A stretch of 64,000 bases of DNA from Macrostomum lignano (Eukaryota), in assembly GCA_002269645.1 (NCBI GenBank), contig NIVC01000434.1, positions 186,001 through 250,000 on the forward strand, written 5' to 3'. Both the position numbers and the translations under genes were made by a program. This document shows, one piece after another, positions 1 through 64,000 of this stretch (positions within the stretch are counted from its first letter, which is position 1; every line of letters starts with the position of its first letter). The notes beneath the pieces were generated by a model. That model made no database searches. It saw only the letters and a list, made by a program, of their open reading frames with translations, and was not told the origin of the DNA.

Positions 1-160
1 CAACCAGTGTGGCATCCCCTGCTCAACCAGTGTGGCATCCCCTGCTCAACCAGTCTGGCATCCCCTGTTCCCCAGTGTGGCATCCCCTGTTCCCCAGTGT
101 GGCATCCCCTGTTCCCCAGTCTGGCATCCCCTGTTCCCCAGTCTGGCATCCCCTGTTCTC
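1..160. repeat. Minisatellite, 22-23 bp unit (CCAGTGTGGCATCCCCTGTTCC-like), truncated by window start
   Basis: About 7 tandem copies are directly visible; the ORFs 7..252 and 9..236 are translations of the repeat. Confidence 0.9.
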
Positions 161-1135
161 CCAGCAAAGAATGGCAGCCGAGGAGCAGAACAGCAGAAGT
201 ACCGATTATAGAGCTGTGGCTGGCACAGCAAGATAAAAACACTTTTTATTAGCTATACAAATAATTCCTTTACTTTCAAACGAGCTCATGCGGTTACTAA
301 CGCATCGGGTGCCGTTATATGATATGCTATTTATAACTTTCGTACAGTTTCAAACACAAAAATTTATTAGCAAAAGTGTTATAAATCGTCACTTTTTACA
401 GATTATTAATAAGGCCTTTCTTTATACCATTATTGAGTAAAAACTTCAGTTAAATTGCAATAAGAAATATTTTGGCTCGAGACATAAACATGATAAAAAT
501 GTAATATTGGAAATGTCTATTACAAGTCTCTTTGTAAACACAACATTTGCTACTTATTAAAATAGCAATAGTAAGTTATTAATCGTGAAGGGAATCAGCT
601 GTTAAAAGGAATTTTACATTGCATAGCAACAACAAGCGACGTTTTGACAACAAAAAGAGTTAATAATAATTATAATCAGTTACTACTATTAAAATTGTAT
701 ATATTATTAAAAACAGCCAAGGAGGAAATTAACTGGCACAAATTCGGTAATAACTGTTAACCGCACAGCCAGATGGATGATGTTACCTGTATGCCGCACG
801 GCATCAGACATTACACTGTAGTAAATGTAGCCCTGTCTACAACTATAAAATATGATCATTTTGGTCCAATTATTAAAAGTGCTGTCCTGACACAGCGCAC
901 AACACAGTTGATGAAAAAACACATTTTTAAGGCTTAGCGCAGATTTTAGCACTGAAGAAGGACTGCAGATGACTGACAGGACAGCGCAGTAATTGCAAAT
1001 TTTACAACATTTCAATAGTATCATACATGAAATCTTCTCCCATGTTCGACTACTATGCCGGCATGAAGGTTGGCCAAGAAAGAAATTAGAAAAATAAGTT
1101 AACTGGTTAGCAATATACCGGCTGGCTAAATGGCA

Positions 1136-1138
1136 GTC

Positions 1139-1179
<41 letters not shown>

Positions 1180-1186
1180 GGCAGAA

Positions 1187-1217
<31 letters not shown>

Positions 1218-1228
1218 AAGACACACAG

Positions 1229-1269
<41 letters not shown>

Positions 1270-1280
1270 AAGACACACAG

Positions 1281-1327
<47 letters not shown>

Positions 1328-1498
1328 GGCAGACAGACAGACAGACAGACAGACAGGCAGGCAGACAGGCAGAAAGACACACAGACAGACGGACAGACAG
1401 ACAGACACACAGACAGACAGACAGACAGGCAGGCAGACAGACAGACAGACAGACAGACAGGCAGGCAGACAGGCAGAAAGACAGACAGACAGACAGGC

Positions 1499-1539
<41 letters not shown>

Positions 1540-1654
1540 CACAGACAGACGGACAGACAGACAGACACACAGACAGACAGACAGACACACAGACAGACAG
1601 ACAGACAGACAGACACACAGACAGACAGACAGACAGAAAGACACACAGACAGGC

Positions 1655-1689
<35 letters not shown>

Positions 1690-1855
1690 AAGACACACAG
1701 ACAGGCAGACAGACAGACAGACACACAGACAGACAGACAGACAGAAAGACACACAGACAGGCAGACAGACAGACACACAACAGGCAGACAGACAGACAGA
1801 AAGACACACAGACAGGCAGACAGACAGACACACAGACAGGCAGACAGACAGACAA
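1136..1855. repeat. (GACA)n microsatellite with GGCA/CACA/GAAA variants, probably in the par-3 3' UTR region
   Basis: About 720 bp of 4-bp period; explains the SVCL/QTDR ORFs. Confidence 0.95.
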
Positions 1856-2177
1856 AATACAAACATAAAAAGAGGAACAGAGGACATACAAAAACACAGA
1901 CAAGCAGAAGTCAGCACTATCAAATCGGTGAGACAACATTGGAAAATCAAACTTATAATTAAGCACAGCACAGCTAGAAGCACATGAGGAGATAAAGTTA
2001 GAATTGATCAAGCGGTTAAGCAAAGAAAAACAAAATAAAGAAATAAAAAATATACGCTCAATTTTAAAGGTACTGATGGACGCCTGTGTCTGTAGTAGAA
2101 TCACACGTTAGCAGCAAGCTATTATTGCAATAATAATTATTAACATATTCATATATTACACAGATTACATAGTTATC

Positions 2178-15239
<13,062 letters not shown>

Positions 15240-17624
15240 TTCTAATTAGCAATGCTATGGCCTTCAACTTAAATCCATGAGACAGTTTGCTGCAAGGTAA
15301 AGTCCAAAACATTATTAATACAAAATTACTTTGAGTAGCTTTAATATACAATGGTTTTTATATGCCTAAATTAGCAAACAAATATCAAAATCTCACTAGA
15401 GTCCCTATTGTAAGGACTACAATACTTTGTTTATCATAGTACTAGGGCCTATATAACTATTGTCAAAGTACAAGCAATCCCAAAAGCCACAATTGTCATG
15501 GCTAGGGCCTATGGGATATATTTGGCAATAATAAATTTTGTAACTTATATAATTGATTGGTTTTTAAGTATAGCAATATAAATATTTGCATAAGTATCTA
15601 TTCTCTATTATTTCCTCATTAAATTTTGAAATAACAATATGTTAAAAAGGTGTAAGACCAAGATGGCCACAACATTAAATCTCTATTATTTCTGCTTTCT
15701 CTCCCATTAATTAGCAACTTAATAGCTATTATTTTATTATTATTATTTTGTTTTAATAAATCATATTTATAAATATTAATACAATAATAGATTTGAAACA
15801 AATTATCTATAATACAAAAACTTTTTAATGTTTATGCCAATTTATTCCTATAGGACCATATATTCTAATATATCATTATCAGTTTATTAAGAAACCATTG
15901 CTAATAATAAGGCTATGCAAAAATGAGATAAATATGCAACAAAGTATTTATTTTGTGCTTGGCTACATGCTTTATTTAATGGATAAATATCTATAGGTTA
16001 AGTTATAATAAAAGCTAGGCCAAAAGACAAAAGGGAATGATTATAATGTAATATAATTCTATTTTAGCATCTAAATTTTTAATTACTACCAACAGGAAAA
16101 TGGAAATGAGTGAAATATATAGACCTAGGATTACTATTATTTATTTAGACATACATGCGCTACCTCTAAAATTCAGTCGGCCGTGTGACTTGTTTTTAAC
16201 AAAAATGTGACATAGTTTTTTGGCCAAAAATGTGACTTACATGTAAAAAAATCCTAAAGCAAAATTAATGCAACTTTGGGTAAACGGCAGGAGTAGCTAT
16301 GACTGTCTTATTAAGCCAAAATGCCTCATCAGCTACTTAGTACTACTACTTTGGTGTTTTTTGGGTGGGCATTTTTGCGACTTCCTTGGTTGGCCGCCAA
16401 ATCAGTTAGCCAGATTGGCCAACTTGGCCAACTGTTGCACATATATGTATTTAGATATTTAGATCTATGGCCATCTTGGTATGTAGCCATCTTGGTCATA
16501 TGCTATTAAAAATAGGGCCTATATTATAAATCTAGTAAATCCCTATTGTAAATAATGACATTTTATAGATAGCTATCTGATACAATTTGAAGTATTGGCA
16601 CATATAAAGCATTTCTCTAATGTAGCATACTATGTCAAAGGGGCTGAGGGGTAAGGTAGTTTACCAAAGGGGGTGACATATGCTTAAAAGTTGGCATGCA
16701 GAAATGAAAGCATATTGAAAGGTATTGCACTAGGCCTAGCTATAATGAAAATGTGACAATACAAAATTAAATGAGACAAAATCTATATTATTGCTAAATT
16801 TACTAGCCTATAGGAAAAAGCTTTGCAAGTAAATCTTGGTAAGGAGTTGGTAGGTAAATTGTCTATAGGTAATTTTTGTGCTCAGTTCATACTTTTTTGT
16901 AAATGAGTTCATACTAAAAGACATAGAAGATGGCTGTGTCTTCAATATAGAATCTATTTGACACTGGAAACAGTGGCAGTCTTTTTATTGCCAAAAATAA
17001 AAGTGATAATACTGTATATGCTTACATGGCAAATATGCCCTTAAGCTCATACATTATAATAGATACAACTGCCATTTTGATATAAGTACTATTTCCAAAA
17101 AAATGTCCAACTTTTCTAATCTAGCCAAGCAAATATATCAATCTGAATTAGCAAGATTAAGTGGCTATTTATCCTTATCTTATCCTTATTATCCTATAGT
17201 ATTAGGCCCATAATCATTTGTTAAATAGTTTTTTTGTTGAATTCAATTTCTGTTTATTTTTAAGCCATAAGGCATAATATCTATATATTATATAGGCTTA
17301 AATTAAATTTTATTGTGGTAAAGTTCACTATTAAGTTAAGTTATATTATATATAGGCCTAGGCCCTATAGTATAATTAGTATTAGGTATTATGTTGTCAA
17401 AACTTTAATTATTAAATAAACCTCAAACTTAAATGGTACACCAAAGAGGTACTCCAAATAGTATTACAGCATACTGATGCTTTTGTGGTGATAAAACCCT
17501 AGACATAGCATAATACTATACTATTAATACTATGTAGTAGATTAGGTATAATGCCAATGGAAAGGCTTATAAACAGGAACGGTTTTAAACTGTATTTAAC
17601 TCAACCAAGGTCTTGGACACTTAC

Positions 17625-18008
17625 ACACTTTTAAGTCCTACGACACGAGTACAGCACATACGTGTGGGTAGGGCCCAATAAGATAGGATGGGACCACCAA
17701 CATTCGCAAAATCTGCGGATTTCCGAGATATTTCTAAATTTAGAAAAATGATTTGAGTAAATAAAACAAAGTTTTGACACTAATAGTTATAGCGTAATAC
17801 AAATAGTTTCTAGTGTATTAGATGTATCTTAACATAAATTTACAGAATTTACAATATTTTCTAAAATATTCTAAGTACATTTGCTTGTTTATACATAAGC
17901 GTCATTTGCAATATTTAACACGCCAAGTGTCATATTTTATTGCCCCTAGCCAAAGGCGTACTTCAGTATTTCGATAACATTATATACCGGTTTGATACAC
18001 CGTTAAAG
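17625..18008. promoter_or_regulatory. Probable bidirectional promoter with non-coding first exons of par-3 (minus) and the CERK-like gene (plus)
   Basis: Minus-strand donor GT|GTAAGT at 17624 pairs with acceptor TTTACCTTGCAG near 15289; plus-strand donor AAAG|GTAAGT at 18009 pairs with acceptor TTTTTCAG near 18311; CpG content resumes abruptly at 17640. Confidence 0.55.
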
Positions 18009-18330
18009 GTAAGTATTCGTTCATAATTAATATGACCAAGGGCTATAGTCAGTACCTGATAAGTATATTATGCTTCCATCTATAGCACAGCGTGACACAG
18101 CTAGTTGCATGCTCGAAATACTTTGTTCTTTGTATAAAAATATTTATTTGCATACATGATGTAACGTCACATTTTTATAGTATATTGCGGCAATATTTAA
18201 TATGAACAAAATTACATGCTATAAAAATCAAGTGCAACTTTTAAATACCAGCTTTTTGTCCATAGCAGCAAATCACTCAATCTACCAAGAAATATTTTGT
18301 AAATTTTTCAGCAAGCGAATTGATGATCAC

Positions 18331-20669
18331 ATGAGCTTACCAGTGCCTGTTGACGATTTCAAGCCACCAAAAAAGGTTGCTCCTATCGTCAAACAGCCCC
18401 GTAGAAGGCAAATATCAGATGAAGAAAGCGACGAAACAGATTTACATGCGATCGTTGAGGGTTGCTGCAAAGGCGTCTCAGTAACTGTCAGTTTGAAGAA
18501 TGGCATACTTATTTGGCAGCAAGGTTAGTTAAATTCGGTGCGAAATAAACTACAAGAGTTAATAATCTAGATGTATATGCCGAAAATGTCGCCGGCTCAT
18601 GAATCTGTTTTTACTTTACAGTCGGTCGGAAAACCTCCGGCGTAGCGGCAAAGCTGTCATCAGGTCTAGTCAAGCTCGATAAGCAGCCAGCAACTATTCG
18701 CATTCCGCTCTGTGACGTTATCTCCGTCGTCGCTGATAGTCTGGATGAAGGCCTCACTAATGACGATGCCCGATTGACTATTGTTGCAAGGCGCCCCGTG
18801 GACGGCGCCATTCAAGGCCGTTGGTGCCTATGGGAGCGGACGATGGCGCCCCTCCTGTCCAGTTTTCAAGTTGCCAAACGATGGACAGGGCGAGCAAATG
18901 GTGCATTGCTGCACCGATGTCCACAGTTCTTTCAACGAGTTGGGCTGCTAATAAATTCGAGCACCACCACCGATTGGAGCATCAACCGAGTTCTGCTACC
19001 CATCTTGAAACGATTCAACATTGACATCGACGCGAGAATCGACGCTTCCGATGCCAAACAATTAGCGACGCTGGCGGCCAGGTCGGTGACGGAGCTGAGC
19101 GACCTCGACTCGCTGCTGGTGGTCGGTGGCGATGGCACCGTGCGTCTGTTGTGCGCTTCTCTGCTGTCAACTCGGCAAAAGCTCCCCCCGCTGTGCATTT
19201 TACCATCCGGTCGGCACTCCGACATTGCGCGCAGTCTGATGGGCGGTCCGAAGGCAGATTTTGAGACCGCTTTGGTACACTTGCTGGCAGGTGAGCAAAG
19301 GAAATTCATTAAACTTTGGGGATAATTCAAATTAAGTTTGAGTGTAACGTTTGGTTGCTTTTATTGAATGAATGGTTTCCTATCTTCATTCAATCTACCG
19401 TATCTACTATTGTAATCTCCCAGGGGTCTAGTGTCTCTCAGGCTTTCTTTCCCAGGGGTTTAGGAGTCACTCTCGGGAGGTCTCTCCCAGGGGTTTAGAG
19501 AGTCACTCTCGGGGTGTCTCTCCCAGGGGTTTAGAGAGTGACTCTCGTGATTGTCTCTCCCAGGGGTTTAGAGAGTGACTCTCGGGATGTCTCTCCCAGG
19601 GGTTTAGAGTGAACACGCTCGGGAGGTCTCTCCCAGAGATTTAGAGAGTCACTCTCGTGGTTCCGATATCCCTTTGGGTTTAGAAACGTCCCTGGTGAAA
19701 TATCAGGTTATCACTCTCCAGATACTCGTGACATTAGGGAACAATTTCCAGTGACAGAAACTCTGATTCCTTGCTGATTCCAGGCAGCACCAGGAAAATA
19801 AACTGCAGCAGAGTTCTCTCCGGCAGTGCCCCGGGCAGTCTCGCATTGCCCATCGGCTGGTTTTTCAACGCCTCACTCGGCTTGCCAACAGCCGCCCTGG
19901 CCCGCCTCAATCGGCACCTCCTGTTTCCCGACACCAAATACGATCGCGCACTGGCTAGCGTCATCGCCAAGCCCGACTTCCGGCCAGTTTCCGGGACGTT
20001 GCGGCTGCAGTTGGCACCCGCGTCTGGTGGGGATCCATCGGATGGACAGACTTGCCTGCCAGGGTGAGAGCCCAGTCGATAACATTGTTATCGCGTTTAT
20101 ATTCTGAATTCGACTTTCTTAGAAGTGGCTCTTATCATAGGTTCTATACAGAATCAGTTTGTAGAATATTGAATAGTATTCATATTAGAATATGTTTCTT
20201 CCATTCATGTCAATCAATAATCTGATACCTCTCCCTGCTTCTCCCTCTTCTTTATTACACAAATCTTCTTCGCTGTCTCCCTCTCTCTCTCCCTCCTCTC
20301 CCTCCCATGTTTCCTCTACATCTGTTTTTTCTTCCCCTCTCCATCCCTTTTACAACCCCCTCAATTGTCCCTTTTGCTCTCTTGAAATAGTACATTAATT
20401 CCTTTGCTCCCGCAGATGCTCAGTCTGCAAAGCCGAAAGTGAACGCCAACGAAGCTCCACCGACGATCTCGTTGATTGCGATGCTAGCGACGCTTCAGGA
20501 TGGCAGTGCGACTTCTCCGATCCGGTGCGAGAATTCGACCCGCTGGACAGCTCGAACTGCAGCAGCGCCCTGAGCGGTGAGCAGAGATTTAGCTGACTGA
20601 CTAACTGACTAACTAACTAACTGACTGACTAACTAACTAACTAACTGACTAACTGACTAACTAACTGAA

Positions 20670-20718
<49 letters not shown>

Positions 20719-20759
20719 GACTAACTGACTAGCTAGCTAACTAACTAACTAACTAACTG

Positions 20760-20834
<75 letters not shown>

Positions 20835-20839
20835 GACTG

Positions 20840-20906
<67 letters not shown>

Positions 20907-20907
20907 G

Positions 20908-20949
<42 letters not shown>

Positions 20950-20959
20950 CAACTAACTG

Positions 20960-20991
<32 letters not shown>

Positions 20992-23900
20992 GCTAACTAA
21001 CTAACTAACTAACTAACTAACTGACTGACTAAACACCCACAGCTCAGCTATCCAGAGCTCGCCCATCGCAATCAGATGCCACAGTGGACTCCGCACCCAT
21101 TGGCGAGCCCGTAGTTGAATCAGACGGCTGGCTCACCATTAGCGGTGAGTTTCTCTGGATCGGCGTGTACTCCTTGAGTGGTCGATCGGGCTTCTGTCCG
21201 GGCGGTCTGTCTCCCAGATGTCATGCCAACGATGGCTCTCTGGATGTTGTACTGCTGCGTTTGCCAGTCAGCCGACTGACCGATGATGAGGCGCGAAAGA
21301 GACTGTCGAAAATTGCTGCCACCGAATTCGCAGCAGCACTCTGCGGCGGCTCCTCTTGGGGGAGTCACGTGAGTTTACAGTCACTTGGGTGTTTATAGTC
21401 ACTTGGGTGTTTATAGTATCGTGGGTGTTTATAGCCACTTGGGTGTTTATAGCCACTTGGGTGTTTATAGTCTCTTGGGTGTTTACAGTCACTTGGGTGT
21501 TTATAGTCACTTGGGTGTTTATAGTCTCTTGGGTGTTTACAGTCACTTGGGTGTTTATAGTCACTTGGGTGTTTATAGTATCTTGGGTGTTTATAGCCAC
21601 TTGCGTGTTTATAGTATCTTGGGTGTTTATAGTCTCTTGGGTGTTTATAGCCACTTGGGTGTTTATAGTCTCTTGGGTGTTTATAGTCTCTTGGGTGTTT
21701 ACAGTTTCTTGGGTGTTTATAGTCTCTAGGGTTTTTATAGCCACTTAGGTGTTTATAGTCTCTTCCATTTAATTTATAGTCTTTTGGGTGTTTATAGTAT
21801 CTTGGTTAATTATAGTCATTTGGGTGTTTATAGTCATTTGGGTGTAATTTAAAGACTTTTGGGTGTTTATAGTCATTTGAGTGTTTATAGTCCCTGAGGT
21901 GTTTAGTCACTTGGGTGTTTATAGCCACTTGGGTGTTTATAGCCCCTTATGTGTATAGTCTCTTGGGTTTTTATAGTCATTTTCGTGTAATTTATAGTCT
22001 TTTAGGTGTTTACGAGCTATAGTCATTTGAGTGTTTATAGTCGCTAGGTTGTTTATAGTCTGTTTGGGTGTTTATAGTCGCTTGGGTGTTTATAATCTTT
22101 TTGGTGTTTATAGTCATTTGGGTGTTTATAGTCGCTAGGTTGTTTATAGTCTGTTTGGGTGTTTATAGTCGCTTGGGTGTTTATAGTCATTTGGGTGTTT
22201 ATAGTCGCTAGGTTGTTTATAGTCTGTTTGGGTGTTTATAGTCGCTTGGGTGTTTATAGTCATTTGGGTGTTTCACTGAAAACTCACGTGATAAACCGCC
22301 AAATTTGTCCCACAGTTGAGCCTCGACTACGTCAGCTGCTACCGATGCAAAACTGTTCGATTTCAACAGAGCACCGAGCCACAGAGGCAGCATACGGACG
22401 GACAGCATACTGAGAATCCCATACGATCTAGCACTGAGGATTCTATTAAAGTGAGTAGATAAATGCAAAATACTTTTGGAAAGCAGTGAATAAGTTTTTG
22501 CCTGAAATATTGCTCAATAGTACCAAAAGTAGCACCGTAACAGCATGCGAGCTTTCGTTTCTTGGAACTATTCTAAGATGCTTTCCTACGAGATCAAGAA
22601 TCTTAAACCTTCAAATATATTTTCTAAGAAATGAAAGATCGTATCTGCTACGCACATGATATCCGCGTTAAGTATTGTAAGAAAGGGCAAGAGGAACTAT
22701 AATTTTATATTTAACGGAAGAAGAAAAGTCCACTGTGTTCCAATCTTCCATTTCCATTGCGTAATGCGAGAGAATATTGTGCAAGTAGTAAGGCCTGGGT
22801 TAGACTACATATTAGTAGCTTCTCTCAAGCCGCGACTGACTCCACTGACTCATGCATCTGGCGCGGTCGATTACTAGCTATAGGAATAGTACATGTCATG
22901 GACAAATGAATTAAAAGGACGCCAAATTTAATTTTCTTAGAAACGCATTAAGATACATTTTCGAGAGAGAAAGCATAGCGCTGAATGGCCGCGGGGCTTC
23001 GTCATAGAAAAATTTCGTTAAGTAAAATTTTTAACTCCTTACTTCTGAACTCAGCAACTCCTGACCAAGCAACTCCTGACCCACTAACTCCTGACCAAGC
23101 AACTCGACCAAGCAACTTCTGACCAAGCAACTCCTGACCAAGCAAATTCTGACCCACCAACTCCTGACCCACCAACTCCTGACCAAGCAACTCCTGACCC
23201 ACCAACTCCTGACCCACCAACTCCTGACTCACCAACTCCTGACCAAGCAACCCATGGCCAAGCAACTCCTGACCCACCAACTCCTGACCAAGCAACTCCT
23301 GACCCAACAACTCCTGACCAAGCAACTCCTGACCCACTAACTCCTGACCAAGCAACCCATGGCCAAGCAACTCCTGACCCACCAACTCCTGACCAAGCAA
23401 CTCCTGACCCAACAACTCCTGACCAAGCAACTCCTGACCCACTAACTCCTGACCCACCAACTCCTGACCCACCAACTCCTGACCCACTAACGATCCTGAC
23501 CCACCAACTCCTGTCCCACCAACTCTTGACCCACCAACTCCTGACCCACTAACTCCTGACCCACCAACTCCTGACCCACCAACTCCTGACCCAACAGCTC
23601 CTAACCCAATTTAGTCTCTTAGTTAGCGCAGAAACTCCCAAACTCCTGTACTCCAGAAACTCCCAAACTCCTGTACTCCAGAAACTCCATAATTCCCACA
23701 TGCATGAATTTCATTCATGTTCCATTTCCTAACCACCCAGCTGAACGAGACGACCACCCACGGCGGAAGCGACAGAGAATCAACGGAACTTCGCAGGCGT
23801 CGCCAATTCCAGCGAAGTCCTTCGCAGCTGGCTGACGTTCTCTGCGGCGATGATGACGAGATCGGTGACGATGGAGCCAGTAGTAACGGTGGGGGCACAA

Positions 23901-25764
23901 CGCTTTCCTCAGACGAGACGGCTGTAAGTCTAACATGAGTCGCATATGGGATCTGCCGATATAGGGGCGATGAAAGCGTCTATCTCAAGTTTTTGATTCT
24001 GTGTACTTTTCATGCAATTCGCGCTTATGCGGGTCATTGGGCAAGCCGCGATGAGAAAGTCAGGGCCATTGTGCACCCTGTGTTAGTGGAATGTGCATGA
24101 CTGCTTGCCTCCTGGCTGACTAAGCAAACTACTAGTATATGCAACTGCGAATGATGGGATCTAGCTAGAGTATAACTTCCAATCAACGCCCCCGGCCCCT
24201 CTGTTGGAGAGGAGTCGCTTTCTCAAAACCTAATTTTCACGTCAAAAAGCCGTGCACAGAATTTCATAAGCTCTGAATTTCATAAGCTCTGAATTTCACA
24301 ACGCCTAAAAGCACTATGGGGATACGATTTAGGGCGAAAGATTTAGGGTGAAATATTTAGGGCGAAAGATTTAGGGTGAAAGATTTAGGGCGAAAGATTT
24401 AGGGTGAAAGATTTAGGGCGAAAGATTTAAGGTGAAAGATTTAGGGCGAAAGATTTAGAGTGAAAGATTTAGGGCAAAAGATTTAGGGTAAAATATTTAG
24501 GGTGAAAGATTTAGGGCGAAAGATTTAGGGTGAAAGATTTAGGGTGAAAGATTTAGGGCGAAAGATTTAGGGTGAAAGATTTAGGGTGAAAGATTTAGGG
24601 CGAAAGATTTAGGGTGAAAGATTTAGGGTGAAAGATTTAGGGTGAAAGATCGTATCTCGAACCAGGACACGAGAATCAGACACGTTTACCGCTGAGCTGC
24701 TCGGCCTCCTAGCTTGAGACAAGGTCCGATATAGCAGTTTCAATTATTGCTTAACTATTGCTCATATCGGGGTTGTAGCCTTGTGGTTAGAGAGTCCGAC
24801 TCACGACTTGAAGGTCGAGGGTTCGATTCTCGATCCACTCAGAAGAATTTGTGTCCTTGAGCAAGACACTTAACTCTGCATTGCTTCAGTTCACCCAGCT
24901 GTAAAATGGATGCCAGTAGTAGCTGGGGTAGCTGAGGGGGTGTGTGGCGACTCCCCAGTCCTTGGACTGAACAGCCGTACGCAGCCTTCAGATGCGCCGC
25001 GCAATAGCTGCGGCTGAGCTGTCGGTTGCACATCTGGCCCTAATTGGGGAAGTGCAATCATATTTTTTATAATCGCACCCCATACTTTCCCTACTCAATT
25101 AGCCGTCGCACACTAAGTTGACTCCAACAGCAGCTTCCGCGGCTCATCGCGACTCCAGCTTAACCGATGAAGAAGAATCCGCTAAAGAACAAGCTGACTT
25201 GCAGCTGCATCAGAAGACAAAGAAGACAAAGAAAAGCTGGCATCGACGACTTGCCGCTTTGAAACCGGCGAAGCTGCTGCAGACTACGGCGGGCAGCTCC
25301 CCAAGGCACAGCAGCAGTCCTGCAGGAGGTGCGCACGGCAAAGATAAGTCAGCTGCCTTCCGCTCAGCTGAGCCAGCATTGGCAACGGCAACGCAGGACC
25401 TGAGGACGGAGATGTCTCGGTGGAATTTCGATTACAGCGAGGTTGAACTCGACGATGAGGTGGAATTTCGGTGAGTTTTGAAATAGCTGTCAAAAGGGAC
25501 ACGGTAATATCTCAGAACACACTGTGTGACCTTTAAAAGCTATTAAAAATCAAACGAAACCACAATTGATATCACAGCTCAAATGCAATGGTTTTATTGA
25601 GATGCCATGCAGCTCAAATAGGGTTTTTTGAGGTCTCAAAACTTCTATGGTAGTTGTGGGGCTTGTCAATGTGTACAATTAAATGTGAGTTCTGCAATTC
25701 GAATTTCAGTTGTTATCCGGACGCCTTGGAGATTTACTGTCCGGCTCCAGGTTCAGCTAGTTAA
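18331..25764 (+). CDS. cerk: Ceramide kinase family protein (PH-like plus DAGKc domain; CERK/CERKL-like), 9 coding exons
   Basis: Exons 18331-18523, 18622-19290, 19784-20063, 20416-20576, 21043-21368, 22316-22450, 23741-23923, 25103-25470, 25710-25764, all GT-AG and phase-consistent. VVGGDG ATP motif; CERK-type CxxxCxxC (CLPG|CSVC); [28 protein letters not shown]; SRWNFD..EVEFR|CYP. Confidence 0.85.
19420..19660. repeat. Intronic minisatellite, 36-bp unit TCTCTCCCAGGGGTTTAGAGAGTCACTCTCGGGGTG
   Basis: Period 36 at 19481/19517. Confidence 0.85.
20593..21032. repeat. (CTAA)n/(CTGA)n microsatellite filling CERK-like intron 4
   Basis: 4-bp period over about 440 bp, ending about 10 nt before the acceptor. 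Confidence 0.95.
21369..22270. repeat. Intronic minisatellite, 18-bp unit TGGGTGTTTATAGTCACT
   Basis: LGVYSH periodic ORF; begins at the donor of exon 5. Confidence 0.95.
23048..23610. repeat. Intronic minisatellite, 15-bp unit AACTCCTGACCCACC / AACTCCTGACCAAGC
   Basis: [10 protein letters not shown] periodic ORF. Confidence 0.95.
24327..24709 (-). repeat. 14-bp array (AGATTTAGGGYGAA)n preceded on the minus strand by a tRNA-like Pol III head
   Basis: About 23 units at 24327-24650; minus head GGAGGCCGAGCAGCTCAGCGG..GGTTCGAGATAC at 24709-24652. Confidence 0.75.
24769..25058 (+). mobile_element. tRNA-derived SINE family 1, second copy
   Basis: High similarity along its length to the reverse complement of 11731-12023 (A/B boxes, CORE-like domain, GC-rich 3' stem). 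Confidence 0.85.
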
Positions 25765-27352
25765 TCCTAATCCTTTGTAGCTACAATGTCTGAAGTCGTC
25801 TGCAAATTAAAAAAAAATCTCAACATGCATGCTACGAGCTTTACTGCTGTGCATTATGACTTTCACAGAATTTATACTACTGGCCATAGACTTCACAACA
25901 AGAGTAGTGCACACGAATTTTAATTCGGCTTCATGGAAATCGCTCGATTTGGCATTCTGTGTATATTCTGTGATGACTTATGAGTGAGTGAGTGCTTCAC
26001 GTATGCCATGCAGACTTTTTCGAATTCCAGGTTAGCCAGTATTGCGTTAGAGTGAATTTATAGTTATATCAGTTATAACTACGTAGTGTTGCCGTAATGC
26101 AATCCGTTATTCAGACTTGATGGTGTGTGGCTTCTTTTATTTAGATTTAAACCAGCTGAATCGTAAACTAACTATGTGTAACCAGTACACAAATACACTG
26201 CACTGCGCGGCCTGATTTATTGAAAGTTGAGTTTTTATCCTGTATGTAAGTGAAACAGTAAAGTGCATTAATAATAGTATAATACTGTATAATAGTTCTA
26301 ATAGTTTACTCGTTTTCATGTTTCTTAGAAAAATCTATTTTAAATCTGCGCTAAAAACAAATCTTTTATCTTTTGTTTAAATGTTGTGAGTTATAAAAAT
26401 ATTTTTCACAATTATTTTTTTGCTTGAAACGATAAGAAATATTAGTATACATAGGAGCCCAGAAGAGGCCAAGAAAAATAAATCGTGTTAACTCGTTTCC
26501 TTCGCGTTACAGTTCTGCGAGCTAAATAACTTGCTCTGAATATATTCGTTCCTATATCAAATCGCTAGATTGCAGTATTCAAAGGCCTTACTCATTTTCT
26601 AGAGTATTAAGCCCCTCATTGGGAATATCAGAAACCGCTAAGAGCGAGGATCGCCTCAGGGCAGGAAAGCACTATAGAGTAGTAAGATCGCCTCAGGGCA
26701 GGAAAAGCGCCTCAGGGCAGGGAAAACGCATAAGGCTGTGACCCTCTGATCCAGGGAACGCCCAGGACTGAGAGAAAACTTATAGGAGTAAATAGAGTAG
26801 ACAGTGCCATTAAACCGCTCAGGCCAAAGAGTACAGTACATGTACAGACGCTACCAATAAGATAAGTAGACGCTACCAATATAAAAGTAGATAGAGAAGT
26901 AGTCACGCTACCAATAAGTATAAGTACATTCGTGCAAAAGGATATTAAGTATAGGAATTAGCCCTGCGACAACTTTGGTGGCAGCTTTAGGATATTTAAT
27001 AATAGGAATTAGAAAAGTAGCCCTACAACAGCTGGTGACTCAGTGGTGGGATAATTTCAGTGAGAGCATTCACGCCTACAACAACTGGTGGCAGCTCATA
27101 AGAAAAGTGACTAGGCAAAGACCAACAGTTAGGATTCTAGAAAGACAAAACTAACAGCCCTAGCACATAAGTAATTTTTACCATCATTACCAGTCAAAAG
27201 TTAACGAAAAAATACAGCTACTAACAGCTACAGCTAAATACTGTAAAAAATACAGTATGATTTTGGCGCGATGTGCTTCGATCGTCGCGCATCTTTTCTG
27301 TGTATTGTAAAATCCAGTTTAAATGGAGCAACTTGCATGTGACTTACATCAT

Positions 27353-29372
27353 TGATGGGTTTCGGCCTTTTCAGCCCCTTTCGGGAAGCCTTCGGGCCTC
27401 AGGTCTCAGAAATAAATCAATTAGAGTCCTGGCCCCCCACTCCTGTCAGATGGTCAGCCCCATGGTAGCTTGATCGTGTGGCGAGCAGTCTAGGTCCTAT
27501 AGCTAAGAGAGGGACAGCGAGAGACGAGCAGGGAGAATTTCGAAGGTAGAGATTAGTTAATCCGCAGATCAGCTAACTCGCTGCCACCAGCCCGTGCGTC
27601 CTGGCTCACCACACCGGGACTCTCGAAATCGGGCTTCCGACTAGAGAGGGCTTTGCACTTACCTGCCAATTAGTGTCTTTTTGCTGTCAATCTCGAAGTC
27701 ATAGCCGATGATAAGGGACACTGCTGGGACTTGATCGCATTGGCCATGCAGGAACAGAGGGGACTTGTGCAGCGGATTCTTGCAGTGGCGAGACTATGGG
27801 GTAGCTACATGTACTATTACATTGCTAAATACGAAGAATTGTACTTTTGGCCTTCAACGCGCCAACTATAGCCTCTCATAGCGCTGATGATAGACTAACT
27901 CGAACATCGGAGACCGCATGATTCATTACCCGAACCGCTTGGCGAATCTAGAGTGCACAGAGTACATCGCTTGCGCCGATTCTGCACTATTGCCAATTTT
28001 GCTCACTGATTTGATAGATTGATCGACTGAGAACCGCCTTGCCATTGGTCCACTACGACCGGCACCTACTACATGTAGCTTAGCTATTCATCTGAGCCAT
28101 CGGCGAACAAAGAAATAAAACCGATAAAAATAACTGTCAGATTTAACCTTCTCACTTATTCACTACACACCTCAGATTGAATTGGAGTTTCAGACAATAA
28201 GAGTATTATTGAATGACCTCTGCCTCAATAACAGCACTACTGAACAATTTGAGCAAAAGTGTGCGCCTAATCCAGCTACTGAAACAGGGGACAGATAGGG
28301 AATCACCCAAATCAAGCAAGTCTAGGCAGCCTCTCACCCAACCAATCAGAAACTCAACAGCCGGAGACCAGGTAATCCACAGTGACCTGATCGGCTTAGT
28401 GCTTCGCAGCTGTAGGCCCGGGATGATGCTGATGTCACAATCTTCGCAGATAGCTAGCAGGTGATGTTCTTAACTTTGATGTTCGCTGCTGACGACCGGG
28501 GGATTCGTCCTTGATGATGACGGGGGGAGTCGCGATCCGGGGATCAAGAGACGACGGTCGCGTGTAGCAGCCGGGTGTCAGGTGACAGGTGACCAGACAA
28601 GGAATTAAGTCTGAGCGGGCCAAAAACGCCGGTTTTTATAGCCGCCAACTGGACCGCAATTTGTTATAATGGAACACATCGATGCTGATTGGCTGAGCCT
28701 GTTTGTTATAACTGACGTCGAATTTTCAGATTGGCTGAGATTGTTGCCACCCAAACGATCACGTGACCAGAGGATCCTATCAGTTCCCTCGGGGCCATCA
28801 AAATACACCAGCAGGTGCAGTCAAAAATTACTCAAAGTCGCTACATAATGATTTATGACCTTTCGCGTAGGAATGACAAAAATTAATAACAAAATATGCA
28901 TTAGAAAGATCTTATTACGTAGAAAGTGAAGATGGTGAAGAAGAATCGATAATCGCTAATCCCAAAGTACTTTTTAGGGGTAAAACGCATAGCTGTCAAA
29001 GCTGTCAAACGCTTGAGTGAACACGAACAATAGGCTCTGACCTCATAAATCTGATGGCCTGTCAAAGATGATGTGAAAAAAGCTACCGCCCGCATCCTCT
29101 CAGACCATCTGGCGCCAGCCTCAGCACTGAGTTAGGCGCAGGTGGCTGTCAGACCAGCTCATAAGCAATGATTTATGACCCCAAAAGTAGCAAAAACCGC
29201 ACCTATGTTTTCATAGCTACAATTATGGCAGATTCATACGAGTCCTACGAGTATGAATTCTAGGAAAATTACATAGAAAGAAGAAAAATGCCCATAGCCT
29301 GCTGTTAGTAGGCTAGCAAGTTTGGAGCCTATGTGCGAGCGTGAAATTTGGGAAAAGTGCGTCCTCAGATCA
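27353..29372 (-). mobile_element. Solo LTR A (2020 bp), TG..CA ends, 4-bp TSD
   Basis: Minus strand starts TGATCTGAGGACGCAC and ends AAACCCATCA; TCAT flanks both ends (27349-27352, 29373-29376); two CCAAT boxes (28734-28730, 28692-28688) and TATAAAA (28640-28634); homologous in blocks to 50676-52703. Confidence 0.8.
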
Positions 29373-30463
29373 TCATGATCATGTGTACATGTAAAGACAT
29401 CACGTACGTGGAGTTTATCATAATCAATATAAACTCCAAGAAAAATGTTTTAAGTTTTACTCTTAGGCAAATTATTGCTAGTGCGGTGGTGATCCGGGTG
29501 CAACGTTAAAGTTGACGTTGAAGTTGACGTCGCTATCCACGTCGTCGATGCAATGTAAAAGTAGATATTTGTAAGCAATCGATTGACATCGCGGAAACAG
29601 ATCGGCCTCCAACTTTTTTAGTTTCCCATCCCTAGTTATTTAGTAGTCCCTGTGTGCAACCGAGGTTTAGGAAACCGCGGCCCAGCAGGTTTGGTACCCC
29701 TGTTGTTCCCATTTTTTGCAGTTCTATCAAACTACTGTCATGCTGTACGACAATGTATGTGAAGCTTATATTAGCTTTGATGTTTCTTACCGAAAAGAAA
29801 GAAGCTCCCGATCGAGCACAGCTTTAGCGTCCTGCTATGGCGCCCTCTAATTCGGCTTACTGGGCACCTCACAATGGCAGTTAAAGCTAAGCAACCTCAA
29901 AGACGACGGAGCTAGAGGGAGCTACCACACACGACGCGGCGGCCCCCCATTGGCACGTTGTCACAATAAAAGCTACATTCCCAAATAAATTATTTTCCTG
30001 GCTGCGCCCTTGAGAAGTGGTGATGTATTTAGTCGAAAATAAATTGCCCTTAAGATTACAGCTTGTTATCCGTTGCGATATACATTTGTATTTTAGCGAT
30101 ATTCAGCATTGCTTATCGAAAATTGTTTAACTACCTATTTGTTTTAAACGAACAGGTAATTTGCAAGTTACTAGTCAATTTTATCATTTTGGCAAAAACA
30201 GGACATTAAAAATCTTGTTATCATTTAAATGCAGAGTTTTTAGTTAAACTTTTATTTCGTATTATTTAAATTTGTGAATTTTCTACGAAACATAATCAAA
30301 CTGCACTTTGCATTAAAAAACTAAGAACTCACAACCACATGTGCACTGCATATAAAACTACTTAACTAGAAATTTGGCATAAATTAGTATTACTTCTGCT
30401 CACTCTGACTCTGGCAGCAGAAAATTGTGTTAACTTGCTCCAGAGTCTAACTACATTAGAACG

Positions 30464-33400
30464 ATGGCTACATATTTAAATCTAGACGTAGTGCATTACA
30501 TTTGCTCGTGCAAAGTTAGCAAGCCTTTATGCCGCCTTTATCTATGCAAACACTGTTTTGAACTTCGATGTCAAGATTGTGTACTTCCAGAGGTATGCAT
30601 TTTCAGTTACTCTAAGTATAGAATATTTAGTATAATAATATATTTAATTTAGTATTGTTGCATTGACTATTGCCATATCATATGGCATAGGCTATGCAAA
30701 TTGTCGTTTATATGCTCTTGCTGATCTGTATTTGAATAGTCATAATATTGAAAGCATAGTGCTAAGCATAGGCCTAATAAAAATAAAACTTCCATTTATT
30801 TTTTAGGCCTATATAAAATTATTGATCAACAGCAACAACAACCAACTACACCAATATAGGTACACATGCCTAACACCCATCTAACCTGTCCAAATTGGAC
30901 AAGTGAAATGGCTGCTGGCCAAGGTAAATCACAAAACTGAAAATGCAAAAAAATAAAAAATTAGGGAAAAAAGAAGGTAGTTGTTATTTGTCCAGTGACT
31001 AGAGGAATAGCAATGTGGTTATTTGTCTGGTTACTGGATAATGACCATGCTTTCCTATTCGTCTGGTTAATACTAGGCCTAGACAAATAGGCATTTTGCT
31101 GTTTGTCTGGTTAAATTGATAATGCTAAAATATCTATTTCATAGAAACTACATGGGTAAATATTCCTAGACTGCAAATACTTCTTACTCGTATCTTGATT
31201 ATTATGTTGTTATACTAGTGTGTGTTAATATATCAAATTATGCCAAATTGAATAAATTGCTTTGCTTACTAGTATATAAGACAATATTAATCAGTATATG
31301 AGAAAAGGTCTTAAAAATCTAGAATATCCATCATGAAACAAATAGATATTTGTATTAGCAATTTAACTAGACAAATAGTAAAAAGGCTATTTATCCGGTC
31401 ACTAGACAAATAAAAATTGCCAAGAAAAAAGGAGAGGAAAAGAAAAGAAGGAAAAGAAAAAGAGGAGAAAGAGGAGAGAAAGAAAAAAGAGAAAAATGAG
31501 TGAAAGGCAAAAAAATTCATATACAAAGTGAAAATTAAGTCACAATCAAGAGGAACTAAGTTGCAATCAGGAGAAACTAAGTCACAAATCTGGACAAAAC
31601 TAAGTTGCACCAGATAGGTGAAATTTTAAGGTTGGACATGTGTATACACCAACCTTGGGCAAGCCATGTTGGGTTGCTATCAAAAGGTATGTAGCAATGT
31701 GCAGATTTGCACAGAATAGCAAGTTTGCAAGGGTTAGATTTTAATGTCTCTTAGAAGCTGTTATGACTTCTTCTCTAGCAGAAAACAGTGAGCGAAGACC
31801 TCTTAATAATTACTTTCAAAAACCAAGCGTCTTATTTGATGTTATCATAACATTTTTTTTTATTTTCAAGCTTGAAGCATCACTTTTTTTAGCTTATGGC
31901 TGGGTGTGTGCAATTGAGTTGTCTATGGCCATACCCAACAGAAGCTAGTTGTCAAATACAGACTTGTTTTTGCCTAACCAAGCCACTGTGGCCCTTGAAA
32001 TGATAGCCTAGTTAGTAGCAACATATCCTAAAGTGGCTTAGGGCAGTAGTGCTCTGCTTAGATAATGTTACTAACTAGCTATAAGTGCCAAATGTGTAGA
32101 GCTAGTTAGGTCATTAAAGCTAGACCTATCAATATAGCTTGTTTAACCTAAATTCTTGCTTTACACTGAATTTTAAGAGGCCTACATCTAATAGTTTGTA
32201 GTGTATTCACTATATTTTAGGTATTGTAGCATATTTCTATTTTCTATGATATTCTATAATATGCTTAAATCTTCATATTCTAGAAAGTTCTCCAATTAAA
32301 CAATGCATATATATGAAATAAGATAGTGTATAGTAAAATATTTGTATTCTAAAAACTTCCACATAAACACTCACTTACTATATTTGGTATTTTAAACTCT
32401 TGCGCACCCTTTCTAGAAACTACTTTTTTAACTTTCTGGATTCTAGAATATGTTCTATCAATACAAATAAAATTATATAACACCTTAACATGCAATTATT
32501 CAAGTCTCTTTCTTTTCCATAAAGGAAAACAATCAGAGCAAAACCAAAGCAAACAAACCACTAGGTTTTATGCCTCAATTATTTTTGCAATCCTATAAGT
32601 TCACTATCATCTTTACTTTGTGGACTTCTTAAAGGCCTTTGAATTAGTTTTGAGGTAGGTTATTATAAACATTTTGCTCATATATCATATAGTTGAGCAG
32701 CTACTGATAGCTATGTTAGCTCTATATTAAGAATCTTAGATAGTAGTTGTGATACTAGATTACCTTTCTAAGCTTTTGACATATCCTCTAGCATTCTCCA
32801 AGGGGACACCTTGGCCCCATTTGTTTTTTCTTATCTAGGACTAAATACTATATACTAGCCTCTTTGATAACTAGAAGACCAAAGGATTTTTTTCTGCAAA
32901 ATAAGCAAGCAATACCCTGAGAACCAACTCTATCTTAGTGTACATGGATGACCTAGTGCTATTGTCTAACATAGCTGAAGGAGCCTAACACCTACTAGAC
33001 TAGTTGATAGTAATGGCCATTACAATTGGACTACCCATGAATACCAAAAAGACAATGGAGCTTACTGTGCCAATAGACCTCCCAGCTAAATCTATACCAT
33101 TGCATAAACAGGCAGGTTGTATAATATTGCTGCCCTATGCAAAGAGTTTATTTATCTTAGTAGTCTTGTACCAAGTATCATGGATGACATGGCATAGCAC
33201 TTGGGGCACATCCACACTAGGGTGGACTGTCTTGCAGTGCCCCACATTGCTAGATTGACTAAAAGGGCAGCTTTTCTAGGCTATCATAAAAACCATCCTC
33301 CTTTACAATGCTAAAACATGGATACTGATTAGCCCATAGGAATGGCAAATCGAAGCTACTTATGCTAGACTTCTAAGAACCACTTTTGATATCTACTATT

Positions 33401-36400
33401 TAATAAAGCAATACAATTTTCTATTTGAGAATGATATGTAATTGAACCATTGACATTGCATTCTAAAAAAACTAAGCTTAGGCTTGTTGCTTATGTATAG
33501 ATACTTTTATATTTATTAATCAAGTGGTCCAAAGGCCAAAAGATTTCTAAATTAATTTAAATGTGTATCATAAATGAAAATTGAAAAGATATTCTAGTCC
33601 CTATAAATTAAGGTTTGAAATACTGTACTTAATAAGATGATATAAATGTTGAATAATTCTAGCATATAGAGTGATCTGGCATTAACTGTTGGCATAATTG
33701 TTATATAGAGGGGCCTTGGATACCCCTTGGTATACAGCTTAATACGAGTATACACAGATCATGAAGACAACAGGTGGGATTGAGTGTGTATATAGCTGTC
33801 TGTCTCTAATACAAAATACTTCATCTTTATGACTATGAATTACATTTTGCTGCCAGGCGAGCTTACTATTTCTTACACTTCTTGTCCCTCCAACATATGC
33901 TCAACAGGTGGACTGCCAATACTGCCCCAACTGCCTAGACTATATGTCATCTGGCGAGGCCAAGGTAAAAAAGAACCGCTGCAGTGCCTGCTATGACTGT
34001 CCCAGCTGCGGCCACACCCTGTCTACTAGGGCCACCTCTGCCACTCTGCCAAGCCCCGACGATCCAACAAAACAGGTCGCTCAGAAAGTCTATTACCTGC
34101 TGTGCGCATTCTGTCGGTAAGTACGAGCGTACTTTATCAGATTCTATATCAGTGCACCCAGAGTCTTGTGTTAATTCACTTCATTGGCCTTATTATGTGT
34201 CAACTAATTCCCAAATATCCCCTGAGAATTTGAGATTTATCACAAATACTTTTAGGGACATGGTGGCTACACGTCACACTCTAATTAGGTGGGTACCCGT
34301 CACAAAGACTCGTATGAACTTGGTGGGTGCCCGTCACAAAGACTCGTATGAACTGGGTAGGTACCCGTTAAAAAGACTTGTATGAACTGGGTGGGTACCC
34401 ATCACAAAGGCACTAGAGCAAAGGTACTCTTCACAAAGACTCATATCAACTAGGATTGGGTGGGTACCCGTCGCACAGAGTCAAAGACTCTACTATATAG
34501 AGTTGCTACTGGTAAGCAACAAAGAACTCAGACATGCCAGACAGTTTCGATCCATCATCACAAAGTCTGAATCTGAATTTTAATAACGCCAATCAGTTGG
34601 ACCACACGAGACGGCGGCATACCGGACCAGCGGGCGCCCTCTGTCCCGTGGCGCAACCTGGCCCAGGGCGCCGAGCTCAGGCAGGACAATTCCAAGCGAT
34701 TAACCACCCTGACCGAGGCGTTTCGCCAGCTGGCTCTGAAAGAGAAGGCCGAGAAGGAGCGCAAGAAGATTGCAGTTAGAAAGAAATCGTTTTTCTCCCC
34801 GGGTCTGACCGATCGATACGGCCTGGCCTCTGTGGCTTTGCGAAAGAAGAGTCTGGCCAATCCCAGCCATTTCACGTGAGTTGCTGGCCTGCACCTGATG
34901 CCTAGCTAGTAGTTGCACTAGTAACCTGGTTATATGCTTTGGTACTAATCCCATTTTATTCCTTCGTGTATTCACCACTGCTGTCCCATTGTGTGTTGGG
35001 GGGGGTCACTGCTGTCCCATTGTGTGTTTGGGGGGGTCACTGCTGTCCCATTGTGTGTTGGGGGAGGTCACTGCTGCCCCATTGTGTGTTTGGGGGGGGG
35101 GTCACTGCTGCCCCATTGTGTGTGTTTGGGGGGGGGGGTCACTGCTGCCCCATTGTGTGTTTGGGGGGGGTCACTGCTGCCCCATTGTGTGTGTTTGGGG
35201 GAGGTCACTGCTGCCCCATTGTGTGTTTGGGGGGGGGTCACTGCTGCCCCATTGTGTGTTTGGAGGGGTCACTGCTGCCCCATTGTGTGTGTTTGGGGGG
35301 GGGGTCACTGCTGCCCCATTGTGTGTTTGGGGGGGGGGGTCACTGCTGCCCCATTGTGTGTTTGGGGGGGGGTCACTGCTGCCCCATTGTGTGTGTTTGG
35401 GGGGAGGTCACTGCTGCCCCATTGTGTGTTTGGGGGGGTCACTGCTGCCCCATTGTGTGTTTGGGGGGGTCACTGCTGCCCCATTGTGTGTGTTTGGGGG
35501 GAGGTCACTGCTGCCCCATTGTGTGTTTGGGGGGGGGTCACTGCTGCCCCATTGTGTGTTTGGAGGGGTCACTGCTGCCCCATTGTGTGTTTGGGGGGGG
35601 GGGTCACTGCTGCCCCATTGTGTGTTGGGGGGGTCACTGCTGCCCCATTGTGTGTGTTTGGGGGGAGGTCACTGCTGCCCCATTGTGTGTTTGGGGGGGG
35701 GGTCACTGCTGCCCCATTGTGTGTTTGGAGGGGTCACTGCTGCCCCATTGTGTGTGTTTGGGGGGGTCACTGCTGCCCCATTGTGTGTGTTTGGGGGGAG
35801 GTCACTGCTGCCCCATTGTGTGTTTGGGGGGGGGGTCACTGCTGCCCCATTGTGTGTTTGGAGGGGTCACTGCTGCCCCATTGTGTGTGTTTGGGGGGGT
35901 CACTGCTGCCCCATTGTGTGTTTGGGGGGGGTCACTGCTGCCCCATTGTGTGTGTTGGGGGTGGGTCACTGCTGCCCCATTGTGTGTTGGGGGGGGGGTC
36001 ACTGCTGCCCCATTGTGTGTTGAGGGGGGTCACTGCTGCCCCATTGTGTGTTGAGGGGGGGTCACTGCTGCCCCATTGTGTATTTGGGGGGGGTCACTGC
36101 TGCCCCATTGTGTGTTTGGAGGGGTCACTGCTGCCCCATTGTGTGTGTTTGGGGGGGTCACTGCTGCCCCATTGTGTGTTTGGGGGGGTCACTGCTGCCC
36201 CATTGTGTGTGTTGGGGGTGGGTCACTGCTGCCCCATTGTGTGTTGGGGGGGTCACTGCTGCCCCATTGTGTGTTGAGGGGGTCACTGCTGCCCCATTGT
36301 GTGTTGAGGGGGGTCACTGCTGCCCCATTGTGTATTTGGGGGGGGGGTCACTGCTGCCCCATAGTGTGTTTGGGGGGGTCACTGCTGCCCCATTGTGTGT

Positions 36401-39400
36401 TTGGGGGGGTCACTGCTGCCCCATTGTGTATTTGGGGGGGGGGTCACTGCTGCCCCATAGTGTGTTTGGGGGGGGGGTCACTGCTGCCCCATTGTGTGTC
36501 CGCAGAACTTGCATGGTGTCGTCTTGCTATTGTATAGTTTGGCCTGTTGAGTGTCCGGCTTTAAAAGCTAAATTAATCTGCAAACTATACACTGCTTTTT
36601 TGGCAGCTTTTGTTTGTCACGGCTCCGTACTAGACAAATATTTAAGCAAAATCAAACTTCAGATTCAAGCTTGTACCGCTATTCGATGACGAAGCTAATG
36701 ACAGGTTAAAACTGTTTATGATTGAATATAATTTATAGAAAACTATTTTTTACTATTTATGTGTCTTTTACTACTTTCAATTCAAGTAATAAGTAGTGCA
36801 TGATATGATTGGGAAGTTTTTTATGCATGCTTGAATTTTTATGTATTTAATTTTTACTGAATTAGATTTTCATTACTCGTACTTTTCTCTTTAACAGTAG
36901 AAAAGGAGTTTTTTACTTTCAATCTAAGCAGCTGCAATCAGAGTTGATGTGCGAATTGCAATTGCAATCTTAAACGTGCTGCAGACAGTCAAATTCGAAC
37001 GCAAACATTCATTTCAGCGTATTGAGATTTCACATCGTCAAAAAACAGAATCTTTCACATTTTCACAAGCTCAATATTATGTATACTCGAAACTTGACAA
37101 ACTCGGAATTTTGCATCGTCAAAAGTTGTGAGCTTGCTAAAAGTTTCGAGCTTGCAAAATGTTCGAGCTTGTGAAGTTTCGAGCTTGTGAAGTTTCGAGA
37201 TTGTGAAGCTTCGAGATTGTAAAAGTTACGAGCTTGGAAGTTTCGAGCTTGTGAAGCTTCGAGCTTGTGAAGTTTCGAGCTTGTGAAGCTTCGAGCTTGT
37301 GAAGCTTCGAGATTGTGAAGCTTCGAGATTATGAATCTTCGAGCTTGTGAAGCTTCGAGCTTGTGAAGCTTCGAGCTTGTGAAGCTTCGAGCTTGTGAAG
37401 CTTCGAGCTTGTGAAGCTTCGAGATTGTGAAGCTTCGAGATTGTGAAGCTTCGAGCTTGTGAAGCTTCGAGATTGTGAAGCTTCGAGCTTGTGAAGCTTC
37501 GAGATTGTGAAGCTTCGAGCTTGTGAAGCTTCGAGATTGTGAAGCTTCGAGATTGTGAAGCTTCGAGATTGCAAAATATTCGAGCTTGTAAAATTTTGAG
37601 CTTGAGAAGCTTCGAGCTTGTGAAGCTTCGAGCTTGTGAAGCTTCAAGCTTGTGAAGCTTCGAGATTGTGAAGCTTCGAGCTTGTGAAGCTTCGAGCTTG
37701 TGAAGCTTCGAGCTTGGAAGTTTCGAGCTTGTGAAGTCTCAAGCTTATAAAAGTTTCGAGCTTGTAAAAAGCGAACCTAAACGCCTAGCTGAACCAACAG
37801 CCACTTCATTAACCACTTAACCGCAGGCCTCCAACTGTGGACATACCCGAAGCTCAAGCCACCGAGGACCCCCCAGACGATCTGGACGAAGCCTACTGGC
37901 TGCCGCCGGTGCCCGAGCAGTCGCCGCTGGCGCCGGGGCTGCACACCCGCAGCAGCCTGTTGCAGCGCCTCGCCGACCCGGAGATCCAGCCGGAGCGCAG
38001 CAGCCAGCTCGCTCCCATCAGCAAGCCGGTGCTGTGCAAACGGTCGCTTCGCTGTCGCCAGTGCGATCACAATTTGAGCAAGCCGGAGCTAAATCCGGCC
38101 GCGCCTAAGTTTAAAATTAACCTGTGCGCCCTTTACAATGTGCCCGAGATGCGCCTGTACAGCGTGGGAGATGGAGAGGGCGGAGAGGGCGACGACTGGT
38201 GAGTGTGTTGGGCAGGTCATCGGAATTGGGGCCGGAAATTTTTATTTGGGGATCAATATGTGGGATGGGGACTCAGTTTGTGGGATAAATATAGTGTGCG
38301 ATGGGGATTTCAGTTTGTGGAATAAATATAATATGGAATGGGGACTCAGTTTGTGGGATAAATATAGTGTGCGATGGGGATTTCAGTTTGTGGGATAAAT
38401 ATAGTGTGCGATGGGGATTTCAGTTTATGGGATAAATATAGTGTGGAATGGGGATTTCAGTTTGTGGAATAAATATAGTGTGGGATGGGGATTTCTGTTT
38501 GTGGAATAAATATAGTGTGGAATGGGGATTTCAGTTTGTGGAATAAATATAGTGTGCGATGGGGATTTCAGTTTATGGGATAAATATAGTGTGGAATGGG
38601 GATTTCAGTTTGTGGGATAAATATAGTGTGCGATGGGGATTTCAGTTTATGGGATAAATATAGTGTGGAATGGGGATTTCAGTTTGTGGAATAAATATAG
38701 TGTGGGATGGGGATTTCTGTTTGTGGAATAAATATAGTGTGGGATGGGGATTTCTGTTTGTGGAATAAATATAGTGTGGGATGGGGACTCAGTTTATGGG
38801 ATAAATATAGTGTGCGATGGGGATTTCTGTTTATGGGATAAATATAGTGTGCGATGGGGATTTCAGTTTGTGGGATAAATATAGTGTGCGATGGGGATTT
38901 CTGTTTATGGGATAAATATAGTGTGGGATGGGGATTTCAGTTTATGGGATAAATATAGTGTGCGATGGGGATTTAAGTTTATGGGATAAATATAGTGTGC
39001 GATGGGGATTTCTGTTTATGGGATAAATATAGTGTGGGATGGGGATTTCTGTTTGTGGAATAAATATAGTGTGCGATGGGGATTTCAGTTTGTGGGATAA
39101 ATATAGTGTGCGATGGGGATTTCAGTTTATGGGATAAATATAGTGTGGAATGGGGATTTCAGTTTGTGGAATAAATATAGTGTGGGATGGGGATTTCTGT
39201 TTGTGGAATAAATATAGTGTGGAATGGGGACTCAGTTTGTGGGATAAATATAGTGTGGGATGGGGATTTCAGTTTATGGGATAAATATAGTGTGGGATGG
39301 GGATTTCAGTTTATGGGATAAATATAGTGTGCGATGGGGATTTCTGTTTATGGGATAAATATAGTGTGGGATGGGGATTTCAGTTTATGGGATAAATATA

Positions 39401-40240
39401 GTGTGCGATGGGGATTTAAGTTTATGGGATAAATATAGTGTGGGATGGGGATTTCAGTTTATGGGATAAGTATAATGTGGAATGGGGATTTCAGTTTAAT
39501 GGATAAATATAGTGTGGGATGGGGATTTCAGTTTATGGGATAAGTATAATGTGGAATGGGGATTTCAGTTTGTGGGATAAGTATAGTGTGGGTTAGGGAT
39601 TTCAGTTTGAGGATAAATGCAGTGGTGGATGAGGATTTCATATTGGGTTTAATGTGTCAAATAGGAATTTCAGTTTGGGAAAAAATTAGACGAAGAAGTT
39701 AGTTTTGCTTGGGTTGATTCGAGCATTGGGATTTACGAGTAGATAAGCCTCTATGGGGATTTTACCGTTTGCAACTCTCCCTAACACTTGCTGATCCTCG
39801 GCCAACCCCCCCCTCCGCTCAGCTGCCAGCTGACTCTGCTGCTCACCAACCCGGCCTCCAAGCCCACCGGAGTCCGTCTGCGCTGCCTGGACAGCCGGCT
39901 AGCCCTGCCAGACCGCGAGTTCAGCCTCGGACCCTGTGGCGACGCCGCCTTAGACCTCGACGATCCCCTGGCCGCCGCCGGCGCCCAGTCGCCGAGCTCG
40001 GAGCCGGACAGGCCCGATGAGGTGGCCTTCCGCGGCCCCGGCAGGCTGGGCCTCCTCGCTCGACTGCGCTGCGCCAGACAGCTGGCCGCTAGCGAAGGCG
40101 TCCGTCTAGAATTGAGCTACGAATTTCGCAATATTGTGCTGCCGTCTGCCGCGGCTGGCGAATCTGTTGAAGTTCGACGGCTGACCGCCGAGCTGCTGCT
40201 GAGGCCGCCAGCGTCGTCTGGCGCTTCTGCTAAGGCTTGA
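30464..40240 (+). CDS. DCTN4: Dynactin subunit 4 (p62), 5 coding exons
   Basis: Exons 30464-30592, 33908-34116, 34597-34875, 37827-38198, 39823-40240, GT-AG and phase-consistent. Motifs [49 protein letters not shown]|[28 protein letters not shown]. Confidence 0.96.
32793..33395 (+). mobile_element. Fossil RTE-type non-LTR reverse transcriptase fragment, heavily mutated
   Basis: [10 protein letters not shown] at 32793; [30 protein letters not shown] at 32941; [14 protein letters not shown] near 33290-33380. Confidence 0.75.
34260..34480. repeat. Degenerate repeat of about 33 bp (GGGTACCCGTCACAAAGACTCGTATGAACT) in DCTN4 intron 2
   Basis: About 5 imperfect copies. Confidence 0.75.
34975..36497. 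repeat. Intronic minisatellite, about 32-37 bp unit GTCACTGCTGCCCCATTGTGTGTTTG(G)n with variable G run
   Basis: More than 40 copies; explains the HCCPIVC/SLLPHC/VTAAPLC ORFs. Confidence 0.95.
37130..37765. repeat. Intronic minisatellite, 16-bp unit GAAGCTTCGAG(C/A)TTGT
   Basis: About 38 copies, each with the palindrome GAAGCTTC. Confidence 0.95.
38260..39610. repeat. Intronic minisatellite, 37-bp unit GGGATAAATATAGTGTGCGATGGGGATTTCAGTTTGT
   Basis: Period 37 at 38355/38392. Confidence 0.95.
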
Positions 40241-41277
40241 GTTTATTGAAATTCGTAATTTAGCGTTCATGCGCGATTTACACTACTCTTCCTGGGGCAA
40301 TTAGTAGGCAAGCTGCGAGTTTTTAATACTATTTTAAAAAGATATAGTTATTAGACCGAATGACGTCTGTGTTTTACTCGGTCCCAGCGGATGGCAATAG
40401 GGTGGAATTTTTTTCAACCTATGGCTACAGAATGGTTCTGGAATTTTCTACATCATTAAGAAATTGAAACTCGCCATTTGCTATTTATTATCTTCTTGAT
40501 AAAATCAGATTTGCAGAGCGCGTGTTTATTGGTGAAAGTGATATTATTACTTCTAAGCTCTTGTGCTCATGGTAAACTGGGTTGCCTATTAAATATACGT
40601 CACTGCTGTCTAATGCTATTATCTTTGCATCAATTATATTCGGTGTCGCAGTCTATTATAAGAGTTTAAGGTATTTACTCGAATCGATATTTTGTGTGCC
40701 GCTTGCGAATCTCGTGACAGTCTGTGTTTTAATAGGAGCAAAACTTGGCAAGATTAAACTAAAAGCTATGTATGAACACTATTTGTAGCTTTCTTAGGTC
40801 GTTTTTTTAATTACATGCTTTATAATAAGCGCAACTCACTACTAACAGCGGTATGTGTTTAAGCTTGGAAATTTTGGCATTGCTCTCTGGCTAGCGGTTT
40901 AATAATTTTCCATAAAGTCTTGTCAGGTCTTTGCTTAACTCTCGTTATATTATACTTGTAATATGCTTCTGAAGCCTGCTATTGATTAATATGTATTTTG
41001 CATACTGATAAATAAACTATGCTGGATTATTTATCCATCTGATTTATGGTTTGAAATTTATCTTCATAGAGAAATTGCACTTAAAAAAGTCGAATAGTTA
41101 TTGTTTAATTTATCGATTACAAGAGCCGATAAAATTTACCGATGCTGTTTATTTGTTTAGATTATTCAGGATTATTTTGTTAAAACTGTAAAAATTAGCA
41201 AGTGTCACAGCTGTTACAGAGAGTCTGAAAACAGTCGTAGAACCTGGCTCGGATCGGGGCTGCAACAGTTCAGTTTT

Positions 41278-41598
41278 TTAGACAACGCCGCACACCATCG
41301 TGTTGTCTCCGGTTGAGAAGGCGTCACTCTTAGTCACGCTGCCGAACTTCATCCAGCAGGTGCCGCCGTTGTAGCGGGTCCAGGCGAAGTGGGTGCAGCG
41401 GTGGGTTCGGGCGCAGGCGCCACCGCACTGCTCGCCGGGCATCCGCTCATTCTTCAGATCGCGGTTGTAGAAGTCGCAACCGAACGCCCAGTTGCCGTTC
41501 CAGCGGATGCGTCGAGCCTCTGCTTGAGTTGACACGGCGCAAAGGAGACCCGCGAACACCAGTAGAACCTTCAACGAGCTGATACGGCCGGCCATCAT
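41278..41598 (-). CDS. Small secreted protein: signal peptide plus a single PAN/apple-like six-cysteine domain (106 aa from ATG at 41598)
   Basis: Hydrophobic leader LKVLLVFAGLLCAVSTQA; WAFGCDF..DL..QCGGAC..CTHFAW..GGTCWMK..MVCGV; about 73% identical (56/77 counted by eye) to the N-terminal domain of 44315-45283; AATAAA on the minus strand near 41150. Confidence 0.9.
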   Translation of the reverse strand: MMAGRISSLKVLLVFAGLLCAVSTQAEARRIRWNGNWAFGCDFYNRDLKNERMPGEQCGGACARTHRCTHFAWTRYNGGTCWMKFGSVTKSDAFSTGDNTMVCGVV

Positions 41599-42689
41599 TG
41601 CGCTCTGCAAGAAATGCTTTTCAATTGTAATTTTATGGACACGCTTTGCTAATAGATCGTAGGTAGGTATAGTACAGCTGCCGATTACTGATATACAGCT
41701 ACAGCTGTGTCCGGTCTCCCAGCTCGTAAAATGGCGTTTTTGTGCGACAGAACCAAGAGTAAATTAAGAGCCAGGAGGCTCCTTGAGGAGTGCGAGAGAC
41801 TTGGTGACCTTAGGAGAGCTCATAAATGTTTGTACTCGTAGCGTACTGTGCAGGTAGAATTAGAAAATAAAGAGTTAGAATGGTAGATAGATATACCTAC
41901 CCCTCGTACCTAGAAACCATTTTTAGTTTAGCGGATTTTTATGAGCGCATGTTCTACTGAAGGAGCACACTTCACTCCAGACTCTCTAGCCCAAGGATGC
42001 AAGGGACGAATTTGGCACTCACAAATTTGACACTCACTAAAGGGATTTTAGATTTTTAGAAGCTTGATGAAATAGGAGCCAGTTGGGTGTAGCCTTTAAT
42101 GGCCGCAGTTCAGATTCTCGTAGGCCCTACCTAAACGAAACCAGAGCAAAGATCTTGACAGCAACTTACCAAGTTTTGTGGTTGACTCTCGGTAAGGATA
42201 AACTAGAATTAGTAGTATTTCGCAACCGATCCTGGGTTGGTTGTGTTTTTCTGAGTCAATTTTTACCTGCTTTTAAAGACTGGACAGTCTTTCAGTCGCT
42301 GCATTAGTTTGGGGTGGCAACGTGGCACAGCTCTGACGCTATTGGCTGTCGCGCTAAAGTAGCTCGTGCAAGTTAATCACCTACTGAGAGATGCACTCGT
42401 GAGGGCCAGAAATAATTATCCCCAAGGCTCAGAGAGTACATGCATGCAAGTGAGTCACTGCCCTCGTGCTGAGCATCTGCGTCAGGGTGCGCGCAGGGTG
42501 CAGGGGGTTTGCAATTCTGAAAGTAATCTTCCAATTAAAACTGCAACTTACGCATTGAAACTGAAACGTCTAAAAACTTCTTCTGTGCGATAATTATCTA
42601 ATGGTTAATAGTTCAATTTTAATATTGCGCAATCACTCGACTTGTACTTTGCCACTGTGATGCATATCGCTTAAAAAAGTTTGAACCCG

Positions 42690-43430
42690 ATAGCCTATTG
42701 GTAATTAAAACCATGTACAACTAAAATATTGGGACTTGAACTGGATAGCCTATCGGTAATTAAAACCATGGACAACTAAAGTAGAGGGACATGAACTGGA
42801 TAGCCTATCGGTAATTAAAACCATGTACAACTAAAGTAGAGGGACTTGAACTGGATAGCCTATCGGTAATTAAAACCATGGACAACTAAAGTAGAGGGAC
42901 TTGAACTGGATAGCCTATCGGTAATTAAAACCATGGACAACTAAAGTAGAGGGACATAAACTGGATAGCCTATCGGTAATTAAAACCATGGACAACTAAA
43001 GTAGAGGGACATGAACTGGATAGCCTATCGGTAATTAAAACCATGGACAACTAAAGTAGAGGGACTTGAACTGGATAGCCTATCGGTAATTAAAACCATG
43101 GACAACTAAAGTAGAGGGACTTGAACTGGATAGCCTATCGGTAATTAAAACCATGGACAACTAAAGTAGAGGGACATGAACTGGATAGCCTATCGGTAAT
43201 TAAAACCATGGACAACTAAAGTAGAGGGACTTGAACTGGATAGCCTATCGGTAATTAAAACCATGGACAACTAAAGTATAGGGACTTGAACTGGATAGCC
43301 TATCGGTAATTAAAACCATGTACAACTAAAATATAGGGACTTGAACTGGATAGCCTATCGGTATTCAAAACCATGAACAACTAAAATATAGGGACTTGAA
43401 CTGGATAGCCTATCGGAAATTAAAATCATG
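42690..43430. repeat. Minisatellite, 55-bp unit GGGACTTGAACTGGATAGCCTATCGGTAATTAAAACCATGGACAACTAAAGTAGA
   Basis: Period 55 at 42841/42896/42951; about 13 copies. Confidence 0.95.
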
Positions 43431-43974
43431 GAAATGCTGCTAATGTAAACAGAAATAGCGCACCTGGTGTTTGGTTTCACGTGCGCCAATATGCTTGAAT
43501 GTTTTAGGTGCCTAATGACTGACGAGAGAAACTAATGGGACCAATTAAAGTATCGAATTGATTCAAATTGATCGTTATCAAACTGTTATGTAGGTTCGAA
43601 TCACCTGATAAAAGAAATTATATCTAGTACACGTAGTTGCACCAATAATCCCTTAATGCGTGCTTTTCAATTTGTATTTGGTTTCTGATCAAAACAGCTC
43701 CATGATGATGAACAGCTAAAACAGAAGGACACTAAAGTCGCGAATCGTGCAAATCTTACTGGAGGCCAGTCATTGCTGCAAATTTTTTTGCTTATAAAGG
43801 TCAAAAGGCATATACTTGACTAATTTTGCATTCTGAAGGTTGATAAAGCTGTTAATTTAGTGCACAAACACTGAAAACTTCAAATCTTTCTACGTTCCTA
43901 TATCACTCTATCCGGACCTCGAGTCCTTTGAAACTTCACGATAGCAATCCGGCTAGCTTAGGGTTTGTGTCTCT

Positions 43975-44228
43975 TCTCAGCTCTCCTCTCTCATCTCCCC
44001 TCTCTCCCCTGCTCTCCATCCTCATATCTCATCTCCCCTCTCTCCCCTGCTCTCCACCCTCCTCTCTCATCTCCCCTCTCTCCCCTCTCTCCCCTGCTCT
44101 CCACCCTCCTCTCTCATCTCCCCTCTCTCCCCTCTCTCCCCTGCTCTCCACCCTCCTCTCTCATCTCCGCTCTCTCCCCTGCTCTCCACCTTCCTCTCTC
44201 ATCTCCCCTCTCTCTACCCTCTCTACCT
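43975..44228. repeat. CT-rich degenerate tandem repeat
   Basis: Repeated CTCTCCCCTGCTCTCCACCCTCCTCTCTCATCTCCC. Confidence 0.85.
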
Positions 44229-44314
44229 AGCTTAGTTAAGACTCGCGAGTTTAACGTCCTTGATCTTTTCCAGTTGCCCATGGCTTAATGCCGTTCCAGT
44301 AAACTGAGTTCCAA

Positions 44315-45283
44315 TCAGTCGTCATCTCGCCTGCAGCCACTGATAGCGACGAGAGCGTCCGGGCAGCGGACCCTCGAGTACACCATGGCGGGGTTGTCGG
44401 CCCCCCTGAACCAGTCGAATCGCCAGTAGCAGCCGTCGCGAATTTGCGCCGGCAGAGAGCCGCACTCGCTCCGTCTCGACACTCCGCCGTAGCGCTGGCC
44501 CCAGCCGTCTGGCCCCGCGTTCCACTGCGCGCTGCAGCCGTTGAAAATGCCGACACCGCCGCCTGGGATTTGCAAGTCGAACTGGTTCGGGTGCACGTCG
44601 CCTCCGCTGTTGGTGACCTGCACCACCATGGATTTTCCCTGCACAGGGCCGTTGGTGAAGTCCAGCTTGTAGCAGGCGCAGCAGCGACCGCTCTCGTCCA
44701 GACCGGGGATGGTGGCGGCGGCGAAGCCGTAGGCCAGCTGGTCGCTCACCGCCCACGGCTTGTTGTTGTTGCAGGCGAACACGGGTCCGCCGTTGCAGCC
44801 GCTGGCACCGTTGGGATCGCTGGTCACTCCGTAGCCGTCGCGATAGCAGGCGCGCACGTATTTGTTTTGGCCGGGCACTTTGCCTGGCCAGGAACAGCTG
44901 GGCTTGCAGCAGTCCCAGTAGCGGGTGGTGAATCCTGGCACCTTGTTGCCTCCGCCGCCACCGCCGCCCCCGTTGTCTTCAATAACTCCGCACACCATGG
45001 TCATGTCACCAGTTGGGAAGGCGTCGCTCTTTGACACGCTACCTCGCTTCATCCAGCAGGTGCCACCATTCTGTTGAGTCCAGGTGAAATGGGTGCAGCC
45101 CTGAGTGTTGGCGCACCTTCCGCCGCACTGCTCTGAAGGGATTCGCACGTTCGACAAGTCGTTGTTACGAAAGTCGCAGCCATGCGCCCAGTTGTTGCCA
45201 TTCCAGTTGATGTTGGCCAAGACGGAGCTTGAGCACAGGACCAGTACTGCAGCCACTAGTAGGCAGCTGTGTCTTAGCGCCAT
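44315..45283 (-). CDS. Secreted GH45 (subfamily A) endo-beta-1,4-glucanase with N-terminal PAN/apple-like domain and Gly linker, 322 aa, no introns in the CDS
   Basis: Signal peptide; six-Cys PAN-like domain; G8 linker; GH45 signature TTRYWDCCKPSCSW (catalytic base Asp); YGFAAA..CCACYKLDF..MVVQVTNSGGDV (catalytic acid Asp)..QFDLQIPGGGVGIFNGC..GWGQRYGGV..GCYWRFDWFRGADNP. Confidence 0.95.
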   Translation of the reverse strand: MALRHSCLLVAAVLVLCSSSVLANINWNGNNWAHGCDFRNNDLSNVRIPSEQCGGRCANTQGCTHFTWTQQNGGTCWMKRGSVSKSDAFPTGDMTMVCGVIEDNGGGGGGGGNKVPGFTTRYWDCCKPSCSWPGKVPGQNKYVRACYRDGYGVTSDPNGASGCNGGPVFACNNNKPWAVSDQLAYGFAAATIPGLDESGRCCACYKLDFTNGPVQGKSMVVQVTNSGGDVHPNQFDLQIPGGGVGIFNGCSAQWNAGPDGWGQRYGGVSRRSECGSLPAQIRDGCYWRFDWFRGADNPAMVYSRVRCPDALVAISGCRRDDD

Positions 45284-45407
45284 ATCTGATTTCCTCTTGG
45301 ACGGTTACGTAGTTTTGCGCTCTGGAGTTTTGAAAAAATAGTTTGACGGTTCCGATGCTTTATAGCTACGTTGACAGGCCAAAAACCTGCTTGATGAATC
45401 AGTGGAT

Positions 45408-46150
45408 TGATTGGACTAAAGCTATGCCTGCTGGATCGGTAGAGTGATTAGACTAAAGCTATGCCTGCTGGATCGGTAGAGTGATTGGACTAAAGCTATA
45501 CCTGCTGGATCGGTAGAGTGATTGGACTAAAGCTATGCCTGCTGGATCGGTAGAGTGATTGGACTAAAGCTATGCCTACTGGATCGGTAGAGTGATTGGA
45601 CTAAAGCTATGCCTGCTGGATCGGTAGAGTGATTAGACTAAAGCTATGCCTGCTGGATCGGTAGAGTGATTGGACTAAAGCTATGCCTGCTGGATCGGTA
45701 GAGTGATTGGACTAAAGCTATGCTTGATGAATCGGTAGAGTGATTGGACTAAAGCTATGCCTGCTGGATCGGTAGAGTGATTGGACTAAAGCTATGCCTG
45801 CTGGATCGGTAGAGTGATTGGACTAAAGCTATGCCTGCTGGATCGGTAGAGTGATTGGACTAAAGCTATGCCTGCTGGATCGGTAGAGTGATTGGACTAA
45901 AGCTATGCCTACTGGATCGGTAGAGTGATTGGACTAAAGCTATGCCTACTGGATCGGTAGAGTGATTGGACTAAAGCTATGCTTGATGAATCGGTAGAGT
46001 GATTGGACTAAAGCTATGCCTACTGGATCGGTAGAGTGATTGGACTAAAGCTATGCCTACTGGATCGGTAGAGTGATTGGACTAAAGCTATGCCTGCTGG
46101 ATCGGTGGATTGATTAAAAGAGAACTATGTCTGATAGATCGGTAGAGTGA
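45408..46150. repeat. Minisatellite, 37-bp unit GATTGGACTAAAGCTATGCCTGCTGGATCGGTAGAGT, immediately 5' of the GH45 gene
   Basis: About 19-20 copies; begins about 125 bp upstream of the ATG. Confidence 0.95.
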
Positions 46151-48489
46151 TTGAACTAATTCAGCACTACATATTCGATTTAAAATTTTAATTAACAGTA
46201 TCTAAAAATCCTTAGTTTGACCAATCAATGTCATAGCCAATTGACTCACGTAAACTGAAGCCTGTTATATGCCGAATCAGTTAGATCTTTGAGACCACAC
46301 CATGTACAGATTGATTTTGATTTATAGCTACTGTATTCTCATCGAGGGGCGTGTCAGAGAGCTGTCTGCATGTGACAGAAATCCCCTTATCGTCCGCGCT
46401 GTTAGTACGCTCGTACATGACTTCAGTAAAACCGACACGAATCGCATAGATACCGTTCCAGTGAGACCTAACCACATGTTTTTCATGCAACCGGTCAGTT
46501 TTTTGCTGAAATTTACAGGTAGCGATATAAATTTCCCATACACGCATGCATTATAGCATAGCTCTTTCGTTGTAAAAGGTCAATTTATATATGAGGGGAC
46601 ACGTACTCAACAAAATTACTAAATACTGTTGTATTCACTAGCCACTGGGAGAGGTGATCGAACGTCGCTGCTGTGTCTGGGAGCTGTAACAGAGCTCGGA
46701 GAATGAACTGAGGGTGTCTTATGAAGGTGAGGGTTGCCTCCATCAAAGACACCTGAGGGTGAGGATTGGTACTCCATCAGAGAGACCAGAAGGTGTGTAT
46801 CGGCACTTCACCAAAATGCAAGAAGCTGAGGGTGCGGCATTGACGCTCCATCAAAGACACCTGAGTGTTGAGTTGATGCTCCATAAGACACCGTACTGGA
46901 GAGTGTGAGTTGATGCTCCATCAATGGACCGTTGAAAAGGCTTGCTAAACACTGCCATCTCAAAACTTCCCAATTTTCGTGCTTGTGGAACCCCCTATAG
47001 GTCGAGTTATAAATCAAAGAATTAAGGGTGTGTGGATCTGCGCTCCAAGTAAAGCGTCAATGTTGTCTTATATGAGGGGATGGAGCAATGGAGCAATGCA
47101 ATGCAATGGAGAGGCTTTTTATTGACATAAAAAGCCTCTCCATTGCAAGCTAGCTACTTGAAGTAGATATACACGCAATTGTTTGCTTTAACGAAGCAAC
47201 GAGTATATTTTTGAAAAAAATGCATTTAACTTTGCTGGAAAATAACAGCTAAGTTCTCTTTCAGCTGTTGGCCATGTGGCACAATGCAGCCCTTGCTTGA
47301 AATTTCTGTTTCCCTTCGCTCGTAATCTGTACGAGCGGTCCCTACCGCTCGTACCTGTACTCTCAAAAGTGGCGACTACAGAGGGTATCTTCTGATGGCG
47401 CTGAGTATATTCCAAGTCGCCTAATTACACGGCCTTTCTTGGTTTTCTCTATTTTAATCTTGCTTCCTATCTTTCTGGTCACAAGCTGCATGTCGCACTG
47501 CTTAAGTTTACATTAATCTGTTGCCAAGACTATATATTTTACTTGCAATACGAGAAATAACATCATAGTGACATTCCTAGTGTGAACTAGATTGAACTTG
47601 TTTTGTACCTATATTTTATATGTTACTAAATTTGCCACTGCAGTAGACTTTTCGGTACCTTTTTACACGCAAACATATGAATTCTGGGCCTGCTACGGCT
47701 TCCTCGTCACATGCTTCAAATGCAATCGCTTAAAATAGAACTCTTGTTCATAGCTACCCTAAAGTACCTTGATATCTACGTACTATTGTACATGCATGGT
47801 ATACATTTCTAAAAAAAGTCTTGTGTACACCCTTCTCTTCTTCCGAAGGGTATAAATAAAACTGCATCTGAGCTTCAGCCTTTTCCTTTTTCCTCCGCTC
47901 TTTGCGTAGCTACGAGTACTGCATGCTTGCTTAGAAACTCAATTGCTCTCGTTTTTTATATTTCAATTATCCACTGAGGAACAAATCATGGGAAAATTTA
48001 TGAGATAATACATTATAGTCATATCGATATATTATTGTTTTATACTTCTCGGTAATCACGTCCATTTCACTTGATTGTCTGGTACTTAATCTCTTTAGAT
48101 TCAGTCATGTGTCAAGATGCATAACATGCAGCAGATACCCTGTTGTATCCACAATTGGTGGGTATTAAATCAGCAGAGAAGATGACAACTTCTGGATTTA
48201 TCTGGTCTATAATATGCATGGCTATGATTATCGGTAAGTTTTTCGCTGTGAAATTGTGTGTACAGTACCGATAGCTTTGATATGTTTACGCATAGATGTA
48301 TCTGCTAAGAGACATAAGTGCTGCACATTGAATTTTTAGTTAAATTTCATAGCTGCTTGACACGTATGTGTACAATATAAAATCAATGGTGGGCTGAGGG
48401 GGGAGTATAGATAGAGTGAGGAGAAGGTGGACGGTGGATCAGACGGTAGAAAATATAATTCGTATACGAATTGAAGACACGTGTGTATC

Positions 48490-48695
48490 TAGAGAGGAGA
48501 GAAGAGGGGTGAGAGAAGCGAGAGGAGAGGAAGGAGAGGAGAGAGAGAAGAGAGAAGAGGGGAGAGAGGAGGGGGAAGAAAGGAAAGAAGAGAGGGAAGA
48601 GAAGAGAGGGGATGATCGAAGAGGGTAAAGAGAAGAGAGGGTAGAGAGGAGAGAAGAGAGAAGAGAGAGAAGAAGGGAGAGCAAAGAGAGGCGAA
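48490..48695. repeat. GA-rich low-complexity tract
   Basis: Purine-only composition. Confidence 0.85.
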
Positions 48696-49929
48696 AAGAG
48701 ACACCAGCCTAGCTTAAGCAGACAAGAAATTGCTATTGTGATTTTTCAAAGGAGCCGAGGGCCGGATAAATCGTAGAAGGGCTGGAGTTTTCCTATACCC
48801 TTGATCAAGATGAAGTGAGTAGAGACCATAGAAGGAGAAGGGGCAGAAAAAAGTATATATGGGCGAAGGTTTAGAGATAGGAGAGGGAGATAATTAGTGA
48901 GAGTAAACAAGGGTAAGAAATGACTGGGAGTGAAATACAATTTCTGTTTACGAGCTATACGCTCGTAGATGTGAAAATTGCACAGAATAAAAGCTTTGTA
49001 TTTACATGCAAATTTAGTGCATTACTCTTCATGATTTTTTAGCAATTGCTAAGATTTTTAGACAAAAAAATATATTCAGAATAAAGTTTAAGCAGGTCAA
49101 GTTTCAGCCCAATCCATCAATCCAGTGCAGAGAAAACTCTGTTTGTAATCCGGGAGACCTTTCTGGACCACCCTGTATATTTACAGAACATTACGCTCGC
49201 AGGAAAGCAAAGCTTTGCATTTTTATTTGTGCATGTTTTGTTTCTTAAGGTACATGTACTACACTGTATCATACTATGTACAAGCTTATTCATAATTAAC
49301 AATCTGTACAGTAGAAAAAATACAACTCAAGTGTTATATTAACATATGATTACACAATTCAAACAACGATATAACAATGTAGAAAATGTTCTAAGATGCA
49401 ATCGATATATAAAGCCAGGTAGAGCAATCATGCAATTATTAAATTTACATGTGTAAACCTCATGTATAGGTTATTCTACGTGTAAGTTCTCACAAGTTCT
49501 TCAATTGCAATGCATTCGTCCAGTGTAATGTACATGTACATGTACAATACGGCCGGACTGTACATATGGTACTGCATGGTTACATCCGATGCGCTCACTT
49601 GGCCGCGGGCCCCTTACACAGGAAAGGACGCTTCGCTAGCTATGTGGATTGTTCATGCTACTGCGCTGCTGCATACAGTGTACATGCGATACACGCAGCT
49701 TTTATACATGCATGGGCTTATCCACACCGTGCTCCCAAACGAATTGCAGCGTCCACATAAATCTAAAATATATTTTTTTCGATGTGTTGGACATGGTATG
49801 CAGTTAACTACGCGTTTTTAATATTTAATTTGCAGCTTTGATTTTTATGTAATTAAATATCTATTACATTATATGCCTAGTGGGCCTGTGCCAGTTCTAC
49901 AAATATAAACTGCTGTTAGATTGACATAC

Positions 49930-50430
49930 GTGTAGCCTCCGGAGAAATCTCAAAAGGTATTGCTCTGCTGCTATAGGTTGAACAAATAATAGTGTTTTCA
50001 TGAACAAAGGCAGTGCATATACCTGTTGAATCTGTGGCTTGTTTTGGTTTTCTGTCTGCGATCTGAATATCCCAGACAGCTTGTTGCGAAGCTGCAGATG
50101 GATCAAGTCCAGAAAAATCCATTGACTGAGGCGTTTCAATAGCCATTTTAATTGCTTTGTTTGTGTATGTTTTCGATCGCAATTGTCTACAAATCAAAAG
50201 TTTAATAAAAATTAAATATCGATCCGGCCATGTCGTCGATAGATATAGGAATTTTTTATATCAATAATTAAAAACGAATTGCATTCAATATACCTTCAGT
50301 CCTCCAGTAAACTGAATACGCAGAACGTGGGAACCTTGTCAGTTGTCGAATTAAATTTTCTGATTTAGCATCAGCAAGTAGGTGCGAATTGAATCACTTC
50401 CAGCTGCTTGAACAACTGTAATTCTGGGTC
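49930..50430 (-). other. Possible exons of an unrecognised gene or pseudogene
   Basis: Acceptor/donor pairs bracket about 50430-50293 and 50186-49930; the joined frame reads ..IRQLTRFPRSAYSVYWRTE|DNCDRK..LKWLLKRLSQWIFLDLIHLQLRNKL..AAEQYLLRFLRRLH|, with one in-frame TGA early; no family recognised. Confidence 0.25.
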
Positions 50431-50675
50431 TGAGAGTAATAAAAAGCTCTAGTAAATAGAATTACGGGCGATACTAAATGTACAAGCGATGCCTTCACTT
50501 TCGTTGTTGACTTTTGTTATGTTTACGAGCTAAGAGCTAGTAGCTAGCTACTCGTACTACGTGCTAACTGGCCATAAATATATATAGTTTGTGCAGTGCA
50601 GTCATGCGCTCACAATTTTACTAGGAACTGTTATAAACATACGTAGTGGCATGAGTGGCCGTTACATCAATGTTC

Positions 50676-52703
50676 TGATGAGGACGCACCTTTTTTCAAT
50701 CTTAGAAACGCAAATTTTGCTTCGATGCGCTTTTCCCCTACTGTCAGTAGGCTAGCTTAGGAATTTCTCTCCATTCTCTCATCTAGGGCTAAGTTCTATA
50801 CTAATTTATGCCATTACTATTAATTATGTAAAATACTCAATGTACTTCTCATAGGATTCTAATTTTGGATTGTTTACGCATCTTTGAAGGTCAGACTGTC
50901 TGGGTTTGAGACGGATTGACCTCTAACAGTCTAGACAGGCGACACTAAGTCTGGGAAGAATGTTTTCAATCCCATTCTGACCCCCAGATTTGCGGCTTTT
51001 TCACTGTTTTCAATGATTTATGGCGGTCTCACTTTTGGCTCCAGCCTGTCTGGGTCAAAGAGGTCCTTCCAGCTTTCTCCCCACTCGCTCTGTTACTTTC
51101 TCCTTTGATTTATGGGCGTTTTGCTGTCACTTTTGGCGCCAGAATGTCTAGACAAGGGGCTTTTATTGCGTTTCGCTCATGATTTATGACCGCACCTGTC
51201 AACTTCCCTGGGGTCTGAAGGCCACCTGGTGGGGTGGGTTTTGGGGTCTTGAGCTCAGTCAATCAGAGTCGACCTGACTGCCTCCGGCTCGACTAATCAG
51301 AAAATTCGGCGCCTATTTTAACAAAAGCTCTCAGCCAATCAGAAAGTTCGGCGTGCGTCATAACAAATCGGCCGCGTGAGAGCTATAAAAGGCGGCAACT
51401 CGACCCGCGCTCGAGTTTGCACGCTTCCTGACCCTTCGGGTGTTTCCGGCCTTGCTGGTGTCTTGTTCCGGCTGCCCCTTCGGCACCTGGTCCCCCTTCC
51501 CCCGGCAGCTTGGCTTCAGCAGCTAAGTTTCCCCTCGAAAGGCATCGTCAGTACTTTCCGGCCGCGAACTAAGAGCAGCGTCGACCACCGGCAAGTGAAG
51601 AGCGACAGCGTCACCCGTCAGCTAAGATCAGCAGCAGCATTCCGTCTGAGCACTTCGGTCTCTGTGGATTCCTTGGCTACCGGCAGATAGGTCCTCTGAT
51701 TGGTTTGGTGAGAGACTTAATTTCTTGACCTGCTTAACTGGGTGCACCCTCTGTCTGACCCCTTTCTAGATAGTCTGATAGGATTTGCACTTCTGCTTAC
51801 TTGCTTTTGTGTGCCAATCTCGAGGCAGAAGTGTCAGTTAATATTAAAAGTAGTCATTTGCTCGAACTCAATCTAAAGGCCGGTTTAGGATTGCGGATTA
51901 AGGGAGAAAGTTAAATCTGGAAGTTAAAGACTTAGCGTTTTCTTTCTTTTTCGCAATGCCAGCTCAGATGAGCGGCTAGATCTAGGGGCAAAGGTCACAG
52001 CGGACCGGAAGCGGCACGGTTCCCAGTCAATCAGTCAATCTAAGAAATCATTATGTTAAGCATGCAAATTAAGTGCCAGACTTGTGCTTTCGAGCAGTCT
52101 CAGGCAGCTAAGCGGCTAAAGTAAGTTAAATATTAGTCTTACATCATCGCTATCTGTCGACGTGTTAACACATTTAGTGCCAAAAGCGTGCAGTTACGTG
52201 TACTTATACATGTACGAGTACTTCTGGGAATTTGGTAATAAAACAGTACTTTCAGTAGTGTATAAAGGCTCGCCAGCGCAAGAACCCCCTGCAGAAGTCC
52301 TCTCTGTCCCTGCATGGCCAATGCGATCTTAGTCCCAGCAGCGTCCCTCTACGTCGTATTCGGCTATGACTTCGAGATTTAGACAGCTAAAAGACACTAG
52401 ATGGCAGGTAAGTGCAGTGCCCCTCTAGTCGGAAGTCCGATTTCGATAGCTCCGGTTTGGTGAGCCGGGGCGCACGGACTGGTGGCAGCGAGTTAGTTAA
52501 TCTGCGGATTAACTAATTTCTACATTTCAAATTCTCCCTGGTTGTCTCTCGCTTTCTTCTCCTAGCTATAGGACCTTGCTGCTCGCCCACAATCTAGCTA
52601 CCACGGGGCTGACCATCTGACAGGAGTGAGAGGCCAGAGCTCTTAGTGATTCATTTCTGAGTTCGAGGCCCGAAGCTATAGGCTAAAAAGGCCAAACCCA
52701 TCA
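50676..52703 (+). mobile_element. Solo LTR B (2028 bp), TGATG..CATCA ends, 4-bp TSD GTTC
   Basis: GTTC|TGATGAGGACGCAC at 50672-50689 and AAACCCATCA|GTTC at 52694-52707; CCAAT at 51335 and TATAAAA at 51384-51390; homology to LTR A stops exactly at the CATCA end. Confidence 0.85.
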
Positions 52704-55130
52704 GTTCTGCAGTCTACTCAAATGGTGATTCTAATTAGGCTCATATCATTGCAATGGTTTTTTAATAGCAAGAAGTGCATGAAGAGGTCTGTACACTGCA
52801 CTGTGTATATGTAATTTAAAAAGGTACACATGTACATTGCATGTCAAATAAACCGAGATACTCAAGTTAACAGACAACACAAAGAACAAATTAAGTAAGA
52901 TGGCAAGTTGGCAACCAAATTCATACATGCTATTCCTAGTCCATAGATAAGGGATGCAGTCGAAAATCGAAATCTTTATATTTTCATTATCGTCATGATG
53001 ATGGTGATTGACAAAATCTGTAAGATAATTATACATTTTATGACGACTTGGACCAAGGGCAAGGGAATATTTAGGAGATCCCTCTGGGGGATAGGGCCAT
53101 TTCAGCGATAAATTATTTTGGCGATAGACGTTTCGGCGAAATGCTTTATCAAATATAATTTATCGGTGTACGACTTTTTTAGGTACTAGTGTAACGATGT
53201 TGGTTTAGTAAAGTTTCTAAGTAGTGTACTTTGTTTACTTATAATTATTTAATTATTATTTGTACTTTACTTGCTTTTAAGTATGTCAATATATTATTTA
53301 TTTTTTGTTATACCGTACGCTCGTACAGTTCCAAGAATTTGTAGTGTTTAAACCGCGGGTAAAATTCAGTTTCGTTCATCTGGTTTTATATTTGGTTTAG
53401 TTTAGTTATATAATTTTTGTATTCATGTCAAATATAAAATTGCTTTATGCAATGAGCGATGCTAGGAGAATAGCAATTTGTTTTCTTTTGTTAGAAAAAA
53501 GTTCCCAATACCACACTCTAGATCAAATAGTAGCGCCAAACCTGGTTGATTTTGGCAATAAACTTTTTGGCGACAAGTCATTAATTAGGCTATAGCGACA
53601 ACCTTTTTGGCATCGTTGGCAACAAACCAAAAATCTATAGCAACAACATAGTAGGCTATATAGGCTTTATTTTTGAAAATATAATTTTTTTCATATATTA
53701 AATTGATTGGATAGGAAGCAATTATGAAAAGCTAGGCCTAACCAAAATTACAAAAAATCTACACTTATGTAACAAAGATATGTACATCTATATCACAGAT
53801 GTAAAAAAGTCATATAATAAAATATGGTCAAGCAATAAACATGGTAGTAGGCATGTGAGAATTTGTCATTTATCATAGTAATCGGGGCTGCAGTCATTTC
53901 GTCTGCCGCCTTTTTGTCTGCCAAAGAATTTTAGCAGACGAAACAACTTTTTTATTTATGTTTATTTTGGTTCACTTATTTAGTATTTTTTATGTAGGGA
54001 ATTAAAATAAATTAGTATAAGCAAGTTTTAAGTATGTTTTCTTATTTATATTGATACATTTTGTTTTTCTTCATTTTCTACGAAACCTAACTAACCTATA
54101 TAATACTAAGGTGGGGGTGGAGAAGAACTTTCTTAGGACAGTTGTTTTTGAATTTGCTGACACCAATGAGGTGGGGCGGATTCCTCGTTTGAATTGCCGC
54201 CAGCGTTGAGTTCGCACGAATAAAACCGAAAAAATGCGCAGACAAATCACAACAAAATTTCTTCTCCTGTTTTACTCCGACAGCCGGGTTCTCAAGTCCG
54301 GGGGGAGGGTAGTCGTAATCGTAGTGGAGCGGTCGTTAGCGGCGCGGTCGTTCAAAGCGGTGAAACAACAGAGATTTCTGACTTCGAAAATTGATGCGTC
54401 GGTTATCTGAACTCGTTACTTTCAGTAGGGTAGTTGCTGCCACCACTGTAATTTATGTATTATGGAACGAATAAGTCTCAGAGCTTTCTTCGAGATGAGA
54501 ACTTTGGTTATTTTATGCCCCACGGGCAAATGACTCAAGAGAATACTATGGCCTTGGAATAGTGAATAAATATAGTTAATTATTGGAATTTATTAGATTG
54601 ACTTATTTCAAGCAGGCTGGATAATAAAATAAATATTACATGACACTACGCGGATGAGATGCGGGCCGAGGTCGAAAAATGTTTCGACTGGGCTTAAATG
54701 AGCAGAAAACAGTAGCACTAAATTTGAATGGTAGTAGAAGAAGTAATAGAAGGAGCAGTTGAAGGAGCAGTTAAAGGAGCAGTTGAAGGAGCAGTTGAAG
54801 GAGCAGTAATATAAATCATCACTTTAAATAGAGGGGAGTGACTGGTCACGCAGTGGGAACAGAGGCTGGGCATGCACAGTGGGAGAGAAAATCACGTAAA
54901 AGGGGCGGCTTAAACACATAGGAAAAAAACAAAATTACGGCATACATCCAACTCTGTGTAAGCAGTACATGTTGCGGGTATAGACAGAAACCAACATCGG
55001 GAGTGATGTCACTCCAATAAAGGGGGAAATGCAGCGGTTCACCATGCACATGCAAAAATTAAACATGCCAAATTCCAGTCATCGCATCTTACGTGGCAAC
55101 CCGCCTGCCACATGCGTGGGGCAGCCGGCA

Positions 55131-55756
55131 TTACTGGCGAGAATTGGCAGCTCCTGCTGCCGTTGTACGCCCTCGGCCGCATCCGGTTGGGCGAGGGTCG
55201 TGCGGTTGGTCCTCAGTTGGGGCTCGCTGGGGCGGTTGGGGTGGCGCATTGACCGGCACCAAGTTGACAACTGGGGGCCATCCTTGGATGGTAATGCGAC
55301 TGTCGATAATGCAGAGCCTCTCCGGGTACTTCTCGATGGCCGCGTCCCAGAAGGCTCTCAGATGCTTGTCCCAGCCGGCCTTCAGATGTCTGGCTTCAAA
55401 ATATGCCAGCGTGAGAAAGAACGCTAGGGCCAGTCGGGGCTGGCCTTTCTGCCGGAGGTGTTCTTTGGCTCGGCCTAACTGTTCGTCAAGAAGGTCGCGT
55501 GTGGATGCCGGAGGCATGATGCTACAGAGTTGCCATCAATTTGCACCCGGCCCTTCTCGACGGCTTGTGTGAAGGCGTGGAACAGTGCCTGTCGTAGGCG
55601 GATGCACGCCGGTGCTGCTCCGGTCGCAGCTGCGTTGAACACTCGGAGAGTAGACGCGTCCTCCTGACTGAGCCACGGTGCCCAGTGCAGGGTAGCCTCC
55701 AAATCAGACGCGCGAAGGGCAGGGTCGCTGGTTGATGATTGATTTGAGCAGGACAT
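55131..55756 (-). CDS. Putative accessory ORF(s) 3' of gypsy pol, two overlapping frames (55756-55475 and 55517-55131)
   Basis: GC-rich protein-like block on the element strand; helical-looking text (IRLRQALFHAFTQAVEKG; LALAFFLTLAYFEARHLKAGWDKHLRAFWDAAIEKY); no family recognised. Confidence 0.4.
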
Positions 55757-56759
55757 GTTGTTGCAGTGGTACACAAAAATAAATAAATAAAACTAAAGGG
55801 GTAAGCAAAATATTTACAGGAGGATCTAATTACAAGTGGACAATGGGGATAGCGCAGTCGAAATAATAGTAGCCGAAGGAGATAGATAGCACAGAGGCAA
55901 ATTACAATTTGAAAAATTGGACCAGAGATAAATCGCGGCCTTAAATATGACAAAATCCACCCGCTGCTAGAGAAGGTTTTCCAACCACGGGGGATGACCA
56001 CCACCCCGCTTGTACTCTATGGCGGGCACACACGGAGGTGGGGTAGGTGACTAATAGTAGTCATAAAACAGATAGCTAACCGCGGCAGGGGGGGGGGTCC
56101 AAATTGAATGAAATCAGGGCGCCTTAAACGGCTCACATAAAAAGGGGTCAGCTGTTAGAAAACTGAATAAAGCGTAAACAGTAACAACTAAAGGAGCAAT
56201 TGGCGGGCTCCTTCATACTAAGATAAAATATAATAGGATAAGTTAGCGACTGATATAATCATGTGGGGGCTCCATAAGGAGTTACAGGAACAGGGGCTTA
56301 CAAAAGGCACTGGGAAAGGGAGCCAAATTAGCAGCCCCTAAGACGTTCCCAGGCTCGAACAAAATCAAACAAAGAAAAGGGGTCAAGTCCTCAAATGGCC
56401 TCCGCTGAGGACAAGCCTAGATCTGGGCGCTTGACCTGAACGAGGCATAGAAAGCTTGGCCCATAAACAGCGGGCTCACAAATAGCAGAGAGAGAGGGGG
56501 AATACTTCTGCACTTTGATAGTGTGCGGAGAAGTTTACAATTCAAACGGATGCGCAGAATTCAACTGAAATTGCAAAATAATTTTACTGTATTGCCTTGA
56601 TTAAATATCGCATATTGTCGCGTCAGATAAATATAATCGCATTGGTGCGAGCTTTTGCCAAAAAGCTTAAGGATAAATAGAGAGAGCTTGCGGTGCTGAA
56701 TTTAATGTAACGCATAAGGCTAACAAAATTGAGCACTATACAAGAGCACAGAGAAATAC

Positions 56760-57230
56760 GCACTGCTTTTACCTGAAAGCATAAGGAGAACGGCAAAAAT
56801 AACAGCAATTGATACCTGCTTTTGTCCTGGAAAGCATAAGGCATTGGCAAAATTGAGAAATAACAACTGCTTTTGACCCTCAAGCATAAGGAGAAATACA
56901 CCAAATGAAACCTGCTTTTATCCTGAAAGCATAAGGAAAGTACATTGAAAATTAAAATTAGCGCCTGCTTTTATCCTGAAAGCATAAGGAAACAGCAAAA
57001 TTGAAAAATGACACCTGCTTTTATCCCAAAAGCATAAGGAAACAGCAAAATTGAAAAATGATGCCTGCTTTTATCCCGAAAGCATAAGGAAACAGCAAAA
57101 TTGGAAAAATGAATGCCTGCTTTTATCCTGAAAGCATAAGGAAACAGCAAAATTGGAAAAATGAATGCCTGCTTTTATCCTGAAAGCATAAGGAAACAGC
57201 AAAATTGAAAAATGAAGTTTAAAAATCTGC
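56760..57230. repeat. 50-52 bp tandem repeat (CCTGCTTTTATCCTGAAAGCATAAGGAAACAGCAAAATTGAAAAATGA) in the gypsy 3' non-coding region
   Basis: Starts at 56964, 57014, 57064, 57116 and 57168, with degenerate copies upstream. Confidence 0.9.
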
Positions 57231-57325
57231 TTTCAGCATAGAGCGAGTGCCGAGAAAGCTTACAGCAAACTAAAATTGAAAATGCGTTCGCACAGGTGAC
57301 TACTGACAGTAATGCGCATCAAAAG

Positions 57326-60300
57326 TTAGTAACTCGGCGCAATATCAAATTCGATGGTAATTACCTTAGATCTCGAGCTCCATACCAATGTCAGGCAGAT
57401 CCGGGTCGCCTTCGGGCAGCACTTCCGGATGGCGGAGGCTCGGCTCAAACAATTGGCTGCCGCGCAGATCAGGCTGAGCTGCGGCTGGCTGTTCTGGAGT
57501 GGACTGATCGGCTGGTTCAACTTTGCTTTCATCACTCAACTCGCAGGGCAGCATTGGCCGTTCTGTCTGATGCGGCGGCTTCTGCGGTCTGTCGGCCATC
57601 ATCTGTGGCACCTTGATGATGTTGTTGCGGTGTACGAGCATTTCTGCGGGGCGTCCATGTCAGGCTGTCGCAGGCTGGATCCAATAGGCTACTTTGCCGA
57701 CCTTTCTGTTAACCTTGTACATACTCTTGTACAGTCGGTGCGGTGGAACTTTGGCAATTTGCCCAACTCGAGCTTCGGGTTGGCTAAGCAGACCAGATCT
57801 CCGGGCTGCAGTTCCATGGGCTTGGGTCGGTTCTCGTAATATTCTTCGCGGCGTTGGATCTCAGCTCGCAATCGCTGTCGCACAATCCTCTCGGTCTCGG
57901 CCAGTCTGCGCTGATGCTTCGCGATGTACTCGGGGAGGTCCAGCGATACGTCCAAGCAGTCTAGGGTGTTGTCGATTGGGTACCAATAAGGCACTCCGTA
58001 AACAACGTAATGTGGCGAGAATCCCGTTGTACGATTGACAGCTGATCGCAAGGCTGTCAAAGTGGCTGGCAGCATCTTGTCCCACTGTTGATGATCTTTG
58101 GGCGAGTTTGGGCGATCCCAGGGCGAGTATGGCGGCATCGTTGTCTGCCGGATGCCATAGACTTCGCAGAAATGTCAAAACTCGTGCCCAGTGAACTGCT
58201 TGCCTTGGTCCGAATGGATCCACGCGGGGATTCCGGTGATCGGGAAGACTTGTTCCTGCAGCAGAGTTATGATCGTCTTGGCCCGCTGATTCTTCATGGC
58301 GAAGGCGAATAGATATTTCGACGTAGTGTCAACATAGGTGAGGATGTACTTGTTGCCTCAGTCTGTCGGGTCGCCAGTAGGGCCCATGATGTCGATTGCG
58401 CATTGCCCATAGATTTCGCAGACCGGAAACGATTGTACATGCACTGGGATGCGTCGCCGTCCTTTGCTCTGAGTGCAGGTCTGGCAGGAAGCAACATAGT
58501 CGGACACAGCCTTGGCCAGGGCCGGTCATCAGAACCTCTCGCGCACCTTCGCGATGGTGAGATCTCGGCCCATGTGTCCGCAATAGGGTGAACCATGCAG
58601 GTCGGCGAACACCGTGGCATCGAGACTCTTTGGCAGGACGATCCTTGCTTTATCCTCTTCGCCAACATCGTCGAGATGGATAACTAGTAGTCCGTCGTCT
58701 CGGACTTCCAATTGCTCATAGAATGCTAGGAGATTTCTCTCGTCTCTCGTCAGGTTTAATCGCTGATTCAGCGGCGGCTTCGGTTGTCAACTTTCGATTA
58801 AGTTAATCAGCATCGCAATAGCAGAGTCAGCTCGCTGACGGGTCTGGAGCTCCTCGCGAGTGACTGGCCTTGGAATGTGATCCGTTAAATTCAAAGTTTG
58901 GCATTGGTTAGTCGGATTAGTCAGCGCAGCTTCAGCTGTGGCGGCGTGGTTCGGGGTCGGGAGCTCCCTCTGCACGATCGCTACTCTGGCCTGTTGCCGG
59001 GTCGTTGAAGAATTTGAAGGCCGATCTTCGTCGGTCATGTCAGCGTTGGCTTCGTTAGCATTAGATTCGTCAGCAGATGAGAGTGAGTCAGCGGAACTGT
59101 CGATATCAAGGCTGAATCTCACCTTCTTGAACTCAGGATGGCAAGCGGGTTGGCAGCGGTCTTCGCTGGCTACGCTGTGGTCGCTATCCTTGTCGCCTTC
59201 AGCTAGTAGCCGGCGGCTCCTTGACGGGCAACATGTGCTGCTGAAGCTGGTGGGCGACCTCTGTGAGTCCCGATAACGACTGGCAGATGGCCTCGACTTC
59301 GTCGCCGGTGGATGCAGCTCTGTCAGCGGCTTGCTGTCGGCTGTTGGTGTTGCAGGCGGCGTAGTCTCGCCGTTGGACTCAGTTGATTTCGTCGGCGGCT
59401 TTTGTCGGTGAAGGCGGGTCGGTTGCTTCTTGCTTGGTGGAGGACTAGGGTGGCTGCTGTCGTGGACCTTCGGCGCCGCTGCGCCAGTTATCGTGGCTGG
59501 CTGCTTACTTTGGTCCTCGACTGCAGCCTCTCGCTGAGCCTCCTCCAAACATTCATCGTCATCCTCAGGCCGTCTTGAGAGACTGTTGGCATTCTGATGC
59601 TGACTTGATTTTCGATGCTGGATCTGGAACTCGAATTCACTTAGGCGCTGTAGCCATCGTCCAAAAATTCCTTCTTGCTGAGTTCGTCAGAGAATCCAGG
59701 TTAACGCGGCATGATCGGTTCGGCAGATGAACTTCTTGGCCAGCAGGTAGAATCGAAAGTGTCGCATCCCATCTATGACTGCCAAGAGTTCCTGTTTAGT
59801 GATTGGATGCCGGGCTTCGGCTGGTTTGAGTCGCCGGGAGAAATAGCCAATTGGTCGCTCAACTCCATCAGCTTGGCGTTGGCTCAGGCAGGCTCCGATT
59901 CTGGTCGCAGAAGCATCCATGTCCAGGATAAACATTACACTAGGATCCTCGCTGAATTGCGGATACGCGAGCACTGATGTCGAAATCAAGGCTGCTTTGA
60001 GCTGGTTGAACGCATCTTGCTGGGCTTTTTCCCATAGACAATTGAAATTTCAGATTTTCTTCTCTTTGATTAAATCGTGGAGCGGAGCAGCAAGTTCTAC
60101 GTAGCCAGGTACAAATTTAGCATAATAGGCGCACGTGCAGACAAAACTTTTAAGTTGTCGGGCTGTTCTTGGTCTTGGCCAGGTTTGAATTGCCTCAATC
60201 TTCGCCAGATCGGTCTTGATTCCGTCCTTCGTTACCACATGTCCCAGATAGTTTAGACTTTCCCGAAATAGATGGCACTTTTTGCCTTTGAACTTTAAGT

Positions 60301-61740
60301 TAGCTTCTTGGACTCGCCTAAATACCTCTTCCATATGCTGCAGATGGTCCTTAAATTTCTTAGAATAGACGATTACATCATCCAGGTAGGCGATAGCACT
60401 TTTATAGGCAATCCCGTTGAGAACAGTGTTCATGAGGCACATGAAGCTGGCTGGTGCTGAGCTGAGTCCCATTGGCATAACATTGTAGGCAAATTGTCTG
60501 CGGTGCAGCGTAGCGAAGGTAGTCAGATCTTGATCCTCTGGACGCAGCGGAATCTGATAGTAGCCGCTATTGAGGTCGAACATACTGAATAGCTGGCTTC
60601 CTTCGAGGCTGGCAAATGCTTCTTGGATATTAGGAATCGGGTACAGAAAGTACTCGCACTTTTGGTTCAGACTCCTGAAATCTTGTACAATTCTTAGGCT
60701 GCCGTCCTTCTTCGGGATGATCACCAGTGGGGTGTTGTAGCTGGAGAAGCTTGGTCGAATCACGCCTTTGGCAAGTAGATTGTCGAGTAGCTGATCCACT
60801 TTGGGCAGCAGATGCGGCGGGATCCTTCACGTCGGGAGATGCACCAGATTAGTGTCCTTTAGCACAATACTGTGGGTGACCAGATGAGTTCGGCCGAGAT
60901 CGTGTGGCCCTTAAGAGAAGATGGTCTTGTACTTCTTTAATAACTCGATGACCTGAGCGTGCTGGTCACTGGACAGGTCCTCGCTAATGTCGATCTCCTT
61001 GAGCCACGCGTCAGGATCCTCGTCTTGGATTTGGTTGACCGAGTCTTCTGACTTCAACGGAAAGAAATGTAGCTCAGGCAGTCTGATGGGTCTCGCAATC
61101 CTGACTAGGACATTCGCTCGCACTTTGATGGCTGTAGTGCCTTGGTTAATCATCTCGATGGCACCTTCTCTGTTAGCCATAGAAATCAGGGCAGGCGCGG
61201 CGTCCAGATGCTGCACATCTTCTTCGCGCCAAGCCGGTTTCAGCGGCTTGATCACAGCAGGTGTACCCTGGTTTTCTTTGTGTCCTTTAGCTAGCTTGAT
61301 TTTTATCCAGGCTGATGATAGCGGCGGCACAGTTGTGCTCTCAGCCGTGTAGATTCTGCACGTGGTGGCTTCAGTTCGCGTATAGCGGAGTGGTGCGGCA
61401 GTGCCGTCCTTAAAGAACAGCATCCCGGCGGCGAGATCCAGGGAGGTGCTGTACTTCTCAAGGAACTCGAAGCCCAAGATGTTGTCATGCAATCCTTTCG
61501 CTAGCAGAAACTTGACGGTAGGCTCGAAATTTCCGATCTTCACTTTGATAATTAATTCTCCTGCCATCTGGATAGGTTCACCATTGTAGGTCACAATGCG
61601 CTGTAGGCAGGGCTTGATTTGGCCACGCAGGGTTGGGTCGTGGGTTCATAGGCGGTGCCAGGTGCTGAAGCCTAGGACTTTGCATTTGGAACCGGTGTCA
61701 AGCAAGAAAGCAAAATAACAACCTTGAATCTCACCAGTTA
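57326..61740 (-). pseudogene. Gypsy pol (protease about 61740-61400, RT about 60830-60050, RNase H about 59990-59600, integrase about 58760-57690), frameshifted
   Basis: Domain motifs are split across ORFs 60911..61594, 60050..60799, 59687..59989, 58529..58711 and 57689..58138. Confidence 0.92.
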
Positions 61741-62063
61741 GAAATGGATCCCTTCGAGGTCGCTTAGGTACAGAGTTCTGTACAGGTGCGGCGGAGGCGG
61801 TCTCAGCAATGGCCTGCTGAGCGACTAAAGTCCACGGCGGGGACTTTAGTGCTGGCTCGGCTGCTGGATGGCGCTGCCCCCGATGGCGCGTCCAGCCATC
61901 CCGTTTCCCGAGCTGCCGTTGCGCTGGGACGCGGTGCTGGCCGACCGTCGGTGCAGGCATTCGTCGGCGCGATGCTCGCGGTTGCACCTGTAGCACATTG
62001 CACTTTGTCGCTGCAGCTGATAGGGCGGCGGGCGCAAACTCGACTGCGGCTGCTGCTGCTGCT

Positions 62064-63880
62064 GTTGTTGTTGTTGTTGTTGTTGGGGGCAAAGGTGCTG
62101 AGGGAGTCAGAGGCTTCGCCTCGCAAGCGCCACCAACCTTGCGGGGGCGACAGTCAGAATCCCGGGGTCCAGGGTGTCCTCGTCGAACAGCTCGAGGCGG
62201 AGCCTCCGGAGGGCCGGGCAACCGAGCCAGTGCTCGAGGTCTTCCGGGCCCTCCTCGCAGCGTGGGCAAATGGGGTCTGCCGTCGGGTTGACGATGCGAC
62301 TGTATGTGCGGAGAAGGCTGCAGTGGCCCGCACGGAGCCTCGCCAGGAGGACGGCATCCTGACGATTCTGAAGTTCGGCGCAGTCGCGTTGCTGGTTGAT
62401 TTCCGCACACAGAAATCGTGCGGGCGTGGGTCAGGGGCGGGTCACCGATCTCGCGCCTGACCGCTGCCACCGCGCTGCTGTACGAGGTGCTCGCTGGCGC
62501 GCCAGCGATGGATGCGGCATTCTTGGCGGCTGCGTCCACCATCTCGTTACCAGGGATGCCGCAGTGCGCTGGGATCCACTGGAGAGTGAGGGAGGCAACC
62601 CAGCAGTTCAAGTCCGGGAGCGAGCATCTCGGCACAATGCTCATGAGGGCGTCGAGCAGTGCGCGACTGTTGGAGCAGATCAACACTTGGCCAGTGACTT
62701 GATGGTCGTTGAGCCAGGCCATGGCCAGTCCGAGGGCGCAGCGCTCCTCGTCGAAGCTGCAGGTCGGCGAGGCGCCGCGGGCAGCGACGGTGTCGACGAC
62801 CTGCGGGGAGGCAGGGTCGCCGCAGGTGACCACGCATGCTGCGCCCCCCTCAGAGCAGCCGCCTTCGGTGGAGCCGTCCATGTAAAGAACCAGGTCAGCG
62901 TTCGCCGTGCGGATGGATAATATCGCCTGGTCCCTGGCTAAGTCAGCGCTGTCTTGTTGCGTTGTCGGGTGAGCAGCCTGCCTGAGTCTGACAGCGACGG
63001 TCAACAGCAAGCGCGTCACGGTCCAGCCTGCCGCCAGGTGGATCTAAGGGCAGCGGGGGAGCGGTGGGAGGGCTTCGCGGCAGCCCAGGTTTCCCGGCAT
63101 TCTTGCCAGAAGTTGCTAGGCTTTGCATTGCTTTGAAGGTAGTTAGGAGACTGTCTTTAGACCAGCCCCACGACCTGGCAGCGAGGCACGCTAGGAGACG
63201 GCAGCGGTTGCCGACTGTTCTGCAAACTTTGGATACCTGTTTGCTAAAGGAAAGCGTGCGGTCAAGATAGACGCCCAAGAAATGAGGGCTGCTGCAGAAC
63301 AGAATGGTAGTGTCGTTGAGGCAGATGCTGGGCTGGAGGGCGGCCTGATGCGGGTCGGTAGTGAACAGGGCGCATTCGCTTTTGGTCGGGTTCAGCACCA
63401 TGTGGTTGCCTCGGCTCCAGTTCGCGATGCAGTTGACCGCGTCTTGGAGGACTAGTGTAGCTGTTGCGATGTCGTTGCTCTGGCTGCGGAGGGCAATGTA
63501 GTCAGCATACATCAGGGCGTCAACTTGCGCCGGGATGGCCGACACCACAGGGTCCAGAAACAATAAAAAGCAGCAGGGTGATGACTGAGCCCTGCGGGAG
63601 CCCTTGGCAAAGCCGGCGGTAGTGTCCGTTGGTGCCGTTGACGCACACGCGGGCTTGGCGGTTGCTGAGAAAGGCGCGGACCCACCGGACGTAGATCCCT
63701 GGTACACCTTTCTCAATGAGAGTGAGGAGTAGGCGCTCAATCCAGACTTTGTCATAGGCTTTACTAAAATCGAGAAACGCCATGATGGAGCGCAGCATGG
63801 GCGAGTTCTGGAAGCCGTCGCTGATGCTCTGGACAGCTGACAGAATTTGGTCCTCGTAGCTGCGGAGTCGGCGGAAGCCA
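62064..63880 (-). mobile_element. 5'-truncated non-LTR retrotransposon (I-group-like: RT, RNase H, CCHC) with (CAA)7 tail, inserted in the gypsy gag (CAG)n tract
   Basis: Starts at GFRRLRSYEDQI; LDFSKAYDKV; GLPQGS; YADY (YADD variant); FLGVYLD; RNase H LYMDGS..WIPAHCGIPGNE; CPRC..EHWLGC; stop at 62109-62107, 22-nt 3' UTR, (AAC)7; flanked by (AGC)6 and (AGC)5. Confidence 0.92.
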
Positions 63881-64000
63881 GCTGCTGCTGCTGCTGCTGG
63901 CGACGTTGACCTCCTGCTGGCGGCGTTCTCGGCGGCGGGTTGCTGCCGTCGCGTGGTTGCTGAAGTCGATGGAACTGGTCATGTTGCACAATTCGTGTGC

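What the first reader, a model, noticed from the sequence alone, without database searches (positions are those of the whole stretch)
15289..17624. CpG-free, CAG/CTG-poor, TAG/CTA-rich domain confined to the first intron of par-3
Seen (manual counts): about 6 CpG in 15241-17579, all inside one patch at about 16150-16390, against roughly 50 expected from base composition. In 15361-16020, TAG+CTA is about 33 and CAG+CTG about 2, whereas the neighbouring intron (13921-14220) is near 1:1 and CpG-rich. The boundaries coincide with the inferred 5' UTR intron. Established: 5mCpG deamination gives TpG/CpA excess, not TpA excess; CpA-to-TpA conversion is the hallmark of fungal RIP or of CpA methylation by DNMT3-type enzymes. 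Inference: a germline, promoter-proximal cytosine modification or deamination system acting on both CpG and CpA. I know no description of this in an animal.
Basis: partly seen in the sequence, partly recalled or inferred. Interest (0 to 1): 0.78.

Follow-up and report, generated by a model that had tools for sequence, protein, structure and literature searches.

The report
CpG deserts beside first exons, flatworm
In this Macrostomum lignano flatworm locus, kilobase stretches of non-coding DNA next to the first exon of three genes have lost almost all CpG, which most likely records patchy germline DNA methylation rather than a new RIP-like deamination system.

Summary
Window 15290-17624 has 7 CpG against about 50 expected, and 15361-16020 has TAG+CTA 33 against CAG+CTG 2. 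AT content does not explain this: 54 GC-matched tiles from the same window all keep at least 2 CpG per 250 bp.

The domain is not unique. A second fills intron 1 of a dynactin-p62 gene (30593-33856). A third lies directly upstream of the ATG exon of an HDAC11-like gene in a collinear M. lignano contig. The three are unrelated in sequence but share one signature: CpG o/e 0.1-0.2, CAG/CTG 0.6x, TAG/CTA 1.7x and WGGCCW palindromes 4-14x.

The boundary is sharp on the promoter side and fades into the gene body. Between the two copies, CpG transitions are 3/9 inside domain 2 against 21/796 outside.

M. lignano is reported to keep DNMT1 and DNMT3. The best reading is therefore a footprint of 5'-biased gene-body CpG methylation.

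RIP is rejected: (CpA+TpG)/(ApC+GpT) is 1.28-1.31, the DNA is unique, and CpA is not depleted. A slow extra CAG-to-TAG process fits the composition, but the copy differences show no sign of it. That point stays open.

The parts
15290..17624 (-). Domain 1: inferred 5'-UTR (first) intron of par-3. It is CpG-free except for one patch, with GC 0.29.
   Evidence: 7 CpG against 50.4 expected. The CpG-free gaps run 15179-16158 and 16395-17580. On the minus strand the AG acceptor is at 15290 and the GTAAGT donor at 17624-17619. No Pfam, Rfam or tRNA match and no transposon structure.
16158..16396 (.). Patch inside domain 1 that keeps 6 CpG, with GGCCG and TGGCCA motifs. It may be a younger insertion or a protected element.
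   Evidence: CpG positions; sequence; local CpG o/e 0.58.
14997..15239 (-). par-3 ATG exon (MKVTVSFGG..., Par3 N-terminal domain). The coding part is about 15022-15239.
   Evidence: ORF. Hits carrying PF12053. CpG o/e 0.66.
17625..17720 (-). Putative non-coding exon 1 and promoter edge of par-3, where CpG returns to normal.
   Evidence: CpG o/e 0.91 here and 1.26 in 17721-18200, at GC 0.29.
30464..30592 (+). Dynactin-p62 (DCTN4-like) exon 1, holding the ATG.
   Evidence: ORF. PF05502 Dynactin_p62 gene called at the homologous place in L001. CpG o/e 0.83.
30593..33856 (+). Domain 2: intron 1 of the dynactin-p62 gene, CpG-poor and AT-rich. The acceptor is at 33856 or 33907.
   Evidence: 9 CpG against 88.5 expected. 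Same k-mer signature as domain 1. 94% identical to L001 19061-20987, which is also CpG-poor at o/e 0.11.
32640..33400 (+). Decayed reverse-transcriptase relic (YMDD motif) inside domain 2. It has many stops and about one CpG.
   Evidence: Translations. Pfam RVT_1 E = 3.4e-6, 27.4 bits, just under the cut-off.
33857..34125 (+). Dynactin-p62 exon 2, partly CpG-depleted, with raised CpG transitions between the copies.
   Evidence: CpG o/e 0.56. CpG transitions 5/37 against CHH 10/189 in 33857-34479.
53614..53882 (.). Edge of domain 3, the upstream region of the HDAC11-like gene. In the window it is cut off by a CpG-rich insertion that starts at 53883. The full domain is L001 2107-5616.
   Evidence: 269-bp CpG-free gap. 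Collinearity with L001 ends at 53882. Domain 3 statistics.

Best explanation
These are footprints of patchy germline (or stem-cell-to-germline) CpG methylation in Macrostomum lignano.

Inferred mechanism: methylation by the retained DNMT1/DNMT3 starts just downstream of the first exon of some broadly expressed genes. It covers 2-3.5 kb and fades into the gene body. 5-methylcytosine deaminates to thymine, so unconstrained intron DNA there has lost nearly all CpG, while neighbouring exons keep part of theirs through selection. Promoters and the rest of the locus are unmethylated and keep CpG near expectation.

The extra features are AT-richness, few CAG/CTG, many TAG/CTA and many WGGCCW. I attribute these mainly to old, neutral DNA sitting near a context-dependent mutational equilibrium. 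Off-target CAG methylation by DNMT3 may contribute.

Shown: the depletion, its recurrence, its polarity, and the local CpG hypermutability. Inferred: methylation as the cause, and the enzymes.
For: 1. CpG o/e is 0.14, 0.10 and 0.19 in three unrelated sequences. GC-matched neighbours sit at 0.86-1.26.
2. All three domains abut a first coding exon: par-3, dynactin p62 and HDAC11-like. The promoter side is sharp. On the gene-body side exons are at 0.44-0.66 and the next introns run from 0.22-0.73 back to about 0.9.
3. An RT relic inside domain 2 is as CpG-free as its surroundings, so the loss happened in place.
4. A GC-richer segment inside domain 3 (L001 3500-4170), which I take to be a later insertion, has CpG o/e 0.22.
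5. In window-versus-L001 differences, CpG transitions are 3/9 in domain 2 and 5/37 in the adjoining exon 2 region, against 21/796 outside. Fisher P = 0.0017, or 8e-5 with the exon 2 region pooled in. Outside the domains CpG is no more mutable than other C (1.7-3.5% against 2.6-4.2%).
6. There is no strand asymmetry, which fits a duplex mark.
7. Papers report that M. lignano keeps DNMT1 and DNMT3 and has low 5mC, with the genomic pattern undescribed.
8. An independent assembly (GCA_002269645.1) shows the same domain, so this is not an assembly artefact.
Against: - No methylation data were available, so 5mC on these loci is inferred.
- There is no TpG/CpA excess: o/e is 1.04-1.14 against 1.14 in controls. 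A simple simulation of CpG decay predicts CAG/CTG rising to 1.8, yet it is 0.76-0.96 in domains 1 and 2. CpG decay alone therefore does not give the full composition.
- The hypermutability test rests on 3 events in the domain proper.
- The fourth gene with a visible 5' end, AGK-like at about 18843, has no such domain.
- The par-3 intron and the transcription start sites are inferred without RNA data.
- Only about 85 kb of the genome was examined.
Confidence: 0.6

Rival explanations
1. As in the best explanation, but DNMT3-type non-CpG methylation at CAG also acts in the same domains. Its deamination turns CAG into TAG.
For: - After the CpG-containing triplets, CAG/CTG is the most depleted triplet (0.60x). 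TAG/CTA is among the most enriched (1.71x), and CAA/TTG barely changes (1.12x). That is the asymmetry expected if only the C of CAG is hit.
- All CAG-containing 4-mers are down by 0.5-0.83x, and CTAG and TAGG are up 3x.
- A decay simulation needs an added CAG-specific C-to-T rate to reproduce TAG 1.7, CAG 0.8, CTAG 2.6, TpA 1.0 and CpA/TpG 1.17.
- The signature recurs in three unrelated domains and in the RT relic.
Against: - Between the two copies, CAG-context transitions are 2/29 against 36/552 for other non-CpG C. A current 6-fold rate is rejected (P = 1e-4) and a 3-fold rate is marginal (P = 0.06).
- CpA transitions are 12/224, not raised.
- The GC-richer, apparently later segment in domain 3 has lost its CpG (o/e 0.22) but keeps CAG at o/e 1.86.
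- CAG is also low for about 500 bp in two CpG-normal flanks.
- The TAG surplus exceeds the CAG deficit.
Confidence: 0.2
2. The composition came with the DNA. On this view the domains are old AT-rich, CpG-poor insertions such as transposon debris, or simply the oldest neutral DNA of the genome. CpG loss would then be genome-wide history and not a regional mark.
For: - Domain 2 holds an RT relic.
- Much of the CpG-normal remainder is visibly young: tandem arrays and intact transposon ORFs.
- C after G is about half as mutable as other C both inside and outside the domains, which would enrich GC, GCC and GGCC in old DNA.
Against: - The three domains share no sequence, and no copy of them occurs elsewhere in 85 kb.
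- Domain 1 has no transposon structure or coding remnant.
- The edges coincide with exon junctions and are polar.
- CpG in the flanking AT-rich unique DNA is not depleted and not hypermutable, while it is hypermutable inside.
Confidence: 0.12
3. A RIP-like or APOBEC-like deaminase system acts on promoter-proximal DNA.
For: TpA/ApT is slightly higher in the domains (1.06-1.08) than in controls (0.98), and there is a TAG excess.
Against: - (CpA+TpG)/(ApC+GpT) is 1.28-1.31, above the usual RIP threshold of 1.03 (from my own knowledge) and above the controls at 1.20.
- The targets are single-copy.
- CpA is not depleted overall, and CAA, CAT and CCA are up.
- There is no strand bias, and no TpC or CpC signature stands out.
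Confidence: 0.03
4. Selection shapes the sequence. On this view CpG is avoided and WGGCCW motifs are kept because the first intron or outron is a regulatory element.
For: - WGGCCW palindromes are 4-14x enriched inside the domains and absent from the flanks.
- Position next to first exons is typical of intronic enhancers.
Against: - Domain 2 diverges faster between the copies than neighbouring DNA: 3.6% non-CpG differences against 1.6-2.6%.
- It tolerates a 570-bp indel.
- It contains a dead RT.
Confidence: 0.05

Closest known systems
Sparse, 5'-biased gene-body CpG methylation of housekeeping genes in holometabolous insects (honey bee, Nasonia, ants), with its 'low CpG o/e' footprint
   Same: The genome is otherwise unmethylated, with CpG near expectation. 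Methylation footprints are limited to a subset of broadly expressed genes. They start downstream of the TSS or first exon and leave the promoter untouched. The review PMC9246332 describes sparse methylation of a few genes linked to TSS chromatin. The 5' bias itself comes from my own knowledge of that literature.
   Different: Here the footprint is seen mainly in one long intron or outron, with o/e near 0.1. The neighbouring exons are only half depleted. The animal is a flatworm whose methylome pattern is said to be undescribed. The CAG/TAG and GGCC features are not part of the insect picture, as far as I know.
Mosaic methylation domains of Ciona and other invertebrates
   Same: Kilobase-scale alternation of CpG-poor and CpG-normal DNA, ascribed to germline methylation. 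This is established knowledge.
   Different: Those domains usually span whole transcription units. Here most of par-3 (4-15 kb) and the rest of the dynactin gene keep normal CpG.
DNMT3-dependent non-CpG methylation (mCAG or mCAC) in mammalian stem cells, oocytes and neurons
   Same: It would give exactly the asymmetric CAG-to-TAG decay that the composition suggests. The review PMC9246332 notes DNMT3A-dependent non-CG methylation in vertebrates.
   Different: I know of no case where it leaves an evolutionary footprint. It is not demonstrated here, and the recent differences between copies show no CAG excess.
Fungal repeat-induced point mutation (RIP)
   Same: AT-rich, TpA-rich, CpG-poor patches with many stop codons.
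   Different: RIP acts on duplicated DNA and depletes CpA. Here the DNA is unique and the CpA index points the wrong way.

Membership tests
Methylation-driven CpG depletion (gene-body or mosaic 5mC footprint) | CpG o/e far below that of composition-matched neighbouring DNA | tested here: met
   0.10-0.19 against 0.86-1.26
Methylation-driven CpG depletion (gene-body or mosaic 5mC footprint) | CpG transitions locally raised relative to other C and relative to outside DNA | tested here: met
   3/9 in the domain and 5/37 in the adjoining exon region against 21/796 outside. Non-CpG C in the domain is 6.5%. Numbers are small.
Methylation-driven CpG depletion (gene-body or mosaic 5mC footprint) | Excess of the decay products TpG/CpA | tested here: not met
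   CpA/TpG o/e is 1.04-1.14 against 1.14 in controls. The simulation predicts 1.29.
Methylation-driven CpG depletion (gene-body or mosaic 5mC footprint) | DNMT1 and DNMT3 present in the genome | not tested
   Taken from papers only (PMC11292947 and PMC9246332, both citing Wasik et al. 2015). The genes are not in this window.
Methylation-driven CpG depletion (gene-body or mosaic 5mC footprint) | 5mC measured on the residual CpGs of the domain in germline DNA | not testable with these tools
   No methylome data were at hand, and the Wasik et al. paper is not held.
Fungal-type RIP | (CpA+TpG)/(ApC+GpT) below about 1.03 | tested here: not met
   1.28-1.31 in the domains, 1.20 in controls
Fungal-type RIP | TpA/ApT raised above unaffected DNA | tested here: inconclusive
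   1.06-1.08 against 0.98 in controls and 0.92 for the whole window. The whole window already exceeds the fungal threshold of 0.89, so the index is not calibrated for this genome.
Fungal-type RIP | Targets are duplicated sequences | tested here: not met
   No second copy within the window or L001, and no similarity among the domains
DNMT3-type non-CpG (CAG) methylation footprint | CAG/CTG depleted and TAG/CTA enriched, with TAG gain larger than CAA gain | tested here: met
   0.60x, 1.71x and 1.12x against GC-matched controls. P = 2e-8 per tile.
DNMT3-type non-CpG (CAG) methylation footprint | Raised C-to-T change at CAG in recent divergence | tested here: inconclusive
   2/29 against 36/552. 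This excludes a 6-fold rate but not a 1.5- to 2-fold rate.
Transposon or foreign insertion | Terminal repeats, target-site duplication, coding remnants, or other copies | tested here: not met
   Domain 1 has none. Domain 2 has only one RT relic covering about a quarter of it. No other copies.

The most novel reading that the evidence does not exclude
In M. lignano the de novo methyltransferase marks a narrow zone behind the first exon so densely, in the germline or in neoblasts, that CpG and, more slowly, CAG cytosines have both decayed. That would leave the first evolutionary footprint of non-CpG (CAG) methylation seen in an animal genome. WGGCCW sites would be the surviving or protected G+C.
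Probability: 0.18. Interest if true: 0.75.

Novelty: new variant of a known kind. Interest (0 to 1): 0.47.

Why it matters
[quoted passage not shown] M. lignano is a laboratory model that still has DNMT1 and DNMT3.

If these CpG deserts are methylation footprints, they predict from sequence alone where the sparse 5mC of this animal sits: a few kilobases behind the first exon of some genes, with a sharp edge at the first exon-intron junction. That would give a simple genome-wide map to test against existing bisulfite or long-read data.

It would also give a tractable system for asking how DNMT3 is excluded from promoters and recruited just downstream. The unexplained CAG/TAG and GGCC features offer a concrete test of whether non-CpG methylation ever shapes animal genomes.

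Tried and rejected
- AT content alone: rejected by the GC-matched controls.
- Tandem repeats as the cause: the other long CpG-free gaps (1550-1926, 4810-5560, 7427-7868, 20575-21060, 21604-21984, 23105-23491, 34965-36501) are tandem arrays. The two domains are complex sequence.
- Shared repeat family: sensitive blastn among the three domains and against the window gave only weak AT-rich matches.
- Transposon structure, RNA genes and tRNAs in domain 1: none found.
- Transcription-coupled strand bias: none found.
- Fetching the homologous par-3 intron from another assembly failed:
  - par-3 exon 1 and the AGK-like gene have no M. lignano entry in the protein collection.
  - Exact look-ups of three window ORFs found nothing.
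- Polarising changes in the RT relic against intact relatives:
  - The 84-residue stop-free piece found only one marginal hit, so this was dropped.
- Reading Wasik et al. 2015 for the bisulfite result: the paper is not held.

Full report
**Observation.**
- Window 15241-17579 holds 6 CpG, all between 16158 and 16395.
- 15289-17624 holds 7 CpG against 50.4 expected from base composition (o/e 0.14).
- 15361-16020 has TAG+CTA 33 and CAG+CTG 2.
- The comparison intron piece 13921-14220 has 12 against 16.
- Poisson P for the CpG count is 2e-14, or 1e-11 if the expectation is scaled to the control o/e of 0.86.

AT-richness does not explain the CpG loss. The window contains 54 non-repetitive 250-bp tiles with GC below 0.40 (mean 0.34). 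Every one keeps 2-10 CpG. The 22 tiles of the two domains keep 0-4, mostly 0.

**Organism and genes.** An intronless GH45 cellulase ORF (44315-45283, minus) is 98% identical to a Macrostomum lignano protein.
- Its contig (GCA_002269645.1, NIVC01000164.1) was fetched as L001. It is collinear in reverse with window 31380-53882 at 94-97% identity.
- par-3 lies on the minus strand. Its ATG exon is at about 15022-15239.
- On that strand a good acceptor ends at 15290 and a GTAAGT donor starts at 17624.

**The feature recurs.** A list of the longest CpG-free gaps shows that all but two regions are tandem arrays.
- The second complex region is 30593-33856. It is intron 1 of a dynactin-p62 gene whose ATG exon is 30464-30592. 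It has 9 CpG against 88.5 expected.
- L001 adds a third: 2107-5616, directly upstream of the ATG exon of an HDAC11-like gene, with CpG o/e 0.19.
- In the window that third domain is cut at 53882/53883 by a CpG-rich insertion.
- The three domains share no sequence similarity.
- So 'confined to the first intron of par-3' is too narrow. 'Next to the first exon' holds in three of the four genes with a visible 5' end. The AGK-like gene at about 18843 has no such domain.

**Shape.** The boundary is polar.
- On the promoter side, CpG o/e jumps from 0.14 to 0.91-1.26 within about 100 bp at 17624.
- It jumps from 0.19 to 1.25 at L001 5616, and it is 0.83-0.86 in dynactin exon 1 and its upstream DNA. 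All of this is at the same low GC (0.29-0.33).
- On the gene-body side the next coding exons are half depleted (0.44-0.66).
- The following introns climb back, from 0.22-0.73 to about 0.9.

**Signature beyond CpG.** The pooled domains were compared with the GC-matched controls.
- The four CpG-containing triplets are at 0.1-0.2x.
- The next most depleted triplet is CAG/CTG (0.60x).
- The most enriched are GCC/GGC (2.0x), AGG/CCT (1.84x), CTA/TAG (1.71x) and CCA/TGG (1.54x). CAA/TTG is 1.12x. Per-tile P = 2e-8.
- At the 4-mer level all CAG words are down. CTAG and TAGG are up 3x and GGCC is up 4.7x.
- GGCC occurs almost only as WGGCCW: TAGGCCTA, TGGCCA, AGGCCT.
- There is no strand asymmetry.
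- TAG and GGCC enrichment stop at the domain edge. Low CAG extends about 500 bp further in two of three flanks.

**Tests of mechanism.**
- RIP indices. TpA/ApT is 1.06-1.08 against 0.98. (CpA+TpG)/(ApC+GpT) is 1.28-1.31 against 1.20, the opposite of RIP. The DNA is also unique.
- In-place decay. Domain 2 contains a dead reverse-transcriptase relic (RVT_1, E = 3.4e-6) that is as CpG-free and TAG-rich as its surroundings. A GC-richer segment inside domain 3 (L001 3500-4170), which I take to be a later insertion, has CpG o/e 0.22 but CAG o/e 1.86. CpG loss is therefore much faster than any CAG loss.
- Differences between window and L001.
  - Inside domain 2, transitions per site are CpG 3/9, CAG 2/29, CTG 2/29 and other C 36/552.
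  - In exon 2 and just downstream they are CpG 5/37 against 10/189.
  - In three outside regions they are CpG 21/796 against other C 74/2300.
  - CpG hypermutability is thus local: Fisher P = 0.0017, or 8e-5 with the exon 2 region pooled in.
  - CpA sites (12/224) and CAG sites are not raised.
- Simulation. Ordinary window DNA was decayed from GC 0.46 to 0.31.
  - With a 15-fold CpG rate, CAG/CTG is predicted to rise to 1.8 and TAG to reach 1.03.
  - Adding a 6-fold C-to-T rate at CAG gives TAG 1.71, CAG 0.80, CTAG 2.6 and TpA 1.0, close to what is seen.
  - GGCC stays at 1.9 against the 4-14 observed.
  - A current 6-fold CAG rate is rejected by the copy differences (P = 1e-4). A 1.5- to 2-fold effect acting for a long time is not excluded.
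- GpC context. C preceded by G changes about half as often as other non-CpG C, both inside (5/128 against 35/484) and outside (17/710 against 67/1898). This may explain part of the GC, GCC and GGCC surplus in old DNA.

**Literature.** M. lignano is reported to keep DNMT1 and DNMT3 and to have low 5mC (PMC11292947, PMC10658182). [quoted passage not shown] The primary paper could not be read. I found no paper describing CpG-free first introns in this species.

**Conclusion.**
- The best explanation is a footprint of sparse, 5'-biased gene-body CpG methylation: sharp at the first exon-intron junction and fading downstream. This is a known kind of process, seen here in an unusually clean, intron-limited form in a flatworm.
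- The RIP or deaminase reading is rejected.
- The narrower idea that CAG cytosines also decay there fits the composition. The limited divergence data do not support it, and it remains open, as does the WGGCCW surplus.
- All inferences about methylation are indirect. About 85 kb of the genome was examined, and the key rate test rests on few events.

Noticed in passing
window 44315-45283 (-) and 41278-41595 (-): An intronless GH45 cellulase with an N-terminal PAN domain, at 62% GC. Its closest relatives outside M. lignano are in bdelloid and monogonont rotifers, tardigrades and springtails, then fungi. This looks like an old horizontally acquired gene family. A small PAN-only ORF lies 3 kb away.
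   Followed up: partly
window 53883-64000: A CpG-rich block that is absent from the collinear contig L001. It starts abruptly at 53883 (CGGGGCTGCAGTC...). It carries a gypsy-like RT (60050-60799), an integrase-like ORF (57689-58138) and a LINE-like RT (62943-63989). It is a nested transposon insertion into the CpG-free domain upstream of the HDAC11-like gene, and it keeps CpG o/e of 0.8-1.0.
   Followed up: partly
window 15290-17624, 30593-33856; L001 2107-5616: WGGCCW palindromes (TAGGCCTA, TGGCCA, AGGCCT) are 4-14 times more frequent than composition predicts inside the CpG-free domains. They are absent from the AT-rich CpG-normal flanks. No explanation was established.
   Followed up: partly
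window 31606-32175: A 570-bp segment inside domain 2 that is missing from L001. It is flanked by near-identical direct repeats (GAAATTTTAAGG and GAATTTTAAGAGG). It is either a slippage deletion in one copy or an insertion in the other.
   Followed up: no
window 1001-2000, 4810-5440, 7440-7800, 19444-19682, 20494-21060, 21283-22300, 23046-23680, 24248-24720, 34965-36501, 37063-37647: Ten or so minisatellite arrays with units of 8-37 nt lie within 64 kb, several of them inside introns. Some are CpG-free simply because the repeat unit has no CpG, for example the 1.5-kb array at 34965-36501 with 61% GC.
   Followed up: partly
window 17625-18843: The putative par-3 exon 1 and the ATG of a divergently oriented AGK-like (diacylglycerol-kinase-domain) gene are only about 1.1 kb apart. 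This is a likely bidirectional promoter, with CpG o/e of 1.1-1.26. The AGK-like gene has no entry in the protein collection searched.
   Followed up: no
window 15657-15685, 16452-16500, 16925-16935: There are four copies of a CCAAGATGGC-type motif (AAGATGGCC or GGCCATCTT), two of them as a 29-nt inverted pair 766 nt apart inside domain 1. From memory it resembles a YY1-type core. Its significance is unknown.
   Followed up: no

What the first reader, a model, noticed from the sequence alone, without database searches (positions are those of the whole stretch)
44315..45283. Intact PAN-GH45 cellulase embedded among animal genes: probable horizontal acquisition with unusual architecture
Seen: full GH45 subfamily A signature with both catalytic Asp, no introns in the CDS while all neighbouring host genes are intron-rich, 4 kb from DCTN4, and flanked by host-type minisatellites (against contamination). 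Established: subfamily A GH45s in animals (Bursaphelenchus nematodes, phytophagous beetles) are attributed to transfer from fungi, where the usual appended module is CBM1. A PAN-like module in that position is not an architecture I recognise. Inference: digestion of algal or plant glucans.
Basis: partly seen in the sequence, partly recalled or inferred. Interest (0 to 1): 0.75.

Follow-up and report, generated by a model that had tools for sequence, protein, structure and literature searches.

The report
Flatworm cellulase gene shared with rotifers
The flatworm Macrostomum lignano carries an intact, host-integrated gene for a secreted cellulase with an unusual PAN "handle". The same composite gene occurs in rotifers, tardigrades and springtails, and the flatworm copy looks borrowed from the rotifer lineage rather than taken directly from a fungus.

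Summary
**Observation confirmed.** Window 44315..45283 (-) is an intact, intronless 322-aa ORF: signal peptide, PAN/apple module, poly-Gly linker, then a GH45 subfamily-A domain with Tyr122, Asp124, Asp229 and Asp236.

**Host context.** The window is Macrostomum lignano.
- The gene lies 4.1 kb from intron-bearing DCTN4 and is flanked by minisatellites.
- A colinear duplicate locus (95-97% identical) also carries it, with an RNA-seq-derived gene model.
- Its GC content matches host exons, not its nearest relatives.
- Contamination is effectively excluded.

**Interpretation partly right.**
- The architecture is not unique. PAN+GH45 also occurs in bdelloid rotifers, tardigrades, a springtail and many environmental sequences.
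- In my bootstrap trees the flatworm sequence nests among bdelloid sequences (95%). Its closest relative lies on a rotifer-lineage contig.
- Transfer from the rotifer lineage, or from a shared donor, is therefore more likely than a direct fungal gift or simple vertical descent.

**The PAN module.**
- This PAN subtype is a portable module. Chytrid fungi attach it to GH5, GH7 and GH20 enzymes, and environmental proteins attach it to GH16 and GH128-type enzymes.
- That suggests a substrate-targeting role like a carbohydrate-binding module. This is inferred, not shown.
- A stand-alone PAN gene (41278..41595) is a partial tandem duplicate of the cellulase gene.

**Literature.** Two GH45 surveys I read and my keyword searches mention neither the PAN fusion nor a flatworm GH45.

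The parts
44315..45283 (-). Complete intronless CDS (322 aa plus stop) of the PAN-GH45 protein
   Evidence: ORF; Pfam; 98% identical to M. lignano BOX15_Mlig002476g1
45215..45283 (-). Predicted signal peptide (aa 1-23, MALRHSCLLVAAVLVLCSSSVLA)
   Evidence: Hydrophobic N-terminus read from the sequence; helix 2-19 in the model. No dedicated signal-peptide predictor was available.
44981..45214 (-). PAN/apple module (aa 24-101) with six conserved Cys (C36, C53, C57, C63, C76, C98)
   Evidence: PAN_4 and PAN_1 above their cut-offs; invariant Cys; pLDDT 84-91; structural neighbours SML-2 lectin, FXI/kallikrein apple domains, HGF N domain and MIC4
44936..44980 (-). Flexible Gly-rich linker (aa 102-116, contains GGGGGGGG)
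   Evidence: pLDDT below 50 at residues 104-111; sequence
44324..44935 (-). GH45 catalytic domain (aa 117-320)
   Evidence: PF02015, E = 2.6e-73; PDB sequence hits at E = 1e-70 to 1e-76; Foldseek target-normalised TM 0.90-0.96, rmsd 1.2-1.6 A, to subfamily-A structures
44912..44914 (-). Codon of Asp124, the predicted general base (aligns to H. insolens Asp10)
   Evidence: Alignment; present in 117 of 118 family members; codon gtc on the plus strand read
44576..44578 (-). Codon of Asp236, the predicted general acid (aligns to H. insolens Asp121)
   Evidence: Alignment; present in 114 of 118 members; codon read
41278..41595 (-). Stand-alone secreted PAN gene (105 aa, intronless). It appears to be a partial tandem duplicate of the signal-peptide and PAN part of the cellulase gene.
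   Evidence: ORF; PAN_4 27.2 bits; 63% aa identity over aa 1-101 and 73% DNA identity over 229 bp to the GH45 gene; conserved in the duplicate locus L001
45408..46159 (.). Upstream minisatellite, 37 bp x 20.3 copies
   Evidence: also present in the duplicate locus L001
43983..44224 (.). Downstream CT-rich minisatellite (47-bp and 85-bp periods)
33839..40237 (+). Host gene DCTN4 (dynactin p62), 3' part with several exons and long introns; convergent with the PAN-only gene
   Evidence: Dynactin_p62 hits on ORF segments 33839-34117 and 37813-38199; last exon ends near 40237; annotated as Dynactin_p62 in L001

Best explanation
The ORF is a functional, transcribed, host-integrated gene of the flatworm Macrostomum lignano. 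It encodes a secreted, modular endo-beta-1,4-glucanase. After signal-peptide cleavage, an N-terminal PAN/apple module held by three disulfides is tethered by a flexible poly-Gly linker to a GH45 subfamily-A double-psi beta-barrel. That domain would cleave beta-1,4-glucan chains by the inverting mechanism, with Asp124 as base and Asp236 as acid. The PAN module most likely acts like a carbohydrate-binding module, holding the enzyme on a polysaccharide or glycan surface. The gene belongs to a single PAN-GH45 family shared by bdelloid rotifers, tardigrades and springtails. The GH45 part is ultimately of the fungal subfamily-A type. The Macrostomum lineage most likely obtained the already fused gene horizontally, from the rotifer lineage or from a donor shared with it. 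That transfer was long enough ago for the gene to take on host-exon composition, to be copied in the genome duplication and to spawn a PAN-only tandem duplicate. Shown here: the domains, catalytic residues, predicted fold, genomic integration, family distribution and tree position. Inferred: secretion, enzyme activity, substrate, PAN function, and the direction and source of transfer.
For: Identity and integrity. Host integration: the window is colinear at 95-97% identity with contig NIVC01000164.1 of M. lignano assembly GCA_002269645.1, which carries the same gene between a histone deacetylase gene and Dynactin_p62. DCTN4 exons are confirmed in the window. That assembly has 180 Mb in duplicated blocks of at least 95% identity, 15% tandem and simple repeats, and about 5 introns per gene (PMC5730564). 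Transcription: the GenBank models of that assembly come from an RNA-seq genome-guided transcriptome, and model P0001 starts 18 nt upstream of the ATG. Constraint: the two copies differ at 8 synonymous and 7 non-synonymous codons and both are intact. Composition: GC is 0.63 and GC3 0.79, against 0.63 and 0.71 for DCTN4 exons and 0.34-0.41 for the noncoding flanks. The closest relatives have GC 0.43, 0.43 and 0.36. Family: every PAN+GH45 protein in the top 120 hits that carries an organism name comes from an animal. Tree: the GH45-only tree has a 39-sequence clade with 79% bootstrap that holds all named bdelloid sequences, Darwinula and M. lignano. With both domains (282 columns, 500 bootstraps), bdelloids plus M. 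lignano separate from tardigrade and springtail sequences in 98%, and M. lignano is nested among named bdelloids in 95%. The sister sequence P0005 lies on a 310-kb contig whose neighbouring MFS gene has only bdelloid named relatives at 55-65% identity, with the next-best named hit at 38% or less. PAN as a portable targeting module: 2018 cluster representatives carry this PAN subtype. Fusion partners include GH5, GH6, GH7, GH16, GH20, GH128-type and GH45 domains. The named owners of the GH7, GH5 and CBM1-PAN-GH20 fusions are chytrid fungi, and their PAN modules are 41-51% identical to the flatworm module with the same motif. The nearest solved PAN structures include the galactose-binding lectin SML-2 and TgMIC4.
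Against: The trees are neighbour-joining trees on Kimura distances. No likelihood method was available, and support within the rotifer-type clade is weak in the GH45-only tree (5-35%). Bdelloids carry several paralogues, so ancient paralogy followed by loss could mimic nesting. The hosts of the sister sequences P0004-P0007 are unnamed, and the rotifer assignment of P0005 rests on one neighbouring gene. I could not search other flatworm genomes or transcriptomes directly, so the absence elsewhere in flatworms rests only on what is in the protein database. The same PAN subtype also sits on non-glycosidase proteins: astacins in a tardigrade and a receptor kinase in Hydra. It is therefore not exclusively a carbohydrate-enzyme module and could mediate protein or glycoprotein contacts. 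No activity, binding or tissue-expression data exist. The laboratory diet is diatoms, which to my knowledge are not rich in cellulose, so the natural substrate is unclear.
Confidence: 0.65

Rival explanations
1. Vertical inheritance. A PAN-GH45 gene was already present in an early protostome or spiralian ancestor and was lost in most phyla. The flatworm copy nests among rotifer copies only because of ancient paralogues that were lost differentially.
For: The same architecture occurs in two spiralian groups (flatworm, rotifers) and two ecdysozoan groups (tardigrades, springtails). The flatworm and rotifer sequences group against the tardigrade and springtail ones in 98% of bootstraps, which loosely mirrors the Spiralia/Ecdysozoa split. 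Both domains are highly conserved across all of these animals, with PAN identity of 59-64%, which fits a single old fusion. Bdelloids do have several paralogue lineages. A related PAN subtype exists on native animal proteins in Hydra and Ramazzottius.
Against: No other flatworm, mollusc, annelid, nematode or monogonont rotifer protein with PAN+GH45 appears among the 120 best hits, so dozens of independent losses would be needed. The ostracod Darwinula falls inside the rotifer-type clade, against the species tree. M. lignano is nested among bdelloids rather than sister to them in 95% of bootstraps. No intron position is shared: the gene is intronless in M. lignano, A. vaga and the environmental relatives, while the Folsomia and Hypsibius introns lie at different sites. 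Published trees also reject a single animal origin of GH45 (PMC6509783; PMC13084967).
Confidence: 0.2
2. Direct fungus-to-flatworm transfer of a GH45 gene, with a PAN module added afterwards in the flatworm.
For: The GH45 domain is 52-56% identical to fungal subfamily-A structures by Foldseek and superposes on them. Mucoromycota GH45s reach about 60% identity over the domain. Chytrid fungi use the same PAN subtype on other glycoside hydrolases.
Against: Rotifer-type PAN-GH45 proteins are closer in both domains: 65-73% identity overall and 61-64% in the PAN module. The two domains give the same grouping. No named fungal PAN+GH45 protein is among the top 120 hits. An independent fusion producing the same module order, linker position and PAN subtype is improbable.
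Confidence: 0.06
3. Contamination or assembly chimera: the gene belongs to a rotifer, fungus or food organism that was sequenced together with the worm.
For: The closest relatives are rotifer-lineage sequences. The gene is intronless and forms a local GC peak in the composition profile.
Against: The gene is present in two independent colinear loci, with host DCTN4 on one side and host repeats on both. The GC peak equals that of host exons and is 20 points above the nearest relatives. The minisatellites abutting the gene are shared by both loci. The duplicate copy has an RNA-seq-derived gene model.
Confidence: 0.02
4. Real and host-integrated, but not a digestive cellulase. It could act on another beta-glucan or glycan (glucomannan, xyloglucan, mixed-linkage glucan, algal or biofilm exopolymers, oomycete or dinoflagellate walls). 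It could also have a non-nutritional role, with the PAN module anchoring it to mucus or to a cell-surface glycoprotein rather than to the substrate. This rival concerns function only and is compatible with any of the origin scenarios.
For: Beetle GH45s include glucomannan- and xyloglucan-active members (PMC6509783). The laboratory diet is diatoms. The PAN subtype also occurs on astacins, a trypsin and receptor kinases. Known PAN/apple domains bind galactose, heparin or proteins (structures listed).
Against: The complete catalytic set and close similarity to proven endo-1,4-glucanases, including the springtail enzyme 5h4u. Fusion of the same PAN subtype to the classical cellulase families GH5, GH6 and GH7.
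Confidence: 0.25

Closest known systems
GH45 subfamily-A endoglucanases of fungi (Humicola insolens EGV/Cel45A, Thielavia terrestris Cel45A, Melanocarpus albomyces 20K, Neurospora crassa Cel45A)
   Same: The same fold (TM 0.90-0.94), 52-56% identity and the same Tyr/Asp/Asp/Asp active-site set. The modular layout is also the same: a binding-type module and a flexible linker attached to the catalytic core.
   Different: The appended module is an N-terminal PAN/apple domain, not a CBM1 or CBM10, and the linker is poly-Gly. The gene is encoded in an animal genome.
Horizontally acquired animal GH45s: springtail Cryptopygus antarcticus CaCel (5h4u), oribatid mites, Bursaphelenchus and Aphelenchoides nematodes, Phytophaga beetles, bdelloid rotifer Adineta ricciae, tardigrades (Busch 2019 PMC6509783; Muelbaier 2024 PMC13084967)
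   Same: A subfamily-A-type GH45 integrated in an animal genome, with a patchy distribution and a gene tree that conflicts with animal phylogeny. Busch 2019 already recovered tardigrade and rotifer sequences together.
   Different: No flatworm is reported in those surveys, and neither paper mentions the PAN module. Here the nearest relatives are other animals' genes rather than fungal ones. That points to spread of an already fused gene among small invertebrates, or from one shared donor.
PAN_4+GH45 proteins of bdelloid rotifers, tardigrades and Folsomia candida (database entries such as 'Endoglucanase-5' of Hypsibius exemplaris and Folsomia candida)
   Same: Identical architecture (signal peptide, 1-2 PAN modules, short linker, GH45), 53-73% identity over the full length and the same invariant Cys and catalytic residues.
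   Different: The host phylum differs. The gene is intronless in M. lignano and A. vaga but has 2 introns in Hypsibius and 5 in Folsomia. In A. vaga and Folsomia the adjacent gene is PAN fused to an unknown ~200-aa domain, whereas in M. lignano it is PAN alone.
Carbohydrate-binding PAN/apple domains: Sarcocystis muris lectin SML-2, Toxoplasma MIC4 apple domains, HGF N domain. From memory only: the Phytophthora CBEL protein, which combines CBM1 and PAN/apple modules.
   Same: PAN fold with disulfide-stabilised hairpin loops, the best non-GH45 structural matches of the model. This gives precedent for glycan binding by PAN domains.
   Different: Only 13-17% identity. The subtype found here has its own strict motif (WNGNNWA..CDF...CGG.C..T.GCTHFTW...GGTCWMK...MVCG), and its ligand is unknown.
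Chytrid fungal glycoside hydrolases carrying the same PAN subtype (Chytriomyces PAN-PAN-GH7 and CBM1-PAN-PAN-GH20; Boothiomyces PAN-PAN-GH5)
   Same: The same PAN subfamily, 41-51% identical with a shared motif, placed N-terminal to a secreted polysaccharide hydrolase.
   Different: The catalytic families differ. No named chytrid PAN-GH45 was found among the top hits.

Membership tests
Glycoside hydrolase family 45, subfamily A | Full-length match to the family profile above the curated threshold | tested here: met
   PF02015, 246.9 bits against a cut-off of 27, profile positions 2-214 of 214
Glycoside hydrolase family 45, subfamily A | Catalytic base Asp (H. insolens D10) and catalytic acid Asp (D121), plus Y8 and D114 | tested here: met
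   Asp124, Asp236, Tyr122 and Asp229 align to those positions. The H. insolens numbering was taken from a sequence I recalled from memory, and it proved self-consistent in that alignment.
Glycoside hydrolase family 45, subfamily A | Six-stranded double-psi beta-barrel fold superposable on solved subfamily-A enzymes | tested here: met
   AlphaFold2 model with pLDDT about 90 in the domain. Foldseek TM 0.90-0.96 and rmsd 1.2-1.6 A to 5glx, 5h4u, 4eng, 1l8f and 6mvj. This is a predicted structure, not an experimental one.
Glycoside hydrolase family 45, subfamily A | Endo-beta-1,4-glucanase activity with inversion of configuration | not testable with these tools
   Requires expression and enzyme assays
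PAN/apple domain superfamily | Profile match above the curated threshold | tested here: met
   PAN_4 28.1 bits against 27; PAN_1 22.9 bits against 21.4. Both are marginal. A subtype profile finds 2018 relatives.
PAN/apple domain superfamily | Conserved cysteine core (three disulfides) and PAN fold | tested here: met
   Six invariant Cys in 40 sequences. The best non-GH45 structural neighbours are all PAN/apple domains: SML-2, Colletotrichum Cu-oxidase PAN, FXI/kallikrein, HGF N and MIC4. Disulfide pairing itself was not examined.
Carbohydrate-binding module (functional class) | A discrete fold found appended to catalytic modules of several carbohydrate-active enzyme families | tested here: met
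   The same PAN subtype is fused to GH5, GH6, GH7, GH16, GH20, GH45 and GH128-type domains. It is also fused to proteases and kinases, so it is not exclusive to such enzymes.
Carbohydrate-binding module (functional class) | Demonstrated binding to a carbohydrate ligand | not testable with these tools
   Requires pull-down, ITC or glycan-array experiments
Horizontally acquired gene in an animal genome | Physical linkage to bona fide host genes, excluding contamination | tested here: met
   DCTN4 lies 4.1 kb away in the window. The same arrangement occurs in an independent duplicate locus that also carries HDAC. Composition matches host exons.
Horizontally acquired gene in an animal genome | Gene tree incongruent with the species tree, and a patchy taxonomic distribution | tested here: met
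   Nested among bdelloid sequences in 95% of 500 NJ bootstraps. Darwinula falls inside the same clade. No other flatworm is among the 120 best hits. Only distance methods were used, and flatworm sampling is limited to what the database holds.
Horizontally acquired gene in an animal genome | Identified donor lineage | tested here: inconclusive
   The rotifer lineage is the nearest, but the sister sequences are unnamed environmental contigs. A shared third-party donor cannot be excluded.

The most novel reading that the evidence does not exclude
An already fused PAN-GH45 cellulase gene moved between animals, from the bdelloid-rotifer lineage into the Macrostomum lineage, and perhaps also into the ostracod Darwinula. 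This would be a rare case of metazoan-to-metazoan horizontal transfer of a digestive enzyme. In addition, the PAN subtype it carries would be an unrecognised family of carbohydrate-binding modules shared by chytrid fungi and micro-invertebrates, taking the place that CBM1 holds in higher fungi.
Probability: 0.3. Interest if true: 0.75.

Novelty: new variant of a known kind. Interest (0 to 1): 0.55.

Why it matters
Endogenous animal cellulases of family GH45 are a textbook example of horizontal gene transfer into animals, so far told as several separate gifts from fungi. This locus adds a fifth phylum, flatworms, in a genetically tractable model with transgenesis.

It also brings out two things that the two surveys I read and my keyword searches do not mention.

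1. Many micro-invertebrate GH45s share one composite PAN-GH45 architecture. They form a group in which the flatworm gene sits among rotifer genes. That raises the possibility that the gene spread between animals, or from one common donor, rather than by independent fungal transfers.
2. The PAN module is a recurrent appendage of cellulases, glucanases and a hexosaminidase in chytrid fungi and in environmental eukaryotes. That makes it a candidate new carbohydrate-binding module family, and this can be tested directly in vitro.

If confirmed, it would change how CAZyme annotation pipelines treat PAN domains. It would also change estimates of how much small invertebrates contribute to polysaccharide turnover.

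Tried and rejected
- **Exact look-up of the window protein** in the contig index found nothing. The 98% identical paralogue P0001 was used instead.
I replaced it with stop-to-stop ORF segments.
- **Word-indexed search with the PAN-only protein** reached only 14 candidates. The exhaustive profile search replaced it.
- **Structure prediction of the PAN-only protein** gave pLDDT 57. That is too poor for a fold search, so PAN neighbours were read from the full-length model.
- **The ~200-aa 'X' domain** fused to PAN in the A. vaga and Folsomia neighbour genes matches nothing in Pfam or in the PDB by sequence. It has no remnant in the window. My impression that it is DPBB/expansin-like is from memory and untested.
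- **Shared introns** as evidence of common descent: none found. The nearest Folsomia and Hypsibius introns are 4 codons apart.
- **L003 and L004 were not available in the sandbox**, so intron mapping was done from ORF lists.
- **Literature searches**: Macrostomum plus cellulase, and PAN plus glycoside hydrolase/CBM/chytrid, returned nothing relevant. One query was rejected for syntax.
- **Host of the closest unnamed relatives P0004 and P0006**: these are short environmental contigs without informative neighbours.
- **The local GC peak as a foreign signature**: considered and rejected, because host exons have the same composition.
Full report
**1. The observation**

An ATG-to-stop ORF of 322 codons lies at 44315..45283 on the minus strand.
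- Pfam finds a full-length Glyco_hydro_45 domain at residues 117-318 (E = 2.6e-73). It also finds PAN_4 (28.1 bits, cut-off 27) and PAN_1 (22.9 bits, cut-off 21.4) at residues 37-90.
- The best solved relatives by sequence are GH45 subfamily-A enzymes, at E = 1e-70 to 1e-76. The top hit is the springtail cellulase 5h4u, followed by fungal enzymes.
- In an alignment of 118 family members, Tyr122, Asp124, Asp229 and Asp236 occupy the positions of H. insolens Tyr8, Asp10, Asp114 and Asp121. These positions are nearly invariant.
- An AlphaFold2 model built on 40 family members has mean pLDDT 86. The PAN module scores 84-91, the catalytic domain about 90, and only the signal peptide and the poly-Gly linker score low.
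- The catalytic domain superposes on subfamily-A crystal structures at TM 0.90-0.96 and rmsd 1.2-1.6 A. The best non-GH45 matches are PAN/apple domains: Sarcocystis lectin SML-2, a Colletotrichum copper oxidase, factor XI and kallikrein, the HGF N domain and MIC4.

So the domain reading by the first stage is correct.

**2. Whose genome, and is the gene really in it?**

- The protein is 98% identical to M. lignano BOX15_Mlig002476g1.
- That gene lies on a 252-kb contig of assembly GCA_002269645.1, between a histone deacetylase gene and Dynactin_p62.
- The window is colinear with that locus at 95-97% DNA identity, including the minisatellites next to the gene. The assembly is known to hold 180 Mb of duplicated blocks of at least 95% identity because of a chromosome duplication (PMC5730564), so these are two copies in one genome.
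- In the window, Dynactin_p62 Pfam hits fall on plus-strand exons 3.7 kb apart. The last exon ends near 40237, 4.1 kb from the GH45 stop codon.
- Minisatellites flank the gene. Tandem and simple repeats make up 15% of this genome, and genes average about five introns.
- The local GC peak is not a foreign signature. The ORF has GC 0.63 and GC3 0.79, DCTN4 exons have 0.63 and 0.71, and the noncoding flanks have 0.34-0.41.
- The nearest relatives elsewhere have GC 0.43, 0.43 and 0.36.
- The GenBank models of that assembly derive from an RNA-seq genome-guided transcriptome. Model P0001 begins 18 nt upstream of the ATG, so the duplicate copy is transcribed.
- The two copies differ at 8 synonymous and 7 non-synonymous codons, and both are intact.

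Contamination or a chimeric assembly is therefore very unlikely.

**3. The architecture is not unique**

Among the 120 best database hits, PAN_4+GH45 proteins come from:
- bdelloid rotifers (Rotaria spp., Adineta vaga, A. steineri, Didymodactylos);
- tardigrades (Hypsibius exemplaris, Paramacrobiotus, some with two PAN modules);
- the springtail Folsomia candida;
- many unnamed environmental contigs.

A Darwinula (ostracod) model starts at the end of the PAN module. Every protein with this architecture that carries an organism name is from an animal. Fungal hits carry CBM1 or CBM10 instead.

The PAN modules are strikingly conserved across phyla, at 59-64% identity and with one strict motif. 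The same module order and linker position recur throughout. This fits a single fusion event.

**4. Tree position**

- A neighbour-joining tree of the GH45 domain alone (203 columns, 200 bootstraps) gives a 39-sequence clade with 79% support. It contains all named bdelloid sequences, Darwinula, M. lignano and environmental sequences. Tardigrade sequences are sister to it, followed by a springtail-type group. Mucoromycota fungi are separate, and the deep nodes are unsupported.
- Using both domains (282 columns, 500 bootstraps), bdelloids plus M. lignano separate from tardigrade and springtail sequences in 98% of replicates. M. lignano is nested among named bdelloid sequences in 95%. Bdelloids are monophyletic without it in 5%.
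- Its sisters are four environmental proteins, P0004-P0007, at Kimura distances of 0.26-0.34. Named bdelloids lie at 0.37-0.45, and tardigrade and springtail sequences at 0.54-0.57.
- P0005 lies on a 310-kb contig. The MFS transporter gene next to it has only bdelloid rotifer proteins as named relatives (55-65% identity), and the next-best named hit is at 38% or less. That contig is therefore from a rotifer-lineage organism, divergent from the sequenced genera.
- Intron data do not support common descent. The gene is intronless in M. lignano, A. vaga, P0004, P0005 and P0006. Hypsibius has two introns and Folsomia five, at different positions.

I conclude that acquisition of the already fused gene from the rotifer lineage, or from a donor shared with it, is the best reading. 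The main rival is vertical descent with many losses and hidden paralogy.

Caveats: only distance trees were possible, bdelloids have several paralogues, and flatworm sampling is limited to what the database holds.

**5. What the PAN module is likely to do**

- A profile of stand-alone PAN proteins of this subtype finds 2018 cluster representatives, 186 of them at E <= 1e-30.
- Among 62 long hits, the fusion partners include GH16, GH128-type (Glyco_hydro_cc), GH5, GH6, GH7, GH20 and GH45. They also include astacins, a trypsin, a GMC oxidoreductase, an ADP-ribosyltransferase, TSP1 repeats and receptor kinases.
- Named owners:
  - PAN-PAN-GH7 in Chytriomyces confervae and C. hyalinus;
  - PAN-PAN-GH5 in Boothiomyces;
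  - CBM1-PAN-PAN-GH20 in Chytriomyces sp.;
  - astacin-PAN in the tardigrade Ramazzottius;
  - a receptor kinase in Hydra.
- The chytrid modules are 41-51% identical to the flatworm module and share its motif.

The module is portable and disulfide-rich, sits where CBM1 sits in other fungal cellulases, and has lectin-type structural neighbours. All of this points to a substrate-targeting role. This is inference. The protease and kinase fusions show the module is not restricted to carbohydrate enzymes.

**6. Mechanism proposed**

The protein is secreted after signal-peptide cleavage. The PAN module docks on a glycan surface, and the poly-Gly tether lets the GH45 barrel reach beta-1,4-glucan chains. 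Asp124 acts as base and Asp236 as acid in an inverting hydrolysis.

The natural substrate is open. The laboratory diet is the diatom Nitzschia, while GH45 enzymes elsewhere act on amorphous cellulose, glucomannan or xyloglucan.

**7. Literature**

- GH45 in springtails, oribatid mites, nematodes, beetles, rotifers and tardigrades is published, with multiple transfers from fungi inferred (PMC6509783, PMC13084967).
- Busch et al. even recovered tardigrade and rotifer sequences together.
- Neither of those two papers mentions a PAN module or a flatworm, and targeted searches found nothing on Macrostomum cellulases or on PAN as a glycoside-hydrolase appendage.

**8. Verdict**

- The locus is a new phylum-level member of the class of horizontally acquired animal GH45 genes.
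- It belongs to a PAN-GH45 variant that is widespread in databases but that my searches found undescribed.
- It shows a plausible but unproven animal-to-animal route of spread.
- It provides a testable candidate for a new carbohydrate-binding module family.

Noticed in passing
window 41278..41595 (-): A stand-alone, intronless gene for a 105-aa secreted PAN protein lies 2.7 kb downstream of the cellulase gene on the same strand. It is 63% identical at the aa level to the signal-peptide and PAN part of the cellulase, and 73% identical in DNA over 229 bp. It ends exactly at the 'MVCGV' motif that closes the PAN module, is followed by AT-rich sequence and is conserved in the duplicate locus. It is probably a partial tandem duplicate, and its function is unknown.
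   Followed up: partly
L002 4438-5367 (-) (Adineta vaga); L003 6307-7355 (-) (Folsomia candida): In both a rotifer and a springtail, the gene lying head-to-head with PAN-GH45 encodes a nearly identical PAN module fused to a ~200-aa domain ('...TRHGATEYGACALP...CGHILNVDCGHGSLDIIV...'). That domain has no Pfam or PDB sequence match. Rotaria P0130 and A. vaga P0216 carry the same fusion. Within each species the PAN modules of the two adjacent genes are almost the same, which suggests gene conversion or a recent inverted duplication. The conserved pairing across phyla is unexplained.
   Followed up: partly
window 57300-64000 (mostly minus strand): Retrotransposon-type ORFs: a reverse transcriptase with 'YLDDVIVYS' (60050-60799), an RNase H-like ORF (61646-63019), a second RT-like ORF (62943-63989) and integrase-like fragments (57689-58138). 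This region does not align to the duplicate locus L001, where a histone deacetylase gene lies instead.
   Followed up: no
window 34900-36700 (+), inside a DCTN4 intron: A large GC-rich minisatellite produces spurious ORFs of 220-440 aa in all three frames (repeats reading '[10 protein letters not shown] / GGHCCPIVC / GGSLLPHCV'). A second array at about 37130-37770 shows up as many staggered matches to L001.
   Followed up: no
window 46529-50578 and 42715-43396: About 4 kb and 0.7 kb are present in the window but absent from the otherwise colinear duplicate locus L001. The 4-kb segment has no ORF of 110 aa or more. The second gap overlaps the 55-bp minisatellite at 43000-43432.
   Followed up: no
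proteins P0174, P0211, P0239 (chytrid fungi); P0161/P0289 (Hydra); P0209 (Ramazzottius): The same narrowly defined PAN subtype occurs on chytrid GH7, GH5 and GH20 enzymes, on a Hydra receptor tyrosine kinase annotated 'torso', and on tardigrade astacins. The distribution across chytrids and animals is unusual. Whether the module is ancestral to opisthokonts or has moved between them was not examined.
   Followed up: partly
protein P0037 (Darwinula stevensoni, ostracod): A GH45 model that begins with the last residues of a PAN module ('MVCGVV...') is 72-74% identical to the flatworm enzyme and falls inside the rotifer-type clade. This is either another transfer into an arthropod or rotifer DNA in that assembly. 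I did not check.
   Followed up: no
proteins P0124 and P0126 (environmental): P0124 continues after its PAN module into a sequence that looks like the start of a GH16 domain. P0126 has a matrixin (Peptidase_M10) segment before its PAN module. These are further examples of the module's mobility.
   Followed up: no
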